Part shown: positions 1-64,000 of the stretch, one piece after another | How positions within the stretch are numbered: the stretch's first letter is position 1 | How the letters are laid out: every line of letters begins with the position of its first letter | IMG/VR virus record: IMGVR_UViG_3300013094_000041 | DNA from: an uncultured virus (IMG/VR IMGVR_UViG_3300013094_000041) | Taxonomy: Duplodnaviria; Heunggongvirae; Uroviricota; Caudoviricetes | Strand: one strand, 5' to 3' | DNA: 64,000 nt | Made by a program: the position numbers and the translations under genes | The notes under the pieces: model-generated | Told to the model about the DNA's origin: nothing | The model's input: the letters and a program-made list of their open reading frames with translations, nothing else | Databases searched by the model: none

Positions 1-222
1 TTGCCAGCATTGACCATTACCCAATATGAATTTAATTTCTTGCTCAAGTAAAGGTATCTTTGGTTCTTTCAACGCTTCTATTTCATCTGTTAGTGTCTTT
101 GCTGGATGGGTGTAGAGTGGAATAATCTCATCTTCATAAACTTTAGCCATTGCTACTGCTGATTCTTCAATGGTAAAAACCATTTTTGCAACCATCCAAG
201 CTACTGGTTCATTTGCATTCAT
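1..222 (-). CDS. phage hypothetical protein (EPVAW...IPLYTHP module), runs off the window edge
   Basis: Manual translation MNANEPVAWMV...IIPLYTHPAKTLTDE. Start overlaps the stop of the 219..944 gene. Confidence 0.6.
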   Translation of the reverse strand, partial: MNANEPVAWMVAKMVFTIEESAVAMAKVYEDEIIPLYTHPAKTLTDEIEALKEPKIPLLEQEIKFILGNGQCWQ

Positions 223-944
223 TTGTACCATCCTTCAGGTAGTGGGCGGTCAGGCTTGTCCAACACATTAGGTTGATCTAGTGGGTGTGGGAATGTATCA
301 CAGAACCCTTCAGGGGCAGATCGGTCTTTGCGTAGTAGGGTTATCTCAAACACCGTTGGCATAAGAAGGTCATCCACTTGAATGAACGGGCAATTGTTGT
401 TAGGGTGTAGGTGCACTACATGGAAGTCCTGTAACAGCTTTGTAAAAAATGTCTGAGCTACACTCCAAGAGATTTGGTTGTTGAACCAGTCCTGTGCATT
501 ATGAACTTCTACAGCGATGATTCGGAATCGGCGCATTATATCAATCGGTGTTGAAACTATAGTCGCATACTCCCCACCCTCAATATCCATTTGCAGGATT
601 AAATCTCCAAGACCATTAGCCTTGCTACGCACCCAGCTTTCCAAAGTAATATAGTCGTCTGTATTTACACCATCCAAATATTTTTTGGTAAATGAAGCTA
701 CTTCTAAATTGTTTGGCGCGCCATCAACAGACCCATCGGCTAGGTGTGATCGAATTCCTTTGCTTAACAGGTCTTTTTCAAATGATGCCGTAACATCGAC
801 TCCAGGGGAAAAGCATATGGCGATGCCTGACAAGTCGTTTGGCAACAGATAGCCACCATCATTATCACCACCGATACGCACTAAGTCATACTTTGTTTTA
901 ACGGGGCGCAATGCTTTAATTAGTTCTCTAAGTTCGTTGATCAT
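219..944 (-). CDS. FkbM-like SAM-dependent methyltransferase
   Basis: RIGGDNDGGY, SPGV..SFE, ILQMDIEGGEY and HLHPNN motifs typical of the FkbM/Methyltransf_21-22 families. Confidence 0.75.
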   Translation of the reverse strand: MINELRELIKALRPVKTKYDLVRIGGDNDGGYLLPNDLSGIAICFSPGVDVTASFEKDLLSKGIRSHLADGSVDGAPNNLEVASFTKKYLDGVNTDDYITLESWVRSKANGLGDLILQMDIEGGEYATIVSTPIDIMRRFRIIAVEVHNAQDWFNNQISWSVAQTFFTKLLQDFHVVHLHPNNNCPFIQVDDLLMPTVFEITLLRKDRSAPEGFCDTFPHPLDQPNVLDKPDRPLPEGWYK

Positions 945-1807
945 TTCATTTTACTCACTGCATTCATTACAAATGCGATAGCGTTATTTAAGCTTGGCTC
1001 TTCCCAAAGCAGGGGTTTATTGTACATAGACTCATACAATTCTTTGCTTTCATCAATGGCCTGAATGGTTGTAACAAACCAGTTCATATCTTTAGTATTC
1101 ATGTAGTTTAGATAAGCTCCTTCATGGAAATCACAATCCACCGACATGGTTCCGCTATAAATAGGTATAGTGCCGCCAGCATAACTGTCTAATAACTTCT
1201 CGGTGACATAGCCGTCATAGATAGAGTTCTCAGGGCAAAGGCAGAACTTATAACTTGGCAGAACATCAAACTTAGACTGACGTAACGAACGACCAAACAT
1301 ATTGCCATAACCATCTACGGGTTTATACTTAGATATCGTGTTGTACAGGTTTACCCTTAGTCCTTCTGGGTTTCCAGCAACCATAGCGCAAAACTTGTCT
1401 TTTTTGCTCCAATCTAAACTGCGTTGTTTAGTCAATGGATAGATAGGAATCAACGGTTCATAACCATGATTGTGGGCATTGGCTCTGCGTGGTTTTTGTT
1501 CAAACTGTGGCCATGCAAGTCGCGCATACCATAATGGCAGTCTAAAGTTGCGTCCACCATATGAGTCATAGTCAAACGACAACGAATAGTCATATCCGAT
1601 ATAGCTAGGTCGCACATTCTCGCCGATGTAACAAATCGTTTTCTTTGGATCGGTCTGTACACTTCCAAAGACAGAGCTGACAATGACATTTGCATCATAC
1701 ATATTATCGGTGTACTCAAACCCACCCAGTGCTTTTTGGAAAAAGAACTCAAAAAAGTCCCCATCAAAAGCACCATCCCAAAAGTTCACTATGCATAGCT
1801 TTTTCAT
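941..1807 (-). CDS. alpha-1,3-fucosyltransferase-like glycosyltransferase (GT10)
   Basis: YIGENVRP, RLPLW, KFCAMVAGNP and the GT10 signature YKFCLCPENS..DGYVTEKL.DSY.GGTIPIY.G. Confidence 0.88.
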   Translation of the reverse strand: MKKLCIVNFWDGAFDGDFFEFFFQKALGGFEYTDNMYDANVIVSSVFGSVQTDPKKTICYIGENVRPSYIGYDYSLSFDYDSYGGRNFRLPLWYARLAWPQFEQKPRRANAHNHGYEPLIPIYPLTKQRSLDWSKKDKFCAMVAGNPEGLRVNLYNTISKYKPVDGYGNMFGRSLRQSKFDVLPSYKFCLCPENSIYDGYVTEKLLDSYAGGTIPIYSGTMSVDCDFHEGAYLNYMNTKDMNWFVTTIQAIDESKELYESMYNKPLLWEEPSLNNAIAFVMNAVSKMK

Positions 1808-2142
1808 TTCTTTTTACCTTTCTTTGGCGCGTCTGCCTCAACTCTTTGTTGGGCCATAATGTCTGCCGCCAAACGGTCTAGATCATCGCTGTAACGGCGC
1901 AAGTCTTCATACAGTACCCAAGCCACTCCGCTATTGATATCGTCTGATATAGCCTCTCCGAGCATGCCAGCCACGCTACTTAAACCATGTATCTTGTATG
2001 CTACTTCGCTAATCTGGTTAGCTTTCTCCCAAAGTCCGTCCATCTTCCCCTCCTCTTTCCAGTAAAGTGTATCCAAATATGTAATACAACGATCCGCTGC
2101 TTCTCTCAATGATCTTGCGTTTGTTGTGTATAGAGTCTTCAT
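1804..2142 (-). CDS. hypothetical protein (an internal start at 2043 is possible)
   Basis: ORF coupled to the GT10 gene. Purine-rich RBS before the ATG at 2043. Confidence 0.5.
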   Translation of the reverse strand: MKTLYTTNARSLREAADRCITYLDTLYWKEEGKMDGLWEKANQISEVAYKIHGLSSVAGMLGEAISDDINSGVAWVLYEDLRRYSDDLDRLAADIMAQQRVEADAPKKGKKK

Positions 2143-2275
2143 CTTTTAAGTACCAGGTAATATGGTTATCTAACTTGAATGGTTCATCTTTGCGCTTATG
2201 CATCGCTTCTGCCTTTCATAAACAGAAAGACTGCATAGCAAACAATAAACACCAGCGCCGCAAAAATCAGCTCTA

Positions 2276-2458
2276 TCATTTCTCTTGTTCCTTCATTGCT
2301 CTTGCAAACATTTCTTTCCAGTATTCAATTTCTTCTTGTTGCTGGCGTAGCATGGCAACCACTTGCTCCATAAACGCACGTGTTCTACTGAAATTTGGAC
2401 ATTCAGGATTGTCAAGCATTGGCTTTTCCAGCTTATCAGCTAGTTCATTTGCGTTCAA
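2276..2458 (-). CDS. phage hypothetical protein (MNANELADKLE family)
   Basis: Coupled ORF with a typical small phage-protein pattern (AMLRQQQEEIE). Confidence 0.55.
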   Translation of the reverse strand: MNANELADKLEKPMLDNPECPNFSRTRAFMEQVVAMLRQQQEEIEYWKEMFARAMKEQEK

Positions 2459-2613
2459 AATGGCGCCTCCTCAAATGGCGGTAAGTCTGGCTTAGGTTCT
2501 TTTATGTATTCCATGGTCCAGTTGGTATAAATTTCAATAATGTGCTTTGCTTCCTCATGCCTACGCACAAGTCGCATCAGCTCACCGTTTTCATCTTTAA
2601 TGAGATACGGCAT
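2455..2613 (-). CDS. small hypothetical protein (not in ORF track)
   Basis: Manual translation MPYLIKDENGELMRLVRRHEEAK...PFEEAPF. Overlaps neighbours at both ends. Confidence 0.5.
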   Translation of the reverse strand: MPYLIKDENGELMRLVRRHEEAKHIIEIYTNWTMEYIKEPKPDLPPFEEAPF

Positions 2614-2785
2614 TTTCTATTTCACGCTCCATTAGCATGGCATCAGCAATCTCATAGGCTCGCTGGGCAGCAATTTGATCCCATTTTTTACCTTCTGAAA
2701 GGTCAAACTTCCAGTCGGCGGAACACATGCCGTTCATAATTTTTGCTGCGAAGTAATCGCGCAGTCTGCGTTGTCTATCAGTCAT
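2597..2785 (-). CDS. phage hypothetical protein (LRDYFAAK...AYEIADAML family)
   Basis: Widespread phage motif LRDYFAAK.M.G and AY.IADAML.ER. Confidence 0.7.
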   Translation of the reverse strand: MTDRQRRLRDYFAAKIMNGMCSADWKFDLSEGKKWDQIAAQRAYEIADAMLMEREIENAVSH

Positions 2786-3069
2786 TATTGAACCCCTCTC
2801 ATTAAACGTTTTAAACGGCGCGCAGCGTTGCCGTAGGACTTACGAAAGGCATAGACAGCCTTCTCTTCTTCCACGGCAGCCTCGACTGCTACAGTGGCTA
2901 ATACCATGCTTAGTGCAGCCAAGATCACATTAACTTCTAGATTGTTTTTGGGAAGCAAGAACTGAAAGATCTCAGTTGCAAGTTCGCGCGATGGATCTCC
3001 GCCAAGTGACTGTGCAATCTTGTCTTCTAGTGCGGCTTCCATAAACTCTGGTGTGTCGATAATATTCAT
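2785..3069 (-). CDS. hypothetical protein (start corrected to MNIIDTPEF)
   Basis: GAGGAG RBS before the ATG at 3069, downstream of a consensus promoter. Confidence 0.6.
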   Translation of the reverse strand: MNIIDTPEFMEAALEDKIAQSLGGDPSRELATEIFQFLLPKNNLEVNVILAALSMVLATVAVEAAVEEEKAVYAFRKSYGNAARRLKRLMRGVQ

Positions 3070-3090
3070 ATACTCTCCTCTTTTTTTAAG

Positions 3091-3119
3091 ACTATAATCA
3101 TCGATATGAATACAGTCAA
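3091..3119 (-). promoter_or_regulatory. sigma70-type promoter driving the leftward operon
   Basis: Minus strand TTGACT-17 bp-TATAGT. Confidence 0.75.
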
Positions 3120-3155
3120 TACATTGTACCCACATTAATACAATTATTTTTATCA

Positions 3156-3554
3156 GTGATTACCCTAAAACTTCCCTACCCCGCGTCAATTAACGCCTAT
3201 TGGCTCACATCAGGTAAGCGCCGCTATATATCAAAGCGCGGTATGGCCTTTAAAGCTGCAGCAGCAGAGGCATGTAGTGGGCTACCTGGATTTGGAAGTG
3301 ATCCAGTAGAAGTGTCAATCGTGTTGTATCCACGAGACAAACGGCTGCTCGACATAGACAATATCTGTAAATGTATCCTGGATTCATTACAAGGGTATCT
3401 GTACGATGATGACCAACAGGTCTGGAAATTGACCGTTGAACGCGCCGAAAAGATTAAAGGCGGAGGATGTGACGTGACCGTCAAGGAATACAGTAAGCAT
3501 GGTTCTACTGTATCCGACCGCATGGCACGTCTTGTAGAAGACTTAACCGATTAG
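3156..3554 (+). CDS. rusA: RusA-like Holliday junction resolvase
   Basis: LPYPASINAYW N-terminus, DIDN..K..LD.L catalytic motif and YDDDQQV. Confidence 0.9.
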   Translation: MITLKLPYPASINAYWLTSGKRRYISKRGMAFKAAAAEACSGLPGFGSDPVEVSIVLYPRDKRLLDIDNICKCILDSLQGYLYDDDQQVWKLTVERAEKIKGGGCDVTVKEYSKHGSTVSDRMARLVEDLTD

Positions 3555-3568
3555 GTGCGCAATGCACT

Positions 3569-3770
3569 TTCATGCGGCATGAATGCTTCAAAAAAAGTTT
3601 CCCGAACGGGAAGAATACGTAAAAAAGTGCATGAAATTTCAATAAATTTACCGATCGGGAAGTACTAGACAAACAAAAAACTGTCTAGTAACACACCATA
3701 GGTATAAAAAAAGGTTCCGTTTTGGAACCTTTAGGTACTAAATGAGCCGTATTTTTAGCGATACGGCTCA
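3569..3770. repeat. cluster of six short inverted repeats
   Basis: TTCATGC/GCATGAA, TTCCCG/CGGGAA (with a near copy at 3648), TACTAGACA/TGTCTAGTA, AAAGGTTCC/GGAACCTTT and TGAGCCGTAT/ATACGGCTCA. Confidence 0.7.
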
Positions 3771-3781
3771 GATTGTGATGC

Positions 3782-3904
3782 TTACTTCTTGCTAAAGAAA
3801 TGCTTTACGCTAGACAAGACTGAACTAACCCAAAAATCGTTAATCTGCTTGTAGTGTTCGGCCAACTGCTCTACTTTTTTGTACTGATCATCAAATGAAA
3901 ACAT
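3782..3904 (-). CDS. 40-aa amphipathic peptide (not in ORF track)
   Basis: MFSFDDQYKKVEQLAEHYKQINDFWVSSVLSSVKHFFSKK. Has an AGGAG RBS, its own promoter and a hairpin after the stop. Confidence 0.7.
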   Translation of the reverse strand: MFSFDDQYKKVEQLAEHYKQINDFWVSSVLSSVKHFFSKK

Positions 3905-3925
3905 GGTAAATCTCCTGTTAAGTTA

Positions 3926-3949
3926 TGTTGCACTGCAACAATTGTATCA
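3926..3949 (-). promoter_or_regulatory. extended -10 promoter with a palindromic operator over the start site
   Basis: Minus strand TGnTACAAT (3941-3949) immediately followed by the inverted repeat TGTTGCA-n-TGCAACA (3926-3940). Confidence 0.65.
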
Positions 3950-4169
3950 TGTATATCATCTTAGTATATACATAGGGTAAACCCTAGAACCTGGAAACGT
4001 TACCAGGTTCATTTGGGTCTTATTGATACGTATTGGTATCACCTGATACTTCTTGAGGTATACTTCGACCATACCCTCCTCTGGTATAGCTCGGTGAATT
4101 TCCTCGTTCACTTCGCGTTCGGCCCGTGAGTACACCGGGCCACTTTTTTTACACACATTTAAAAAGTTG

Positions 4170-4178
4170 TGATATAGT
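4170..4178 (+). promoter_or_regulatory. extended -10 promoter for the replication operon leader
   Basis: TGnTATAGT preceded by AT-rich sequence. Confidence 0.55.
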
Positions 4179-4196
4179 TCTTCTACAGAAGGGGAC

Positions 4197-4340
4197 TTTG
4201 GTCGGTTCTCTTATGTTACAATCACGATCGAAGCCTCATACACATGGGGTCTGTATAGTTTTCTTATGCTTGGTTGATCGGTGACAAACATAAGCGAATG
4301 ACCAAAACAGACTCCAGTTGTATGGGGCTTTTTCTTTTCT
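4197..4340 (+). promoter_or_regulatory. attenuator-like leader with mutually exclusive long pairings ending in a U-tract
   Basis: 4197-4229 is complementary to 4276-4306. 4231-4253 is complementary to 4308-4330, which is followed by TTTCTTTTCT. Confidence 0.65.
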
Positions 4341-4345
4341 GTCTC

Positions 4346-4535
4346 TTAGGTTGGCGGCTCTAACGACATCGTGGCGGCCTAAGTGATAGCGTTACCAGTA
4401 GGGAGAGGTTGAAATAGCGCATATGCCAGCGGCGAAGTTAGCACTGGTACCTCAAAAGGCTGACGGGTGCTGTGGCTCCGAAAGGCAACGGCTGAAGGCG
4501 TACCTAGGTAGGCTAGGTGCGTCCACCAAAAGGCA
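4346..4535 (+). ncRNA. candidate multi-stem structured non-coding RNA
   Basis: Stems CTTAGGTTG/CGGCCTAAG, GAGGT/ACCTC, TGCCAG/CTGGTA, CC-GAAA-GG and GGCGTACCTAG/CTAGGTGCGTC. Several G-U pairs work only on the + strand. Confidence 0.5.
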
Positions 4536-4582
4536 ACATATACGAGTTAATAGATACGAGTGTATATACGAGGAGAAGTGTA

Positions 4583-4768
4583 GTGTCGCTACGAGAAATA
4601 ATAAAAAAGCAAGCTGGGGTAATCCCCGATGCGGTAAAAGTTGGATCGGTGCAAACTAGCATCAGATGGAAAGAACGCGCAATGAACGCTCTTCGAGTCG
4701 CCAATAACCCAAAAGCAACCGATCATGAGTTGTCAATGGCCCTATCAGAACTAACGAGGCATGTATGA
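4583..4768 (+). CDS. small hypothetical protein (GTG start, MSLREIIKKQ)
   Basis: GAGGAG RBS 7 nt upstream. Stop overlaps the next ATG (ATGA). Confidence 0.6.
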   Translation: MSLREIIKKQAGVIPDAVKVGSVQTSIRWKERAMNALRVANNPKATDHELSMALSELTRHV

Positions 4769-5649
4769 AAATATCACAAATAACACTTGATAAAGGCTTG
4801 CAGATGCGGGCTTTTATGGATAAAAATACCGTTGATGATTATGCAGAAAGACTGCTTGAAGGCGACACTTTCCCGCCAGTCATTTTATTTAACGATGGTA
4901 AAAACAATTACGTTGGCGATGGCCACAATCGTATTTTTGCTCACAAGCAAGCGGGCATTGAAATCATTAACGCAGATGTACGTCCAGGAACGCGCCGCGA
5001 TGCTTTGTTCTACGCACTAAGCGCTAACGCTAGGAATGGTCAACGCCGTACTGTTGATGACAAACGCAAAGCAGTTATGACTATGCTCGATGACATGGAA
5101 TGGTCTGAAGAATCTGATCGTAACATTGCAAAGGCTTGCGTTGTATCACATGTATTCGTTTCTAAGTTGCGTAAAGCAGAGGGAAAGCAACCTGACGTCA
5201 TTAACGTTAAGGGCAATGGTACAGAATACAAGATGGCCAACCGGGCTAAGAAAGAACCTAATGAGAGTCAAGCACCAGAGACATCGGATCAAGAAGAAAA
5301 GATCTTTGAGATGGCTACTGAAATTAGATCCATGGCTGAAGAACTCGAAGCATCAGAACGCCGTATTGCCGTTGCGGCGCTGGAAGCAACACCTGAAGAG
5401 AAGAGACTTGCGTCAGTTAAGCTCGAAGAATTGGCTGCTGAGGTTAAGGCTGTCTCTGAGAATAATCGAGTTCTCAGAATCTCTCGTGACACGTATCAGA
5501 ATGAGTGCGCTGAGTTAAAGAAACAAGTAGCGTATTGTAAGAGACGTTATGAAAAAGCGGAAAAAGAAGTTGAGCTGTTGGCTAAACAGATGAAGGTTTT
5601 TAAAGACCGCGCTGAAACAGCAGAAGCACACTTGGCAATAAACGGATAG
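4765..5649 (+). CDS. ParB/Srx-like N-terminal domain protein with C-terminal coiled coil
   Basis: FPPVILF...GDGHNRIFA ParB motif, an HTH-like SDRNIAKAC segment and a heptad-rich C-terminus. Confidence 0.8.
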   Translation: MKISQITLDKGLQMRAFMDKNTVDDYAERLLEGDTFPPVILFNDGKNNYVGDGHNRIFAHKQAGIEIINADVRPGTRRDALFYALSANARNGQRRTVDDKRKAVMTMLDDMEWSEESDRNIAKACVVSHVFVSKLRKAEGKQPDVINVKGNGTEYKMANRAKKEPNESQAPETSDQEEKIFEMATEIRSMAEELEASERRIAVAALEATPEEKRLASVKLEELAAEVKAVSENNRVLRISRDTYQNECAELKKQVAYCKRRYEKAEKEVELLAKQMKVFKDRAETAEAHLAING

Positions 5650-5655
5650 TTTTAC

Positions 5656-5721
5656 GGGGGAAAGCGGGAGTTCGCTCCTTCACGACGTGAGTACCCCACC
5701 GAAGTCAGGCGGTTTCCTGAC
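5656..5721 (+). ncRNA. structured intergenic element upstream of the helicase
   Basis: GGGG-GAA...AGTA-CCCC stem, GGAG-TTCG-CTCC hairpin and GTCAGG/CCTGAC stem. Confidence 0.45.
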
Positions 5722-5736
5722 AGCATAGGAGGAAAG

Positions 5737-7218
5737 ATGTTAGAGCTGCGCGTTCATCAGCAAGAAGTTGTTGACAAGCTAAGGGATGGTTTTATAGCTG
5801 GCCACAGATGCCAACTGTTATATGCCCCTACAGGGTTCGGCAAAACTGAAGTAGCCATGTCAATCATGAAGGCTGTTTCAGAGAAATACAAAAAAACTGC
5901 AATGGTATTGGATCGTATTGTCCTGGTAGATCAAACTAGTAGACGGCTGTCTAAATATGGAATTGAACATGGCGTCATGCAATCTCAGCATTGGCGCTAT
6001 CGTCCGGATGAGCGCATTCAAATCTGCTCAGCTCAAACACTAGAAAAGCGCCAAGCATTCCCTGACATCGACTTATTGATTATTGATGAGTGCCATGTAA
6101 CCCGCAGGGGAGTCATTAAATTCATCAAGGACAACCCAAACATCAGAGTCCTAGGGCTTACTGCCACCCCATTCACTAAAGGTCTTGGTGACACCTATAC
6201 GCACGTTGTGGGCGCTACCCCAACTGGCGAACTAATAGAAAAGGGTTGGCTAGTTCCACTTAAGGTCTATGTAGCTAAAGAAATCGACATGACTGGGGCC
6301 AAAAAGATTGCTGGAGAATGGGCTGCTAGTGATGTATCTGACCGCGGCATCAAGATTGTTGGCGATGTCGTGGAAACCTGGCAGCAAAAGACTACCGAAA
6401 TCTTTGGTAAACCAGTAAAAACCATTGTATTTGCTGCTGGTGTAGAGCATGGCCGTGAGCTGGCTAAAAGATTTGCTGACTCTGGTTTTAATTTTGTATC
6501 CATTTCCTATAAGGAAGACGATGACTTTAAGAAAAGAGCAATCGAAGATTTTTCTAAGCCTGACACTAATATTCACGGCCTTATCGCCACTGATATTCTT
6601 ACTCGCGGCTTTGATGTTAGTGATGTTCTCATTGGCATATCGGCTCGCCCATTTAGTAAGTCATTTAGCTCTCATGTGCAGCAGATGGGTAGGATTATGC
6701 GCTCGCACGAAGGAAAACAATTCGGAGTTTGGTTAGACCATTCCGGTAACTTCTTGCGGTTTCGTCAAGACTGGGATCAGGTCTTCTATGAAGGTGTCAC
6801 AGAGCTTAAGAGTGGTGGCGAGAAGGCAAAGAAAGAACCTACTGAGCGACTTAAAAAAGAAGCAGTATGCCCTAAGTGCAAAATATTATGGACGTTTAAG
6901 AGCAATATCTGTGGAGCGTGTGGTTTTGCGAAAGTAGTTAGCACCGGAGTAACTGCTTTAAATGGTGAATTAACAGAGCTTTTTGCGGCCAACCAAAAGC
7001 TTTCGATAGACAACAAGCAGTTCTATGCCGAGCTGTTGTACTACAGCAAGACTAAAGGCTACAAGGATGGCTGGGCATCCCACAAATACAAAGAAAAGTA
7101 TGGGGTTTTCCCTAGGGCCATACCGAATGCGATAGCACCACCATCACCACAAACAATCAAATGGATTAAAAGCCGAATGATTGCTTATTCAAAATCAAAG
7201 GAGAGATTAGCAGCATGA
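5737..7218 (+). CDS. superfamily 2 DExH helicase with C-terminal zinc finger
   Basis: APTGFGKT, IIDECH, GLTATP, LTRGFD and QQMGRIMR motifs, plus CPKC..CGAC. Confidence 0.93.
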   Translation: MLELRVHQQEVVDKLRDGFIAGHRCQLLYAPTGFGKTEVAMSIMKAVSEKYKKTAMVLDRIVLVDQTSRRLSKYGIEHGVMQSQHWRYRPDERIQICSAQTLEKRQAFPDIDLLIIDECHVTRRGVIKFIKDNPNIRVLGLTATPFTKGLGDTYTHVVGATPTGELIEKGWLVPLKVYVAKEIDMTGAKKIAGEWAASDVSDRGIKIVGDVVETWQQKTTEIFGKPVKTIVFAAGVEHGRELAKRFADSGFNFVSISYKEDDDFKKRAIEDFSKPDTNIHGLIATDILTRGFDVSDVLIGISARPFSKSFSSHVQQMGRIMRSHEGKQFGVWLDHSGNFLRFRQDWDQVFYEGVTELKSGGEKAKKEPTERLKKEAVCPKCKILWTFKSNICGACGFAKVVSTGVTALNGELTELFAANQKLSIDNKQFYAELLYYSKTKGYKDGWASHKYKEKYGVFPRAIPNAIAPPSPQTIKWIKSRMIAYSKSKERLAA

Positions 7219-7409
7219 AAAGAATAAAAGAAAGTCTAATGAACAATACAATGAAATATGAAGATTTTAATATGACCCAACAAGAGGTTGCTGATAGGCT
7301 TGGTATGAGCCGCGCCCATGTTGGATCAGTTGAAATTCGTGCCAAAGAAAAGGTACGCAAAGAGCTGGAGAAGCGTGGCTTTAGGCTGGAGGACTTGCTA
7401 TGGCGATAA
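7215..7409 (+). CDS. sigma70 region-4-like HTH protein
   Basis: MTQQEVADRLGMSRAHVGSVEIRAKEKVR. Confidence 0.75.
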   Translation: MKRIKESLMNNTMKYEDFNMTQQEVADRLGMSRAHVGSVEIRAKEKVRKELEKRGFRLEDLLWR

Positions 7410-7567
7410 GAGATGGCGGTAAAGGTTCTACGCCACGCCCGTTAGTCATACCAAAGGAAAAGTTTGATATGAACTGGAACGAAATTTTTGGAGGCAAAAA
7501 GTTTGAATCTGATAAATGGGACTTTGATGAAAAGACCTCAACATTGACCCCAAAGGAAAAGAAATGA
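7400..7567 (+). CDS. small hypothetical protein (DGGKGSTPRP motif)
   Basis: Manual translation. GGAGG RBS, coupled to the next ORF. Confidence 0.55.
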   Translation: MAIRDGGKGSTPRPLVIPKEKFDMNWNEIFGGKKFESDKWDFDEKTSTLTPKEKK

Positions 7568-7683
7568 GCTTCACGATATATCAATCGAATGGACTTAGGG
7601 TGATCCAATGGTTCAAGACGGTAGACGAACTAATAGCCAGCATGATAGCCAATCCGCATGATGCTTATCATAGGAATAACTAA
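7564..7683 (+). CDS. 39-aa hypothetical protein
   Basis: MSFTIYQSNGLRVIQWFKTVDELIASMIANPHDAYHRNN. Fills the gap exactly between coupled genes. Confidence 0.5.
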   Translation: MSFTIYQSNGLRVIQWFKTVDELIASMIANPHDAYHRNN

Positions 7684-8661
7684 GTGAACTATCTATCTGT
7701 ATGTTCTGGCGTAGAGGCAGCTACTGTCGCCTGGCATGACCTTGGTTTTAATCCAGTGGCATTTTCAGAGATTGAGAAATTTCCATCGGATGTATTAAAG
7801 CATCATTACCCTCACGTCCCTAACATGGGAGACATGACTAAATATAAAGAATGGAATCTAAATGAATCAATTGACCTTTTGGTCGGAGGAACCCCATGCC
7901 AATCCTTCTCAGTCGCTGGCCTTCGCAAAGGACTTGAAGACTCAAGAGGGAACCTTGCCCTTACCTATGTTGGAATTCTTGACAAGTTTAGACCCAAGTG
8001 GTGCGTATGGGAAAACGTGCCAGGTGTCCTCAGTTCTAATGGAGGACGGGATCTTGGTTCCTTCCTTGGGGCGCTGGTCGAACTCGGCTATGGGTTTTCA
8101 TATAGGGTGCTTGACGCTGTCCACTTCGGAACACCACAGCGCAGGCGTAGAGTCTTCGTTGTTGGATGTCTTGGAAACTGGGAGTCTCCCGCAAAAGTTT
8201 TATTTGAGTCCGAGAGCTTGCGCAGGGATACTCCGCAGAGCAGAGAAAAGAAAAAAGAAACTCCCGGAATCACTACAAACCGCCTTGTTGCTTTTGGCGA
8301 ATACTCTACAGACGGAACGGCCAGCACCATAAAGGCAAGAGATTACAAGGATGCTACAGACTTAATCGTCATTGACCGTGCAGCATTTAATCAAGGTGAG
8401 AATGCTTTGTATGAACCGTACATAGAATCTACCGAGACGATGCCAACATTGATCTCAAGAGGGCCTCATGCAGTCTTCCATAGGATGGCAGTTCGCCGCC
8501 TCACCCCAATTGAATGCGAGCGTCTTCAAGGATTTCCCGATGATTACACAAACATTAAAGAGAAGTGTCCCGATGGCGCACGATATAAAGCAATGGGCAA
8601 TAGCATGGCAGTCCCAGTTATGCGCTGGATTGGTAAAAGAATAATGGAGAATAACGTATGA
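7684..8661 (+). CDS. DNA (cytosine-5)-methyltransferase
   Basis: Motif I variant (SVCSGVEA), GGTPCQSFS catalytic motif, WENVPG, PQRRRRVF, RRLTPIECERLQGFP and YKAMGNS. Confidence 0.93.
   Translation: MNYLSVCSGVEAATVAWHDLGFNPVAFSEIEKFPSDVLKHHYPHVPNMGDMTKYKEWNLNESIDLLVGGTPCQSFSVAGLRKGLEDSRGNLALTYVGILDKFRPKWCVWENVPGVLSSNGGRDLGSFLGALVELGYGFSYRVLDAVHFGTPQRRRRVFVVGCLGNWESPAKVLFESESLRRDTPQSREKKKETPGITTNRLVAFGEYSTDGTASTIKARDYKDATDLIVIDRAAFNQGENALYEPYIESTETMPTLISRGPHAVFHRMAVRRLTPIECERLQGFPDDYTNIKEKCPDGARYKAMGNSMAVPVMRWIGKRIMENNV
7862..8332 (+). CDS. nested alternative-frame ORF resembling the beta polypeptide of M.EcoHK31I-type methyltransferases
   Basis: 156 codons open in another frame inside the MTase gene, ending SSLLDVLETGSLPQKFYLSPRACAGILRRAEKRKKKLP. 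Confidence 0.6.
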   Translation: MNQLTFWSEEPHANPSQSLAFAKDLKTQEGTLPLPMLEFLTSLDPSGAYGKTCQVSSVLMEDGILVPSLGRWSNSAMGFHIGCLTLSTSEHHSAGVESSLLDVLETGSLPQKFYLSPRACAGILRRAEKRKKKLPESLQTALLLLANTLQTERPAP

Positions 8662-9443
8662 GTTTTGTACAATTCGCTGAGCAGCATGGTTTGATCATTG
8701 ATCATGTGTTACTAGACAGATGGGTGCGTTGTCCTACAACAGACAAACCCAATAAACGCAATGGTTCATACATATTTGATGGCCGACAGGGCGCGGTTAA
8801 GAACTGGGCGGTGCATGAGAAGGCTATTCCATTTTTTGATGATGATCCTAGAGTTCAGTTGGTTACTCGTCGTGCGCCAGTAGAGGATAAGACGATTGAG
8901 CGCCGCAAGAAGGCCGCCAATAAAGCAGCCTGGATACTGACTCAGCCCGTTAAGTCTACACACCCGTACCTGGCCAACAAAGGATTTCCTGACATTAAAG
9001 GTTATGTATGGAACAAGTTGCTTGTCATTCCCATGCGTGTTGGCGATGGCCTGGTTGGCTGCCAGCTCATTGATCCTGATGGTAATAAGCGTTTTTTATC
9101 CGGCCAAAGAACCAAAGGTGCGTCCTTTTGTTTCGATAATAAGGGTCCAATCATCTTATGCGAGGGATTTGCGACCGCTCTTTCAATTCGCCGCGTACTC
9201 AAGATGGCAAGAAGGCGCTATACGCTGCACGTTTGTTTCTCTGCTAGCAATATTGTTGAGGTAGCCAAACAATTTCCGGAATGTTTTATCGTAGCGGACA
9301 ATGATCCTATGGGTATTCGCATGGCCAAGAAGACCGGCCAACCTTACTGGATTTCACCAGTAGATGGAGAAGACTTTAACGACTTCGAGCTTCGTGCTAC
9401 ACCCAATGAAGCGCTTGAATCATTGAAGGCGTTCAGAAGGTGA
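8658..9443 (+). CDS. Toprim-domain DNA primase
   Basis: HPYL..KG, Q.I..DG.KRFL.G, CEGFATALS, IVADND and DFND Toprim motifs. Confidence 0.85.
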   Translation: MSFVQFAEQHGLIIDHVLLDRWVRCPTTDKPNKRNGSYIFDGRQGAVKNWAVHEKAIPFFDDDPRVQLVTRRAPVEDKTIERRKKAANKAAWILTQPVKSTHPYLANKGFPDIKGYVWNKLLVIPMRVGDGLVGCQLIDPDGNKRFLSGQRTKGASFCFDNKGPIILCEGFATALSIRRVLKMARRRYTLHVCFSASNIVEVAKQFPECFIVADNDPMGIRMAKKTGQPYWISPVDGEDFNDFELRATPNEALESLKAFRR

Positions 9444-9614
9444 TTGAATGAATATGCTGTCGCGTACTAAGTGAATGTTGCCATTTCCAGAAGAGCTGCC
9501 TACCATATCATCAGCAAGCAATAAAGATTGGACGGGGTTTCCTATTACTTCTATGGAAACCTCAACTTTGCCAGCTTTAGCGCCGTCCTTTAAATAAATA
9601 ATTACTGCGTCCAT
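9420..9614 (-). CDS. hypothetical protein
   Basis: ORF with a probable start at MDAVIIYL. Confidence 0.45.
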   Translation of the reverse strand: MDAVIIYLKDGAKAGKVEVSIEVIGNPVQSLLLADDMVGSSSGNGNIHLVRDSIFIQSPSERLQ

Positions 9615-9752
9615 AAGTAGCCTTTTGCTTTTGGTTATAGCTGAGAGCAGCATTCCCTATCATACAGGAAAGCCGCCCTAGCTTACAACCAGCATATTAT
9701 TACTGCAAATAAACCGAATAAAAACACACAAACGACATCTTCTGCACTTAAT

Positions 9753-9938
9753 TCATCCATGATTTACCCCTATTCCATGAGCTTGCTCGATTAGCTTGAC
9801 AAATTCAAACAGAGGGACGGCCTGTGTCCGATCCACTCTTTCATATAGCTTTATGATCTCAATCCTAGAAAGCGGCATAGAAATAGCCACCTTCTCAAGC
9901 TTAAGTATGTCATCAAAAAACTTTTTTTCGTTACTCAT
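9753..9938 (-). CDS. hypothetical protein
   Basis: GAGGAGG RBS. Ends in IEQAHGI, a common phage C-terminus. Confidence 0.55.
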   Translation of the reverse strand: MSNEKKFFDDILKLEKVAISMPLSRIEIIKLYERVDRTQAVPLFEFVKLIEQAHGIGVNHG

Positions 9939-10101
9939 CCGGGTCCTCCTCGCATAAATCGACGTCCGTTACCTCGGCGTCCATAGTATTGTCATCGGCA
10001 AACTCATCGAGCGCAAACTCTTCTGCATCGCCTGGGTTCTCAGCGTCAACGCAATAGGTTTTGCTGCCGGAATAGTAGATTGTTACTGTAAATGGTGTCA
10101 T
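9931..10101 (-). CDS. small acidic hypothetical protein (not in ORF track)
   Basis: MTPFTVTIYYSGSKTYCVDAENPGDAEEFA... with an AAGGA RBS. Confidence 0.55.
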   Translation of the reverse strand: MTPFTVTIYYSGSKTYCVDAENPGDAEEFALDEFADDNTMDAEVTDVDLCEEDPDE

Positions 10102-10246
10102 TTCTGTTCCTTTAGTTGATTGTATTCCCGCATGACGTAATGCAAGTTCTTGCGGTAAATAGCCTTATACTGCTCACTTTTATATAGTATGCCATCCTGG
10201 AGGCGCTTTATCGATGCCTCCAGTTGTTTTAGCCTTGTGCTATCGG

Positions 10247-10642
10247 TCATTGCGCGCCTCGGCTATACACGATCTCGCCGCGGTATTCTGATGGCACGAG
10301 GTACTCAAGGCCACGCGCCCAGGCCACGTCTTCAATATCCTCCGGCGCTAGCTTTACGATATCGTCCAGGCAGTGAATGATGGCGATAGGGTACGCGTCA
10401 TTACCCTTCATAAACTCGCCAAATTCAAAATCGCCAAACCATACCTCTAATTTCTCTTTTTTCATAGTAGCGTCATGCTCCAATTGGTTTTTAATAATCG
10501 CGTCGCACTCTTCCAATAGAAAAGTATTTGCGCCCGTTGCCATATCCCATAGACATTCGTCGGTGTCCGTATCAATCACCATATAGCCTAGTGCTGATAC
10601 CTGTTTAGGTTGATACCTTAGTTTTACTTTATACATTGTCAT
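10247..10642 (-). CDS. hypothetical protein
   Basis: ORF with a GAGG RBS in the co-oriented early block. Confidence 0.55.
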   Translation of the reverse strand: MTMYKVKLRYQPKQVSALGYMVIDTDTDECLWDMATGANTFLLEECDAIIKNQLEHDATMKKEKLEVWFGDFEFGEFMKGNDAYPIAIIHCLDDIVKLAPEDIEDVAWARGLEYLVPSEYRGEIVYSRGAQ

Positions 10643-10786
10643 TTTTATCCTCTTGCTTTTCTGTTATCACTTGCCCGTACTGGTTTATATGGTACGCGTC
10701 GCCGGTTTCCTTGGCCTTGTATAGCTCGCGCTCTCTCCATCGTGCGGCCGCTTCCATGTATTTCGCCGCGTCTTTATCTGCTTGGC

Positions 10787-10969
10787 TCATAACTCACCCC
10801 CTATTAACGTGCCTGTATCTACTTTATAGCTTCGTGCTAGTTCATCCGATAGCCTGGATAGGTGATAGGCTGCGTCACCCTCCGGCATATCTAGAATGGC
10901 AGCCACGCGCTGGTATATGTACTTTGTGGAAACAGTACTATTGCCCCATCCATTGTCATAATCAATCAT
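10787..10969 (-). CDS. hypothetical protein
   Basis: GAGGAGG RBS. Confidence 0.55.
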   Translation of the reverse strand: MIDYDNGWGNSTVSTKYIYQRVAAILDMPEGDAAYHLSRLSDELARSYKVDTGTLIGGEL

Positions 10970-11106
10970 GTTAAAACCTCCTCAAAATAGCCTTGTACTG
11001 CACACCATATATAAAATAGCCTTATGCTTTAGGCTATAACTTAGCTCGAATTTTTCGCAAAATCGGCCCGGCGGCGCTCGATTAAAAGCGCCCGCGGTCG
11101 GATTTT

Positions 11107-11376
11107 TTAGGTATTCCACAAGTTCAAAATGCGCTTATGCTCGCGCGCTGCCTGGTTCAATTCCTGGGCCAGGTCGTCGCCGCTTATGGCTTTAATCCAC
11201 CCGCGGCCGGTCCATTGCCCCCGGTGATAGTCTAGCTCTATCCAATTTTCACCCCATTGTAGGCTTATGGCCTCCGCTCCCGCTTTGGTGGCGGTTTTAA
11301 TCCGCGCCATTACTTGCGCCCTGGAAGGTTTGCGCCCGGTGAAAAAATCTTCATAGATTGGTTTTAATTCGCTCAT
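11107..11376 (-). CDS. hypothetical protein
   Basis: AAGGG RBS in the early block. Confidence 0.6.
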   Translation of the reverse strand: MSELKPIYEDFFTGRKPSRAQVMARIKTATKAGAEAISLQWGENWIELDYHRGQWTGRGWIKAISGDDLAQELNQAAREHKRILNLWNT

Positions 11377-11500
11377 TTTGATCCCTTTAGATTAACTATA
11401 AATTGACGCGCCAGGCGGCGCTCTTTTGCCACCTGGTACGGCTTAGCGTACAGAATGGCGTTAATTTTCCAAATGCTTACCCAATACGCGGCGGGCTTCA

Positions 11501-12214
11501 TTAGGCGGCTTCCATCATAAATACGCGGGCTGCTTTTTTGGCTTGCGTACCATGCGCCGGAAAACCTATGATCACCTCGCGGCTGCTAATTGCGCACAAT
11601 TTGCAGGTGGCGCAGCTTATCCCCTCGCGAATGGCTGCCGGGCATACTACAATTTTCCGGCCGCCTGGCGTTACGGTGTTTTCCTTTTGATCAATAGGTA
11701 ATACGGTCACAACTGGGCCAAGGTTAAGCGCTGCCAAGTCGTCGGCGTGTTCCGGCGTGTTAGCGCTTAGGTTTACAGTAAAACCCCAAGTATTGCAGCC
11801 CTTAATATAGGCGGCATTATTGCCCTGGCGCGGGTTGTAGTGGGTATAAGTAAAGCCCCGGCGGCCTATATTGGCCTTAACCAGGTCTCCAAGTGCTGCG
11901 CCGTCAAGCTCTAGGCCGTCCCCTGGAAGGTCGCCCGCTTGATTATGTCGCCACAATTGGCCCGGTGGTAGTGCTGCGATTTTGTCGCAAAAATCCGCGA
12001 AGCAATCGCCCCTATCGCCGCGGGTAACGGCGTCCCAGTGTAATTTGAGCGGCCCGGAACCGGCATAGCAGCCTTGGTCGTTATTAAATGGGCAATCCGG
12101 CGGGCAAGTCGCCGCGCTTGTGGTACTTACTGGAATGGGCCCGGTTTTCTCATTGGCGCTCTTAGGTGTTAAGTGAAAGCGCAGCCCCGCCGCTATTTTG
12201 GTTTTATTGTGCAT
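11501..12214 (-). CDS. Cys-rich putative Fe-S protein (phage gp88-like / radical-SAM-like)
   Basis: N.KTG...TCPPDCPF..GCYA, RHNQAGD, FTYTH, FTVNLSA and CPA...CATCKLCA...FPAHG. Confidence 0.6.
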   Translation of the reverse strand: MHNKTKIAAGLRFHLTPKSANEKTGPIPVSTTSAATCPPDCPFNNDQGCYAGSGPLKLHWDAVTRGDRGDCFADFCDKIAALPPGQLWRHNQAGDLPGDGLELDGAALGDLVKANIGRRGFTYTHYNPRQGNNAAYIKGCNTWGFTVNLSANTPEHADDLAALNLGPVVTVLPIDQKENTVTPGGRKIVVCPAAIREGISCATCKLCAISSREVIIGFPAHGTQAKKAARVFMMEAA

Positions 12215-12434
12215 TATTACCCCCTATATGGATTATTTGGAAGTGTTCGCGCATAAAGCGCTTAATATCGTCCGCGCGCTGCATGTCGTCCAGGGCCTTA
12301 TTGGCATGGTCTAAAATCTCGCGTTCGTCTGGTGAATCGTCCCCGGTTAATAAGTCGCGCATGTCGCGCACCAGGTCCACCAGGTACGCAACGCGGCCCG
12401 CGTCGCTCATCTTGTTTAAGTCAATAGTAATCAT
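12204..12434 (-). CDS. hypothetical protein
   Basis: GGAGGGG RBS before MITIDLNK. Confidence 0.55.
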   Translation of the reverse strand: MITIDLNKMSDAGRVAYLVDLVRDMRDLLTGDDSPDEREILDHANKALDDMQRADDIKRFMREHFQIIHIGGNNAQ

Positions 12435-12631
12435 TATTTCCCCTCCGAATCGTATCCATCGAACCAAGGCCCGCGGCGCTCGGTTAATTGCTGGGCCGGT
12501 TTGCCCTTTGCGGTGCTGCTGCTGGTTTCCGGATTACCGCACCAGGCGCGCGCCTCTTCCAAGGTATGACCGCGCGAAATTGTGCGGCGGCCCCCGTTTT
12601 TAAAAAATCTGATAATTTTGTAAGTGTCCAT
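12434..12631 (-). CDS. conserved phage early protein (TLEEARAWC..PETSS..WFDGY)
   Basis: Recognisable small phage protein pattern with an RBS. Confidence 0.65.
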   Translation of the reverse strand: MDTYKIIRFFKNGGRRTISRGHTLEEARAWCGNPETSSSTAKGKPAQQLTERRGPWFDGYDSEGK

Positions 12632-12642
12632 AAATCCCCCGT

Positions 12643-12828
12643 TTAGTTAGATGTCGCAGCGGAAAACGCGTCGGCTGCGCCCCGCTTTTTTGCTGCCGTT
12701 TTTACCTGGGCAATGATTCGCAGCCCGCCTTTAAAGCTATAGCCAATAGTTGAAGCCCTGGCAGCTTTTAAAGTCTTGAACTTGTGGATAGTCCCGCTTG
12801 CGTCTTTGATTGTGTAATAAGTGCTCAT
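12643..12828 (-). CDS. hypothetical protein
   Basis: AAGGGG RBS. Confidence 0.55.
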   Translation of the reverse strand: MSTYYTIKDASGTIHKFKTLKAARASTIGYSFKGGLRIIAQVKTAAKKRGAADAFSAATSN

Positions 12829-12837
12829 AATTCCCCC

Positions 12838-13029
12838 TTAGTAAGTAAAACCAATATAAACAACTGTAGAACCCTTGAGCAGCAACTCGCGGCAAATGTC
12901 GGCGCAGTCGTCGGCCTGGTATTTTTTAGAGCTGCGGCAGTACTCGCCGCGACGATACACGGCGGCAGCGTCCGGTTTGCGTTTAAAAAATTCGCCGCGC
13001 GGTAGATCTTTAAGTAATGCAGCTTGCAT
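12838..13029 (-). CDS. hypothetical protein
   Basis: AAGGGGG RBS. LKDLPRGEFFKRK...YIGFTY. Confidence 0.6.
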   Translation of the reverse strand: MQAALLKDLPRGEFFKRKPDAAAVYRRGEYCRSSKKYQADDCADICRELLLKGSTVVYIGFTY

Positions 13030-13040
13030 AATTTCCCCCT

Positions 13041-13190
13041 TTAAAATTGATTCAATTCAATAACTACAATGAAAGCAACCATTGCAACCAGGAAGCAAGA
13101 TAAGAGCGCGCTAGAATGAAGCGCAACAGCTGCCAGGCCAAGCAATGCAAAGGCCGCCAGGTATAGGACTTTAAATAAGTGTAGTGACAT
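13041..13190 (-). CDS. 49-aa hydrophobic membrane peptide (not in ORF track)
   Basis: MSLHLFKVLYLAAFALLGLAAVALHSSALLSCFLVAMVAFIVVIELNQF with an AAGGGG RBS. Confidence 0.55.
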   Translation of the reverse strand: MSLHLFKVLYLAAFALLGLAAVALHSSALLSCFLVAMVAFIVVIELNQF

Positions 13191-13202
13191 ATAACTTCCC
13201 CC

Positions 13203-13454
13203 TTAATAGTTCAAAGCGATAGGAAAAGACTTCCAATTGATACCCATATCTTCTAAACGCTGCGCCGCGCTCATATCTAAACATGTAAGCATGCAGTCCC
13301 AATACTGGGAAGAGTTAATCTCGCAATGGCTGCAATTCTCTTGATCTATGTTTTGATCAGTAATATATGACCATCCAGCGCCTACAGGCTTAGAGGCTTG
13401 CCAGGCTTGATCTATAAGGCTTGCGCGGCTTTCGTATTCTTTCATTGTTGCCAT
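13203..13454 (-). CDS. hypothetical protein, first gene of the leftward early block
   Basis: GGAGG RBS, downstream of a promoter-like sequence. Confidence 0.6.
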   Translation of the reverse strand: MATMKEYESRASLIDQAWQASKPVGAGWSYITDQNIDQENCSHCEINSSQYWDCMLTCLDMSAAQRLEDMGINWKSFPIALNY

Positions 13455-13495
13455 AAATCCTCCGATGTATTGATTAAAACATTTACTACATATTG

Positions 13496-13525
13496 ATATT
13501 ACTACACTTTAGAAAATAGGTGCAA
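13496..13525 (-). promoter_or_regulatory. putative leftward early promoter
   Basis: Minus strand TTGCAC-18 bp-TAATAT. Confidence 0.4.
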
Positions 13526-13747
13526 TTGTTGACTAAATCAAAGGGTTATTGCGTCGCCCTGGTACGCGCTCTAGGTGATTACCTGGCAGCGGAAAACCGG
13601 TCGGCAGCCGTCGCGTTATTGGCTGCAAGTGCTGCGTTTTTTGCGGGCCGGCATTGTTTACCTGGTAACGGCTTGGCAACTCTTCCAGTAGGGAGAGATA
13701 CAACTATAGGAAGTGAGATAAGCGTAGATTATTTCCAGGTGCAATGA

Positions 13748-13775
13748 TTGCAAATAACACTTATTCCCTTACTAT
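13748..13775 (+). promoter_or_regulatory. putative promoter for terS
   Basis: TTGCAA-16 bp-TACTAT. Confidence 0.4.
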
Positions 13776-13807
13776 TGGGCTATTCCAATTAAATACCCTA
13801 TTTAGAG

Positions 13808-14599
13808 ATGACTCTTAAGCGTAAAGATATCCAGGCGAAACTAAAAGAGAAGGCCTTAGAGATCCCTCTCGATGTCCTATTGACTGGCAAGCGCAATAGG
13901 AACTTGACCAAGAAAATGCAAGGCTTTGCCGTTGACCTGGCAACAGGTGAAACCAAGGCCCAGGCTTACCGGAATAACTACAACTCCACCGGCAAACCTA
14001 AGACGCAAGGCAATGAAGGAAGCCGCCTGGCAAAGCACCCCGAAATAGCTAAGGAAGTCGAACTGATAACGGAGGCTTTAGAGGCTGCTGCAGCGTATAC
14101 AGCAGGACAATTGAGAGGGCTAGTAATTGGACGCCTAACAAAGGAAGCTGTAGACATGGAAAGCCCCGCAGCGTCGCGCATTACCGCGCTTAAGGCCCTT
14201 GGCCAGGTGAGCGAGATCGCCGCATTTACTGAGCGCAAAGAGATCCACCAGGTTAATAGTAGCGATGACGTGCGCGCTCAACTGCTGGCCATGATACAGG
14301 GCGCGATGACTGACCAGGTGCGAACCATAGACCAGGACGATGACGCGGCCGAGCTGCTTGGAATGATCCAGGCTGCCAATGGAAACGGCCAGGGCGCGAC
14401 CCCACCGGAGGCCGACCCCCACTTGGATAAAATTGATGGGTCCTCTGCAATACATACTAATCCACTCAAACAATTACCATCAGATAGCTTGGAAACGTTT
14501 CCAGGCTCCGAAGGGGTGGGGGGTACAAATTTTCAGGAATCTAGGGAAAACCCTAATATAGGTGAAACACCCCCTTCTGTTTCTGATACACAAGGGTAG
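13808..14599 (+). CDS. terS: terminase small subunit-like protein
   Basis: HTH LTKKMQGFA...KAQAYRNNY and ASRITALKALG..FTERKE. Lies upstream of terL. Confidence 0.7.
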   Translation: MTLKRKDIQAKLKEKALEIPLDVLLTGKRNRNLTKKMQGFAVDLATGETKAQAYRNNYNSTGKPKTQGNEGSRLAKHPEIAKEVELITEALEAAAAYTAGQLRGLVIGRLTKEAVDMESPAASRITALKALGQVSEIAAFTERKEIHQVNSSDDVRAQLLAMIQGAMTDQVRTIDQDDDAAELLGMIQAANGNGQGATPPEADPHLDKIDGSSAIHTNPLKQLPSDSLETFPGSEGVGGTNFQESRENPNIGETPPSVSDTQG

Positions 14600-14788
14600 G
14601 GGGGTATATATTTTGGAAAAACTAAGACACATCATAGATGAGTTAAAGACAATGCAACGCATAGATTACGCACCCGGCGGCTATAGTTACATTATTCTCA
14701 ATGATGCTATAGAGCTATTGACGATGGTTCACGATGCTGAGGCTTGCGCCAGTAACCCAATGACATTTCATGAGTTGGAGTGCGGTAA

Positions 14789-15013
14789 ATGACTAAGAAT
14801 CAAGCTACCGTCTATAAGGTCATCGATGAATGGTGGAAGATGTATGGCTTTGCTCCGTCTATAGATGAAGTGATGGAAATGGCAGAACTGACAGGACGCG
14901 GCCATACTCACCGTATCATGAAACAATTGTGTGAAGCTGGACACTGTAAAAGAATTCCAAACCGCGCCCGCAGTATCCGACCATCTTACTTACGAATTCG
15001 AGATATCGATTGA
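14789..15013 (+). CDS. LexA-type winged-helix DNA-binding protein (no peptidase domain)
   Basis: MTKNQATVY..I..WW...GFAPSIDEV...RARSIR, the LexA N-domain pattern. Confidence 0.75.
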   Translation: MTKNQATVYKVIDEWWKMYGFAPSIDEVMEMAELTGRGHTHRIMKQLCEAGHCKRIPNRARSIRPSYLRIRDID

Positions 15014-16497
15014 ATATCAACGCGTTAATCTCTAGTCTTCCAAAGAGCGAACAAGCGGCCTTGTTTGATCTTGCAACGCAATATAAAGACTCATTAGAGC
15101 GCGAAGGCTCTCAAAAAGACTTTATGAAATTTGTCCATAATATGTGGCCAGGTTTTATTGATGGCGCACATCACAAGATTATGGCTAAGAAGTTCCAAGA
15201 AATCGCTGAAGGCAAATGCCGGAGATTGATTATTAATATGCCGCCACGGCATACCAAATCTGAGTTCGCATCCTATATGTTACCAGCGTGGTTCTTAGGA
15301 AACTTTCCGGGTAAGAAAATTATTCAGACATCGAACACAGCGGAGCTGGCAGTGGGGTTTGGGCGGAAGGTAAGGAACCTTGTAGGTTCCGAAGCTTATG
15401 CCAAGATATTTCCAAATGTGGGACTCAAATCAGACAATAAAGCAGCGGGACGCTGGAGTACGGGGGCGGGGGGTGACTACTTCGCGATTGGTGTAGGCGG
15501 TACTGTTACTGGTAAAGGTGCGGATTTGTTGATTATTGACGATCCACACTCAGAACAAGAAGCAGCAATAGCGGCTACTAATCCCGAAGTCTACGATAAA
15601 GTCTATGAATGGTATTCATCAGGTCCTCGTCAGCGACTTCAGCCTGGAGGCGCAATTGTAGTCGTTATGACCCGTTGGAGCCTAAAGGATTTGACTGGTA
15701 GGATTTTAAAGTCTTCAATTGAACGAGATGGGGATGAGTGGGAGGTCATTAACTTTCCCGCAATTTTGCCCAACGATAAACCACTTTGGCCCGCATTTTG
15801 GCCGCTAAATGAACTCCTTGCGCTGAAGGAAGAGTTGCCAGTTTCCAAGTGGAATGCACAGTATCAACAAAGCCCAACCTCAGAAGAGGGTGCTTTAGTT
15901 AAGAGAGAGTGGTGGAAGAAGTGGGAAGGCGACCGCGCCCCACCTTGTGACTTTATTATTCAATCTTGGGATACTGCCTTTACAAAGACCGAGCGTTCAG
16001 ACTACTCTGCTTGCACGACCTGGGGAGTTTTTTATAAAGATGAAGACAAAAAAGACCCAAATATTATTCTTTTGGATGCTTATAAAGAACGTCTTGAATT
16101 CCCAGAGCTAAAGAAAAAAGCTTTAGAAATGTACAAAGAATGGGAGCCACATGCATTTGTTATTGAGGGTAAAGCTTCTGGTATGCCATTAATCTTTGAA
16201 TTACGTAGGATGGGTATACCCGTACAAGAGTTTACACCTACACGCGGGAATGATAAGATAGCCCGACTGAACTCCGTAACAGATTTATTTGCGTCTGGAA
16301 AAGTATGGGCGCCGGGAACAAGATGGGCTGATGAAGTGATGGAAGAGATGGCGGCTTTTCCGAACTCGGATCACGATGACTTAGTGGACTCTGCCACTCA
16401 AGCTTTAATCCGGTTCAGGAAAGGTGGATTTATTACATTACCTTCAGATGACGACGATGACGAACCTATGTACAGAAGAAAGGCTGCGTACTACTAA
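15010..16497 (+). CDS. terL: terminase large subunit
   Basis: INMPPRHTKS Walker A, LIIDDP Walker B, and RNase H-like SWDTA and HDDLVDS motifs. Confidence 0.95.
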   Translation: MNINALISSLPKSEQAALFDLATQYKDSLEREGSQKDFMKFVHNMWPGFIDGAHHKIMAKKFQEIAEGKCRRLIINMPPRHTKSEFASYMLPAWFLGNFPGKKIIQTSNTAELAVGFGRKVRNLVGSEAYAKIFPNVGLKSDNKAAGRWSTGAGGDYFAIGVGGTVTGKGADLLIIDDPHSEQEAAIAATNPEVYDKVYEWYSSGPRQRLQPGGAIVVVMTRWSLKDLTGRILKSSIERDGDEWEVINFPAILPNDKPLWPAFWPLNELLALKEELPVSKWNAQYQQSPTSEEGALVKREWWKKWEGDRAPPCDFIIQSWDTAFTKTERSDYSACTTWGVFYKDEDKKDPNIILLDAYKERLEFPELKKKALEMYKEWEPHAFVIEGKASGMPLIFELRRMGIPVQEFTPTRGNDKIARLNSVTDLFASGKVWAPGTRWADEVMEEMAAFPNSDHDDLVDSATQALIRFRKGGFITLPSDDDDDEPMYRRKAAYY

Positions 16498-16736
16498 TGC
16501 TAAAGAAAATACAAAGCTGGATCTATTGGTGGAAATTAGGACGTAAGGCTAAAAAACATTTGAAATGGCAAGTTGCAAGAGCTAAAAGCATGGGTCCTGC
16601 AAAACCGCCAACAAGTAAAGAATTGGAAGACTTTAAGAAAGAATGGGATCTAGGTTGGGATTCTCATATGGTTCAAAAAGTAGTTAACAAACGCACTTAT
16701 TATGAAGCAGAACTAGGAACAAATTATGGCAATTGA
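16497..16736 (+). CDS. hypothetical protein inserted between terL and portal
   Basis: Coupled ORF. Confidence 0.5.
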   Translation: MLKKIQSWIYWWKLGRKAKKHLKWQVARAKSMGPAKPPTSKELEDFKKEWDLGWDSHMVQKVVNKRTYYEAELGTNYGN

Positions 16737-19197
16737 AAAAGGTTTATACCAAGCCCCTCAAGGGATCGAAGCTCTAGCACAACAAGAGCCAGACATTGAA
16801 ATTGAGATCGAGGATCCTGAAGAAGTGAATATTGGGGTGGATGGCATGGAGATTTCTCTAGAGCCAGGGGTAGAAACTGCTGATGACTTCGATGCCAACT
16901 TAGCGGAATACATGAGCGAGTCTGAACTGGCTTCTGTAGTCGGAGATTTAATGGGCGAATACGAGGCTGACGTAGCTTCGCGCAAAGACTGGATTCAGAC
17001 TTATGTAGATGGATTAGAGCTTCTCGGCTTGAAGATTGAAGAGCGGACTGAGCCATGGGAAGGTGCTTGTGGCGTATTCCACCCTATCCTATCTGAAGCC
17101 GTAGTCAAGTTCCAAGCCGAAATGATTATGGAGACTTTCCCAGCCGCAGGTCCTGTAAAGACCCAAATCATCGGTAAAGAAACTCCAGAGAAAAAAGAAT
17201 CAGCTCAGCGTGTCCAAGATGACATGAACCATCAATTAACAGATGTCATGCAAGAGTATCGCCCTGAACATGAGCGTTTACTTTGGGGCTTGGGGATTGC
17301 TGGTAATGCCTTTAAGAAGGTGTACTTTGACCCTTCTTTAAACCGTCAGGTTGCAATGTTCTGCCCAGCAGAAGATATTGTTGTTCCTTACGGCGCATCT
17401 AATCTTGAGTCGGCAGAACGCGTAACCCATGTGATGCGTAAGACTGAGAATGATATTTTAAGATTACAAGCCGCTGGCTTTTACCGTGATGTAGATCTCG
17501 GAACTCCAGATAACGTCTTAGACGAAGTTGAAAAGAAAATCGCCGAGAAGCTAGGGTTTAGAGCTACTTCCGATGACCGATATAAAGTTTTGGAAATGCA
17601 CGTTAACTTGGACTTACCAGGTTTCGAGCATACCGATGAAAACGATGAGATGACTGGCATTGGAATGCCGTATGTCGTGTCGATTGAAAAAGGATCCGGT
17701 ACGGTACTAGCGATCCGCAGAAACTGGAACCCAGATGATGAAACTCATAAGAAGCGCCAGCACTTTGTTCACTACGGATATATTCCGGGTTTTGGTTTTT
17801 ATTGTTTTGGTCTTATCCATCTTATCGGTGCTTTTGCTAAATCTGGTACTTCCATACTCCGCCAGTTGGTTGATGCAGGGTCACTTGCAAATCTGCCAGG
17901 CGGCTTTAAGACCCGTGGGATGCGAATTAAGGGTGATGACACACCGATAGCCCCAGGAGAATTTAGAGATGTAGACGTTCCATCTGGGACAATGAAAGAC
18001 AACATCTTGCCGTTGCCATACAAAGAACCATCTATTGTTTTGGCTCAACTGCTTGATAAGATCGTGGACGAAGGCCGTAGGTTTGCTTCTGCCGCGGATC
18101 TTAAAGTTGCAGATATGTCAGGGAATACCCCAGTAGGGACAACCCTTGCAATCTTGGAAAGAACTCTTAAGGTAATGTCTGCGGTACAAGCCCGTATTCA
18201 TTATTCAATGAAACAAGAGTTCCGTCTGCTTAAGAAGATTATTGCTGACTACACTCCTGAAGAATACAATTATGAGCCAAGCGAAGGTCGCCGTTCTGCC
18301 AAGCGTTCTGACTATGACAATGTAGACGTCATCCCAGTAAGCGATCCTAACGCGGCAACGATGAGCCAAAAGGTAATGCAGTATCAAGCTGCATTGCAGT
18401 TAGCCCAGCAAGCGCCACAGCTTTACAACTTACCATTGCTACATCGTCAGATGTTAGATGTTCTTGGTATAAAAGAAGCAAACAAGCTGGTGCCATTACC
18501 AGATGATCAGAAGCCTCGTGATCCAATTTCAGAAAACATGGCGGCGTTCAAAATGGAACCGCTTAAGGCTTTCTTGTATCAAGACCATCAAGCGCACATT
18601 ACAGTTCATATGTCCGCAATGCAAGACCCAAAGATGATGCAAATGATGGGTCAAAACCCAAATGCCCAAATGATCATGGGCGCAATGATGTCGCATATTC
18701 AAGAACATATTGCTTACGAATATCGCCGTCAAATGGAAGAAATGATTGGCGTTCCAATTCCATACGATGAGGAAAACGAAGATGGTATTCCAGAAGAAAT
18801 GGAACTTCAGATTGCAAGACTTGCTGCTCCTGCCGCGCAGAAGCTTTTACAGTTAAGCCAATCACAAGTAGCACAGCAACAAGCTCAGCAACAAGCTCAG
18901 GATCCGTTAGTTCAGATCCAACAGGGCGAATTGCAAGTTAAGCAACAAGAAGCTCAAACTAAGGCAATGAAGGCTCAGGCTGACGCACAAGCTAAAGGTC
19001 AACAAATGCAGATTGAGCAAGAAAGAATTGCATCTCAAGAACGCATTGCGAATATGCAACTACACGCTAAAGTCCAAAAAGACAACGCGCAAATGGCTAT
19101 TCAAAATGATATTGAGCATACAAGGCTTGCGGTGGACATCGGCAAGCATGAACAACAGATGTCCGTACAGAAGGAAAAACCAACGAAAGGTAGTTAA
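16726..19197 (+). CDS. portal protein (P22-like, long Gln-rich barrel)
   Basis: Position after terL, 823 aa, Gln-rich coiled C-terminus. Confidence 0.85.
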   Translation: MAIEKGLYQAPQGIEALAQQEPDIEIEIEDPEEVNIGVDGMEISLEPGVETADDFDANLAEYMSESELASVVGDLMGEYEADVASRKDWIQTYVDGLELLGLKIEERTEPWEGACGVFHPILSEAVVKFQAEMIMETFPAAGPVKTQIIGKETPEKKESAQRVQDDMNHQLTDVMQEYRPEHERLLWGLGIAGNAFKKVYFDPSLNRQVAMFCPAEDIVVPYGASNLESAERVTHVMRKTENDILRLQAAGFYRDVDLGTPDNVLDEVEKKIAEKLGFRATSDDRYKVLEMHVNLDLPGFEHTDENDEMTGIGMPYVVSIEKGSGTVLAIRRNWNPDDETHKKRQHFVHYGYIPGFGFYCFGLIHLIGAFAKSGTSILRQLVDAGSLANLPGGFKTRGMRIKGDDTPIAPGEFRDVDVPSGTMKDNILPLPYKEPSIVLAQLLDKIVDEGRRFASAADLKVADMSGNTPVGTTLAILERTLKVMSAVQARIHYSMKQEFRLLKKIIADYTPEEYNYEPSEGRRSAKRSDYDNVDVIPVSDPNAATMSQKVMQYQAALQLAQQAPQLYNLPLLHRQMLDVLGIKEANKLVPLPDDQKPRDPISENMAAFKMEPLKAFLYQDHQAHITVHMSAMQDPKMMQMMGQNPNAQMIMGAMMSHIQEHIAYEYRRQMEEMIGVPIPYDEENEDGIPEEMELQIARLAAPAAQKLLQLSQSQVAQQQAQQQAQDPLVQIQQGELQVKQQEAQTKAMKAQADAQAKGQQMQIEQERIASQERIANMQLHAKVQKDNAQMAIQNDIEHTRLAVDIGKHEQQMSVQKEKPTKGS

Positions 19198-19382
19198 TGG
19201 ATCCTTTAGATGTAGTCCTTAAAGAAGCAAGGGACAGAATCGAGATGCTCAGTGAGGCATTAAGAAGAGGTCATTGCACGAATTTTGAGGAATATAAGTA
19301 CACATGTGGACAGATTCGAGGTCTAGAGTCTACATGTTCAATAATTTTAGACCTTCAGAAAAATATGGAGAACTCCGAATGA
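19197..19382 (+). CDS. conserved small head-module protein
   Basis: EEYKYTCGQIRGL motif, coupled to the portal gene. Confidence 0.65.
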   Translation: MDPLDVVLKEARDRIEMLSEALRRGHCTNFEEYKYTCGQIRGLESTCSIILDLQKNMENSE

Positions 19383-19780
19383 GTGACCTTAAGTTAGACC
19401 AAGCAGTAGATTTATCAGCATTACTCAATAAAGACGCAGAAGACAAAGCACGTCAACTTCCTACTCCAGCGGGTTATCGCATTTTATGCGCCATCCCAGA
19501 GGTAGAAGAAGAATACGAAAGCGGCATTATCAAAGCAGACGCAACCATTAACTATGAAGAAAAGCTGGCAACAGTTCTTTTTGTAGTCAATCTTGGTCAA
19601 GACTGCTATCAAGATAAAGCAAGGTTCCCAAGTGGGCCTTGGTGTAAACCCGGTGACTTTGTAATTGTTAGACCAAACGCTGGAACACGCCTACTGATTC
19701 ATGGTCGTGAGTTCAGATTGATCAATGATGATTCCGTGGAGTCTGTAGTCCAAGACCCAAGAGGAATTAAACGTGCTTAA
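19379..19780 (+). CDS. GroES/Cpn10-like co-chaperonin
   Basis: LPTPAGYRIL..ESGII, GPWCKPGDFV and EFRLINDDSV. Start corrected to 19379. Confidence 0.8.
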   Translation: MSDLKLDQAVDLSALLNKDAEDKARQLPTPAGYRILCAIPEVEEEYESGIIKADATINYEEKLATVLFVVNLGQDCYQDKARFPSGPWCKPGDFVIVRPNAGTRLLIHGREFRLINDDSVESVVQDPRGIKRA

Positions 19781-19790
19781 GGAGTAATAA

Positions 19791-20747
19791 ATGTCACAAA
19801 ATAAAGACGAATACAAATTTCCTGACGAGATTGAAGTGGAAGGTACCAATACCGAAAACGCCAATGAAGACGGATTTGAGATTGAAATTGAAAACGATAC
19901 GCCTCCGCAGGATCGTAACCGTAAGCCTGTAGATCCTGACAAAATTAAGGAGCTAGAGGAAACGGATTTAGAAACAATGCAGCAAAACTCCGAGCAAGCT
20001 CTAAAAGACATGAAAAAAGTCTGGCATCAAGAGCGCCGCGAGAAAGAAGCAGCCTTACGGGAGCAACAAGAAGCCGTAAAACTAGCAAAATTAGCAATCG
20101 ATGAGAATAAAAGACTCAAAGAACGCTTATATACTGGTGAAACAGCCTTTGTTGATACTGTAAAGCAGTCTGCACAACAAGAATTGGACTCAGCAAAGGT
20201 AGCATTTAAGGCTGCATACGAATCTGGCGACTCAGATAAGCTCCTAGAAGCTCAAGAACGCATGACAAATGCGAAGATTAAGGCAGATAGAGCAGAAAAT
20301 TATCGTCCGCAACCTGAAAAAGCTTTACAACACCCTGAAGCTGATGTACAAATACAGCAACCGCAAGTAAATGCGCCCGATAAGAAGGCTCTTAATTGGC
20401 AGAAACAGAACGAATGGTTCGGTCAAGACGAAGAGATGACAAGTTTGGCACTTGGCTTGCACGAAAAATTGGTACGTAACGGGGTCCCGGCTGGATCAAG
20501 TGATTACTACGAAAGCATTGATAAAACAATGCGTAAACGTTTCCCAGAAAATTTTGAGGAAACAGAAGTAGAGGTAGATGAACCCGAAAAGGTTCAAAAG
20601 CCTAGAGCTAGTACGGTAGTCGCTCCGGCAACACGTAGTACGTCTCCGAAAAAGATTCGTATGAGCAAAACCCAAGTCCTGCTTGCGAAAAAGCTAGGTC
20701 TTACCCCAGAGCAGTACGCCCGTGAACTAACTAAATTGGAGTCTTAA
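19791..20747 (+). CDS. putative capsid scaffolding protein
   Basis: Acidic coiled coil with a C-terminal AKKLGLTPEQYA helix, upstream of the capsid genes. Confidence 0.6.
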   Translation: MSQNKDEYKFPDEIEVEGTNTENANEDGFEIEIENDTPPQDRNRKPVDPDKIKELEETDLETMQQNSEQALKDMKKVWHQERREKEAALREQQEAVKLAKLAIDENKRLKERLYTGETAFVDTVKQSAQQELDSAKVAFKAAYESGDSDKLLEAQERMTNAKIKADRAENYRPQPEKALQHPEADVQIQQPQVNAPDKKALNWQKQNEWFGQDEEMTSLALGLHEKLVRNGVPAGSSDYYESIDKTMRKRFPENFEETEVEVDEPEKVQKPRASTVVAPATRSTSPKKIRMSKTQVLLAKKLGLTPEQYARELTKLES

Positions 20748-20748
20748 A

Positions 20749-21192
20749 ATGACTGAAGTAAGAAAAACTCGTGATATTGATACCCGTGCAACTTATGAGC
20801 GTCCCCAGCAGTGGGCGCAACCAGATTTGCTCCCAGAGCCTGATAAACAGGCTGGTTTTGCGTATCGCTGGATTCGTGTTGCAACACTGAACACTCCTGA
20901 TCCACGTAATCTCTCAGGAAAGTTGAGAGAAGGATGGGAACCTGTTCGTATTGAAGAACAACCCAAATTCCAACTGCTAGTTGACCCTCAAAGTCGTTTT
21001 AAAGACAACATTGAGATCGGCGGATTGTTGCTTTGCAAAACTCCAGAAGAGTTTGTGGATCAGAGAAATACCCATTTCTCACGTCAGACACAAGCCCAGA
21101 CGGAAGCGGTAGACAACAACTTAATGCGCCAAAGCGACCCACGGATGCCTCTCTTTAAAGAGAATAAATCCTCAAGTAGCGTTGGTAAATAG
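20749..21192 (+). CDS. conserved head-module protein
   Basis: YRWIR...LREGWEPV...IGGLLLCK. Confidence 0.6.
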   Translation: MTEVRKTRDIDTRATYERPQQWAQPDLLPEPDKQAGFAYRWIRVATLNTPDPRNLSGKLREGWEPVRIEEQPKFQLLVDPQSRFKDNIEIGGLLLCKTPEEFVDQRNTHFSRQTQAQTEAVDNNLMRQSDPRMPLFKENKSSSSVGK

Positions 21193-21222
21193 TATTTTTT
21201 TTAAACTAATTAGGAGAATTAA

Positions 21223-21849
21223 ATGGCTTATCCAACCGTTTCTGCTCCCTACGGTCTAGACCCTGTTAACCGTGTTGACTTCATGCCATATGCTGGCGCG
21301 ACTCGTCAATTACCGATTGCTAGTACTTATAATACTGCAATCTACAACGGTGACATCGTCATGGTCAAAGGTGGCAATGTAATAAAGTCAAATGTAACTA
21401 TTGACTCCACAACTGACAACGCAGCGAACCTCACTTATGGTGTGTTCATGGGCGTTCAGTACGTTAATACACAAGGTCAAACTGTAGAAGCTCAATATTA
21501 CCCAGGTAATGCTGCAGCAACCACAGCTATCGCTTATGTTGTTGACGATTCACAAGCAGCGTTCAAAGTAGCTATTACTTATTCTGGTAATGCAACTGTT
21601 ACGACATCTAACGCATCTATTGTTGGCACTAATATGTCCATCGTTCAAGGTGCTGGTTCTGCCACCAATGGTAACTCTGGCTTGTCAGTTGCTGCTCCAG
21701 TTGTTGGTACAGGTAATGCTGCGGCATGGCCAGTACGTGTAGTTGCAGTAGTTCCAGAAACAGCAGTTAATGCTACGGCCTACACGGAAGTTATCGTGAA
21801 GTTGAACAACCCACAAATTCTGTTGGCTGCGGCCCAGAACTACGTCTAA
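21223..21849 (+). CDS. putative capsid decoration/cement protein
   Basis: Beta-rich Ala/Thr/Val composition, strong GGAG RBS, directly before the MCP. Confidence 0.55.
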   Translation: MAYPTVSAPYGLDPVNRVDFMPYAGATRQLPIASTYNTAIYNGDIVMVKGGNVIKSNVTIDSTTDNAANLTYGVFMGVQYVNTQGQTVEAQYYPGNAAATTAIAYVVDDSQAAFKVAITYSGNATVTTSNASIVGTNMSIVQGAGSATNGNSGLSVAAPVVGTGNAAAWPVRVVAVVPETAVNATAYTEVIVKLNNPQILLAAAQNYV

Positions 21850-21861
21850 AGGAGCTATTAA

Positions 21862-22770
21862 ATGGCTATTTCACGCGCACAGCTCCTCAAAGAGCTACTC
21901 CCAGGACTCAATGCCTTGTTTGGACTTGAGTACGCCCGTTACGGCGAAGAGCATAAAGAAGTTTATGAAACAGAAACTTCTGAGCGTTCTTTTGAAGAAG
22001 AAACCAAGTTGTCAGGCTTTTCTGCTGCTCCTGTTAAAAACGAAGGCTCAGCCATCGCTTATGACAATGCACAAGAAGCATGGACAGCTCGCTACAACCA
22101 TCAGACTATCGCCTTGGGCTTTAGCTTGACTGAAGAAGCAATCGAAGACAACCTCTACGATTCTTTATCAGCTCGCTATACCAAAGCTTTGGCTCGCGCT
22201 ATGGCTTATACCAAGCAGGTTAAAGCGGCTGCTGTATTGAACAACGGCTTCACCACTGGTTACAACGGTGGCGATGGCGTTCCATTGTTCTCTACACAAC
22301 ATCCTTTGGTTGCTGGTGGTTATAACAGTAACACTCCATCTGTTGCTGCTGACTTGAATGAGACTTCTTTGGAAGCCGCTGTAATTCAAGTTGCTGCTTG
22401 GACAGATGAACGTGGTCTGTTGATCGCTGCAAAACCTAAGAAATTGGTTGTTCCACCTGCACTCCAGTTCGTTGCAACTCGCTTGCTCGAAACTGAATTG
22501 CGTGTTGGTACAAACGATAACGACATCAACGCTATTAAGAACAATGGCTCTGTAGCAGAAGGTTATGCAATTAACCACTTCTTGACAGACACAAACGCAT
22601 GGTTCTTGACCACAGACGTTCCAAATGGTATGAAGCACTTTGTTCGTACTCCTTTGAGCAACTCTATGGACGGCGACTTCGATACTGGTAACGTTCGTTA
22701 CAAGTCTCGTGAGCGTTATTCTTTTGGTTGGTCTGATCCACTAGGTATGTTTGGCTCCCCTGGCGCCTAA
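21862..22770 (+). CDS. major capsid protein (Mu gpT-like, HK97 fold)
   Basis: MAISRAQLLKELLPGLNALFG, GGDGVPLFS..HP, LVVPPAL and RERYSFGWSD. Confidence 0.9.
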   Translation: MAISRAQLLKELLPGLNALFGLEYARYGEEHKEVYETETSERSFEEETKLSGFSAAPVKNEGSAIAYDNAQEAWTARYNHQTIALGFSLTEEAIEDNLYDSLSARYTKALARAMAYTKQVKAAAVLNNGFTTGYNGGDGVPLFSTQHPLVAGGYNSNTPSVAADLNETSLEAAVIQVAAWTDERGLLIAAKPKKLVVPPALQFVATRLLETELRVGTNDNDINAIKNNGSVAEGYAINHFLTDTNAWFLTTDVPNGMKHFVRTPLSNSMDGDFDTGNVRYKSRERYSFGWSDPLGMFGSPGA

Positions 22771-22795
22771 TATCGCTTAAAACTGATAGTTTTAG

Positions 22796-22826
22796 ACCCC
22801 GCCCAAAAAGCGGGGTTTTTTCTTTT
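22796..22826 (+). terminator. rho-independent terminator after the MCP
   Basis: ACCCCGC-7 nt-GCGGGGT followed by a T tract. Confidence 0.85.
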
Positions 22827-22865
22827 AAAGTGTTGTATTTCTCTGTACTTGTAGTATTATTAGAA

Positions 22866-22945
22866 AAACCGGGAAAACCGGCTTGTTAAACTGTCCCGGC
22901 AGATGCATACACTATTAACAGGCCTGATCTTTGTATGAAGGACAA
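22866..22945 (+). ncRNA. pseudoknotted RNA downstream of the Mu gpT-like gene (candidate Mu-gpT-DE motif)
   Basis: Interleaved pairings CCGGGA/TCCCGG, GGCTTGTTAA/TTAACAGGCC and CATAC/GTATG, the last next to the AAGGA RBS. Confidence 0.55.
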
Positions 22946-22951
22946 TTTATT

Positions 22952-23461
22952 ATGGCATTATCTACAACCTCAGCCGTATGGCGCTCAACTGGTGGCGATC
23001 AAACTCGCACCGCTTATGCTGGCTCCATGCGCATGGCTGCTCAGTTTTACATTGCTAACAGCTCTGTTACAGCAAACGTAGTAGTTTCATCTGCCGCTAA
23101 CGCTGCAGCTTTGATTCTTCCAGCTAACGCAGTGGTTACTGACGTTATCATTACTAACGGCTCTACAGGCGCCAACTCTACTGCAAACATCGGTTATACA
23201 CCATTGATTTCTATAGGTCCTGGTCAAACTACTACTTTAGGTACTAACGTTCCAGCGGGCTTGGTAAACAATGCTAACGTTGTTACTCGTACCACCATTT
23301 CTGTTGGTTCTACTGGTCAAGGCACTGCACTGGGTAACGTAGCTAATGCGACTAACTTAGTTGTTTTGACTAATGCTATCGGTACTGCTGGTGCTGTTGG
23401 CGGCCCTGTTACAGGTATTATTCAGTACTACGTAGCTGACAACGGTCAACAAAACGTTTAA
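22952..23461 (+). CDS. virion structural protein
   Basis: Start corrected to MALSTTSAVW. LPANAVVTDV motif, Ala/Thr/Gly/Val-rich. Confidence 0.65.
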   Translation: MALSTTSAVWRSTGGDQTRTAYAGSMRMAAQFYIANSSVTANVVVSSAANAAALILPANAVVTDVIITNGSTGANSTANIGYTPLISIGPGQTTTLGTNVPAGLVNNANVVTRTTISVGSTGQGTALGNVANATNLVVLTNAIGTAGAVGGPVTGIIQYYVADNGQQNV

Positions 23462-23469
23462 TTAATCTA

Positions 23470-23485
23470 GGGGGATTCGTCCCCC
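23470..23485 (+). other. UUCG-capped intergenic hairpin
   Basis: GGGGGA-TTCG-TCCCCC. Confidence 0.55.
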
Positions 23486-23509
23486 GCTTAAATCTTTAGG
23501 AGATTAATT

Positions 23510-23800
23510 ATGACGATGCAATATGACGTAAAAGCGGCCAATTCTAATTCAAGCGCACAGCTTGTTACTGGTAGAGTTCGTTTTAAAAGCGGCATTTTTG
23601 TCGGTGCGGGCACTGCTGGGTATGTTACTTTTTACGATACCGCTGCTAACTCCGCTACGGGTTCTGTTTTGTGGCAAATAAAAACAAATACAGGCGTACA
23701 GCCGTTTCAAATCTTAGTTCCTGGTGAAGGAATTTTGGCTCAAAATGGTATATATGCTGACTTTGCAAATGTGAATTCAGTAACTATTTGCTATGGCTAA
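23510..23800 (+). CDS. small virion structural protein
   Basis: MTMQYDVK...VPGEGIL..NGIY with an AGGAG RBS. Confidence 0.65.
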   Translation: MTMQYDVKAANSNSSAQLVTGRVRFKSGIFVGAGTAGYVTFYDTAANSATGSVLWQIKTNTGVQPFQILVPGEGILAQNGIYADFANVNSVTICYG

Positions 23801-24053
23801 GAAGAAAGGCCCTTCTCTTGCAGTTGGTAGAGGCGAGAAACTTCCTGTTTCTCAGGGGGCTGGACTTACCGCTAAAGGCAGAGCAAAGTATAATGCAGCA
23901 ACAGGGTCAAACCTTAAAGCCCCACAGCCTGAAGGCGGGTCACGGAAGAAGTCATTCTGCGCACGTATGTCTGGTATGCCGGGTCCGATGAAAGATGAAA
24001 AAGGCCGTCCTACTCGTAAGGCTGCTAGCTTGAAAAGATGGGCTTGTAAATGA
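23793..24053 (+). CDS. small basic conserved phage protein (RKKSFCARM motif)
   Basis: GLTAKGRAKYN...RKKSFCARMSG...SLKRWAC. Confidence 0.7.
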   Translation: MAKKKGPSLAVGRGEKLPVSQGAGLTAKGRAKYNAATGSNLKAPQPEGGSRKKSFCARMSGMPGPMKDEKGRPTRKAASLKRWACK

Positions 24054-24310
24054 TGGAGCTTCAAATTAATGACCCAGAAATCGTGACTGCTAGGGAATTA
24101 GCTACTCATGCTAACGACATTAAACACTTGCAGAACGATATGGACAAGCTGGTTAAAGACATGGAAGAAGTTAAGAAATGCTTATCTGAAATCCAGCGGT
24201 TATTATCTGATGATAGGGCTAGTAAGAAGACATGGCATACTGTAGTTAATGTAGTTGCTGTCTTATTTGGCGGTTTAATTGTGGCGCTTTTTGAAAAATA
24301 TGTTAAATAA
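24050..24310 (+). CDS. coiled-coil protein with a C-terminal transmembrane helix
   Basis: Heptad region followed by VVNVVAVLFGGLIVALF. Confidence 0.6.
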   Translation: MMELQINDPEIVTARELATHANDIKHLQNDMDKLVKDMEEVKKCLSEIQRLLSDDRASKKTWHTVVNVVAVLFGGLIVALFEKYVK

Positions 24311-24837
24311 TGCCTAGTACATCTAAAAAACAACACAATTTTATGGAAGCTATTGCACATAGCCCAGAGTTTGCAAAGAAAGCTGGTGTTGCACAGTCTG
24401 TTGGTAAAGACTTCGCGGCAGCAGATAAAGGTAAAAAATTTAAACAAGGTGGTGTTATGAAACATGATGATGCAGCACAAGACAAAGTTTTAATTAAGAA
24501 AATGATCGCTCAAGCTGAAAAGAAAGAGCCTAAAGAAATGAAAGAAGGTGGTAAAGTGAAAGCAATGACAATGAAGAAATTTTCTGAAAAAGAAACAATG
24601 GGTCCTAGCACTATGTCTAAAGATGTAGAAGCTGGTTCAAACAGTCTTGAGAAATTTGGTCAGTCTAAAGTGCAAAAACGCGGCTTGACTAAAGGCTCTG
24701 AAGAGCGCAGCAACAAGACTTTGAAGATTCAAGCTGGTGCTAAAGGCGGTAAAGGCACAATGAACGCTGCTCCTATCAAAATGGCTCGTGGCGGTGGTAT
24801 TGAACTCCGTGGCAAAACCAAAGGAAAGATGTGCTAA
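24310..24837 (+). CDS. Lys-rich putative internal virion protein
   Basis: MPSTSKKQHNFM N-terminus and three GG motifs. Confidence 0.6.
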   Translation: MPSTSKKQHNFMEAIAHSPEFAKKAGVAQSVGKDFAAADKGKKFKQGGVMKHDDAAQDKVLIKKMIAQAEKKEPKEMKEGGKVKAMTMKKFSEKETMGPSTMSKDVEAGSNSLEKFGQSKVQKRGLTKGSEERSNKTLKIQAGAKGGKGTMNAAPIKMARGGGIELRGKTKGKMC

Positions 24838-24840
24838 ATC

Positions 24841-25086
24841 ATGGCATATACAGAAACTGGTAAAGAGAAGGAAAAACGTGAAGCCTATTACAAGGCTAAC
24901 AAGGAAAAAGGTGTTCGTGCTGAAAAACAGCAAGAATACGAACGTTTTGGCACAACAGAACAAAACATTCCTAATGTTAACCCAATGGGCGATGTAGTTA
25001 CTCCTGCTGCTGGTATGAAAAAGGGTGGCAAAGTTCGTGGTCATGGCTGTGAAAAGCGCGGCAAGACCAAAGGCAAGTATATATGA
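24841..25086 (+). CDS. small basic putative internal virion protein
   Basis: MKKGGKVRGHG..RGKTKG C-terminus. Confidence 0.6.
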   Translation: MAYTETGKEKEKREAYYKANKEKGVRAEKQQEYERFGTTEQNIPNVNPMGDVVTPAAGMKKGGKVRGHGCEKRGKTKGKYI

Positions 25087-25334
25087 GATACTCCCGTGGT
25101 ATGGGCGACATAGCCCCTTCTAAGATGCCATCTGGCAAAAAGAAACCCCGTAGGGATAACACGGATTTTACTCAGTATGCAGAAGGCGGTAAGGTTGGCT
25201 TATATGACAATATTCATAAAAAGCAAGCCCGTATTAAGGCTGGCTCTGGTGAAAAAATGCGTAAAGCTGGATCTAAGGGCGCGCCCACTAGTGCGGACTT
25301 TATAAAATCTGCTAAAACAGCGAAGAAGAAATAA
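25083..25334 (+). CDS. small basic putative internal virion protein
   Basis: YAEGGKVGLYDNIH...GSGEKMRK..SAKTAKK. Confidence 0.6.
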   Translation: MRYSRGMGDIAPSKMPSGKKKPRRDNTDFTQYAEGGKVGLYDNIHKKQARIKAGSGEKMRKAGSKGAPTSADFIKSAKTAKKK

Positions 25335-26266
25335 TGGCAACAACCACAGGAACAAGTACATTTAATCTAGATGTAAATGACCTTATTGAAGAGGCATTTG
25401 AACGTTGCGGTAAAGAGTTGCGTTCTGGCTATGATTTCAAAACAGCGCGCCGTTCACTAAATCTATTGACAATTGAGTGGGCTAACCGCGGCATTAACCT
25501 GTGGACAGTAGAACAGGGCGTTATACCAATGGTAACTGGTCAGGCTATGTATCCTATCCCCGTAGATACGATTGACCTTATGGACACGGTTATACGCCAA
25601 AATAACGGCACTTCTAATCAGATGGATATCAACATCAGTCGTATCGCTGAGCCGACCTATATGAGCCTTCCAAACAAGCTCGCACAGGGTCGCCCAATTC
25701 AGGTGTATATCAACCGTCAGTCTGGGCAAACAAACCCAACCACGGCTGTTTTATCGGCTAATATCAGCTCTTCAGATACCACTATTACTTTGAGTTCTGC
25801 AACTGGCTTGCCTTCTGCTGGATTTATTCAGATTGATGCCGAGACCATTAGCTATCCCAATATTAACGGAACCCAGCTTTTAAACTGCGCCCGTGGACAG
25901 AATGGTACTACTGCTACATCACATGCTGTTGGAGCCTCAATTAGCAATCAAAACTTGCCAAGCATCAATGTATGGCCTACTCCTAATGCGCCTGGAAACC
26001 AGTACTTATTCGTGTACTACCGTTTGCGCCGTATTCAAGATGCTGGATCTGGCGTATATGTGCAAGACATCCCATTTAGATTCATTCCCGCAATGGTCGC
26101 TGGATTAGCCTATCAGCTATCCACAAAGCTTCCAGACATGGATATGAACCGTATTCCTATGCTGAAATCTGATTATGAACAACAGTTTGATCTAGCTTCA
26201 CAAGAAGATCGTGAGAAAGCTCCTATCAGATTTGTACCAAGAATGTCGTTTTACGGTAGGGGTTAA
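25334..26266 (+). CDS. head-tail adaptor-like structural protein
   Basis: IEEAFERCG..SGYD..TARRSLNLL..EWANRG.NLWT and IPFRF.PAMVAGLAY. Confidence 0.6.
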   Translation: MATTTGTSTFNLDVNDLIEEAFERCGKELRSGYDFKTARRSLNLLTIEWANRGINLWTVEQGVIPMVTGQAMYPIPVDTIDLMDTVIRQNNGTSNQMDINISRIAEPTYMSLPNKLAQGRPIQVYINRQSGQTNPTTAVLSANISSSDTTITLSSATGLPSAGFIQIDAETISYPNINGTQLLNCARGQNGTTATSHAVGASISNQNLPSINVWPTPNAPGNQYLFVYYRLRRIQDAGSGVYVQDIPFRFIPAMVAGLAYQLSTKLPDMDMNRIPMLKSDYEQQFDLASQEDREKAPIRFVPRMSFYGRG

Positions 26267-26268
26267 AC

Positions 26269-26694
26269 ATGCCTAATCAGTTTGCATCTGGTAAGTATGC
26301 AATTGCCGAATGCGATAGATGCGCTCAAAGGTTCATGCTTAAGGATTTGCGGACGCAGACAGTAAAAACAAAGCCGTATAAGGTTAAGGTTTGCCATGAG
26401 TGTTGGGATCCAGATCACCCTCAGTTACAATTAGGGATGTATCCGGTAAATGATCCACAAGCAGTTCGGGAGCCGCGACCTGATGTTAGTTATTGGGCTT
26501 CTGGTGCAAATGGATTACAGATTAACCTTACTGGAGTTGGACCACAAGGTTTAGGAAACCCAGATATGGGTAGTAGGATATTCCAATGGAACTGGAACCC
26601 TGTAGGGGGTTCTAGAGGTTTTGACAACCCTTTAACGCCCGATGACTTGAAAGGTTACGGGCAAATTGGTACAGTAACGGTAAGCATAACTTAA
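26269..26694 (+). CDS. conserved neck-module protein with two CxxC pairs
   Basis: CDRC...CHECWDPDHPQL...DPQAVREPRPD. Confidence 0.6.
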   Translation: MPNQFASGKYAIAECDRCAQRFMLKDLRTQTVKTKPYKVKVCHECWDPDHPQLQLGMYPVNDPQAVREPRPDVSYWASGANGLQINLTGVGPQGLGNPDMGSRIFQWNWNPVGGSRGFDNPLTPDDLKGYGQIGTVTVSIT

Positions 26695-26704
26695 GGAGTT
26701 TATT

Positions 26705-26902
26705 ATGGGATTTAAAAGCGCAGCAGATGGTGTCACCAAGTCAGGTAAAACCAAAGGCACAAATTTAGGCGATTCAGGTCCAGATGTTGGAATTGAAAGA
26801 GGTCCAAAAAAAGGTTCACAGAAATTGGGTAACTCCATGAAGTCTGTTGGACGTAACTTGGCTCGCGCTATGTTACAAAAATCTTCAGGAAGAGGTCGTT
26901 AA
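26705..26902 (+). CDS. small basic protein
   Basis: ADGVTKSGKTKG and MKSVGRNLARA, with an AAGGAG RBS. Confidence 0.6.
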   Translation: MGFKSAADGVTKSGKTKGTNLGDSGPDVGIERGPKKGSQKLGNSMKSVGRNLARAMLQKSSGRGR

Positions 26903-26904
26903 TC

Positions 26905-27183
26905 ATGGCTACTGCAAAAAACGTTAAGCCAATTTCAGGTGGATCATATCCGCTTGGACATGCTAAAAACAACAAAGATGCTGCTGCTTATGATAAGCGC
27001 GGAACAAGCGCTGCGGATGGCGAAGCTGCTGTAGTATTAAAAAGCAAACCTATTGATGCATTAAACCCGTCTATTGGCACTTTGTTTAAAGAGCAAAAAG
27101 GCGAAAACAAGAATGGTTCTTGGGAATTCCGTGGCGCTGGTGCTGCAACCAAAGGACGTAAATCTTACGGACCCTTAGCTTAA
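26905..27183 (+). CDS. small basic protein (RGAGAATKG motif)
   Basis: C-terminal RGAGAATKG...GPLA. Confidence 0.6.
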   Translation: MATAKNVKPISGGSYPLGHAKNNKDAAAYDKRGTSAADGEAAVVLKSKPIDALNPSIGTLFKEQKGENKNGSWEFRGAGAATKGRKSYGPLA

Positions 27184-27878
27184 TGGATTACAACACTCTT
27201 TTTGCTCAAATACAGACGTACACGGAAAACATATTTCCGGATACGTACTTAGCTAATGGAAGTACGGTCTCTTATACAGATCAAATAAATACTTTCATTC
27301 AGCAAGCGGAAGAGCGCATCTATAATACGGTGCAGATTCCTTCTTTGCGTAAAAACGTTACTGGTACATGTACATCGAGCAATCAGTATCTGGCTTGCCC
27401 TAACGACTACTTATCTACCTACTCTTTGGCGGTTATTGACCCAACTACGGGTGAATATGAATACTTGCTTAATAAAGATGTTAACTACATTCGTCAGGCG
27501 TATCCAAGCCCAAACGCTACTGGTAAGCCAAGATACTATGCTTTGTTTGGGTCTCGTTTAAATGATCCTAACAACCTTACTTTCATTCTGGGACCAACCC
27601 CTGATTATAGTTACTCGGCGGAGCTGCACTACTTCTATTACCCTGAGTCCATCGTTACTGCCGGCACCTCATGGCTTGGTGATAATTATTCACCAGCATT
27701 GTTATATGGATCCCTTGTAGAGGCATACGCCGTCTACATGAAGGGTGAGCCAGATATGGTTAACATCTACCTTAAACGATATGAAGAAGCGCTCCAACAA
27801 CTTAACAGACTTGGAACTGGCCTTGAGCGTGGTGATAGCTATCGTGATGGTCAAGCTAAAATTAAGGTAAATCCATAA
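27183..27878 (+). CDS. tail adaptor/tubular-like structural protein
   Basis: FIQQAEERI, GKPRYYA, LGPTPD and LLYGSLVEAY. Confidence 0.65.
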   Translation: MDYNTLFAQIQTYTENIFPDTYLANGSTVSYTDQINTFIQQAEERIYNTVQIPSLRKNVTGTCTSSNQYLACPNDYLSTYSLAVIDPTTGEYEYLLNKDVNYIRQAYPSPNATGKPRYYALFGSRLNDPNNLTFILGPTPDYSYSAELHYFYYPESIVTAGTSWLGDNYSPALLYGSLVEAYAVYMKGEPDMVNIYLKRYEEALQQLNRLGTGLERGDSYRDGQAKIKVNP

Positions 27879-28636
27879 TGCAAGGGATTGTTTACCTAGC
27901 AACCAATAAAGCCAATGGTAAGCAGTACGTTGGTTTAACAAAACGGTCTTTAGATGCTCGTTGGCGTCAGCACGTTAATGTAGCTAATCAAGGTGCAAAG
28001 ACATATTTCCATCGTGCAATTGTTAAACACGGTGTAGCTGGGTTTGATGTTCAGCCTATGGTTTCGGCGTTGTCACTAGACTATCTAGCCGACTTAGAGC
28101 GTTTAATGATTTCTGAGATAAAGCCAGAATACAACCAAACCAATGGCGGTGAAGTTACTTTTGGTAGAAAATACAATGACGCTACTAAAGAACAAATTAG
28201 GCTAAAAAATACAGGCAAAAAACGTAGCCCAGAAGTTTGTAAAAAGTTGTCTGACATGGTTAAACAACGCTATATTGACCGCCCAGAACTAAAAGAAGCC
28301 GCAACAAAACAAATACTTGCGGCTCGTTCTAGCGTTGATGAAGAAAAGCGCAAAAAAGCCGCAGCAGAAGCAGCTAAAAACCAGCCTTGGACAGCGGAAT
28401 CAAGAGCTAAATTAAGCGCATCTTGCATGGGTCGAAGGTATAATAGCGAAATTATTGAAAAGATTGCGTCAAAAAACCGCAAAATTGTTCAATGTTCAGA
28501 TGGTAGAATTTTTTCGTGTAGAGCAGAAGCGGCTAAAGAAACAGGTATTAGCAAAGAGTCTATATGGAGAGTATGTAACGGTAAGTACCCGTCCGTTAAA
28601 GGGTTAACATTTAATTATTTAGGAGTGCATCCATGA
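27878..28636 (+). mobile_element. free-standing GIY-YIG homing endonuclease with NUMOD-type DNA-binding repeats
   Basis: GIVY..TN..NGKQYVG.T...RWRQH, PEYN and a C-terminal F.CRAEAAK.TG HTH. Confidence 0.85.
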
Positions 28637-29064
28637 TAACTCAGGGCATGTGTGATTCGTTTAAAGTCCAGATTCTTTCTGGTCAGCAAAATTTAGTTTC
28701 AGGCGCAAGCACTGTTTACAAGCTCGCTTTGTACACCAGCGCAGCAACATTAAGCAACGCAACTACAGCGTACACAACCGTGAACGAAGTATCTAGTTCT
28801 GGTTCTAACTACACTGCTGGTGGTAATACACTAACAGTTAGCACAAGCCCAACTTCTACTGGTAACGTAGCGTTCTTATCGTTTGCTAATAGCTCTTGGA
28901 CTAATGCGAATATTACCGCTAACGGTGCGTTGATTTACAACTCCACTGCAAATACGGCTGTTGCTGTGTTAGCTTTTGGTGCTGATAAAACTGCTACTAA
29001 CGGGACCTTCAGTGTGATCTTTCCAACTAGCGATGCTTCAAACGCTATTATCCGTATCGCCTAG
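28633..29064 (+). CDS. virion structural protein
   Basis: MCDSFK...KLALYTS...YTAGGNTL...NAIIRIA. Confidence 0.7.
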   Translation: MITQGMCDSFKVQILSGQQNLVSGASTVYKLALYTSAATLSNATTAYTTVNEVSSSGSNYTAGGNTLTVSTSPTSTGNVAFLSFANSSWTNANITANGALIYNSTANTAVAVLAFGADKTATNGTFSVIFPTSDASNAIIRIA

Positions 29065-29066
29065 AC

Positions 29067-29645
29067 ATGTTTTTGGAGGCAACACATTTTGCTAGTTACA
29101 CAGCGGATGTTGTGGGTGTTGTCGCAACTAAGATTTGTGGTAAGTGCAAAGAAGAAAAAGCAGTATCTTTGTTTTCTTTAAGTAAGTGCAATAAAAGTGG
29201 TTTTAATTTTTATTGTAAAAGTTGTGACAGCACCATTGGCAAAGAAAGAACACTTAAAGAGACTTTAAGGGATAAAGTAATTCCATTTGCTAAAGAATGC
29301 CCTACATGTAAAACAACAAAGACTTCTACTGAATTTAATAAATGTGTATCTAGAAAAGATGGGCTAGACATTAGGTGCAAATCTTGCGCAAGCCAATCAA
29401 GCAAAATACAGCACTACAAAAAACATTATGGTTTTACTACAGAGCAAGCAAAGCTGCATTTACAAAATCAGTATGGCAATTGCAAAATTTGTAGCAAAGA
29501 AACAAAGTTATATGTTGACCATAATCATGCAACTGGAAAAGTTCGTGATTTAATATGTAATAACTGCAATACAGTAATCGGACATGCAAAAGAAAGTATT
29601 GATGTGCTAGAAAAAACAATTAAGTACCTTAAGGAGCATTCATAA
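29067..29645 (+). mobile_element. free-standing endonuclease VII-family (His-Me) homing endonuclease
   Basis: Two KxCxxC...CKSC zinc-finger repeats and CKIC...VDHNHATGKVRDLICNNCN. Confidence 0.82.
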
Positions 29646-30637
29646 TGGCCTTAGTGCTTTACGATAGAGTCAAGGAAACGTCAAATACTGCAGGTACAGG
29701 TACTATAGTATTGGCGGGCGCTGTTACTGGATATCAGTCATTTGCTGTGGTGGGCAATGGGAATACCACATACTATACAATAGCCGATCAGCAAGGATCC
29801 AATTATGAGGTTGGAATCGGCACGTATTATTCTGGCAACGTTTCGCTTGCTCGTACAACTATTCTTGCCTCATCAAATGCAAATGCTGCAGTATCTTTTG
29901 GGTCTAATACTAAAGATGTATTTATTACTTACCCAGCAGAAAAGTCTGTAAATAAAGATGCTACAGGTAACGTAACAGTAAGCCAGTTTATAACCGCAAA
30001 TAATTTTGTAGGCGCTGCAAACATTGCTGCAAACGTTGCTTATGGTGCTTTTTCTCTTGGCGCTCTTAGTTATTCAGATACTGGCATTTTTGCTTCTTAC
30101 GCAAATACAGCTAATACATATGTACAAATTATTGCTCAGAATTTAAGCAATGGAACTAATGCTTCTGTTGACTTTGTAGTAACAAACGATACTGGCACAG
30201 CATATGCAGACTTTGGTATTACTTCTAGTAAATATACTGGATCTGGCGCACTTTCAGCAGCCAACGTAGCTTATATTTATTCTGGCGCTGCTGATCTTGT
30301 TGTTGGTACAGCAACCGCTAACTCAATTCACTTTGTTGTTAACAACTCTGCGGTTGATGCGTTTACTATTAATGCAAGCGGAGCTTTGGCAGCCAATGCT
30401 TCTTATGGTACTGCTGGGCAGGTATTAACATCACAAGGCAATGCCGCTGCTCCTACATGGTCTAGCTCATCTGGTTTAGCATCTGCGGGCAACAGCTCTA
30501 TCGGTATTTTTAATACAAACATTACCGCAAACGCTACAATTTCTGCTGGCACAAACGGTTTATCTGTAGGTCCAGTTAATACGGCTAACGGTGTCGTTGT
30601 TACTATTGGCGCTAACGCTACTTGGGTGACATTATGA
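29645..30637 (+). CDS. tail fibre/spike protein
   Basis: MALVLYDRVKET N-terminus and the GTAGQVLTSQG..AAPTW fibre motif. Confidence 0.7.
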   Translation: MALVLYDRVKETSNTAGTGTIVLAGAVTGYQSFAVVGNGNTTYYTIADQQGSNYEVGIGTYYSGNVSLARTTILASSNANAAVSFGSNTKDVFITYPAEKSVNKDATGNVTVSQFITANNFVGAANIAANVAYGAFSLGALSYSDTGIFASYANTANTYVQIIAQNLSNGTNASVDFVVTNDTGTAYADFGITSSKYTGSGALSAANVAYIYSGAADLVVGTATANSIHFVVNNSAVDAFTINASGALAANASYGTAGQVLTSQGNAAAPTWSSSSGLASAGNSSIGIFNTNITANATISAGTNGLSVGPVNTANGVVVTIGANATWVTL

Positions 30638-31725
30638 GTACTATATCAGCAGGTAATACAACTACCACAACCCTTACGCAGACTGGTGACTTAACTGGTA
30701 ACTTAGTGTTTGCTACTGGCGGTGCGAATACAACTGCGTTAACCATAGACAATACACAAAAAGCTACATTTGCTGGCGGTGTAAGTATGCCAGGCTCTTT
30801 TGCGTTTAAAAACCGCCTAATCAACGGAGCAATGCAAATCGCACAAAGAGCTACATCTGCTACTGTTACCGCTGGCACTGGAGTACCTACAGCCACAACT
30901 GGGTATCCTTGTGTTGATCGTTGGTTTGTTTACTCAACTGGCGCAAATATTACTGCAGCCCAAGTCGCTGGCTCTGGAAATAATAAAAACAATTTACAAA
31001 TTACTGGCGCTGCTTCTGTTACTGCAGTCGGTGTAGGTCAGCGTATTGAGCAATTAAACAGCTACGATTTGGCTGGTCAGACTTGTACGTTGTCGGTAAA
31101 TATGTCAAACAGCCTTTTAACGACTGTGACTTGGACTGCATCATACGCAACAACAGCAGATACGTTTGGGACAATTGGCACACCAACTAAGACCCAGATT
31201 GCTACAGGTACATTTACTGTTAGCTCTACATTAACCAATTACAGCACTCAAATTAGCATTCCAGCGGCAGCCACAACAGGCATTGAAATTCTGTTTACTG
31301 TTGGCGCTCAAACATCTGGTACATGGGTTATTGGCAACGTTCAATTAGAAGCTGGTACTGTAGCTACAAATTTTGATTATCGACCTTATGGTGTTGATTA
31401 TGGTTTATGCCAAAGGTATTACTGGAAGACTACACCATCAACATATAACGCTTTTGGCTCTGGGGCTGTTACTGGATCAACACAAGCTACAGTGTTCATA
31501 CCTTATCCAGTTCAAATGAGGGCGGCTCCTACATTTGCCATTATTGGAACTATTTACATTTATAGCAGCTCAAACCAAACCCCAAGTGGAATTGCTGCCT
31601 CTTATGCTGGCCTTCAATCTGCACGGGTTGACTTTACAATATCTGGTGTAACAACTGGATATGGAGTTGTAGCGTTTACTGAAACAACAAATGGTGCATT
31701 TTCAGCATCAGCAGAAATAGCTTAA
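30634..31725 (+). CDS. tail fibre protein with a carbohydrate-binding-like domain
   Basis: FKNRLINGAMQIAQR...DRW...VQLEAG..AT.F..R......CQRYY. Confidence 0.72.
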   Translation: MSTISAGNTTTTTLTQTGDLTGNLVFATGGANTTALTIDNTQKATFAGGVSMPGSFAFKNRLINGAMQIAQRATSATVTAGTGVPTATTGYPCVDRWFVYSTGANITAAQVAGSGNNKNNLQITGAASVTAVGVGQRIEQLNSYDLAGQTCTLSVNMSNSLLTTVTWTASYATTADTFGTIGTPTKTQIATGTFTVSSTLTNYSTQISIPAAATTGIEILFTVGAQTSGTWVIGNVQLEAGTVATNFDYRPYGVDYGLCQRYYWKTTPSTYNAFGSGAVTGSTQATVFIPYPVQMRAAPTFAIIGTIYIYSSSNQTPSGIAASYAGLQSARVDFTISGVTTGYGVVAFTETTNGAFSASAEIA

Positions 31726-31739
31726 TTTAAGGAGTAAAT

Positions 31740-32093
31740 ATGGGACATTTTGCAAAAGTAGTAGACGGCAAGGTAGTGCAAGTTATCGTAGCCGAAAAAG
31801 AGTTTTTTGATACATTCGTGGATACAAGTCCTGGTACTTGGCTACAGACTTCATACAATACAAAAGCTAATCAGCATCCAGAAGGCCGCCCATTGCGTGG
31901 TAACTATGCTGGTATTGGTTATACATACGACCATACTAACGATGTGTTTTATGCACCACAACCATTTCCAAGCTGGGTATTGAATGAATCTACATGGACT
32001 TGGGATGCACCAACACCTATGCCACAAGATGGCAAACCATATCGCTGGGACGAAGCAACAACCTCTTGGGTTGAAATTGTAATTCCAGTTTAA
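31740..32093 (+). CDS. tail-fibre-associated (assembly-like) protein
   Basis: MGHFAKV...QTSYN...RGNYAGIGYTYD...PQPFPSW...WDE...SW. Confidence 0.65.
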   Translation: MGHFAKVVDGKVVQVIVAEKEFFDTFVDTSPGTWLQTSYNTKANQHPEGRPLRGNYAGIGYTYDHTNDVFYAPQPFPSWVLNESTWTWDAPTPMPQDGKPYRWDEATTSWVEIVIPV

Positions 32094-32103
32094 GGAGCTG
32101 TAA

Positions 32104-33066
32104 ATGCCTGTAATTATTGGTGGAACATCGGGTGTAACCCCAGCACAATGGACTACTGGCGGTAGACCTGGATCTCCTACTGTCGGTCAGCAAGGATGGA
32201 ATACAACTCTTTCTCAGTACGAAATTTGGAATGGAGTTTCATGGTTTGCTCCAGCCGGAGTTACTTACACTATTAATTATTTACTAGTTGCTGGTGGCGG
32301 TGGTGGCGGTTATGGAGGTGGTGGATCAGGGGCTGGTGGCGGTGGCGGCGGTCTTACAACCGGTTCTTCTGCATCAGTATCTACTGGTTACTCATACACC
32401 ATTACAGTTGGTTCTGGTGGAGCTGGTGGTACTGGAACAAGCGCTCCTGGTACCAATGGTGGAAATTCATCAATCAGTGGATTTACTGCGGCTATTGGCG
32501 GTGGTGGAGGCGGCTATGGCGGTGGAACTGCTGGTAGTGGTGCTTCAGGTGGTTCAGGTGGCGGTGCTGGTGGCGGTTCATCAGTAGGTAGTGCTGGTTC
32601 AGGAACTTCAGGCCAAGGAAATAATGGTGGTGCTGCTTATGGCACAAGTAGTCCTTATGTTGGAGGTGGCGGTGGCGGTGCTGGTGCTGCTGGACAACAA
32701 GGTCAAAGCGGAAATGCGGGTAACGGTGGCAATGGAACTGCTAATTCCCTTTCTGGTGCTTCAGTAACTTATGCTGGAGGTGGCGGCGCTGCATCAAGAA
32801 CCGATGTTGCGGTAACTGCTGGTATTGGTGGTACAGGTGGCGGTGCAAACTCATCTCCAACAGCTGGTGGTGCTGCTGGTAATGGCGGAACAAACCTTGG
32901 AGGTGGCGGTGGTGGCGCAAACGGAAACACAACTGGCGGTGCTGGTGGGTCAGGAATTGTCATTATTAGCTATGCTGGAACACAAAAAGGAACTGGCGGA
33001 ACTGTTACTTCCGTTGGTGGCAACACTATCCACACGTTTACATCAAGCGGCACCTATACAGCGTAA
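32104..33066 (+). CDS. glycine-rich tail fibre protein
   Basis: YLLVAGGGGGG...GGSGIVIISY...HTFTSSGT domain. Confidence 0.75.
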   Translation: MPVIIGGTSGVTPAQWTTGGRPGSPTVGQQGWNTTLSQYEIWNGVSWFAPAGVTYTINYLLVAGGGGGGYGGGGSGAGGGGGGLTTGSSASVSTGYSYTITVGSGGAGGTGTSAPGTNGGNSSISGFTAAIGGGGGGYGGGTAGSGASGGSGGGAGGGSSVGSAGSGTSGQGNNGGAAYGTSSPYVGGGGGGAGAAGQQGQSGNAGNGGNGTANSLSGASVTYAGGGGAASRTDVAVTAGIGGTGGGANSSPTAGGAAGNGGTNLGGGGGGANGNTTGGAGGSGIVIISYAGTQKGTGGTVTSVGGNTIHTFTSSGTYTA

Positions 33067-33069
33067 TGT

Positions 33070-34152
33070 ATGCCAAGCACCATAAATGTCATTCCAGACC
33101 CAATATCAGGACAGCTTCGTAAAAAAGGAGCTGCTGATGCTAATCTTACGATTCAAACAAACAGCATTAACGCAGTAGTAATAGACAACGCCCAGAACGC
33201 AAACTTCGTTTCTACTGGCGCAACAACAATTCCTCGTGGTACAACGGCACAAAGACCTGCAAGCCCAATAAATGGGATGATTAGATATAACACTAGCTAT
33301 AGTTTACTTGAAGGATATATTAATGGCGCTTGGACTGCTGTTACTGGGGCTTACACATATACTGCTACTTATCTAGCTACTGGCGGTGGCGGTGGTGGCG
33401 GAACAAGTCGAGGTGGTGGCGGTGGCGGTGGTGGTGTTTTATCAAATACAGCCACATTAACTATTGGAACTGTTTACACAATTACTGTAGGTGCTGGCGG
33501 AAATTATGGATCTAGCTATGCTGTTCCATCAACCAATGGTGGAAATTCATCCATTGCAAATTCTGGTGTAATAGTTAACGCATTGGGTGGTGGTGCTGGT
33601 GCAAACGATGGTGGAACTGCTGGTAACGGTGGTTCAGGTGGCGGAGGCGGAACTGCTGGTACAGGTACTTCTGGTCAAGGATATAACGGTGGTAGTGGTA
33701 CAGGGTCTGCTTCTGCGTACGCTGCTGGTGGCGGAGGCGGTGCTGGGTCTGCTGGATCTAGTTTTTCTGGTCAAACTGCTGGTAATGGAGGAAATGGATT
33801 TACTTCTACCATTACTGGATCTTCCATAAATTATGGCGGTGGAGGTGGGGGTGGGTGCAATGGATCAGGAACTGCTGGCTCAGGCGGAACAGGTGGTGGT
33901 GGAGCTGGTTCTGCAGTACTAAATACTGGAAACGGAACCTCTGGAACTGTAAATTACGGGGGTGGCGGTGGTGGAGGCTCAAACTGGTCTGGATCTGCTG
34001 GATTTGGTGGCTCAGGTGGATCTGGAATTGTGATTCTTTCTATACCTACATCTAGCTTTTCAAACACCTATACTGGATCAAATACTGTAGTGACAACCAG
34101 CGGCTCTAATAAGATAATTACATTTAACGCATCTGGGACATACACAGCATGA
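33070..34152 (+). CDS. glycine-rich tail fibre protein
   Basis: GTTAQRP..NGMIRYN module plus a Gly-rich domain. Confidence 0.75.
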   Translation: MPSTINVIPDPISGQLRKKGAADANLTIQTNSINAVVIDNAQNANFVSTGATTIPRGTTAQRPASPINGMIRYNTSYSLLEGYINGAWTAVTGAYTYTATYLATGGGGGGGTSRGGGGGGGGVLSNTATLTIGTVYTITVGAGGNYGSSYAVPSTNGGNSSIANSGVIVNALGGGAGANDGGTAGNGGSGGGGGTAGTGTSGQGYNGGSGTGSASAYAAGGGGGAGSAGSSFSGQTAGNGGNGFTSTITGSSINYGGGGGGGCNGSGTAGSGGTGGGGAGSAVLNTGNGTSGTVNYGGGGGGGSNWSGSAGFGGSGGSGIVILSIPTSSFSNTYTGSNTVVTTSGSNKIITFNASGTYTA

Positions 34153-35183
34153 CAACAATCATAAACGCCAACTCAACGGGCTTAGTTGAAACAGTAGATA
34201 CTTCTGGGATATTAGAATTTCAGACAGCTAATACTACTGCCGTAATTATCGGTACAGACCAAAACGCTAACTTTGCATCTACTGGCGCAATTACACTTCC
34301 TGTAGGAACAACAGCACAACGCCCTACTGGTGTTAATGGAATGATGCGGTACAACAGTACTTTTAATACACCAGAAGCGTATTTGGCTGGAAATTGGACG
34401 GCTTTTGGAGGAAACTATTCTTACTCTGCTTCTTATTTATTGGTAGCGGGTGGTGGTGGAGGTGGTGGTGGATATGAAGGCGCTGGAGGTGGAGCTGGTG
34501 GGTTACTTGCAAATACCACTACGCTAGTTGTTGGAACAACATACTCTTTTACTGTCGGTGGCGGCGGCGCTCAAGGTGGGGGTAGTGGTTCTAATTCCAC
34601 GGCTTTTAGCTTAACCGCTATCGGTGGTGGTTATGGAGCTGCCGAAAGCTCCCCTTCAAACCCAGGAGCAGGTGGTTCAGGAGGAGGTGCCTGTTGGGGT
34701 GGCGGGGCAACTACTGGCGGTGCTGGAACTAGCGGTCAGGGCTATAAAGGCGGTGATGTTGCTGGTATTACTGGAGCTGGCGGCGGCGGTGCAGGGCAGG
34801 TAGGGTTTAATGGCGGCGGTGCTGGTGGTAATGGCGTTACATCAACAATCACTGGGTCTGCTATTTATTACGCTGGCGGTGGTGGGGGCTCTGTTAGAAG
34901 CGGAAGCGGGGGCAACGGTGGTTTAGGCGGAGGCGGTAATGCTGCGCAAGGCGGTGCAACTGCTGGAACTGCTGGAACTGCTTACTTAGGTGGTGGCGGT
35001 GGTGGTGGGCAGGGGAATGGTGGAACTGGTGGTGTTGGTGGAGCTGGCGGTTCTGGGGTGGTTATTATTTCTATTCCAACATCTCTGTTTTCTAATTCGT
35101 ACACAGGCTCAAATGTTGTTGTAACAACATCTGGTTCAAATACGGTTGTTAAATTCTCTGCTTCTGGTACTTACACAGCCTAA
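34149..35183 (+). CDS. glycine-rich tail fibre protein
   Basis: Paralogue of the preceding gene (QNANF.STGA...GTTAQRP). Confidence 0.75.
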   Translation: MTTIINANSTGLVETVDTSGILEFQTANTTAVIIGTDQNANFASTGAITLPVGTTAQRPTGVNGMMRYNSTFNTPEAYLAGNWTAFGGNYSYSASYLLVAGGGGGGGGYEGAGGGAGGLLANTTTLVVGTTYSFTVGGGGAQGGGSGSNSTAFSLTAIGGGYGAAESSPSNPGAGGSGGGACWGGGATTGGAGTSGQGYKGGDVAGITGAGGGGAGQVGFNGGGAGGNGVTSTITGSAIYYAGGGGGSVRSGSGGNGGLGGGGNAAQGGATAGTAGTAYLGGGGGGGQGNGGTGGVGGAGGSGVVIISIPTSLFSNSYTGSNVVVTTSGSNTVVKFSASGTYTA

Positions 35184-35185
35184 TT

Positions 35186-36289
35186 ATGTTCTTTGGATTC
35201 GGACCATTCGCTTCTACACCGTTTGCTGATGCAGGCGGAGTTTCGTCTACCGATGTTCAAGTATCAGTTACTGGCGTACAGGCGGTTGGTTATTTAGGCA
35301 CCGCATCCGTAACAGGCGCAGCTAATGCCGTTGTTACAGGCGTTGTTGGGATTGGTCAAACAGGTACTGCTACTGTAGCTGCTAGTGCAAATGTTTCTGT
35401 TACTGGAGTTCAGGCAGTAGGTCAGATTGGTACAGTTTTAGCAACTGCTGGCACTAACGTATATCTAACAGGCGTACAAGCCGTAGGCTATCTTGGAACA
35501 GCAAGCGTCACAGGCACAGCCAATATATCTGTAACAGGTACTCAAGCAATAGGTTATGTAGGTACTGTTTCTACAGCCGCTGGTGTAGGTGTACTGGTTA
35601 CTGGAGTTCAGGCTATTGGGTATTTGGGTACATCCTCCGTAACAGGCACTGCTAACGTTTCTGTAACAGGCGTTCAAGGCATTGGTCAGACAGGTACTGT
35701 AACGGTAGCTGCTGGTGCTTTTGTTCCTGTAACAGGCGTTCAAGCGGTAGGTAAAGTTGGAACTGCAACGGTAGCGGCTAATGCAAATGTCAGCGTAACA
35801 GGAGTTGTTGGTGTAACCCAACTTGGAACCGCATCTGTAACTGCAGGTGCTAATGTAACCACAACAGGCGTACAAGGTGTTGGTAAGGTTGGCACAGTAT
35901 CAGTAGCTGCCAATGCAAACGTATACCTTACAGGCGTTCAAGGCAACACGCAATTAGGCACTGCTTCTGTAACTGGAACTGCTAACGTATCCGTAACAGG
36001 AGTTCAAGCCCCAGTACAACTGGGTACTGTATTTATCCAATTAAGTCAAAATGTAAGAGTTACTGGTGTTCAAGCCGTAGGCTATGTAGGTACTGCAAAT
36101 GTTAAAGCTGATGCAACAATCTACTTAACAGGAGTGCAAGCAAGGGGTATAATCGGACAAGTATTAGTCTGGGGTCAAATACCAGACAATTCTAGCCCTA
36201 ACTGGACAAGTCTTGATGATTCTGGTGGATCTGGCTGGAACCAAATTAACGATAACATAACCCCAAATTGGGATTTAATAGCGGCCTAA
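35186..36289 (+). CDS. virion protein with 22-aa tandem repeats
   Basis: 13 full and 1 partial units with consensus VTGVQAVGYLGTASVTGTANVS. Confidence 0.75.
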   Translation: MFFGFGPFASTPFADAGGVSSTDVQVSVTGVQAVGYLGTASVTGAANAVVTGVVGIGQTGTATVAASANVSVTGVQAVGQIGTVLATAGTNVYLTGVQAVGYLGTASVTGTANISVTGTQAIGYVGTVSTAAGVGVLVTGVQAIGYLGTSSVTGTANVSVTGVQGIGQTGTVTVAAGAFVPVTGVQAVGKVGTATVAANANVSVTGVVGVTQLGTASVTAGANVTTTGVQGVGKVGTVSVAANANVYLTGVQGNTQLGTASVTGTANVSVTGVQAPVQLGTVFIQLSQNVRVTGVQAVGYVGTANVKADATIYLTGVQARGIIGQVLVWGQIPDNSSPNWTSLDDSGGSGWNQINDNITPNWDLIAA

Positions 36290-36290
36290 T

Positions 36291-37676
36291 ATGTCTAGTA
36301 CGTACTCAACTACCCTTCGCATAGAATTAATTGATACAGACACAGACGCTGAGGCTTGGGGTCAGCCTACGGATAACAACTTAGGTACTATTATTGAACA
36401 GGCTATTGTAGGATCTAACTCAATTAGCCTTACTGGGGTTTCTACCTATACGCTAACAACTGGAAATGCTGCTGTAGACCAAGCTCGTAATGCAGTTTTA
36501 GTATTCACTGGTACACCGACTGCAAACTGTAATGTCATAGCACCTAGCGTAAACAAAGTTTATATTGTTAAAAATGGCACTTCTGGTGGCTATAACGTAA
36601 ACCTAAAGACTTCTGGTGGAAATGCTATTATATTGGCTGCCAACACTACGCAGCTTGTTTATTGCAATGCTGTAAACTTTACTAGCGTGGTAAACGTTAA
36701 TAACACCATTGGTAACTTAAATGTTACTGGAAATGTCAGCGTTGCCAATAGCGCAACCGTTAATGCTACTGTTGGGATTATTTCTAATACTGCTAGTAAC
36801 TTAACTATGCGGTCCACATCAAACGTGGTTAGCTTTCAACCAACTAAAGGTGCATTTATTGTTCCTATTGGTTCAACAGCACAGCGCCCAGCTACACCTA
36901 AAAACGGCATGTCTCGCTGGAATTACACACTAGGTGTATACGAAATTTGGAATGGTAACTTTTGGCAGTCGGTTACATCTGGTTTTTCCACACAATATTT
37001 AATTGTCGCTGGCGGAGGCGGGGGTGGTGTAGGTATTGGCGCTGGTGGTGGTGCTGGTGGAGCTTTAACTGGCTCACTAACTCTTTCCCCATATAAGTCT
37101 TATTCCATTATTGTAGGTGGTGGCGGAAACCCTGGCGTTAATGGCTCTAATTCTTCTGCATTAAACCTTGTTGCTTTTGGTGGTGGCGGTGGAGGAACTG
37201 GAAGTTCTGGTGGTTCAGGCGGTGGCGGTGGTGGATCTGTTGGTCCAGGCGCTGGTACTACAGGTCAAGGATATATTGGCGGTCAGGGTGCTGGCGGTTC
37301 ATCTGGGCAAAATTATGGCGGTGGCGGTGGCGGAGCAGGATCTATTGGAGGGCAAGCCATTTATAACGCTCGTGGTGGCGATGGTGGTGATGGTATTGCA
37401 TCTTCGATTACTGGAACTTCTGTGTACTATGCTGGTGGATATGCTGGCTGCTTGCAAGGCATTGGTGGTACGGGCGGTTCTGGCGGTAATGGAAGAGGTG
37501 GTTATGGTGGTGGCGGAGATTCGTATAACCCTGGAGCAGGACAACAAGGTGTAGTAATTCTTTCTTACGCTAGCGCTTCTCAACTCGCTACTGGCGGTAC
37601 AGTAACCTCATATACATCTAGTGGAACAACTTATTGGGTCCATACATTTACATCTAGCGGCACATTAACGACTTAG
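36291..37676 (+). CDS. tail fibre protein (MxSTYS anchor plus Gly-rich tip), copy 1
   Basis: MSSTYSTTLRIELI...WGQ..NNLGT.IEQAI, then a Gly-rich domain. Confidence 0.75.
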   Translation: MSSTYSTTLRIELIDTDTDAEAWGQPTDNNLGTIIEQAIVGSNSISLTGVSTYTLTTGNAAVDQARNAVLVFTGTPTANCNVIAPSVNKVYIVKNGTSGGYNVNLKTSGGNAIILAANTTQLVYCNAVNFTSVVNVNNTIGNLNVTGNVSVANSATVNATVGIISNTASNLTMRSTSNVVSFQPTKGAFIVPIGSTAQRPATPKNGMSRWNYTLGVYEIWNGNFWQSVTSGFSTQYLIVAGGGGGGVGIGAGGGAGGALTGSLTLSPYKSYSIIVGGGGNPGVNGSNSSALNLVAFGGGGGGTGSSGGSGGGGGGSVGPGAGTTGQGYIGGQGAGGSSGQNYGGGGGGAGSIGGQAIYNARGGDGGDGIASSITGTSVYYAGGYAGCLQGIGGTGGSGGNGRGGYGGGGDSYNPGAGQQGVVILSYASASQLATGGTVTSYTSSGTTYWVHTFTSSGTLTT

Positions 37677-37684
37677 GAAACAAC

Positions 37685-39112
37685 ATGCCCTCAACTTATT
37701 CTACATCTCTAAAAATAGAGCTTATCGGTAACGGTGAGCAAACAGGCACATGGGGTCAGACTACCAACAACAACATGGGTACTTTGCTAGAACAAGCAAT
37801 TACTGGGGTAGGCTCTCTTTCTTTATCTGGCGATTATGTTTTAAGTAACTACAACGGCTTACCTGATGAAGCTCGTAATGCTGTATTGACGTTTAGTGGC
37901 TCTTTAGCAGCACCTGCCAACGTAGTAGCTCCTTCTGTACAAAAAACATATGTTGTTACCAATAATGCTGGCGCTAACGTAACCCTTAAAACTTCAACCG
38001 GAACTGGTGTTGTTATTCAAAACGGTCTTAGTGCATTGGTTTATTGCGATGGTACAGAATTTTATACAGCGATTAACGTAAACAGCGTAGTAGGCGATTT
38101 ATCCGTATCTGGTAACGAAATTATTGGTGGGCAAATTAATCTTGGTAATAGCTCAATCTCTGGCGCTGCGGGTAATTTAACTTTAACTGCCAACTCTAGC
38201 ATTATTGATATGTCTGGAAATACGGGTGCTTTAATTCCCCCTACAGGCACAATTGCACAACGCCCAGCTTCACCATCTTTAGGTATGACACGTTGGAACT
38301 CGGATAACGGGCAGTATGAAATCTGGAACGGTCTCGCTTGGCAAGTTATTGCGTCTGGTACATATAATGTAAGTTACCTAGTAGCCGCAGGTGGTGCCGG
38401 TGGTGGTGGTGCTAATAACGGATACACTGGTGGCGGTGGTGGTGCTGGTGGTTTATTAACTGGCACTGGCGCAGCGTTAACTCCAGGAACAACATACACA
38501 ATCACAGTAGGCTCAAACGGTACTGGCGGTGGTGGTGGAAACCCATCTTATGCTGGCACTAATGGTTCTAACTCATCTGTTACTGGTTCAGGTTTTAGCA
38601 CCCTTTTAGCTATTGGCGGTGGTGGTGGTGCTGCTGGTCAGGGTGGAAGCGGAGTTGCTGGTGGATCAGGTGGTGGTGGTTATGGCTCTAGTGGTCCGTA
38701 TACTTCAAGCGGTGGAGCGGGTACCGGTGGTCAAGGCTATGCAGGTGCAACAGGCAGTACATCTGGCACTTGGGGTTCAGGTGGTGGCGGTGGTGGATCT
38801 GCTGCAGTAGGTACAGCTCCAACTGCGGGTGCTGGTACATCTTCATCTATTACAGGCAGTGCTGTAACTTATGCCGCTGGTGGTGATGGGGGTGTATCTG
38901 GCGGCGGTTCTTCTGCATCAGCCTATACAGGTTCTGGCGGTGGAGGCGGCGGTTATGGTAACGGCAACGGTGGCTCAGGCGGTTCTGGTGTTGTCGTTCT
39001 ATCTATTCCTACAACCAACTACACAGGTACTACAACAGGCTCACCAACAGTTACAACTAACGGTGCATTTACAGTTCTTAAATATACAACTTCAGGAAGC
39101 TACACAGCATGA
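37685..39112 (+). CDS. tail fibre protein (MxSTYS anchor plus Gly-rich tip), copy 2
   Basis: MPSTYSTSLKIELI...WGQTTNNNMGTLLEQAI, then a Gly-rich domain. Confidence 0.75.
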   Translation: MPSTYSTSLKIELIGNGEQTGTWGQTTNNNMGTLLEQAITGVGSLSLSGDYVLSNYNGLPDEARNAVLTFSGSLAAPANVVAPSVQKTYVVTNNAGANVTLKTSTGTGVVIQNGLSALVYCDGTEFYTAINVNSVVGDLSVSGNEIIGGQINLGNSSISGAAGNLTLTANSSIIDMSGNTGALIPPTGTIAQRPASPSLGMTRWNSDNGQYEIWNGLAWQVIASGTYNVSYLVAAGGAGGGGANNGYTGGGGGAGGLLTGTGAALTPGTTYTITVGSNGTGGGGGNPSYAGTNGSNSSVTGSGFSTLLAIGGGGGAAGQGGSGVAGGSGGGGYGSSGPYTSSGGAGTGGQGYAGATGSTSGTWGSGGGGGGSAAVGTAPTAGAGTSSSITGSAVTYAAGGDGGVSGGGSSASAYTGSGGGGGGYGNGNGGSGGSGVVVLSIPTTNYTGTTTGSPTVTTNGAFTVLKYTTSGSYTA

Positions 39113-39321
39113 TTATCGAAAACCAAGCAAAAGAATTGGCTCCAGATGTTATGGATGTAGCTACAAAAATTGAAATCTACTGCCCTAATTGCAGCAAAGA
39201 TGTGGATGAAGCTGAGTTATCTAACAAGACCTGTAACGATTGCGGTGCCGATTTATCTACACCAGAACAACATGTTGCCGTAGCAGTTACTTCCGTGCCT
39301 GTTATTGGGATTACTTGGTAA
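39109..39321 (+). CDS. small zinc-ribbon protein
   Basis: CPNC...CNDC. Confidence 0.6.
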   Translation: MIIENQAKELAPDVMDVATKIEIYCPNCSKDVDEAELSNKTCNDCGADLSTPEQHVAVAVTSVPVIGITW

Positions 39322-39557
39322 TGCAAGAGTTTTTTAAACACCTTCTAACTGGTAAAGATAATCAGACCTATGATATTGGTAGGGTTACTTGGCTGCTTGG
39401 AATTATTGCTGTTATTTGTTTGGCTGCTTATGAAGTAGTACATACCAACGTAAGTCTTAGAGAATTAGCTGAAGCGCTTGGTATTGTATCTGGGGCTGGC
39501 GGTGCAAGCGTGATGATGAAGCGTGATACTGAACCAGACGTACAAAAGGATAAATAA
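39321..39557 (+). CDS. putative holin
   Basis: Start MQEFFKHLLTGKDN. Two hydrophobic segments and a charged C-terminus, in the lysis cassette. Confidence 0.55.
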   Translation: MQEFFKHLLTGKDNQTYDIGRVTWLLGIIAVICLAAYEVVHTNVSLRELAEALGIVSGAGGASVMMKRDTEPDVQKDK

Positions 39558-40024
39558 TGCCTTATAAAGACCCAGCTAAAAACGCCGAATGTAAACGGAT
39601 ATACCGTGAAGCCAATAAAGAGGCGGAAGCACTTCGCTTAAAAAAATATGCCTCAGAAAACAAAGAAAAAGTTAATCTAGCTAAGAAAAAATGGCGAGAT
39701 AAAAATAAAGAAATACAATATACTTTAATTTTAGAATGGCGTAAAAACAATAAAGCAAGATATAACTACCTTCATGCAAAAAGAAGAGCCGCTAAAATAA
39801 ATGCTACTCCAGCATGGTTGACAAATGAAGAACACCGACTAATTTCTGAATACTATGTAATGGCTAAAGAGCTAGAAAAAGTATTCCCGTGGGGGCAACA
39901 AGTGGACCATATTATTCCACTACAAGGAAAAACTGTTTGTGGATTACACGTACCAAATAACTTACAGATATTAAGTGTTTGGCAAAACCAATCAAAAAAT
40001 AATAACTATACGGAGCCACAATAA
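39557..40024 (+). mobile_element. HNH homing endonuclease
   Basis: AKRRAAK..ATP.W...VDHIIPLQG..VCGLHVP.NLQ...N..K.N. Confidence 0.88.
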
Positions 40025-40464
40025 TGTGGTCACTGCTATTATCAGGAGCATCTAGCTTTGTCTCTACCTATATCAATTACATCAAAATTGGACTTATTGT
40101 TTTGGCTTTATGCTTATCTGGCTATGTTGGTTTTCATATGGGCAATAGTCGTTATCTTGAATACAAAGCTCAAGTTGAAACGGTTGCAGAGGTACAAAAA
40201 GCTAAAGTCGAGTCGATCCAAAAACAACAGGATTTAGTAACCAAAGGAATTAAAAATGAATTTGAAGCTAAGCTATCTGCTATTCGTAACTATTATGGCG
40301 GGGTGCAGTACTCCAGTAGCCGTACAATGCCCGGCATTTCCGCAGCCCCCAAAGGAACTGATGCAGAAACCGCCTACCCAATACTTGCTAGACAATGCGC
40401 TGTTACAACGGCCCAACTAACTAGTCTCCAAGATTGGATTAATGAACAAATGGGCCTTAAATGA
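40024..40464 (+). CDS. Rz-like inner-membrane spanin
   Basis: N-terminal TM followed by a coiled coil, adjacent to the endolysin. Confidence 0.55.
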   Translation: MWSLLLSGASSFVSTYINYIKIGLIVLALCLSGYVGFHMGNSRYLEYKAQVETVAEVQKAKVESIQKQQDLVTKGIKNEFEAKLSAIRNYYGGVQYSSSRTMPGISAAPKGTDAETAYPILARQCAVTTAQLTSLQDWINEQMGLK

Positions 40465-41048
40465 ATAGTCAGCAATTGAGGGATTTAGGCATTGATGAGA
40501 AATGGCTTGAGCCATTAAATGCCGCATTTGCTAAATATGACATTAGCACTCCTGCGCGCCAAGCTTTCTTTATAGGACAGTGTGCTCATGAATCAAACAA
40601 TTTTAGAACTTTGGAAGAAAACCTTCATTACAATGCCACTGCACTTATGCGTGTTTGGCCCAGTAGATTCCCTAATATCAACGTGGCTTCAGATTATGCA
40701 AATAACCCAGAGAAAATAGCCAACAAAGTCTATGCTGGAAGGATGGGAAATGTTGAAGATGGTGACGGCTGGAAGTATCATGGGCGTGGTCTTATACAAC
40801 TTACTGGCAGAGACAACTATGCCAATTGTGGACCTAGTATTGGTGTGGATCTTCTTGGGGATCCTGATAAGCTACTTGATCCTCAATATGCAGCTTTAAG
40901 CGCTGGCTGGTTTTGGCGAAAACGGGACTTAAACAGCTTGGCTGATAAGCAGGATTGTGTCACAATAACGCAAAGAATCAATGGTGGCACCTTGGGGTTA
41001 GATGACCGCAAAGCCAAAATAGCTAAAGCATTGTCAGTATTAGGGTAA
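40461..41048 (+). CDS. endolysin, glycoside hydrolase family 19
   Basis: FIGQCAHES..F..LEENL.Y, GDGWKYHGRGLIQLTGRDNY and TQRINGG..GL.DR. Confidence 0.92.
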   Translation: MNSQQLRDLGIDEKWLEPLNAAFAKYDISTPARQAFFIGQCAHESNNFRTLEENLHYNATALMRVWPSRFPNINVASDYANNPEKIANKVYAGRMGNVEDGDGWKYHGRGLIQLTGRDNYANCGPSIGVDLLGDPDKLLDPQYAALSAGWFWRKRDLNSLADKQDCVTITQRINGGTLGLDDRKAKIAKALSVLG

Positions 41049-41052
41049 ACCA

Positions 41053-41769
41053 CTAGATGACCCCTTTACGTTTAGCCCAAGCCAACTTTAAACTAGCGGA
41101 TATTTTTGCTTGTACTTCTGGTGTACGCAAAGTGGCTAATCGTTTAGCTTTAATTTCAGGATCTGTATTTAACGTTTTATGGAACTCTCTCATTGGGTTA
41201 GATGGATCTAAAAGTTTTTGGCGTCGCTGTTCTTTACCTTCATCAGAATGGATTGGTTTGCCTAACTTACGCTGGCGTTGTTTCTCTCTAAACTCTGGCT
41301 CTTGCCATTTGGCGCGTATTTTTTCCCGCACTTCAGGTCGTTTAGCTGGATTATTGTCGCCACTAAATTTTGCTATTACATGCGGATCTTTCATTCTTTC
41401 CGACACTTTAGCTCGTGTCTCTGGGTTGTGCATGGGATTATTGTCCTTCATGCGTTGTCTTAACTTTTCTTTGTTATCTACGGACATAGGCTCTCCACCC
41501 TCCCCACCAATACGAAGATTAGTTAAAGTTCCAGTTCTAAGCTGGATTCTTCCATACTTTTCAATTAAACTACGCTCTAGTATTTGTGCTTCTTCTAAGG
41601 TGTCGACTGTATGAATTTCTACAACAACATTTTTGGCGCCAATTTCTGCAAGTTTATTTTTGCAAAACCAGCCTCTTGGATTAGAAGCCAATGGATCTGT
41701 GCGCCGTTTAGATTTAGACATACCAACATAAAAAGGAACATCGTTGTGTTTCCAAACGTATACAAACAT
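41053..41769 (-). mobile_element. inverted GIY-YIG-like endonuclease gene with NUMOD3-like repeats
   Basis: FVYVW....PFYVG.SK..R, E..LI..YGR, LTNL..GGEG and repeated NNP..PE.R.K units. Confidence 0.72.
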
Positions 41770-41798
41770 AATAGTCTCCTTGTTAATGACTTAGCAGG

Positions 41799-41807
41799 AG
41801 TATAGCA
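41799..41807 (-). promoter_or_regulatory. extended -10 promoter of the inverted endonuclease
   Basis: Minus strand TGcTATACT, followed by an AAGGAG RBS. Confidence 0.6.
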
Positions 41808-41810
41808 CAA

Positions 41811-43958
41811 ATGCTCCAAAAAATACAACTGCGCCCAGGACTAAACCGTGAAGGAACTGATTATTCGAATGAGGGGGGATTTTACGATGGCGATAAGATC
41901 CGTTTCCGCTCTGGCTTTCCTGAGAAATTAGGCGGCTGGATCCGTCTTAGTGCATTTAAGTTTGTTGGTGTAGCTCGTTCACTATGGAATTGGGCTACCT
42001 TAAGCGGAGAGAATTTACTTGGTATTGGTACAAACCTTAAATATTACATTGAAAATGGCGGCCAATACTACGACATTACGCCAATTATTACTACAACTAC
42101 CTATGACAACGTACTGTCTACCGGGTTTACTACTTTAGTAAATACAATTAATGCTGCATCAAATACCATTTCCTTAACTAATGCTGCCCATTTTGTACCC
42201 CAAAGCGGTGTCTTTAAAGTCGATAGCGAGGTCATATTCTATTCAACCTTAGTATCTAATGTAGTCTCTGGGTGTATTCGGGGCTATGCTAATACTACAG
42301 CGGCAACACATACTGCTGGGGCTAACGCAGCTTGTGGCTACTTTGAGTTTCACGACTTAGATAATGACTCAAACAATAGAGACTTCTTAATTTTTTCTAA
42401 TGTCTCCACTTCTGTTGGTGGTCTGGCAAATACTGTTGTTAATGGTGAGCATCAAGTCTTTAAATATAATTCTGGTTACAGCTACGCAATGTCTAGCTCT
42501 TCAGATAATAACCTTGCTAATATTACCTATACAACCTCTTCGGCAGTTAACGTTGGTGGAGTCTTTACTGTTCAGTATGAAGTTCCATCTGGTAGTGCTG
42601 TATATACAACTGGTACTGGTTGGGGTGCTGGGTATTGGAATCGTGGCACTTGGGGTTCTGGAACTACTGTTGGTATTGGTAGCCAGCTCCGTCTTTGGAC
42701 TAATGATAATTTTGGGCAAGATTTAATATTTGCCCCTCGTGGTGGTCAGATTTACTACTGGAATGCTACTACTGGTACAGCTTATCGTGGGGTAAAGCTT
42801 TCAGAACTGGCTAATACATCTTCATTTAGTGGGCAATATGTACCGCAAGCAACTAATCAGGTTATTGCTTCTGCTATTCAGCGTTTTGTAATTGCCTTTG
42901 GTGCTAATTCTTATGTAGCTGGCAATGCCTCTACTACGTTTGATACGATGCTTGTACGCTGGTCAGACCAAGAAAATCCCTATCAATGGGTTCCTGATAT
43001 AACAAACCAAGCTGGTGAGTTTACGCTTACTAATGGCTCTTATATCATGGAAGCTAAAGCAACCCGCCAAGAGATTTTGGTTTGGACGGATTCTGCTATC
43101 TACTCTATGCAGTACTTAGGGCCACCTTATGTGTGGGGCTTTAATATCTTGATGGATAACATCTCGATTATGTCACCTAATGCCGCAATCACGATTAACA
43201 ACGTAACTTACTGGATGGGTACGGACAAGTTCTATATGTACTCTGGTAGGGTGGAAACGTTACCATGCTCGCTTCGTCAGTACATTTTTGCCGACATCAA
43301 CAAAGACCAAGCCTACCAAGTTACTACTGGTGGCAACGAGGGATTTAATGAGGTCTGGTGGTTCTATTGCTCTACTAACTCTACAGTCATTGATAAGTAT
43401 GTCATTTATAACTACTTAGACCGTGTATGGTATTACGGCACTTTAAACCGTACTTCATGGCTGGATTCTGGTATTCGCCAAAACCCTATGGGTACATTTA
43501 TTAATGGTGCAGATGATGTTGGAAACCAAACAGGGACCGTGATTTACCATGAGGTTGGTACAGATGATCAGTCCACAGCGACACCAGCCCCTATTGCATC
43601 CTTTGTTCAGTCTTCGGACTTTGACATTGGGGATGGTCATAACTTCGGTTTTGTATGGCGTCTATTACCAGACATCAACTTTAACGGGTCTACCGCTAAT
43701 ATACCGAGCATTACAATGACAATTCGTCCGCGTCAAAACAGTGGAACAGCTTATGGTAATTCTGATACTCCAACAGTACAAAGCGCTCAAAACTATACAA
43801 TTGCTCCAGAGTACACGGTTCAGCAGTTTACTGGTCAGATTTATACTAGATTGCGGGGTCGTCAGTTAGCGATGAGAATCAGCTCTAGCGACCTTGGGGT
43901 GGCTTGGCAACTTGGAACTCCACGCATTGATATCAAAAACGATGGTCGGAGAAGCTAA
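41811..43958 (+). CDS. tail hub/nozzle (DNA stabilisation-like) protein
   Basis: DKIRFRSGFPEKLGGW, RWSDQE and EVWWFY. Beta-propeller-like, positioned before the ejection genes. Confidence 0.65.
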   Translation: MLQKIQLRPGLNREGTDYSNEGGFYDGDKIRFRSGFPEKLGGWIRLSAFKFVGVARSLWNWATLSGENLLGIGTNLKYYIENGGQYYDITPIITTTTYDNVLSTGFTTLVNTINAASNTISLTNAAHFVPQSGVFKVDSEVIFYSTLVSNVVSGCIRGYANTTAATHTAGANAACGYFEFHDLDNDSNNRDFLIFSNVSTSVGGLANTVVNGEHQVFKYNSGYSYAMSSSSDNNLANITYTTSSAVNVGGVFTVQYEVPSGSAVYTTGTGWGAGYWNRGTWGSGTTVGIGSQLRLWTNDNFGQDLIFAPRGGQIYYWNATTGTAYRGVKLSELANTSSFSGQYVPQATNQVIASAIQRFVIAFGANSYVAGNASTTFDTMLVRWSDQENPYQWVPDITNQAGEFTLTNGSYIMEAKATRQEILVWTDSAIYSMQYLGPPYVWGFNILMDNISIMSPNAAITINNVTYWMGTDKFYMYSGRVETLPCSLRQYIFADINKDQAYQVTTGGNEGFNEVWWFYCSTNSTVIDKYVIYNYLDRVWYYGTLNRTSWLDSGIRQNPMGTFINGADDVGNQTGTVIYHEVGTDDQSTATPAPIASFVQSSDFDIGDGHNFGFVWRLLPDINFNGSTANIPSITMTIRPRQNSGTAYGNSDTPTVQSAQNYTIAPEYTVQQFTGQIYTRLRGRQLAMRISSSDLGVAWQLGTPRIDIKNDGRRS

Positions 43959-44275
43959 TGTCTACTGGCACTACTAAATCTCCAAACTTGCCGATTGCTC
44001 CGGTTGAGTACAGCCAGCAGTATCAGGATCAATTAAACAACGTTTTGAGGCTGTATTTCTCGCAGCTTGATAATCCGGGGCCAAGTGCTATGTCTACCCA
44101 GCGTAACACGGTAAATGGCGTAGTTAAACTACTTCCAGCCCTCAATTTCAGCGAAATTAATGCCGCGGGATCTAGAGTTGTTAGTTTACCCACACAGGCT
44201 GATTATGCCAATATTACGGTAGGTTCTGTATATGTCGATACTGCCAATGCCAATGTTTTGAAAGTTAAGGTTTAA
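43958..44275 (+). CDS. small virion protein
   Basis: PNLPIAPVEY...QLNNVLRLYF.QLD. Confidence 0.6.
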   Translation: MSTGTTKSPNLPIAPVEYSQQYQDQLNNVLRLYFSQLDNPGPSAMSTQRNTVNGVVKLLPALNFSEINAAGSRVVSLPTQADYANITVGSVYVDTANANVLKVKV

Positions 44276-44313
44276 ATGATAAACTTCGTTAGATTACCCG
44301 TTCAGGCAGCTAT

Positions 44314-45960
44314 ATGGCTCTAAATAACCTATATCAAAATCAGCAACCCCAGGGTGGCATAGATCAGCTCGCTCAAAATGCGATGTTTCCACAAAGCCAA
44401 ATGGATAAAACCCAATATGCGGTTCCTAGTCAGATGCCAACTAGCGCTGAAGTAATTAACTCAGATTACGATCCACAGACTGATCCATATACTGGAATGC
44501 CCGCTAAACCATTCGCGGCTGGTGGCATTGCAACTTTAAGGTTTGATGAAGGCGGTTCAGCTCCAGCACCTTGGGATCCAAGTTCCGGACAGGTAACACT
44601 ACAACAGTTTGATCTATCTGGTCAGTCTGATCCTAAGAATGTTTCTTATACCATTCCAAAAGACAGCATTAAACAGTTTGTTGCTAACCCAAACGAAAAC
44701 GGGGAACCAGACCCAACCGCCGGCGGCAAATATATCCTCAACGATGGATCAACAATGATTGTAGGTGGAGATGGAACCGTTACTGGCGCCACTCCAGCCC
44801 GTAGTGATTACACACTTAATTCTCAAGGTTATTACCAACCAACCGGTTCCGATCTTACTTGGAATGGTCAAGCCAATCTATTAACCAAAAACATTGGCGG
44901 TGTTGATGTTCAAGTTCCTGGTCAATATACTAAAGGCGGATATCAAACATCTGGTGGCGGTTTGGCAACAGACGCTAATGGAGTTCCTGTGGCGCTTGCC
45001 CCTGCTCAATATGATAGTGGCGCTGGTAAAAGTGGATTAGCAGATGCTGCTCCATTAATGGCTATTGCAGCTATGGCTGCTATGACTGGCGGTGCTGGAG
45101 CTGGCGCTGCACCAGAAGTGGTTGGCGGTGAATTAGGCGCAGATTATTTTGGTGGATATTCAGCTACAGGATCTGCCGCTGGAACTGCTGGTTCAACCGT
45201 TCCTGCTGAATATGGCGCTGCATATGGTACTGGTGCTACTGGTGCTACTGTTAGCCCTGAATTTGCTCCAGTAGATACTCCATTAGAAGGTACTGGTGCA
45301 GCCCCCGGATCTAGCACTGTCCCAGATTGGGCAACGCAAAATGCAGATGCTGCCGCTAATGAAGCTGCACAAACTGCACAATACAATACCGCTCCAGCAG
45401 ACATTGGATCTAAAGGAATGACCGCTGCTCAAGCTATGGCTGCAAAAGCTGGATTAGATATGTTAACTAGCGGAACAAAAGGAAGCCAAGCAACTACTTC
45501 TGGAGGAGGCTCATCGGTTGCCCCACAACAGATTACTCCAGACATTAATAGAGGCGGAGTTACTGGATATCAGGGTGAAGCCGTATCTCCAAATGTTAAT
45601 ATAGCACCAGCTCAGATTAGTGGTATTAAAGGCGTTGGACAGCCACAGTATTTTGCTCAGGGCGGAACAACGCAAGGTGGCATTACTACTCTTGGATCTT
45701 ATTCAGATGGCGGCCAGTTATTAAAAGGCCCTGGAGATGGTATGAGTGACAATATTCCAGCTAAAATAGGAAATAGTCAGCCAGCTCGCTTGGCGGATGG
45801 AGAATTCGTAATTCCAGCAGATGTGGTTAGTCATTTAGGTAATGGCTCAACTGACGCTGGTGCTAAACAGTTGTATGTAATGATGGAAAAGATTCGCAAA
45901 GCTCGCACTGGAAACAAGAAGCAGGGCAAGCGTATTAACCCATCTAAGTTTTTACTTTAA
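44314..45960 (+). CDS. internal virion/ejection protein
   Basis: Gly/Ala-rich, ending GGQLLKGPGDGMSD.IPA...RLADGEFVIPADVVS.LGNGS. Confidence 0.65.
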   Translation: MALNNLYQNQQPQGGIDQLAQNAMFPQSQMDKTQYAVPSQMPTSAEVINSDYDPQTDPYTGMPAKPFAAGGIATLRFDEGGSAPAPWDPSSGQVTLQQFDLSGQSDPKNVSYTIPKDSIKQFVANPNENGEPDPTAGGKYILNDGSTMIVGGDGTVTGATPARSDYTLNSQGYYQPTGSDLTWNGQANLLTKNIGGVDVQVPGQYTKGGYQTSGGGLATDANGVPVALAPAQYDSGAGKSGLADAAPLMAIAAMAAMTGGAGAGAAPEVVGGELGADYFGGYSATGSAAGTAGSTVPAEYGAAYGTGATGATVSPEFAPVDTPLEGTGAAPGSSTVPDWATQNADAAANEAAQTAQYNTAPADIGSKGMTAAQAMAAKAGLDMLTSGTKGSQATTSGGGSSVAPQQITPDINRGGVTGYQGEAVSPNVNIAPAQISGIKGVGQPQYFAQGGTTQGGITTLGSYSDGGQLLKGPGDGMSDNIPAKIGNSQPARLADGEFVIPADVVSHLGNGSTDAGAKQLYVMMEKIRKARTGNKKQGKRINPSKFLL

Positions 45961-45969
45961 GGATTTATT

Positions 45970-47034
45970 ATGTCAATATGGGATAGCGTTTTCGGTGCTA
46001 GTTCAATACCTTCTAGTCCAACTGGGCAGACGGTTCAATCTGGTGCGATTCAGCCATGGGCGCAGCCGTACATCAACACCTATTTGAATAGGGCGCAACA
46101 GTTAACGACTAATGCTCAGCCAACAGACTTTCAAAATCAAGTATGGTCAAATGCACAAAACCTACAAACCCCTGCTCAATTTGGACAAGGTAGTGATTTA
46201 GCCCAACAAGGTGGTCAAGGTCAGCTAGGAACTACTGGTGCGGCCATGGGTTATGGCAATATGGGTGCTGGTATTGGCGCACTTGCTACAAATGCTGGTC
46301 AAAACTATCAGAATATGGCTACTAGCCCTGCGGCTATGCAAGCCTATATGAATCCTTATGTTCAACAGTCATTAGCTCCGCAGCTTGGACTATTAAATCA
46401 GCAACAGCAATTAGAGCAACAAAATAATCAAGCACAAGCTACTGGTCAAGGCGCATTTGGTGGTAATCGTGCTTCATTGCAACAAGGCTTAATCGGCCAA
46501 AACTATGACTTAGCTAAGCAACAAGCTATTGGTCAAGGATATAACAACGCATTTAATCAAGCTCAACAAGCTCAACAGTTTGGTTCTTCTCTTGGATTAC
46601 AAGGACTACAAGCTGGTATTCAAGGCGCACAGGCTGGTTTACAAGGTGTACAGGGCGCTCAAGCTGGTTACACAGGAGCTACGCAAGCGGGAGCTGCTTT
46701 GGGTAATATTGGCGCTCAACAAGGTCAATTTGATTTGTCTAACCTGCAATTGCAAAGTCAACTTGCAAATCAACAGTACAACTTGCCATTCCAAAATCAA
46801 CAGTACATGCAAGGCATGATGGCTGGGTTGCCGATTTCTACAACTACTGCACAAACATATCAAGCGCCTCCAAATACTGGATCTCAATTAGCTGGATTAG
46901 CCACTACTGGGCTTGGTGCTTATTTGGGCTATAAAGCTTTGAGCGCCGCTGGCGCTGCTGGCGGTTTGCCAAAAGACTTTAAAAAACAAGGCAGTGACTT
47001 AGCCGACCTTCAACTTCATAATTTAGTAGGTTAA
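45970..47034 (+). CDS. DNA-transfer/ejection protein
   Basis: Gln/Gly/Ala-rich, YMNPY...GAFGG.R, hydrophobic C-terminus. Confidence 0.65.
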   Translation: MSIWDSVFGASSIPSSPTGQTVQSGAIQPWAQPYINTYLNRAQQLTTNAQPTDFQNQVWSNAQNLQTPAQFGQGSDLAQQGGQGQLGTTGAAMGYGNMGAGIGALATNAGQNYQNMATSPAAMQAYMNPYVQQSLAPQLGLLNQQQQLEQQNNQAQATGQGAFGGNRASLQQGLIGQNYDLAKQQAIGQGYNNAFNQAQQAQQFGSSLGLQGLQAGIQGAQAGLQGVQGAQAGYTGATQAGAALGNIGAQQGQFDLSNLQLQSQLANQQYNLPFQNQQYMQGMMAGLPISTTTAQTYQAPPNTGSQLAGLATTGLGAYLGYKALSAAGAAGGLPKDFKKQGSDLADLQLHNLVG

Positions 47035-47036
47035 GC

Positions 47037-49442
47037 ATGAACATTTCTCAGTTATCAGAACAGTTAAAAGACGTTCCGCAGGGTACGCTTATTGGCTATG
47101 CAAAGAATCCTAATAGCGTAGTGCCACAATTCTTGGCTTTAGCTGAGATTCAACGCCGCCAACAATTACAAGCCCCTACTGAAGCTCCTAGCTCGACTGT
47201 TGCTAATGATGTACTGACACAAGCTACCGCGCCTCAAATGCCACCTCAAATGGCACAGGGTCAACCCCAACAAATGCCTCAAGGTCAGCCACAGCAACCT
47301 CCTCAACAAGCCCAACAACTTCCAGAGAATCAGCCTGGAGTAGCTCAATTGCCAACTGGCATGGGAAAAGGATTTGCTAATGGCGGTATCGTAGCTTTTG
47401 CTAGCGGCGATCTTATTGAAGATGAAACTGACGACGATCGTGAAATGGCTCAACTATTTCCAGAGTCTAGTATGAGTATGGAAGATTTACAGGCTTTATC
47501 GCAAAAAGCTGGTTCAGGAATTCGTTCTCTTGCAAGCAATCTTCCACAATCCTATGAAGCAACTAAAGCTGCACAAAAAGCTGCTCCTAGTGATGGTTTA
47601 AGCACATTAATTTCAAGCGCGGCATCTAAACATAATGTACCAGCAGAATACTTAAATCGTATTGCTGGTATTGAAAGTAGTGGAAACCCTAATGCTGCGA
47701 ATAAATTAAGCTCATCAAAGGGTTTATTTGGTTTTACAGATAAAACATGGCAAGCTGTAGGCGGAAAACAAGGTGAGCAAACAGATCCGGAAAAGAGTGC
47801 TGATTTGGCTGCATTGCATTCCCGCCAAAATGCAGAAGGTTTAAAATCTCATTTAGGCCGTAATCCAACCTATGGCGAAACATATACAGCTCATCATTTT
47901 GGTTTATCTGGTGCAAAACATCTGCTAGGAATGGACCCAAAAACCCCAATGGAAAAAGCAGTATCTCCATTAGTTCTGAAGCAAAATCCACAGTTGCAAG
48001 GTAAAACTGTTGGTCAGGTATTGAGTAACCTATCCGGCAAAACTGGCGAAGGAATTGTTGCTCTGGCCGCTGGTGGGCATATCCCAAAATATAGTGGCAC
48101 TACTTTAGATGAAAGCTTGGTAGAAAATGTTCCAGAAGTTAATGCTGGCAACAAATTGTTATCAGATTACCTGGCAGATGAAGAAAAAAGAAATGCCCCA
48201 TATAAAGCAGATATTGCTAGAGAAAACGCACGACTGCTAGAGAAGGCTCCTGCGCCATCCACTAAAGAATTAGCTAGACAGCAGCTAGGCATTGAAGAAA
48301 CTGGAATTCCACGTTTGTTAAGCAACGCTAACAAGTCGTTGACTAGCTCTTTGGCTCAATACCAACCCAACATAAATGATGTAGCTCCAGAAGCTTCTTC
48401 TAATCAACCATCTGGAATAACTAATTACTTAAGAAGTTTAGTTAATTCAGTTAGCCAGTCTGATGGATCTCAAGTAACTCCTGCGGCTGCTGTTGCAGCT
48501 CCAAATCGTGTATCTCAAGGCGCTGTAGCTAATAGAGACCCATACAGAAGCGCTCCTGCTTCTGCAGCCCCTTCTGCCCCTGCTGTTGCGCCTCCATTAA
48601 ATGCATTTCAAGAAAATGCACCTAATACGCAAAACATGGAAGATCAAGAATCAAATAAACATGCTGTTATTCCAAGAATAGAAACTTCTGGTACAGCTCC
48701 ATTTGCACCACAAGCAGAGATTAAATCTACAACAAGTTTGTATGAAGAAGCATTGGCTAAGAGCATTGAAGATCAAGCTGCTGCACTGGCTAAACAAGGA
48801 CACATTAATGCTGCAATGTCAGTATTAAATGCTGGTTTTGGAATGATGAAATCTAGGTCTCCTTATATGCTCGGCGGAATTGGAGAAGGCGCGCAAGAAG
48901 GTGTTAGTACTTATGCTTCCCTTAAGAAACAAGAAGCAGACCAACTCAAAGACATCAACGCTATGCGTCTTGGATTATATAAATATGGAGCTGCTAAAGA
49001 TACTTCTGCTGCCAGTTTAGCGGAAACAAAACGCGGCCATGATCTTGCTTATGGGGCAAAAGGTGATGCAGGAGAATTAAGAAATATTGGCCTGTATGAA
49101 CAAGCTTATACTAAAGAAGAAAAAGCAATTGATGCTAAAGCTGCTGCTCATTTGAAATCTCTTGGATTGGAGACTTTACCCCCAGAGTTGCAACTACAGT
49201 ATGATGCTCAAAAGCAACAAGCAAAAGAGCAGTTACGTAAACTACATAACTTGCCGCCAGAGCCTACTGTACAATATAAGCCAATTACCGCAGCAATGCC
49301 AAAGTTAAATCCTACCGTTAAACAAAGGTTACCGGAATCAATGGGTGGATTGTCTGCTGCAGATATGAAGGCAATTGAATGGGCTAATAAAAACCCATAC
49401 GATCCAAAAGCATGGGAAGTTAAAAACCGTTTAGGACTATAA
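47037..49442 (+). CDS. ejection protein with a lytic transglycosylase domain
   Basis: AASKHNVP...IAGIESSGNPNA...SSKGLF.F...TW and Y.AHHFG. Confidence 0.78.
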   Translation: MNISQLSEQLKDVPQGTLIGYAKNPNSVVPQFLALAEIQRRQQLQAPTEAPSSTVANDVLTQATAPQMPPQMAQGQPQQMPQGQPQQPPQQAQQLPENQPGVAQLPTGMGKGFANGGIVAFASGDLIEDETDDDREMAQLFPESSMSMEDLQALSQKAGSGIRSLASNLPQSYEATKAAQKAAPSDGLSTLISSAASKHNVPAEYLNRIAGIESSGNPNAANKLSSSKGLFGFTDKTWQAVGGKQGEQTDPEKSADLAALHSRQNAEGLKSHLGRNPTYGETYTAHHFGLSGAKHLLGMDPKTPMEKAVSPLVLKQNPQLQGKTVGQVLSNLSGKTGEGIVALAAGGHIPKYSGTTLDESLVENVPEVNAGNKLLSDYLADEEKRNAPYKADIARENARLLEKAPAPSTKELARQQLGIEETGIPRLLSNANKSLTSSLAQYQPNINDVAPEASSNQPSGITNYLRSLVNSVSQSDGSQVTPAAAVAAPNRVSQGAVANRDPYRSAPASAAPSAPAVAPPLNAFQENAPNTQNMEDQESNKHAVIPRIETSGTAPFAPQAEIKSTTSLYEEALAKSIEDQAAALAKQGHINAAMSVLNAGFGMMKSRSPYMLGGIGEGAQEGVSTYASLKKQEADQLKDINAMRLGLYKYGAAKDTSAASLAETKRGHDLAYGAKGDAGELRNIGLYEQAYTKEEKAIDAKAAAHLKSLGLETLPPELQLQYDAQKQQAKEQLRKLHNLPPEPTVQYKPITAAMPKLNPTVKQRLPESMGGLSAADMKAIEWANKNPYDPKAWEVKNRLGL

Positions 49443-49443
49443 G

Positions 49444-52400
49444 ATGGCTTTTGATATTGATGAGTATCTTGCAGGTGGAAAACAGCCAAAAGAAACAAAA
49501 GAGCCTAAAGAACCAGAAGCAAAGCAAGCTGGATTTGATATTGATGCTTACCTGTCTGGAGCCGCTGCACCTGTAGATAATGAATCTAGCGCATTAGGCG
49601 CCTTTGGCCGCGGTGTATTACGCGGTGCTTTACCTGCTGCTGCCGGTATTGTATCTGGCGCTGCTGGTGCAGTTGCTGGCGCGCCCGCAGGACCAGTGGG
49701 TTCTATTGCTGGCGGACTTGGACTTGGTTTTGCCGGCTCTGCTGCCGCTGCTGCAGCTCAAGAAAAGTTCTTAGAAGCGCATCCTGAAGTTGCCAAAGCT
49801 TTAGGTCTAGACATTGAGTCCACAAAAAAAGACGAGGCCTATCCCTATGCCTCTATGGCTGGTGAGGTTGCACCTAATTTACTAGCATTCCGTCCTTCAG
49901 CCGCTATGTTTAAAAGCGCAAAAGGATTGGAAAAAGCCGCTGCTGAACGTTTAGCTGCTGAGAAAGCTGCTGCTATTACTAACTCAGTTTTGAATACTGG
50001 TGTTGGTGCCGGCGTTCAAGTTGGTCAAGAAGCTATGGGTGAAGAACCTATTGACTGGGGTAGAGTAGGCATCGCTGCATTAGGCGGTGCTCTAGGACAA
50101 AAAGAAACTAGTTTAGGACGAGGGTTAACCCGTATAGGGGAAATACCAGCAGGAACAGCCACTAGAGCGGCTGTAAACGCTTTACGCCGTCCAGGCGAGG
50201 CTGCCCCAGACGTAGTTCCTGAAGTCCCCCCTAAAGCCGCAGAAACGCCTGCTGGACCAGACATTGTTCCCAAGTCTGCATCACAAGATACCCAAGCCAT
50301 GTTGGATATGATTCCACAACCTGGCGAAGCTGCTGTAGTACCTCCAGTAAAATATGATCCTCAAGAGCTTATTCAAAAAGCACAAAACGATTTTAAAGGT
50401 GTAGTAACAACTAACAATGAGCAAACAGCTAAAGATATTTCTTCTAATTTAGGGCAAGAAGCTGCTGATATTTATTTGAATGAATTAAATCGCTTACATC
50501 AAGATGCTCTTGCAAAGCGAACAAAAGGAAATGTAGTTTCACCTGAAGTAGCACCTATTCCAGAAGGTCCTGCAATTAGGCCGTCTGATAAGGACGCAAC
50601 CAACATTCCTAAGTTTGAACCTATTACTGATCCTGTTAATACACTGACAGCTAAAGAAGAGCCGCCAGTTGTAAAGTCTAAGACTGAACCACTCAAGCCT
50701 GTTGAGCTGGCAGAGCGCATTCAAAATCCTGATGTTCAGGAAAGCCTTAAGCGTTATGCACAAGAAGCTGGTTGGGCGCAAAAGGGTGGCGGCATTCTTA
50801 GGGAAGTGGCCGATGATTACAGCTCTCCCGTGGTTGGACGCACTACATGGATTCCAAACAAAGCATGGTGGTCTGATCGTCCTGTTACTTTAAAAGGTGA
50901 CATGAATGGTGAAGCTACTAGACGCGCTATCAATAAAGCATATCGTGGTGAAAAGCTAACTGCCGATGAGCGCAGAATGGTTGATTTCTTAATCAAGCTG
51001 CACGACAACGATATGGTTGAAGGCGATATTATCCGCGCTGAAATGGAAGCTAAAGATAAAGAAATTGCTGATTTTCAAAAGCAATTCCAAACTCAAGAAA
51101 CTCCAGAACAAGTTCAAGCTAGAACTACTGAAGAGCAAGCGCGGATTAAAGCGCAAGAAGATGAAGCTGTTCAAGCTGAAATGGATGCACTTGCTGAAAA
51201 GTCTCGCAAAGAGATTGCACAGCGCAGCCAAGAGCAAGCCGGAAACTTTGAGCTAGGCCAGACTCCAGAAGAGTCATTGACAGGTCAACGTAGACTTGGC
51301 GCCCAAGATGAAGACATTCCTTTTGACTTCCAAAAAGAAACTGCACAAGCAACTCCAGAACAAGTAGAAAAAGCACAATCAGTTATCAAACGTTTGCCTG
51401 GGGCTGATATGGCTTGGCAAGAAGGTGACCTTGGGCTTATCAAAGGTTATGGCGAAAAAACTGGCAATGTTATTTATACGCCGTATAAAAACGGCACTGG
51501 ATGGCAATACGCCGTAGAAAAGTTAAGCGAATCCGACTTTAAGAAAATGGGATTCACACCAGCAGAACGTCAGCGTTTATTAGATGTTCGCGAAAGATTA
51601 GAAAAACAAGCTGAAGATTTGCATGCTAAAAAGCCATTTTTGAAGTTTGAAAAAGATGTGCAGTTTTCTCCAGACATTCCTGCAAACCTACAAAAGGTAG
51701 CAGAGAACTGGACAAAATTGCTAGGCATTAAGCAAAAGATTTACTTTACAACTTTAGAGCATGCTGCTGCAAATAAAGAAGAGTTTACTGGACCGCATCG
51801 TAAGATTGGTTCTGCAGCATCTGGACCGGATGACGGCGGATTTACTGTGGTATTAGCTGATGGCAATAGAGTTATCGCATTTAAGAAAAGTCCAAGTGTC
51901 ATTAAAACCCTTGAAACGATTGCTCATGAGCTTGGCCACACTCATATGTATGAAGTGTTTGATAAAGCTCCGCCAGAGGTTAGACAAGCATTATTTGACG
52001 AACATGCAAAGTGGCTTAAGACTCTTACCAAAACAACTCCAGCAAAAGATATTGTTAATACATTACGCGCTAGAAAGTCTGCTAAAACGACAGTTATGCC
52101 AGAAGGACTTGAAGCAAGAAATTTAAAAGGTGTAGATGATTATTGGACGACCTTTAAAGAATGGTACGCAGATCAAACTGCAAAGTGGGCAACCACTAAC
52201 GAAAAACCACTGACTGTAGTTGAAAAGTTTTTTAGCAAACTTGGAAAGTCTCTTAAATCTTTCTATTCCAAACTTAAAAATTCCGGTTATTTGCCTACTG
52301 AAACGTTTAAAAAGTATATTGATAGCCAAACCGCTAAGCTAGATTTAGAGCCGGTTGCTGAAAGGCAGGCAAGGATTCCGTCCGAAGCCGAGCAAATGAA

Positions 52401-55248
52401 GTTATTTAGTAAAGAAACAGCCGAAGCTGCCCCTGAGAAAGTTCCTGCATCCGCTAAGAACGTATTATCAGGTGTTAATAAAAAGAACGTTAACTGGTGG
52501 AAAAAAGCATTCCCAGGGGTTGATATTGAGGGCATGCCAAAGACTACTGAGTCTAGCTATGATGTTGCTCCCAATACCTGGATACAAGAAAATATTATTC
52601 GTAAGTTTCAAGACAAGCATATTGACTTAAAGCGCACTGTCGCTGCAATCAAAAACAAGTTTGGTGAAATCTCAGAGCGCTGGAACCCATACGAAAAAGA
52701 GGGCCTATGGAAAAGCGATGCTGCGAACCAATTCGGAGAGTTTAACGATAAAGATCTGAAGCCATTAGCTAAAAAGATAGATGATCTTAATCTCACTACT
52801 AAAGAAGTTACAGACTACCTGCATAACAAACATGCAGAAAGACGTAATAACCAGATGAACAAGATTAATCCAGATGTTATTGATGCTGATGGAACGGTTC
52901 ATGAATACCCACTAAAGAACAGGGGTTCTGGTATCCATACTGAAGATGCTCAAACATACCTTGATAGCTTGCCGAAAGACAAAAAAACAGCCCTAGAAGA
53001 TGTTGCAAAAGATGTTTACAAGATAGTTAAAGAAACGCAAGAGCTTCTAGTTAGGTCTGGTCAGAAAACGCAAAAAGAAATTGATGCTTGGCGTGAGACA
53101 TATGGAGACGAATACGTTCCATTGCAGCGAGATATGGAAGAAGAGTTTATGCGGAACCCTTCTGGTGGCAGTAGCATGGCTGCTAAAAATATCTTTGAAA
53201 AACGCGCTATGGGTTCTGAGCGTGACGTATTAGATATTTTAAATAGTGTTGTTAGGCAGCGTGAGATTGCTATCGAAAATTCAGCAAAGATGAAGGTTGA
53301 TCATGCTTTATTTGGTATGTTCTTAAAGTATCCAAACCCAGACCTTGCTCTTCCAGTAAGCCCTAAAGCCATGAAGAATCCTGAGCTGCTCGCAAGAGAG
53401 CTAGATGCGATGGGATTAAATGGCCAAGACATTGTTGGTATGATGCAGGAAAGACAAACTCGTACTCTGACAAAAAATAAAAATACAGGGCTTGATGAGG
53501 TAGTTTATAAAACCAATCCATTAGAGCGCTACAAAGACAATGTATTACCTATTCGTATGAATGGTGAAGATAGCTATCTTTTCTTCAATGCTAAAAATCC
53601 AGTATCTGCAAATATGGTTAAGGCTTTTCGCGGTATGGATACTCCTACGATTGGATTGTTTGGGCAGCAAGTTGGTAAAGTTACTCAATGGATGGCTAAA
53701 GTCAATACTCAATGGAACCCTGTATTTGGTGCATTGAACTTTACGCGTGACTTTGGTTCGGCTATGGCTAACCTTTCTAGTACTGAACTCACTGGTCAGC
53801 AAGCTAAAATTGCTGGCGGTATTAAATCTGCTATGGGTACGATTTGGCACACTATGCGTACTGGTGATTTTTCTGATACCCCAATGGGTAAACTATACAA
53901 AGAGTTTAGGGAAAATGGCGGACAAACTTTATATCGTGAGCAGCTTTCAAGGCGCGCAGATCAAGAAAATGTTATCAATGAACACATTAGAAAGCTTAAT
54001 AGCAATGTGGCAAAGAAAACAGCCAGCAGTTTCTTTAAAGGTCTATCAGACTTTAACGACTCCATTGAGAATGCTATTCGTTTATCGGCATATAAGGCTG
54101 CCAAAGAAAAAGGGCTGTCACCACAAAAGTCAGCAACCATTGCTAAAGAGTTGACGGTAAACTTTGACCGTAAGGGTGCTTATGGCCAGGCAGTAAACAA
54201 TTACTTTGCCTTCTTTAATGCATCTGCTCAAGGTATTGCTCGCATGGGTCAGACCCTCAAAGGTCCTGCTGGCAAAAAAATTATAATGGGCGGTATCGGT
54301 TTAGGCGCGCTTCAGGCTGGAATGATGGAGATGGCTGGCTTTGGAGATAATGATCCACCAGAGTTTGTGAAGTCTAGAAACTTTATTATTCCTACACCAG
54401 ACGGCAAGTACTTAGCTATTCCTTATCCATTAGGTCTGCACTTTCTACCAAATATGGGCCGCATTGCAGTTGAAACCGGTTTGCACGGCGACTTTAACAA
54501 ACATGCTGGTAATATGGCTGCTGTTATCGCCGACTCATTTAACCCATTAGGCGGTGGCGACTTGTCACTACAAACCATTACTCCTACAGCTTTAGATCCT
54601 GCAGTAGCTCTAGCGACCAATAAGGACCCATTCGGAAGACCAATTGCTAAGTTGGACCGTGCTACATCTCCATCCACTGGATTAAGTCGTTCACGAGATC
54701 AGTCTAGCGAAATTAATAAACATGTCGCAGAAGCCATTAACTATATTACCGGAGGAACAGAAGATACCAAAGGCTTCCTCAGTCCAACAGCAGACCAATT
54801 AGATTACCTAGTAGGTCAAGCTACTGGTGGTGCAGGTAGGGAGGCTATGAAGGTTAGCAAGGCTGTTACAGCGGTTGCTGAAGGCAAAACAGAAGACCTA
54901 GCTTCTTATGACATTCCTTTGGCTGGAAGGTTCTATGGTGATACCCAGTCTCCTGCTGCCAACTCGCAGCATTTTTATGACAATGTAACTAAGATGGCGG
55001 AGCATGAAGCCACCATCAAGGGTATGCGCGAGCGAAAAGAAAACGTTGCTGAATATCTACGTGATAATCCAGATGCTCGTTTATGGCAGCAAGCCAATAA
55101 TGCTGAGAATCAAATATCTGCAATAAATAAACAACAGAAGCAAATGCGCAAACTTGGGCGTGATGAAGATAGTATTAAAGCACTAGATAATCGCAAGCAA
55201 CAGATCATGACTAGATTAAATGAACGTATTAAAGCAACACAAGAGTAA
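49444..55248 (+). CDS. large polyvalent virion protein (zincin-like HExxH domain, LPD38-like C-terminus)
   Basis: TIAHELGH...EWYAD. C-terminal AKELTVNFDRKG..FFNAS.QG and N.DPFGRPI. Confidence 0.75.
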   Translation: MAFDIDEYLAGGKQPKETKEPKEPEAKQAGFDIDAYLSGAAAPVDNESSALGAFGRGVLRGALPAAAGIVSGAAGAVAGAPAGPVGSIAGGLGLGFAGSAAAAAAQEKFLEAHPEVAKALGLDIESTKKDEAYPYASMAGEVAPNLLAFRPSAAMFKSAKGLEKAAAERLAAEKAAAITNSVLNTGVGAGVQVGQEAMGEEPIDWGRVGIAALGGALGQKETSLGRGLTRIGEIPAGTATRAAVNALRRPGEAAPDVVPEVPPKAAETPAGPDIVPKSASQDTQAMLDMIPQPGEAAVVPPVKYDPQELIQKAQNDFKGVVTTNNEQTAKDISSNLGQEAADIYLNELNRLHQDALAKRTKGNVVSPEVAPIPEGPAIRPSDKDATNIPKFEPITDPVNTLTAKEEPPVVKSKTEPLKPVELAERIQNPDVQESLKRYAQEAGWAQKGGGILREVADDYSSPVVGRTTWIPNKAWWSDRPVTLKGDMNGEATRRAINKAYRGEKLTADERRMVDFLIKLHDNDMVEGDIIRAEMEAKDKEIADFQKQFQTQETPEQVQARTTEEQARIKAQEDEAVQAEMDALAEKSRKEIAQRSQEQAGNFELGQTPEESLTGQRRLGAQDEDIPFDFQKETAQATPEQVEKAQSVIKRLPGADMAWQEGDLGLIKGYGEKTGNVIYTPYKNGTGWQYAVEKLSESDFKKMGFTPAERQRLLDVRERLEKQAEDLHAKKPFLKFEKDVQFSPDIPANLQKVAENWTKLLGIKQKIYFTTLEHAAANKEEFTGPHRKIGSAASGPDDGGFTVVLADGNRVIAFKKSPSVIKTLETIAHELGHTHMYEVFDKAPPEVRQALFDEHAKWLKTLTKTTPAKDIVNTLRARKSAKTTVMPEGLEARNLKGVDDYWTTFKEWYADQTAKWATTNEKPLTVVEKFFSKLGKSLKSFYSKLKNSGYLPTETFKKYIDSQTAKLDLEPVAERQARIPSEAEQMKLFSKETAEAAPEKVPASAKNVLSGVNKKNVNWWKKAFPGVDIEGMPKTTESSYDVAPNTWIQENIIRKFQDKHIDLKRTVAAIKNKFGEISERWNPYEKEGLWKSDAANQFGEFNDKDLKPLAKKIDDLNLTTKEVTDYLHNKHAERRNNQMNKINPDVIDADGTVHEYPLKNRGSGIHTEDAQTYLDSLPKDKKTALEDVAKDVYKIVKETQELLVRSGQKTQKEIDAWRETYGDEYVPLQRDMEEEFMRNPSGGSSMAAKNIFEKRAMGSERDVLDILNSVVRQREIAIENSAKMKVDHALFGMFLKYPNPDLALPVSPKAMKNPELLARELDAMGLNGQDIVGMMQERQTRTLTKNKNTGLDEVVYKTNPLERYKDNVLPIRMNGEDSYLFFNAKNPVSANMVKAFRGMDTPTIGLFGQQVGKVTQWMAKVNTQWNPVFGALNFTRDFGSAMANLSSTELTGQQAKIAGGIKSAMGTIWHTMRTGDFSDTPMGKLYKEFRENGGQTLYREQLSRRADQENVINEHIRKLNSNVAKKTASSFFKGLSDFNDSIENAIRLSAYKAAKEKGLSPQKSATIAKELTVNFDRKGAYGQAVNNYFAFFNASAQGIARMGQTLKGPAGKKIIMGGIGLGALQAGMMEMAGFGDNDPPEFVKSRNFIIPTPDGKYLAIPYPLGLHFLPNMGRIAVETGLHGDFNKHAGNMAAVIADSFNPLGGGDLSLQTITPTALDPAVALATNKDPFGRPIAKLDRATSPSTGLSRSRDQSSEINKHVAEAINYITGGTEDTKGFLSPTADQLDYLVGQATGGAGREAMKVSKAVTAVAEGKTEDLASYDIPLAGRFYGDTQSPAANSQHFYDNVTKMAEHEATIKGMRERKENVAEYLRDNPDARLWQQANNAENQISAINKQQKQMRKLGRDEDSIKALDNRKQQIMTRLNERIKATQE

Positions 55249-55335
55249 GTGATTTCCCTTATAAATCAATTAAATGTAGTGCATTCTTAAAATACTTATG
55301 GTAAAAACCTTTTAACCATAAGAGAGGAACGGTAT

Positions 55336-56298
55336 ATGCAAAGCTATTACTTAACGGACGATCAATTTATATCAGAGTGGAAAAAAATAGGCAGTCCACA
55401 GAAATTTGCTGCGAAACATAAAATGGCAGTTCGCTCTGTTTATAACAGACGCCGAGGAATAGAATTAAGGTATGGAATGGATCTTCCTAGCGTTAATGAT
55501 GCTAGATATTCTCCATTAAAGAAACTCCAGCAAACTCCAGGTCATGCTCGCCGCGGTATCGATATGGAAAAGGGTCGAATAGTGGTCTTCTCAGATGCTC
55601 ACTTCTGGCCCGGAGATTACACTACCGCATACAAAGCTTTATTGCTGATCATCAAGACATTCAAGCCTCAAGTCGTGGTGGCCAATGGAGATATATTTGA
55701 CGGCTCTCAGGCGTCCCGACATGCTCGGATAGGCTGGGAGAATACTCCTACCGTTAAAGAGGAGCTAGAAGCCTGTAAAGAGTTCATGGAAGGCATTGAG
55801 AAGGCAGCCGTAGGTGCTGAACTCATATGGACGTTGGGTAATCATGATGCGCGTTTTGAGACATTTCTGTCGGCACAAACTGGAATGTACGAAGGAGTAT
55901 CAGGGTTTACCCTTAAAGACCATTTTCCACTATGGAAACCATGTTGGTCATTTTGGGTCAATGAAGACACTTGTATTAAGCATCGCTGGAAAGGTGGTTT
56001 TGGAGGTGGCCGCGCTAATGCCCTTAATTCGGGCGTAAACATGGTTACAGGACACACACACAATTTGGCAGTGCAACCCCTTACCGATTACAATGGAACG
56101 CGCTATGGCGTCCAAACAGGCTGTCTTGCTGATCCTAATGGAGAACAATTTTTAGCGTATACTGAGGATAGTCCAAAGGACTGGCGCTCAGGGTTTACCC
56201 TACTATCTTGGGAAGAGGGAAGATTAATGCTTCCTGAGCTAATTCAAGTATGCGGGGAAAATTCTTTTGAATTCAGGGGCTGTATAAATAGATGCTAA
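55336..56298 (+). CDS. calcineurin-like metallophosphoesterase
   Basis: SDAH, NGDIFD, GNHD and GHTH motifs. Confidence 0.88.
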   Translation: MQSYYLTDDQFISEWKKIGSPQKFAAKHKMAVRSVYNRRRGIELRYGMDLPSVNDARYSPLKKLQQTPGHARRGIDMEKGRIVVFSDAHFWPGDYTTAYKALLLIIKTFKPQVVVANGDIFDGSQASRHARIGWENTPTVKEELEACKEFMEGIEKAAVGAELIWTLGNHDARFETFLSAQTGMYEGVSGFTLKDHFPLWKPCWSFWVNEDTCIKHRWKGGFGGGRANALNSGVNMVTGHTHNLAVQPLTDYNGTRYGVQTGCLADPNGEQFLAYTEDSPKDWRSGFTLLSWEEGRLMLPELIQVCGENSFEFRGCINRC

Positions 56299-56852
56299 CC
56301 AAGTATTGCTACAAGTGCAAAGAAAGCAAGCCAGTCGAGTCTTTTGGTAAAAACAAAAGCAAACACGACGGCTTGTCTACTGAGTGCCGTCCATGCAAAC
56401 GTCAGGGTGATAAGCAATATTACATAGATAATTCAGAGAAGATAAAGCAAACGGTTGCCAAATATCGTGCAGAAAACCCCGAAAAAGTTAGCCAAGTAAA
56501 GCATGAGTGGTACGAACGACACCAAAATCATGTGCATACAAAATCGCAATCTTGGCGCAAATCCAATTTAAACAGTTATTATCAATCCCAAAAAAAGTAT
56601 AACTCCTTAAACAAAGGAAAAAGAAATGCTTTGCTAGCAAAATATAGGGCTACAAAGCTTCAAGCCACTCCACCTTGGTTTGAAAAAGATTTAGTAGAAA
56701 CTGTATATATTAAGGCTAAAGAATGGGGCTTTGCTGTTGATCATGTCGTACCTTTGCAAGGCGAAAACGTATGCGGGCTTCACTGTTGGGCTAACCTTCA
56801 ACTATTAGATCCGTTGCTGAATTCAAGCAAAGGCAATAGATACGATATATGA
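56292..56852 (+). mobile_element. HNH homing endonuclease
   Basis: KYCYKC zinc finger and ATPPW...VDHVVPLQGENVCGLHC..NLQ...N..KGN. Confidence 0.88.
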
Positions 56853-57196
56853 AGCTTTCTCCAGCCATTATCCGCAATCTGTATAGTGCAATTTATTGCA
56901 TGGCACCATTCAATAGATGGCCAATGCCGTTGCCAGAAGAGATTAAATTTGTAGTAGATTCAGATCCAGAGACTATGGGAACCTATCTATACGACGATGG
57001 TGAAGAATACGAACATATCATTACTATTTCGGATAAAAAATGCGGGCATTTATCGACAGTGATCCGCGTATTAATCCATGAATGTGTTCATATGAGCAGA
57101 TGGAAAACTATTAAATGGAGCCATCACGATGCTGAGTTCAGGCGGCGCACTAAAGTTATTTCAGATGATCTAGGGTTTGATCCACTAGAGTTGTAG
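56849..57196 (+). CDS. SprT-like zinc metallopeptidase
   Basis: LIHECVH...H...F motif. Confidence 0.7.
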   Translation: MKLSPAIIRNLYSAIYCMAPFNRWPMPLPEEIKFVVDSDPETMGTYLYDDGEEYEHIITISDKKCGHLSTVIRVLIHECVHMSRWKTIKWSHHDAEFRRRTKVISDDLGFDPLEL

Positions 57197-57281
57197 TACA
57201 CTAAATTTGAGAGGTGGACGGAAACAATCCCAACACCTTTAAACACTAAGTACGACGATTAGTTCAAATCCCCTCTCATTT

Positions 57282-57587
57282 TCATTTAAAGAGTCTAGAA
57301 GCTTCATCCTTCTTGTGTAATAGGTTGGCCGTGGCCTCCAGTAATTCAAGTTGGGTAATGGCATAAGTTTTCTCAAACTGCTTAGCTCCAAGTCCGTGAA
57401 CACCGGTATTGCCGCGATGGTGTTCTGGGCATAGTCCGATGACTGGAGCATTGTCTCTTTTACCTCCATACCGACGTATATGGTGTATCTCACAGGGGGT
57501 TTCCCCATAGCCAAGATGTTTGCAAAGTATGCAGCCGAGGTCTGCAACACGCGCAAAATGTTTTCTTTCATCCTTACTTGACATCAA
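57282..57587 (-). CDS. Ref-like (recombination enhancement) HNH nuclease
   Basis: GCILC...EIHHIR...IGLCPEHH.G..GVH. Confidence 0.75.
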   Translation of the reverse strand: MMSSKDERKHFARVADLGCILCKHLGYGETPCEIHHIRRYGGKRDNAPVIGLCPEHHRGNTGVHGLGAKQFEKTYAITQLELLEATANLLHKKDEASRLFK

Positions 57588-57849
57588 TCATTTTCCGAAT
57601 GAACTCGCCAGCAATATCAATTGGGGTAGTACTTTTAGGATCCAACTCAACGACAAATCCATTGGCGATATGCCACCCGTTAATACTATCTTTGATAATC
57701 ATTCCAGAATCCATTAGCGCCCTAGCATGAGCGCCAACTGCTGAGCGACTTAGGCCAACATTAATGTCAACCGATGTCACTCCTGGGTTCTTCGCTATGA
57801 ACTGTAGGATGCTCTTTTTCTTGTCTGTTATCAAAATAAATGACTCCAA
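57574..57849 (-). CDS. winged-helix DNA-binding protein
   Basis: ILQFIAKNPG.T......LSRSAVGAH...L...G.I. Confidence 0.6.
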   Translation of the reverse strand: MESFILITDKKKSILQFIAKNPGVTSVDINVGLSRSAVGAHARALMDSGMIIKDSINGWHIANGFVVELDPKSTTPIDIAGEFIRKMIDVK

Positions 57850-58082
57850 TATCTAATATTTTATAGCTGGGAACAGCCCATCCGGCAGCCTTGAGTGCCA
57901 GTATAACCTCTTCTATCTCATCCACCATTTGCCCCGCCTTTCGCGCTCGCAAAACTTTTGTACATCAATTGGGTCTTGTTTTGTAACTTCAGAACAAGCA
58001 TAAACTGAAGTCTCTGAGTGCGTATAAAATATCCACGCAAACAGAGATCCCAGCATTATTAAAGATATAGCTATTGCTTTCA

Positions 58083-58283
58083 TTACCCTTTAGTTCTTTT
58101 ACGCTTAGGGACAATGTCAACAATACCACCAGCAGCTGGTTTTTCACCCTCTAGCTTTTCTAGCAATTCATCTGCCATTCTAATGGCCCCTATAGGGTTT
58201 CCGCAATTTATCAATGCAAAACAGGATGCCAAGAAACGCATGTACTCTTTGTCTTTATTTTCCATGTTGCTCCAGCATATCAA
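58083..58283 (-). CDS. hypothetical protein
   Basis: Coupled ORF with a probable start at MENKD. Confidence 0.5.
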   Translation of the reverse strand: MICWSNMENKDKEYMRFLASCFALINCGNPIGAIRMADELLEKLEGEKPAAGGIVDIVPKRKRTKG

Positions 58284-58536
58284 TGCGCTCTATTAAAATG
58301 TCACTAAGCCTATCGTTACCAATTAATAGGATAGAGGTCTCTTTGGTATCTCGGACGACCTTACAGGCGTCTCTAAGGCCCTTGTTATAGCCACTAGCAT
58401 AATGATCTTGGCCTTCAAAAGCAGACGATACAGCGTCGCGCACGAATGATGCAGCTCTACGTGTCTTGGCCATCTCGCGAAGCTTATAAACGTCTTCTGC
58501 TGGCAGGTACAAGCTATAGGCAACTAGCTTTTCCAT
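58255..58536 (-). CDS. ribbon-helix-helix-like protein
   Basis: YSLYLP......L.......ASFVRDAV. Confidence 0.5.
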   Translation of the reverse strand: MEKLVAYSLYLPAEDVYKLREMAKTRRAASFVRDAVSSAFEGQDHYASGYNKGLRDACKVVRDTKETSILLIGNDRLSDILIERIDMLEQHGK

Positions 58537-58937
58537 GTTTTAAACTCCTGAATTAATTCTTCAAACAACTGTTGAGCTTTTAGGTTTGTCTTTAGGTCTG
58601 ACCTAGATGGAACATTTAAGTAGTCATATAACCACTCAGTTGTTTCCTTTTCGTTCTTTTTAAAGATGTTACCCTCGCTATGGAGGAATTCCCAAAACTG
58701 TTCATTTCGGCACATTATTCCAGCAGACTTAACTAGCTTAGCGCCAACAAACTCATCGCGGTTAAATGGAACCTCTGTATCAGCCAAACGTACCATAACT
58801 ACCATGTACCTAGCCCCTACGAAATCCCGTAGAATTTCTTCTGGGATCTCGTCTGGGTGGATAGATAAGGTAAGAATATGGCCGTCCTTAGTCTGCTTGA
58901 GAGCTACCTTCTTGGCTTCAAACTGACTAGTTTCCAT
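58524..58937 (-). CDS. conserved phage hypothetical protein
   Basis: Coupled ORF of 137 aa. Confidence 0.6.
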   Translation of the reverse strand: METSQFEAKKVALKQTKDGHILTLSIHPDEIPEEILRDFVGARYMVVMVRLADTEVPFNRDEFVGAKLVKSAGIMCRNEQFWEFLHSEGNIFKKNEKETTEWLYDYLNVPSRSDLKTNLKAQQLFEELIQEFKTWKS

Positions 58938-59249
58938 TTATAGCTTTCCCATTAATAGATACTTAAAGCGCTCCCAAAAACTTAAGCTAGTGTCAATTCG
59001 GGCGACAATATTGAAATCAGCCACAATCTTTTCAAGCGCTTCATTCTCTTTAATCTGAGATGCTAAAGCTTCCTGCAGCCGCTCTGACAGTTTTTGCCAA
59101 TCTACCTTGGCGGGAAATGGCCAAGCCTCTAGATCTTTTTTAACAGCCTTTATGCGCGCCTGACCATCAGCTACCTTGGATTTATTCTTTGAACCGACTG
59201 GACGGCCACGCTTTGCAGCCTTAACTGCTGGTTTTTTAGTTATGCCCAT
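58938..59249 (-). CDS. hypothetical protein with an AT-hook-like motif
   Basis: KRGRPVGSKNK. Confidence 0.55.
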   Translation of the reverse strand: MGITKKPAVKAAKRGRPVGSKNKSKVADGQARIKAVKKDLEAWPFPAKVDWQKLSERLQEALASQIKENEALEKIVADFNIVARIDTSLSFWERFKYLLMGKL

Positions 59250-59509
59250 GGATCTTTCTCCTCTTGTTTAACTGCAGGTGCAGCGCTGGTTTTAACGAAA
59301 GTGTCTACAGATAAAGATAAGAATGTACCGCCAGTCTTGGTTGGCTGCTTCCAGGCTGATAACTTAACTTCAATGCCATCTTCGTCTGTTTTTTCCAACA
59401 AATCTTTGATATAAGCACGGTCAAGCTTGATGCTGCCAAAAAACTCTGGGGCCTTGTCTGACTTGCGTTGGGATGATACAAATAATGCACCTCGGTTTAA
59501 ATATTCCAC
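59240..59509 (-). CDS. small ssDNA-binding-like protein
   Basis: GALF...K..KAP.F.G.I...LSAW.....G..FLSLSV with an acidic DPW tail, next to erf. Confidence 0.6.
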   Translation of the reverse strand: MEYLNRGALFVSSQRKSDKAPEFFGSIKLDRAYIKDLLEKTDEDGIEVKLSAWKQPTKTGGTFLSLSVDTFVKTSAAPAVKQEEKDPWA

Positions 59510-59513
59510 AGTA

Positions 59514-60230
59514 CTACTCCTTTGTTAATGATTTTTTGGTTGTTGTAAAGCTTGTCATCAGCTCTGCATAAAACGCAGCGTCTAATTCTTTAGCCCGGTC
59601 AAATGATGCGCGGTTTACCTTGAAGATATTAGCTACATCATCTGGAGTCTGGGCTAGTTGTAATAATGCAACAGTTCCAGCCTTAAGGGTTTCAAGCCAT
59701 GCTTCTGCAGTTCCCTGGTCATTAATGACTTTTAAAGTCCACTCTCCTGGTAACTCTTTCTTGCCTACCTTAACTGAAGCTACAAATGGTTCTGTTTTGG
59801 CAGTAGCTACAGCAGGTTTAGCAACTACTGCTTCAGACTTTTTTGCCGGCTCTTCTTTGCCTGTCAATGGCTCCAAAGCGTCATGCTCTACGATCTCAAA
59901 GGCGTTAACCCAAAGATAACGGCGTAGATAGGTCTGTACTGCACCTAAATTTTGGACGTCATGGCAACCCTTTAAAGCTGCGCTAGACATCGGCGAAGTA
60001 AAGGTTACAAAGCTACCATCTTCTGTGTCATTAATGGTCAGGTATGCCATATTTGATGTAAAGGCTACGATACCGCATAGCCCCATCTCAGAGCAGATTC
60101 TCTGAATAGCTGGCAAGAAATCGCCCAACTCAAAGTAATAATACCCAGCAAACTTGTTGTGACCAGACTTCTTAAGTGCCGTATTTTGCAACTTCATACG
60201 GGCTTCTTGGAGCTTGATATATACGCTCAT
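59514..60230 (-). CDS. erf: ERF-family single-strand annealing protein
   Basis: KSGHNKFAGY.YFEL.D and QNLGAVQTYLRRYL signatures. Confidence 0.85.
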   Translation of the reverse strand: MSVYIKLQEARMKLQNTALKKSGHNKFAGYYYFELGDFLPAIQRICSEMGLCGIVAFTSNMAYLTINDTEDGSFVTFTSPMSSAALKGCHDVQNLGAVQTYLRRYLWVNAFEIVEHDALEPLTGKEEPAKKSEAVVAKPAVATAKTEPFVASVKVGKKELPGEWTLKVINDQGTAEAWLETLKAGTVALLQLAQTPDDVANIFKVNRASFDRAKELDAAFYAELMTSFTTTKKSLTKE

Positions 60231-60400
60231 GCTAAACCTTTCAAATATTCATCGGCAAGCGATGCTGCAATGCCATAAATTGCCTCAGATGCCTCAAGAT
60301 CTGGTATATCTTCCATATCAGAATGAATCAAATCATATGTATTTGAATTACCTGCTAAGGCAACCATAAAGTCATAAATCATTTCTTGTCTTGTCTTCAT
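60227..60400 (-). CDS. small hypothetical protein (not in ORF track)
   Basis: MKTRQEMIYDFMVALAGN..., coupled on both sides. Confidence 0.55.
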   Translation of the reverse strand: MKTRQEMIYDFMVALAGNSNTYDLIHSDMEDIPDLEASEAIYGIAASLADEYLKGLA

Positions 60401-60618
60401 TTCATTTCCTCTTTCTTGGTTTCTACTTCAATTAACTTTTGTGTGTAATGCAGTACTTTCCGAAGGTCATCAATACCGCCTTTCTTTCTCCAGCGGGTAA
60501 TGTACTTAACAATATTTCCCTCTAGATATGGAAGGTCATTAGCAACAATGTAGTCCCACGGTTGTACTGAATTGCTTTTGTAGTGGCTTCCCCCTACCTG
60601 GGTATCATTGGCGCTCAT
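60397..60618 (-). CDS. DUF3310 / T7 gp1.7-like protein
   Basis: QVGGSHYK...GNIVKY.TR...KGG..DL.K..HY. Confidence 0.82.
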   Translation of the reverse strand: MSANDTQVGGSHYKSNSVQPWDYIVANDLPYLEGNIVKYITRWRKKGGIDDLRKVLHYTQKLIEVETKKEEMK

Positions 60619-61391
60619 ACAATAAACAACTCTTCATATGGGTAAACTGGCTCCTTCGGCAAAAATAGCCGGTTAACAGTTTCACCGCGGCAATAAGCAT
60701 GAATAGCTTTTTGAGTCTTCCAAAGCTTTTCAATCTTGTCTGATTCACCATTGTTTGTGTTCCGCATGAATGCTTCGCGAGCAAGGATGATAACCTTTTC
60801 ATCTGAGCTTTCAGAAACACCACTTAATAATACCTCTGAGAATCGGCGTAACTTAGTGATATTTTCACCATAGAAATGTGCCAACATAAGCGCGCCCAAA
60901 ATAACCGATGGGTTTAAATGCCTACGATTGGTAACAAAACACTCTGAAGCAGCTTTCATATGAATTTCCATATCATCTGCAAATGATAAGATTTCTTCTG
61001 TGGATAAACGTTTAGGTGCCGACAACAGATTAAGCATTCCAATATGTTTAGAAGTAATCCAGCCATTTAGGCCACCGATTTTGATGCCATCCATTTTGCT
61101 GCGTGGACGATGGGTGTCAATGTGAATAGATTGAGATTTCTTGAGGCCCTGGACCACCAGCATATTGACTGGCACACCAGCACGAATGATCCCAGATAAA
61201 CGCTGCTGTCCATCTGCAAGGGTTCCGTCCTCATAAAACGCAACGCCCTGGTGGGTCAAAGACCAATCACCATTTTTCATTAACTCTGCATAGCTGCCTA
61301 TTCTGCGCTCGCTCATGCTACGGTTAACAACGTTTTTCTCTAGCATCTTTTTTGCCATTTCTGGCGTGATATTTATTACATTAGCCTTCAT
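60615..61391 (-). CDS. ParB/DGQHR-like domain protein
   Basis: ITPEMA..ML..N..NR...YA..M..G.W......F...G.L.DGQQRL. Confidence 0.7.
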   Translation of the reverse strand: MKANVINITPEMAKKMLEKNVVNRSMSERRIGSYAELMKNGDWSLTHQGVAFYEDGTLADGQQRLSGIIRAGVPVNMLVVQGLKKSQSIHIDTHRPRSKMDGIKIGGLNGWITSKHIGMLNLLSAPKRLSTEEILSFADDMEIHMKAASECFVTNRRHLNPSVILGALMLAHFYGENITKLRRFSEVLLSGVSESSDEKVIILAREAFMRNTNNGESDKIEKLWKTQKAIHAYCRGETVNRLFLPKEPVYPYEELFIV

Positions 61392-62265
61392 TTGCTTCTC
61401 CTCTGAGGTATGTTTGATACTGCGGACAAAATTGACTTACTTGGCAATAGCTCTTGCATCGAGTTCTTTCGCCGGGACGGGTCTCAATATAAAATCCTTT
61501 GCCCGCCTCTTCTAATGCAGCTTCGGCCTCTTCCATGGATGCATGAAGTGACTTAGCTCTTACTGCTTTATCTTTCTTTAATGCGTAGACTGTTTCTTTT
61601 TCCCACATTTCGGAAGAAGTACAGGGTGGCAAGACTGCTCCAGTTTCCTCGGCGAAACGGGCTTCGGAGTGTAAATGAATGCGCTCGCGGAGGTACTCTT
61701 CACGTCTTTCCATACTCCATAAAGGAATATCAATTGTGACAATGCCAGCCTTTGGGTAATTAGCGCGAGTCTGCGACTCTCTATCACTGAAGTCTTTAAG
61801 GATAGCGACGATACTAAGCTTTGTAACTGGAGTTGCTTTAAGGTATTCAACCAACCATGCGTATACATTTAACTGTTGCTCCCATTCAGGTTTAGGATTT
61901 TGGACTGCCCATACTCCGACGGTCTTCCAGTCGGTGATTTCAATGCCAGCTTCTGTTACTGTTTGCACGTCAATCGCGCCGGAGATATGCCAGCCATCAA
62001 ACTCGGCATATAAGCGCTCCTCAACTATATCGTTAGCGCCAGGATGTTTTTCCAGCATATTATGGAAAGCGGTCCCAAACATGGAGTACACCAGTGAAGA
62101 TACGTCCACTTCAATCTGGTTATCATATTTGCGTCGCATGATAGAAATCTGTGGGCTATTCATCATCTCAGTAACTGATAGGTGTGCAGAACCCTTGGAG
62201 TAAGACGGCTTCTCTGCCAATCGCACAATAGCATCTGGTAAATTAAATTTATTTGTTATTTTCAT
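61381..62265 (-). CDS. PD-(D/E)XK exonuclease (RecB/Cas4-like)
   Basis: GTAFH..LE, E.RL, SGAID, I.DWK, QLNVY and a C-terminal C..YC....C. Confidence 0.82.
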   Translation of the reverse strand: MKITNKFNLPDAIVRLAEKPSYSKGSAHLSVTEMMNSPQISIMRRKYDNQIEVDVSSLVYSMFGTAFHNMLEKHPGANDIVEERLYAEFDGWHISGAIDVQTVTEAGIEITDWKTVGVWAVQNPKPEWEQQLNVYAWLVEYLKATPVTKLSIVAILKDFSDRESQTRANYPKAGIVTIDIPLWSMERREEYLRERIHLHSEARFAEETGAVLPPCTSSEMWEKETVYALKKDKAVRAKSLHASMEEAEAALEEAGKGFYIETRPGERTRCKSYCQVSQFCPQYQTYLRGEANEG

Positions 62266-62419
62266 TTTGCTTTAGAACCCATTGTTTAAGATCGATTGCG
62301 TTAATGATTAGGCTGTTGATCTCATCAATAGTTGACTCTTTGTCCTCAGTAATTAATAGTTTGGAGATTGCCTTATAGTTCCTAGCAATGTCTAACAACT
62401 TCTCTGCATAATCAATCAT
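62249..62419 (-). CDS. small hypothetical protein
   Basis: Start MIDYAEKL with a GAGG RBS. Confidence 0.5.
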   Translation of the reverse strand: MIDYAEKLLDIARNYKAISKLLITEDKESTIDEINSLIINAIDLKQWVLKQNENNK

Positions 62420-62714
62420 GACTTCCTCTATATCCTTTACGTTCGCCGTAATTATCGTAATAGTTTTGTACACCGCTTGGGGCTATTGTTTCATATCCAA
62501 TTCGAGTTCCGCTATTATCGTAAACCCCAGTATCTGAATGTATGTTCAGTGGACTGTTCTTCCAATTGGATGGAGAATTCCTCCAAGTCATTGAACTGTT
62601 TTCCGAGTTCAATTCCGAGTTCTTCCAGTTTTGTGGGGAGTTCTCCCAAGTAGTGACCTGTCCATAACTGCATGAACATGCGGTGATCAATATAACCCTC
62701 AATATATTTTTCAT
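62412..62714 (-). CDS. secreted-type protein with W-x-N-S-x-x-N repeats
   Basis: Signal-like N-terminus, then WENSPQN WKNSELN SENSSMT WRNSPSN WKNSPLN. Confidence 0.65.
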   Translation of the reverse strand: MKNILRVILITACSCSYGQVTTWENSPQNWKNSELNSENSSMTWRNSPSNWKNSPLNIHSDTGVYDNSGTRIGYETIAPSGVQNYYDNYGERKGYRGSHD

Positions 62715-62723
62715 AATTTTTCC

Positions 62724-62870
62724 TCATTTTGTGGCCAGCATCCATAGGCCAACATTAGCCCCTGCATAGCATACATAACAGATAAACATGGGAAGATTAC
62801 CCTTGGACATTTGCTCGAAAGCAATCCAAGCGTAGATCAACCCTGTCAATATAATTAAATTTCCGCTCAT
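62724..62870 (-). CDS. small two-helix membrane protein
   Basis: MSGNLIILTGLIYAWIAFEQ...YAGANVGLWML. Confidence 0.55.
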   Translation of the reverse strand: MSGNLIILTGLIYAWIAFEQMSKGNLPMFICYVCYAGANVGLWMLATK

Positions 62871-63664
62871 TCTGACCTTGGCAAGGCTCCAGTAAAGCCG
62901 TAAGTACCTGTGTGAGTAAAGTGCGCCCAAGGAGCTGCATAGACCTTAAAACCAGCTTCACGGGCAATCTTACAGAAGTGGTAGTCCTCAGATAGTAGCC
63001 GATTAGATTCTTCATCAATGCTGGTAGCAAAGAACTCTTTAATAATCTTAACCTCCCGCACAGTATCAACGGCGTGGTACATATCATTGGTATAGCTAGG
63101 GACTTTATCCATCAGCGCATCAAATACCTGGCGCTTGATCAGCATAAAACCAGTACCGCCGTTAGCAATCTCTAGTGGTTCATTAATGCTTCCTGAAGTA
63201 GAGCCTTGACCGTGTGGTAAATTTACAACAAATGCTCCAGTATGCTGGGCTAAGTTTTGTGGTGGAACGCCTTTTTGGACTGCCGCGGTTACTTCTACCC
63301 AGTTGATCTCTTTCTTTGGATATAAACCGCAGATAATATCTACATCAGAAGCCACCATGCGTGGAATATCCTGTGGATTAAAACCAATATCGGCATCAAT
63401 AAACATCAAATGGGTAGCTTCTGATTGAAGGAAGTCATAAGCCATGCTGTTACGGGCGCGAGTAATCAAAGATTCATTCATCATAAAGCTGTAGTACATC
63501 TGCAATCCATTTTGGCTACAGACTCCTACCAACTGCATAATTGCAGAGGCGTAAAGACCTGTACACATACCACCATACATTGGAGTGGCTACAAACAATG
63601 CAGCTTTCGGCATTGGTTTCGGCGCCGCAAAGATTGGTTTATTTGGTATTGGTGGCTTTTTCAT
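62867..63664 (-). CDS. GT-A fold glycosyltransferase-like protein
   Basis: LFVATPMYGG, ESLITRARN, THLMFIDADI (DxD), GTGFMLIKR and SEDYHFC. Confidence 0.8.
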   Translation of the reverse strand: MKKPPIPNKPIFAAPKPMPKAALFVATPMYGGMCTGLYASAIMQLVGVCSQNGLQMYYSFMMNESLITRARNSMAYDFLQSEATHLMFIDADIGFNPQDIPRMVASDVDIICGLYPKKEINWVEVTAAVQKGVPPQNLAQHTGAFVVNLPHGQGSTSGSINEPLEIANGGTGFMLIKRQVFDALMDKVPSYTNDMYHAVDTVREVKIIKEFFATSIDEESNRLLSEDYHFCKIAREAGFKVYAAPWAHFTHTGTYGFTGALPRSE

Positions 63665-63999
63665 TTAATTCTCCAAGGTAGTATCGGTTGGTATGCTTGC
63701 TTCATTAATTTGTTTCCTTCTTCAAACATTTTAAGTAGTCTTTCGGGTGCTCGGTAATTAACCGTAGCCTCTCCTGTGCATCCAAAGGAAGGCAGTCTTG
63801 CGCTGGCAGCTTTATAGAATTTACGATCTGCACCCCATTGCCCATAAAAATTATGTGCCACGTCAACCAAGTACTCACGCTTAAAGCAATAACAGTTAGT
63901 ATCAACAAGGTGGTCGTTATGATCATAAAATGTCGGGTATCTACCGAGTGCTTCGCAATCATCGTCAAAAACATATTCGTCTCGTTCATTGATAATTCT
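63661..63999 (-). CDS. C-terminal part of a GT2-like glycosyltransferase (5' end outside the window)
   Basis: Frame is open to the window edge: RIINERDEYVFDDDCEALG...VDTNCYCFKRE...WGADRKFY...TVNYR. Confidence 0.55.
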   Translation of the reverse strand, partial: RIINERDEYVFDDDCEALGRYPTFYDHNDHLVDTNCYCFKREYLVDVAHNFYGQWGADRKFYKAASARLPSFGCTGEATVNYRAPERLLKMFEEGNKLMKQAYQPILPWRIK

Positions 64000-64000
64000 C

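Follow-up and report, generated by a model that had tools for sequence, protein, structure and literature searches.

An RF02932 phage RNA with a triply pseudoknotted core, an uncatalogued 70-nt tail, and a duplicated phage-specific word

RNase P excises the C4 RNA of phages P1 and P7 from its operon transcript, and this RNA contains a CCA-like element; in the C4 and CI antisense RNAs of P1, P7, and P4, the loops are complementary to flanking phage-specific direct repeats. For plasmid RNA II, Masukata and Tomizawa reportedly showed in 1990 that an upstream loop of the RNA base-pairs with template DNA close to the origin. During ColE1 priming, as outlined in PMC4555960, RNA II stays hybridised at the origin, where it is cut by RNase H and extended by polymerase I. 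The Rfam family RF02932 ("Betaproteobacteria-1 RNA"; type, "Gene; sRNA") stems from the 224-motif survey of Weinberg et al. (2017; PMC5737381). The main text of that survey does not carry the motif's name, and literature searches by family name or Rfam identifier found no paper about the RNA.

The DNA analysed here (the window) is the whole 64,000-nt stretch of the uncultured phage IMGVR_UViG_3300013094_000041, the source of which is lake-water metagenomes. A novel structured noncoding RNA had been predicted at positions 4346 to 4535. Comparison with Rfam by cmscan identified a match to RF02932 at 4344-4468 (+) with a score of 71.4 bits (gathering score, 49.4) and E values of 8.2e-13 in a 1.4-kb search and 3.8e-11 in the whole 64-kb window. 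The match covers the covariance model end to end (positions 1 to 120 of 120, not truncated). Thus, the RNA is not novel as a family, and that part of the original prediction, which had itself named an Rfam match as grounds for losing novelty, has to be given up. The family is already catalogued, as an orphan motif, and this RNA is one more member. The element itself is confirmed at the site by the covariance model and by covariation, with slightly wider borders (4344-4537, +). We conclude, with a probability above 0.95, that it is an ~195-nt phage RNA of RF02932 consisting of the catalogued 125-nt core, which is triply pseudoknotted, and an uncatalogued 70-nt tail (P4, UGAAGG, P5, and CACCA).

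The window RNA shares helices P1 to P3, the conserved junction letters, and the phage setting (terminase, capsid, ERF, RusA, and primase genes are present in the window) with RF02932. It differs from the Rfam entry in that conservation runs ~70 nt past the model, through the tail and its duplicated word to an end near position 4537, and in that three covariation-backed pseudoknots are missing from the Rfam structure line. What is absent from the catalogue is the length of ~195 nt rather than 120, the triple knot, the phage-specific word that is present twice, and the company of replication genes. The core comprises the following elements.

4344..4468, + strand, core domain, full-length RF02932 match (cmscan)
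4345..4383, + strand, P1 helix (4345-4353 with 4375-4383) and its loop (Rfam consensus structure)
4371..4398, + strand, pseudoknot c, P1 loop 4371-4374 with P2 loop 4395-4398 (covariation)
4389..4420, + strand, P2 helix (4389-4394 with 4415-4420), its loop containing conserved GGG and UGAAA (Rfam consensus)
4405..4453, + strand, pseudoknot b, P2 loop 4405-4409 with P3 loop 4449-4453 (covariation)
4425..4448, + strand, pseudoknot a, 4425-4429 with 4444-4448 inside the P3 loop (covariation)
4431..4437, + strand, invariant GGCGAAG junction (alignment; upper case in the Rfam consensus)
4437..4464, + strand, P3 helix (4437-4442 with 4459-4464) (covariation)

Covariation was tested by counting pairs of the named structure (10 helices) in a structure-blind MAFFT alignment of 46 relatives. 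Across the 10 helices, 73.1% of the cells were paired, compared with 61.0% in shuffles, none of which (0/500) reached the observed value; sliding the partners reduced pairing to 31 to 44%. Compensatory changes were found in 36 of 51 pairs, and the G-U pairs were strand specific. The helices and the three pseudoknots thus covary among the 46 relatives, and the element is real and structured. The G-U pairs of the original prediction are found on the + strand in P2, P3, P4, and P5.

Among the individual helices, P3 had 97.5% of its cells paired in the MAFFT alignment and pseudoknot a 93.5%, the latter with both-side changes in 5/5 pairs. Both-side changes were also seen in five of the six P2 pairs in the MAFFT alignment and in all five pairs of pseudoknot b (63.2% of cells paired in the MAFFT alignment), as well as in six of the eight pairs of P1, a helix poorly aligned by MAFFT (55.9% of cells paired). 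For pseudoknot c, the corresponding values were 73.9% and 2/4 pairs, and only three of its four pairs are standard in the window itself. The purine-rich junction GGCGAAG is invariant in 73/73 aligned relatives, a count obtained by construction because this string belonged to the search pattern. Energy-based folding of 4346-4535 alone gave no advantage over shuffled sequence (z scores of +0.29 for the + strand and +0.52 for the - strand), so that the structure is supported by covariation and not by folding energy. The region had also been described as free of RBS-supported ORFs. Two mechanical ORFs do overlap it (4423-4659 and 4517-4768), but its conservation takes the form of base-pair compensation and is not codon-like.

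The tail and the two copies of the word are arranged as follows.

4469..4492, + strand, P4 hairpin (4469-4473 with 4488-4492), its loop formed by GGCUCC and then word copy 1 (covariation)
4478..4489, + strand, DR1, word copy 1, CCGAAAGGCAAC, in the P4 loop (repeat search)
4493..4498, + strand, conserved UGAAGG joint between P4 and P5 (alignment)
4497..4523, + strand, P5 hairpin (4497-4507 with 4513-4523), with conserved GGCUAGGU (single-sequence fold)
4524..4528, + strand, conserved CACCA directly 3' of P5 (alignment)
4526..4537, + strand, DR2, word copy 2, CCAAAAGGCAAC, at the 3' edge of conservation (repeat search)

Per-sequence pairing counts gave 221 of 244 P4 cells paired, with 30 distinct 5' strands; the two strands pair at 0.91 within the same sequence and at 0.57 across different sequences, and both-side changes occur in 5/5 pairs of the MAFFT alignment. 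The AAGG of the joint is invariant in 73/73 sequences, GGCU.GGU is also conserved in the tail, and CACC is invariant in all 46 main-class sequences. In the P5 outer helix, 74.9% of the cells are paired and four of the eight pairs show both-side changes, while the P5 register, also relative to CACCA, is variable between relatives. RNAalifold, run on the tail, recovered neither P4 nor P5 but invariant pairs only, because of alignment gaps.

The two copies of the 12-nt word are in direct orientation, have 11 of 12 letters in common (92%), and are spaced by 48 nt; in the aligned relatives, conservation ends after DR2. Among 73 representatives, the best 10-nt window matched the locus's own second copy at 8.0/10 positions, compared with 6.95/10 for the copies of other loci, and for the 8-nt core the values were 5.7/8 and 2.99/8 (56 distinct pairs). 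Both copies vary in concert from phage to phage, and near-identical RNA cores carry different words, as in the window and locus L061. The word is also duplicated in the variant class and in the cultured phage AP1, and it is rich in purines (73%). The GAAA at 4480-4483, which had been taken for a tetraloop, is no conserved tetraloop but part of this variable loop word, which changes from one relative to another.

No complement of the word was found within the RNA itself, in the flanking sequence, or anywhere in the 64-kb window, and no 8/8 complement occurred at a consistent place between -400 and +500 in 50 representatives. In the core, between the copies, and in the 150 nt downstream, the maximum complement length was equal for a locus's own word and for the words of other loci. 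Since the copies change in concert and no complementary RNA was identified, the template DNA strand at copy 2 would be the one partner that is complementary in every phage. If RNA paired with the complement of copy 2, mismatches between the copies should be of the wobble type. The pattern is not a clean fit: 12 run in the expected direction, 4 in the opposite one, and 18 are transversions.

In IMG/VR, the sequence pattern matched 111 contigs. When the GenBank phages were searched by blastn with window positions 4300-4600, no match was obtained, and with two relatives as queries, only MW202545.1 and Acidovorax phage AP1 were found. AP1 (OM049504.1, ~11856-12060) contains an unannotated member of which the core scores 93.4 bits. 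It has the same core, duplicated-word tail, and ParB-like/helicase/primase module as the window, whereas its P4 loop is a variant with an inner hairpin in place of GGCUCC, and its RNA follows the primase gene instead of preceding the module. Genome matches that reached the Rfam threshold or aligned well were mostly from Burkholderiales. Prophage-carrying isolates of Variovorax and Comamonas were among the genomes hit by the pattern. Pattern matches in Spirochaetes, Acidobacteriota, Verrucomicrobia, Actinobacteria, Chloroflexi, and Alphaproteobacteria are considered chance, because the 13 tested all fell below the Rfam threshold. Four RNA-library runs from four studies contain contigs with close or distant relatives of 4325-4537 and little flanking sequence; these contigs are silent on transcription, ends, and strand, DNA carry-over is possible, and the gap in flanking sequence proves nothing.

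Homing endonuclease genes adjoin the RNA in five relatives. An intron reading based on these genes was rejected, as no intron model matched and the upstream primase genes are complete; since the latter are full length and comparable to the stand-alone primase of the window, the RNA splits no gene. The original prediction had likewise found no fit by eye to group I/II introns, RNase P, tmRNA, or small ribozymes, and neither Rfam nor ARAGORN gave such a match at the element. The sole ribozyme match, RAGATH-6, scored 19.5 bits (gathering score, 170) and lies elsewhere, at 3921-4013.

The immediate surroundings of the RNA in the window are listed below.

4312..4337, + strand, terminator-like hairpin and T run just 5' of the RNA (consensus scan)
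4538..4582, + strand, AT-rich, purine-rich spacer (sequence, repeat search)
4540-4546, 4554-4560, and 4566-4572, + strand, three copies of ATACGAG (repeat search)
4570-4575, + strand, ribosome-binding site GAGGAG (sequence)
4583..4768, + strand, first ORF 3' of the RNA, 61 amino acids, GTG start, without a family hit (Pfam/PHROGs)
4765..9443, + strand, replication module of ParB-like protein, SF2 helicase, HTH protein, C5 methylase, and Toprim primase (Pfam, PHROGs)
4765-5649, + strand, ParB-like gene (Pfam, PHROGs)
5737-7218, + strand, SF2 helicase gene (Pfam, PHROGs)
7684-8661, + strand, C5 methylase gene (Pfam, PHROGs)
8658-9443, + strand, Toprim primase gene (Pfam, PHROGs)

The Pfam and PHROGs assignments agree with the ParB-like, helicase, methyltransferase, and primase genes named beforehand, and none of the 84 ORFs scanned against Pfam gave a hit to an initiator or DNA polymerase family, as had also been noted. 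The proposed tie between a structured + strand RNA and replication genes is supported as well. Among 96 related loci whose upstream flank is 2.5 kb or longer, 30 have a ParB-like/helicase/Toprim primase module that ends right at the RNA; the order is reversed, with the module 3' of the RNA, in three loci and the window; and of 21 other loci, 7 have a DnaB-type helicase no more than 3 kb away. With the queries used, about 60 of the 96 loci showed no homologue of a helicase or primase within 3 kb. The RNA is located inside same-strand early operons, in many relatives directly after the Toprim primase gene or ahead of helicase genes, and it often lies where replication genes border on NinB, NinG, or RusA-type genes. 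Occurring either after the primase or ahead of the module, the RNA resembles a site-like element more than the leader of a single gene. In many loci, the RNA begins 4 to 13 nt after the upstream stop codon, and the following start codon is mostly 10 to 80 nt beyond the RNA. Based on this gene spacing, the RNA is probably transcribed as part of a same-strand early operon rather than as a separate gene with a promoter and a terminator. Comparable T runs precede the RNA in several relatives.

No shared downstream partner protein was identified, the 150 ORFs examined falling into 104 clusters; homologues of the 61-amino-acid ORF were present in only two other loci, and the loci of the RNA differ in neighbouring genes and in replication modules. 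In the relatives, the 60 nt after DR2 have a GC content of 0.386, a purine content of 0.60, and a GC skew of +0.24, compared with 0.549, 0.536, and 0.068 upstream of other ORFs, a contrast in AT richness that is overstated because this control takes in coding sequence. Iteron-like repeats after copy 2 were found in 7 of 43 loci and in 3 of 43 controls and are therefore not general. The GC-skew minimum of the window coincides with the switch of gene direction, and phage AP1 has a weak minimum ~2 kb upstream of the RNA; the former is confounded by gene direction and the latter is weak and offset, so GC skew provides no independent origin signal.

As the preferred mechanism, though at low confidence, we suggest a locus-addressed RNA that could re-pair with its own template DNA and serve as an R-loop anchor. 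The P4 loop would display an 8- to 13-nt word whose second copy lies in the DNA directly downstream of the RNA, and behind the polymerase, this loop word would pair with the template strand at copy 2. The transcript could then be held on the DNA as an R-loop beside the AT-rich, purine-rich stretch, which would open the DNA or give a primer for the neighbouring helicase and primase, while the conserved knotted core might be a handle for a host factor. In favour of this are the duplicated word and the lack of an RNA partner for it, the link to replication genes, the composition of the DNA after copy 2, the purine richness of the word, and the lack of a shared neighbouring protein. The likeness to ColE1 RNA II is circumstantial and confined to logic: an upstream loop repeats a downstream stretch (4478-4489 equals 4526-4537 at 11 of 12 positions) and could pair with the template there, a possible pairing only. 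The two RNAs show no sequence or structural relation and are not of the same family, the phage element lies inside an operon rather than at a plasmid origin, and no antisense regulator is known for it. The hybrid, the RNase H cut, and priming are ColE1 features. Several points speak against an R-loop anchor. Besides the mismatch pattern of the copies, the limited spread of iteron-like repeats, the uninformative GC skew, the overstated AT contrast, and the ~60 loci mentioned above, the triply knotted conserved core exceeds what R-loop seeding needs and suggests binding to a conserved machine (RNA polymerase, ribosome, or nuclease). In addition, nascent copy-2 RNA is already complementary to the template, so that it is not obvious why a second copy would be required.

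The same arrangement might instead be operon punctuation, that is, an intercistronic processing and stability module, a reading given the same low confidence as the R-loop anchor. P5 with CACCA would then resemble an acceptor-type minihelix of tRNA and be a possible substrate for RNase P or for tRNA-like end trimming. After the cut, the upstream message would be shielded from 3' exonucleases by the knotted core and P4, and the downstream message would be capped by P5; the loop word might be a decoy for a factor that binds where the downstream message begins, and so adjust how that message is translated or decays. The location between same-strand ORFs with tight stop and start spacing, which makes a separate promoter or terminator unnecessary, is consistent with this, as are the 11- to 12-bp hairpin followed by conserved CACCA and the position of copy 2 within the untranslated stretch ahead of the next gene. 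The C4 RNA of P1 and P7 would be a precedent by analogy: both are small phage RNAs, the window RNA being a candidate for excision from its own operon transcript, with phage-specific direct repeats and a CCA-like element beside a helix. However, the window RNA lacks a segment complementary to the repeats, and Rfam models for C4, tRNA, and tmRNA gave no match at 3600-5000 at E values of up to 10. ARAGORN predicted 0 tRNA or tmRNA genes in the window and no model of the Rfam tRNA clan matched, leaving a hairpin and CACCA as the tRNA-like features, and the P5 register relative to CACCA is variable. Punctuation also leaves the duplicated word without a reader, because a word that is different in each phage cannot be recognised by a host protein and no adjoining phage protein is shared.

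Somewhat more doubtful is a trans-acting small RNA or protein sponge, in which the processed RNA would act on host or phage targets. Both word copies would act as seeds directed at one and the same target RNA, and a host protein, such as a defence or RNA-decay factor, would be bound or sequestered by the knotted core. The Rfam typing as an sRNA points this way, the unrelated neighbours and different replication modules suit an autonomous module that uses host machinery, both copies are in positions expected to be single stranded (a hairpin loop and the 3' tail), and relatives of exactly this stretch are present in the contigs of the four RNA libraries, where DNA carry-over is possible. Unlike most bacterial trans-acting RNAs, however, the RNA has no terminator hairpin and U tail, and the 64-kb phage window has no complementary target; the strictly fixed placement of copy 2, right behind CACCA at the outermost limit of conservation, looks like a cis arrangement.

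It is unlikely that the RNA modifies the polymerase like the put RNAs of phage HK022, with the nascent fold binding RNA polymerase and conferring terminator resistance and read-through from the replication genes into a downstream region of nin-like genes and late regulators. In lambdoid phages, terminators are located at the border of replication genes and nin-type genes, and the RNA has an early-operon site that is often at such a border (NinB, NinG, or RusA-type genes); its complex conserved fold suggests a conserved host partner. Yet the terminator-like hairpin is upstream and not downstream of the RNA in the window and several relatives, the duplicated word is left without a role, and Rfam shows no similarity to a known antiterminator RNA. 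That the element acts as DNA only, offering a phage protein binding sites or iterons while its transcript has no function, is very improbable: direct repeats are typical of iterons, replication genes are nearby, and three ATACGAG copies lie 3' of the element in the window, but the strand-specific G-U pairs, the compensatory changes in 36 of 51 pairs, the covariance-model match, and the lack of an adjoining protein shared across loci all argue against it.

Pairing of the loop word with the template DNA, as in the R-loop anchor, could also be taken further, although we regard this extension as improbable: a processed knotted RNA might be a sequence-addressed replication initiator that finds its own DNA via the loop word and recruits the helicase and primase. 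The word would pair with the template strand of copy 2 much as initiator proteins find iterons, and its fast concerted change between RNAs that are otherwise nearly identical would be a specificity switch that keeps co-infecting relatives off each other's origins. If this were true, an RNA would replace the origin-binding protein in phages without a recognisable initiator gene. More generally, if the word proves to guide the RNA to its own DNA, viruses would have a previously unseen means of marking a genomic site. The size, the triple knot, the duplicated word, and the company of replication genes turn an orphan motif into a testable object, and with the cultured Acidovorax phage AP1 as a carrier, the RNA is open to experiment.

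A small minus-strand ORF (3782-3904) and the plus-strand ORF that opens a replication operon are 680 bases apart, and the segment at 4346-4535 falls within this gap. When all 4227 Rfam families were scanned against 3600-5000, the sole strong match was RF02932, "Betaproteobacteria-1 RNA" (4344-4468, plus strand; model positions 1-120 of 120; 71.4 bits; curated gathering threshold, 49.4; E = 8.2e-13), which was also the only match across the 64-kb window at Rfam's own thresholds. The RNA shows all the testable defining features of RF02932 and is a member of that family. Its identity is settled, and it is not a new class, contrary to the novelty suggested in the original prediction. The 190 nt alone did not fold more stably than shuffled sequence (z, +0.29 and +0.52 for the two strands); therefore, the stems drawn from the single sequence are not evidence in themselves, and the claim of a structured RNA holds through the Rfam match and covariation. 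ARAGORN found no tRNA or tmRNA gene in the window, and a tRNA-like identity was rejected on the negative ARAGORN and Rfam detectors, as was an intron or known ribozyme on the Rfam scan; the earlier failure to match introns, RNase P, tmRNA, or small ribozymes by eye was thus borne out. A literature search by family name and accession, with the supplement of the discovery paper outside its coverage, found no paper treating RF02932.

Relatives were sought with a pattern built from letters conserved in the 3' portion of the Rfam alignment, which matched 111 viral contigs (IMG/VR) and 35 stretches of bacterial genomes. Sufficient flank was available for 105 of the 111 viral loci, which were clustered at 90% identity to 73 representatives. 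The genome matches that were above the Rfam threshold or well aligned were mostly from Burkholderiales; none of the 13 matches checked from other phyla reached the threshold, and these were therefore counted as chance. Near one chance match, in a Rothia genome bin (L124, 3140-3355), lies a lysM-Actino RNA (RF03090, 183 bits) unrelated to the RF02932 RNA. One carrier is a cultured phage, Acidovorax phage AP1 (OM049504.1), whose copy (93.4 bits) is unannotated. This copy lies at 5950-6160 of locus L147 (about 11856-12066 of OM049504.1), inside the 293-base gap that separates the primase gene from the gene 3' of it. The annotation of the 63-aa ORF 3' of this copy, "glycoside hydrolase family protein," looks like an error.

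When the 73 representatives are aligned, conserved sequence extends ~70 nt beyond the end of the Rfam model. This tail contains two hairpins, P4 and P5, and a phage-specific direct repeat, here called the word.

Features of the tail in the window
4469-4473 with 4488-4492, plus strand: hairpin P4, its loop opening with GGCUCC in the main class
4478-4489, plus strand: word copy 1, CCGAAAGGCAAC, in the P4 loop
4493-4498, plus strand: joint UGAAGG, with AAGG invariant
4497-4507 with 4513-4523, plus strand: hairpin P5, including GGCUAGGU
4524-4528, plus strand: conserved CACCA
4526-4537, plus strand: word copy 2, CCAAAAGGCAAC, after CACCA and 48 nt from copy 1

P4 is well supported: 221 of 244 cells were paired in 47 main-class sequences with 30 distinct 5' strands, and pairing was 0.91 for a sequence's own strands versus 0.57 for strands mixed between sequences. 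The full structure was specified on the window row as three pseudoknots plus five nested helices, and its pairs were then counted in 46 main-class sequences aligned by MAFFT without regard to structure. In total, 73.1% of the cells were paired versus 61.0% in shuffles (0 of 500 reached the observed value), the proportion was 31 to 44% when partners were slid by one to three columns, and 36 of the 51 pairs had both-sided changes. Pairing was highest (82 to 98%) in P3, P4, and pseudoknot a (4425-4429 with 4444-4448); the core helices P1 and P2 reached only 52 to 56%, because MAFFT aligns these variable-length helices poorly.

The word occurs twice in direct orientation, in the P4 loop and right after CACCA, and varies between phages, while the two copies within one phage agree. 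Over the best 10-nt window, the 73 representatives averaged 8.0 of 10 identities between own copies versus 6.95 between a loop and the tail of another phage, the latter value being inflated by shared consensus letters. For the eight variable letters anchored on the conserved CC, compared without threshold or shift, own identity was 5.7 of 8 versus 2.99 of 8 across phages (56 distinct pairs). Differences between copies almost never fall on the middle three letters, and past ~8 to 9 letters the repeat fades. The window and a related locus (L061) have near-identical RNA cores and different words in both copies. The variant class, to which phage AP1 belongs, also has the duplicated word, with an inner hairpin replacing GGCUCC. 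A third copy was seen in another locus (L052), about 20 to 30 nt past copy 2.

Whatever reads two identical words that vary in concert has to vary with them. In 50 representatives, no complement of the word (8 of 8 letters, G-U allowed) recurred at the same place between -400 and +500, and the longest complement of a phage's own word showed no excess over those of other phages' words in the core (5.29 versus 5.37), between the copies (4.73 versus 4.59), or in the next 150 nt (5.92 versus 5.78). The complement is also absent from the 64-kb window, where word matches with up to two mismatches numbered 16 versus 11.6 expected and the only exact ones were the two plus-strand copies. Membership in the C4/CI antisense family was rejected, there being no Rfam match and no own-word complementarity above the cross-locus level. 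A shared protein is unlikely as the reader, since the first downstream ORFs are so diverse (104 clusters among 150 ORFs) and the upstream genes differ too. What remains in every phage as a complement is the opposite DNA strand at its own locus, or a candidate host partner.

In the representatives, the RNA is flanked by same-strand ORFs, often with the upstream stop 4 to 13 nt before it and the next start 10 to 80 nt after it, a spacing so tight that the RNA in those loci must be transcribed with the operon. Among the 31 close upstream ORFs scanned (of 35 candidates, with 4 from 600-base loci omitted), 12 encode Toprim_3 primase-like proteins of 273 to 347 aa. The ParB-like/SF2 helicase/Toprim module was traced by tblastn with window and AP1 proteins. 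Among 96 loci whose upstream flank is 2.5 kb or longer, it immediately precedes the RNA on the same strand in 30; in 3 loci it is downstream, as in the window (the locus set is not dereplicated and includes chance genome matches). The proposed association with helicase and primase genes thus holds as adjacency, and the side of the module on which the RNA lies is not fixed. Where the module is lacking (21 loci), a gene for a primase-helicase or DnaB-type helicase lies within 3 kb in 7 loci, downstream on the same strand in 6 of these, and the remainder have recombination genes (ERF, YqaJ, PD-(D/E)XK, and RusA), DNA methylases, and repressors. Among 45 downstream ORFs scanned, 38 had no family; the rest were four homing endonucleases (HNH or GIY-YIG type), NinB, NinG, and a primase-helicase. 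This gene content places the RNA in the early DNA-metabolism region, often attached to replication genes. In loci L007, L008, L025, L056, and L068, genes for HNH, GIY-YIG, or T5orf172-type homing endonucleases adjoin the RNA gene, which suits a highly conserved DNA stretch as a homing target.

The window appears to be an almost complete phage genome: it has genes for terminase, capsid, tail, and ERF. No polymerase or known initiator family was matched among its 84 ORFs scanned, in agreement with the original prediction. Other observations in the window include (i) a plus-strand gene for a RusA-type Holliday junction resolvase (3156-3554) surrounded by minus-strand genes, after which comes a hairpin resembling a two-way terminator (3710-3732); (ii) a near-perfect, operator-like 24-bp palindrome in the divergent intergenic region (3987-4010; 12-nt arms, no spacer, 92% complementary); (iii) GIY-YIG and endonuclease VII genes (27878-28636 and 29067-29645) inserted amid structural genes, probably free-standing homing endonucleases; and (iv) six consecutive ORFs (32104-39112), five for paralogous glycine-rich-domain (Gly_rich_2) proteins and one (35186-36289) without a family match, the run probably being a tail-fibre or decoration array. 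Between a promoter-like site (4150-4178) and the RNA, long imperfect inverted repeats (4197-4337) pair 4197-4217 with 4287-4306 and 4231-4254 with 4307-4330, not all of which can form simultaneously; they terminate in a T run, resemble an attenuator with alternative folds, and are probably the "upstream switch" noted earlier.

The 60 nt past copy 2 (52 representatives) had a GC content of 0.386, a purine content of 0.60, and a GC skew of +0.24, versus 0.549, 0.536, and 0.068 in a control that partly overlaps coding sequence (the 60 nt before the starts of 220 other ORFs of these loci). By a second measure, the stretch after copy 2 was at least 5 points below locus GC in 39 of 48 loci. In the window, ATACGAG follows copy 2 three times; these copies and a fourth near-copy, spaced by 12 to 14 nt within 4540-4595 between the RNA and the first ORF, reach into the ribosome-binding site and first codons. 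Significant short repeats after copy 2 are not general (7 of 43 loci versus 3 of 43 control segments).

The phage DNA was found in lake-water metagenome runs, with at least half of the sampled words in five rows, three of which were flagged as possible sources. Relatives of 4325-4537 were present on contigs from four metatranscriptome runs of four studies, one contig piece having a single difference over 4345-4479; as RNA libraries can contain DNA, such assembled contigs give presence, not transcription, ends, or strand.

The mechanism is not settled. Ranked first, at roughly one chance in five, is that the loop word may anchor an R-loop on the template DNA at copy 2. Only this reading gives the direct repeat a partner without an extra assumption; it also fits the link of the RNA to replication genes. 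Against it, seeding an R-loop would require far less than the elaborate, conserved knotted core; iterons are not a general feature; GC skew is uninformative; and the mismatches between word copies are not cleanly wobble-like. Three rival readings account for the duplicated word no better: an operon processing and stability module, which would build on the tRNA-end-like hairpin-CACCA; an RNA that acts in trans, or sponges a protein, through two seeds; and an antiterminator that would bind the polymerase. In the ColE1 primer, an upstream loop of the RNA reportedly has a role in the mechanism. R-loop anchoring would follow the logic of that primer, the mechanism of which is described in PMC4555960. 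In the phage RNA, the P4-loop word would pair with the template DNA strand at copy 2, this pairing would anchor the transcript as an R-loop next to an easily opened stretch, and the R-loop may then serve the neighbouring helicase and primase.
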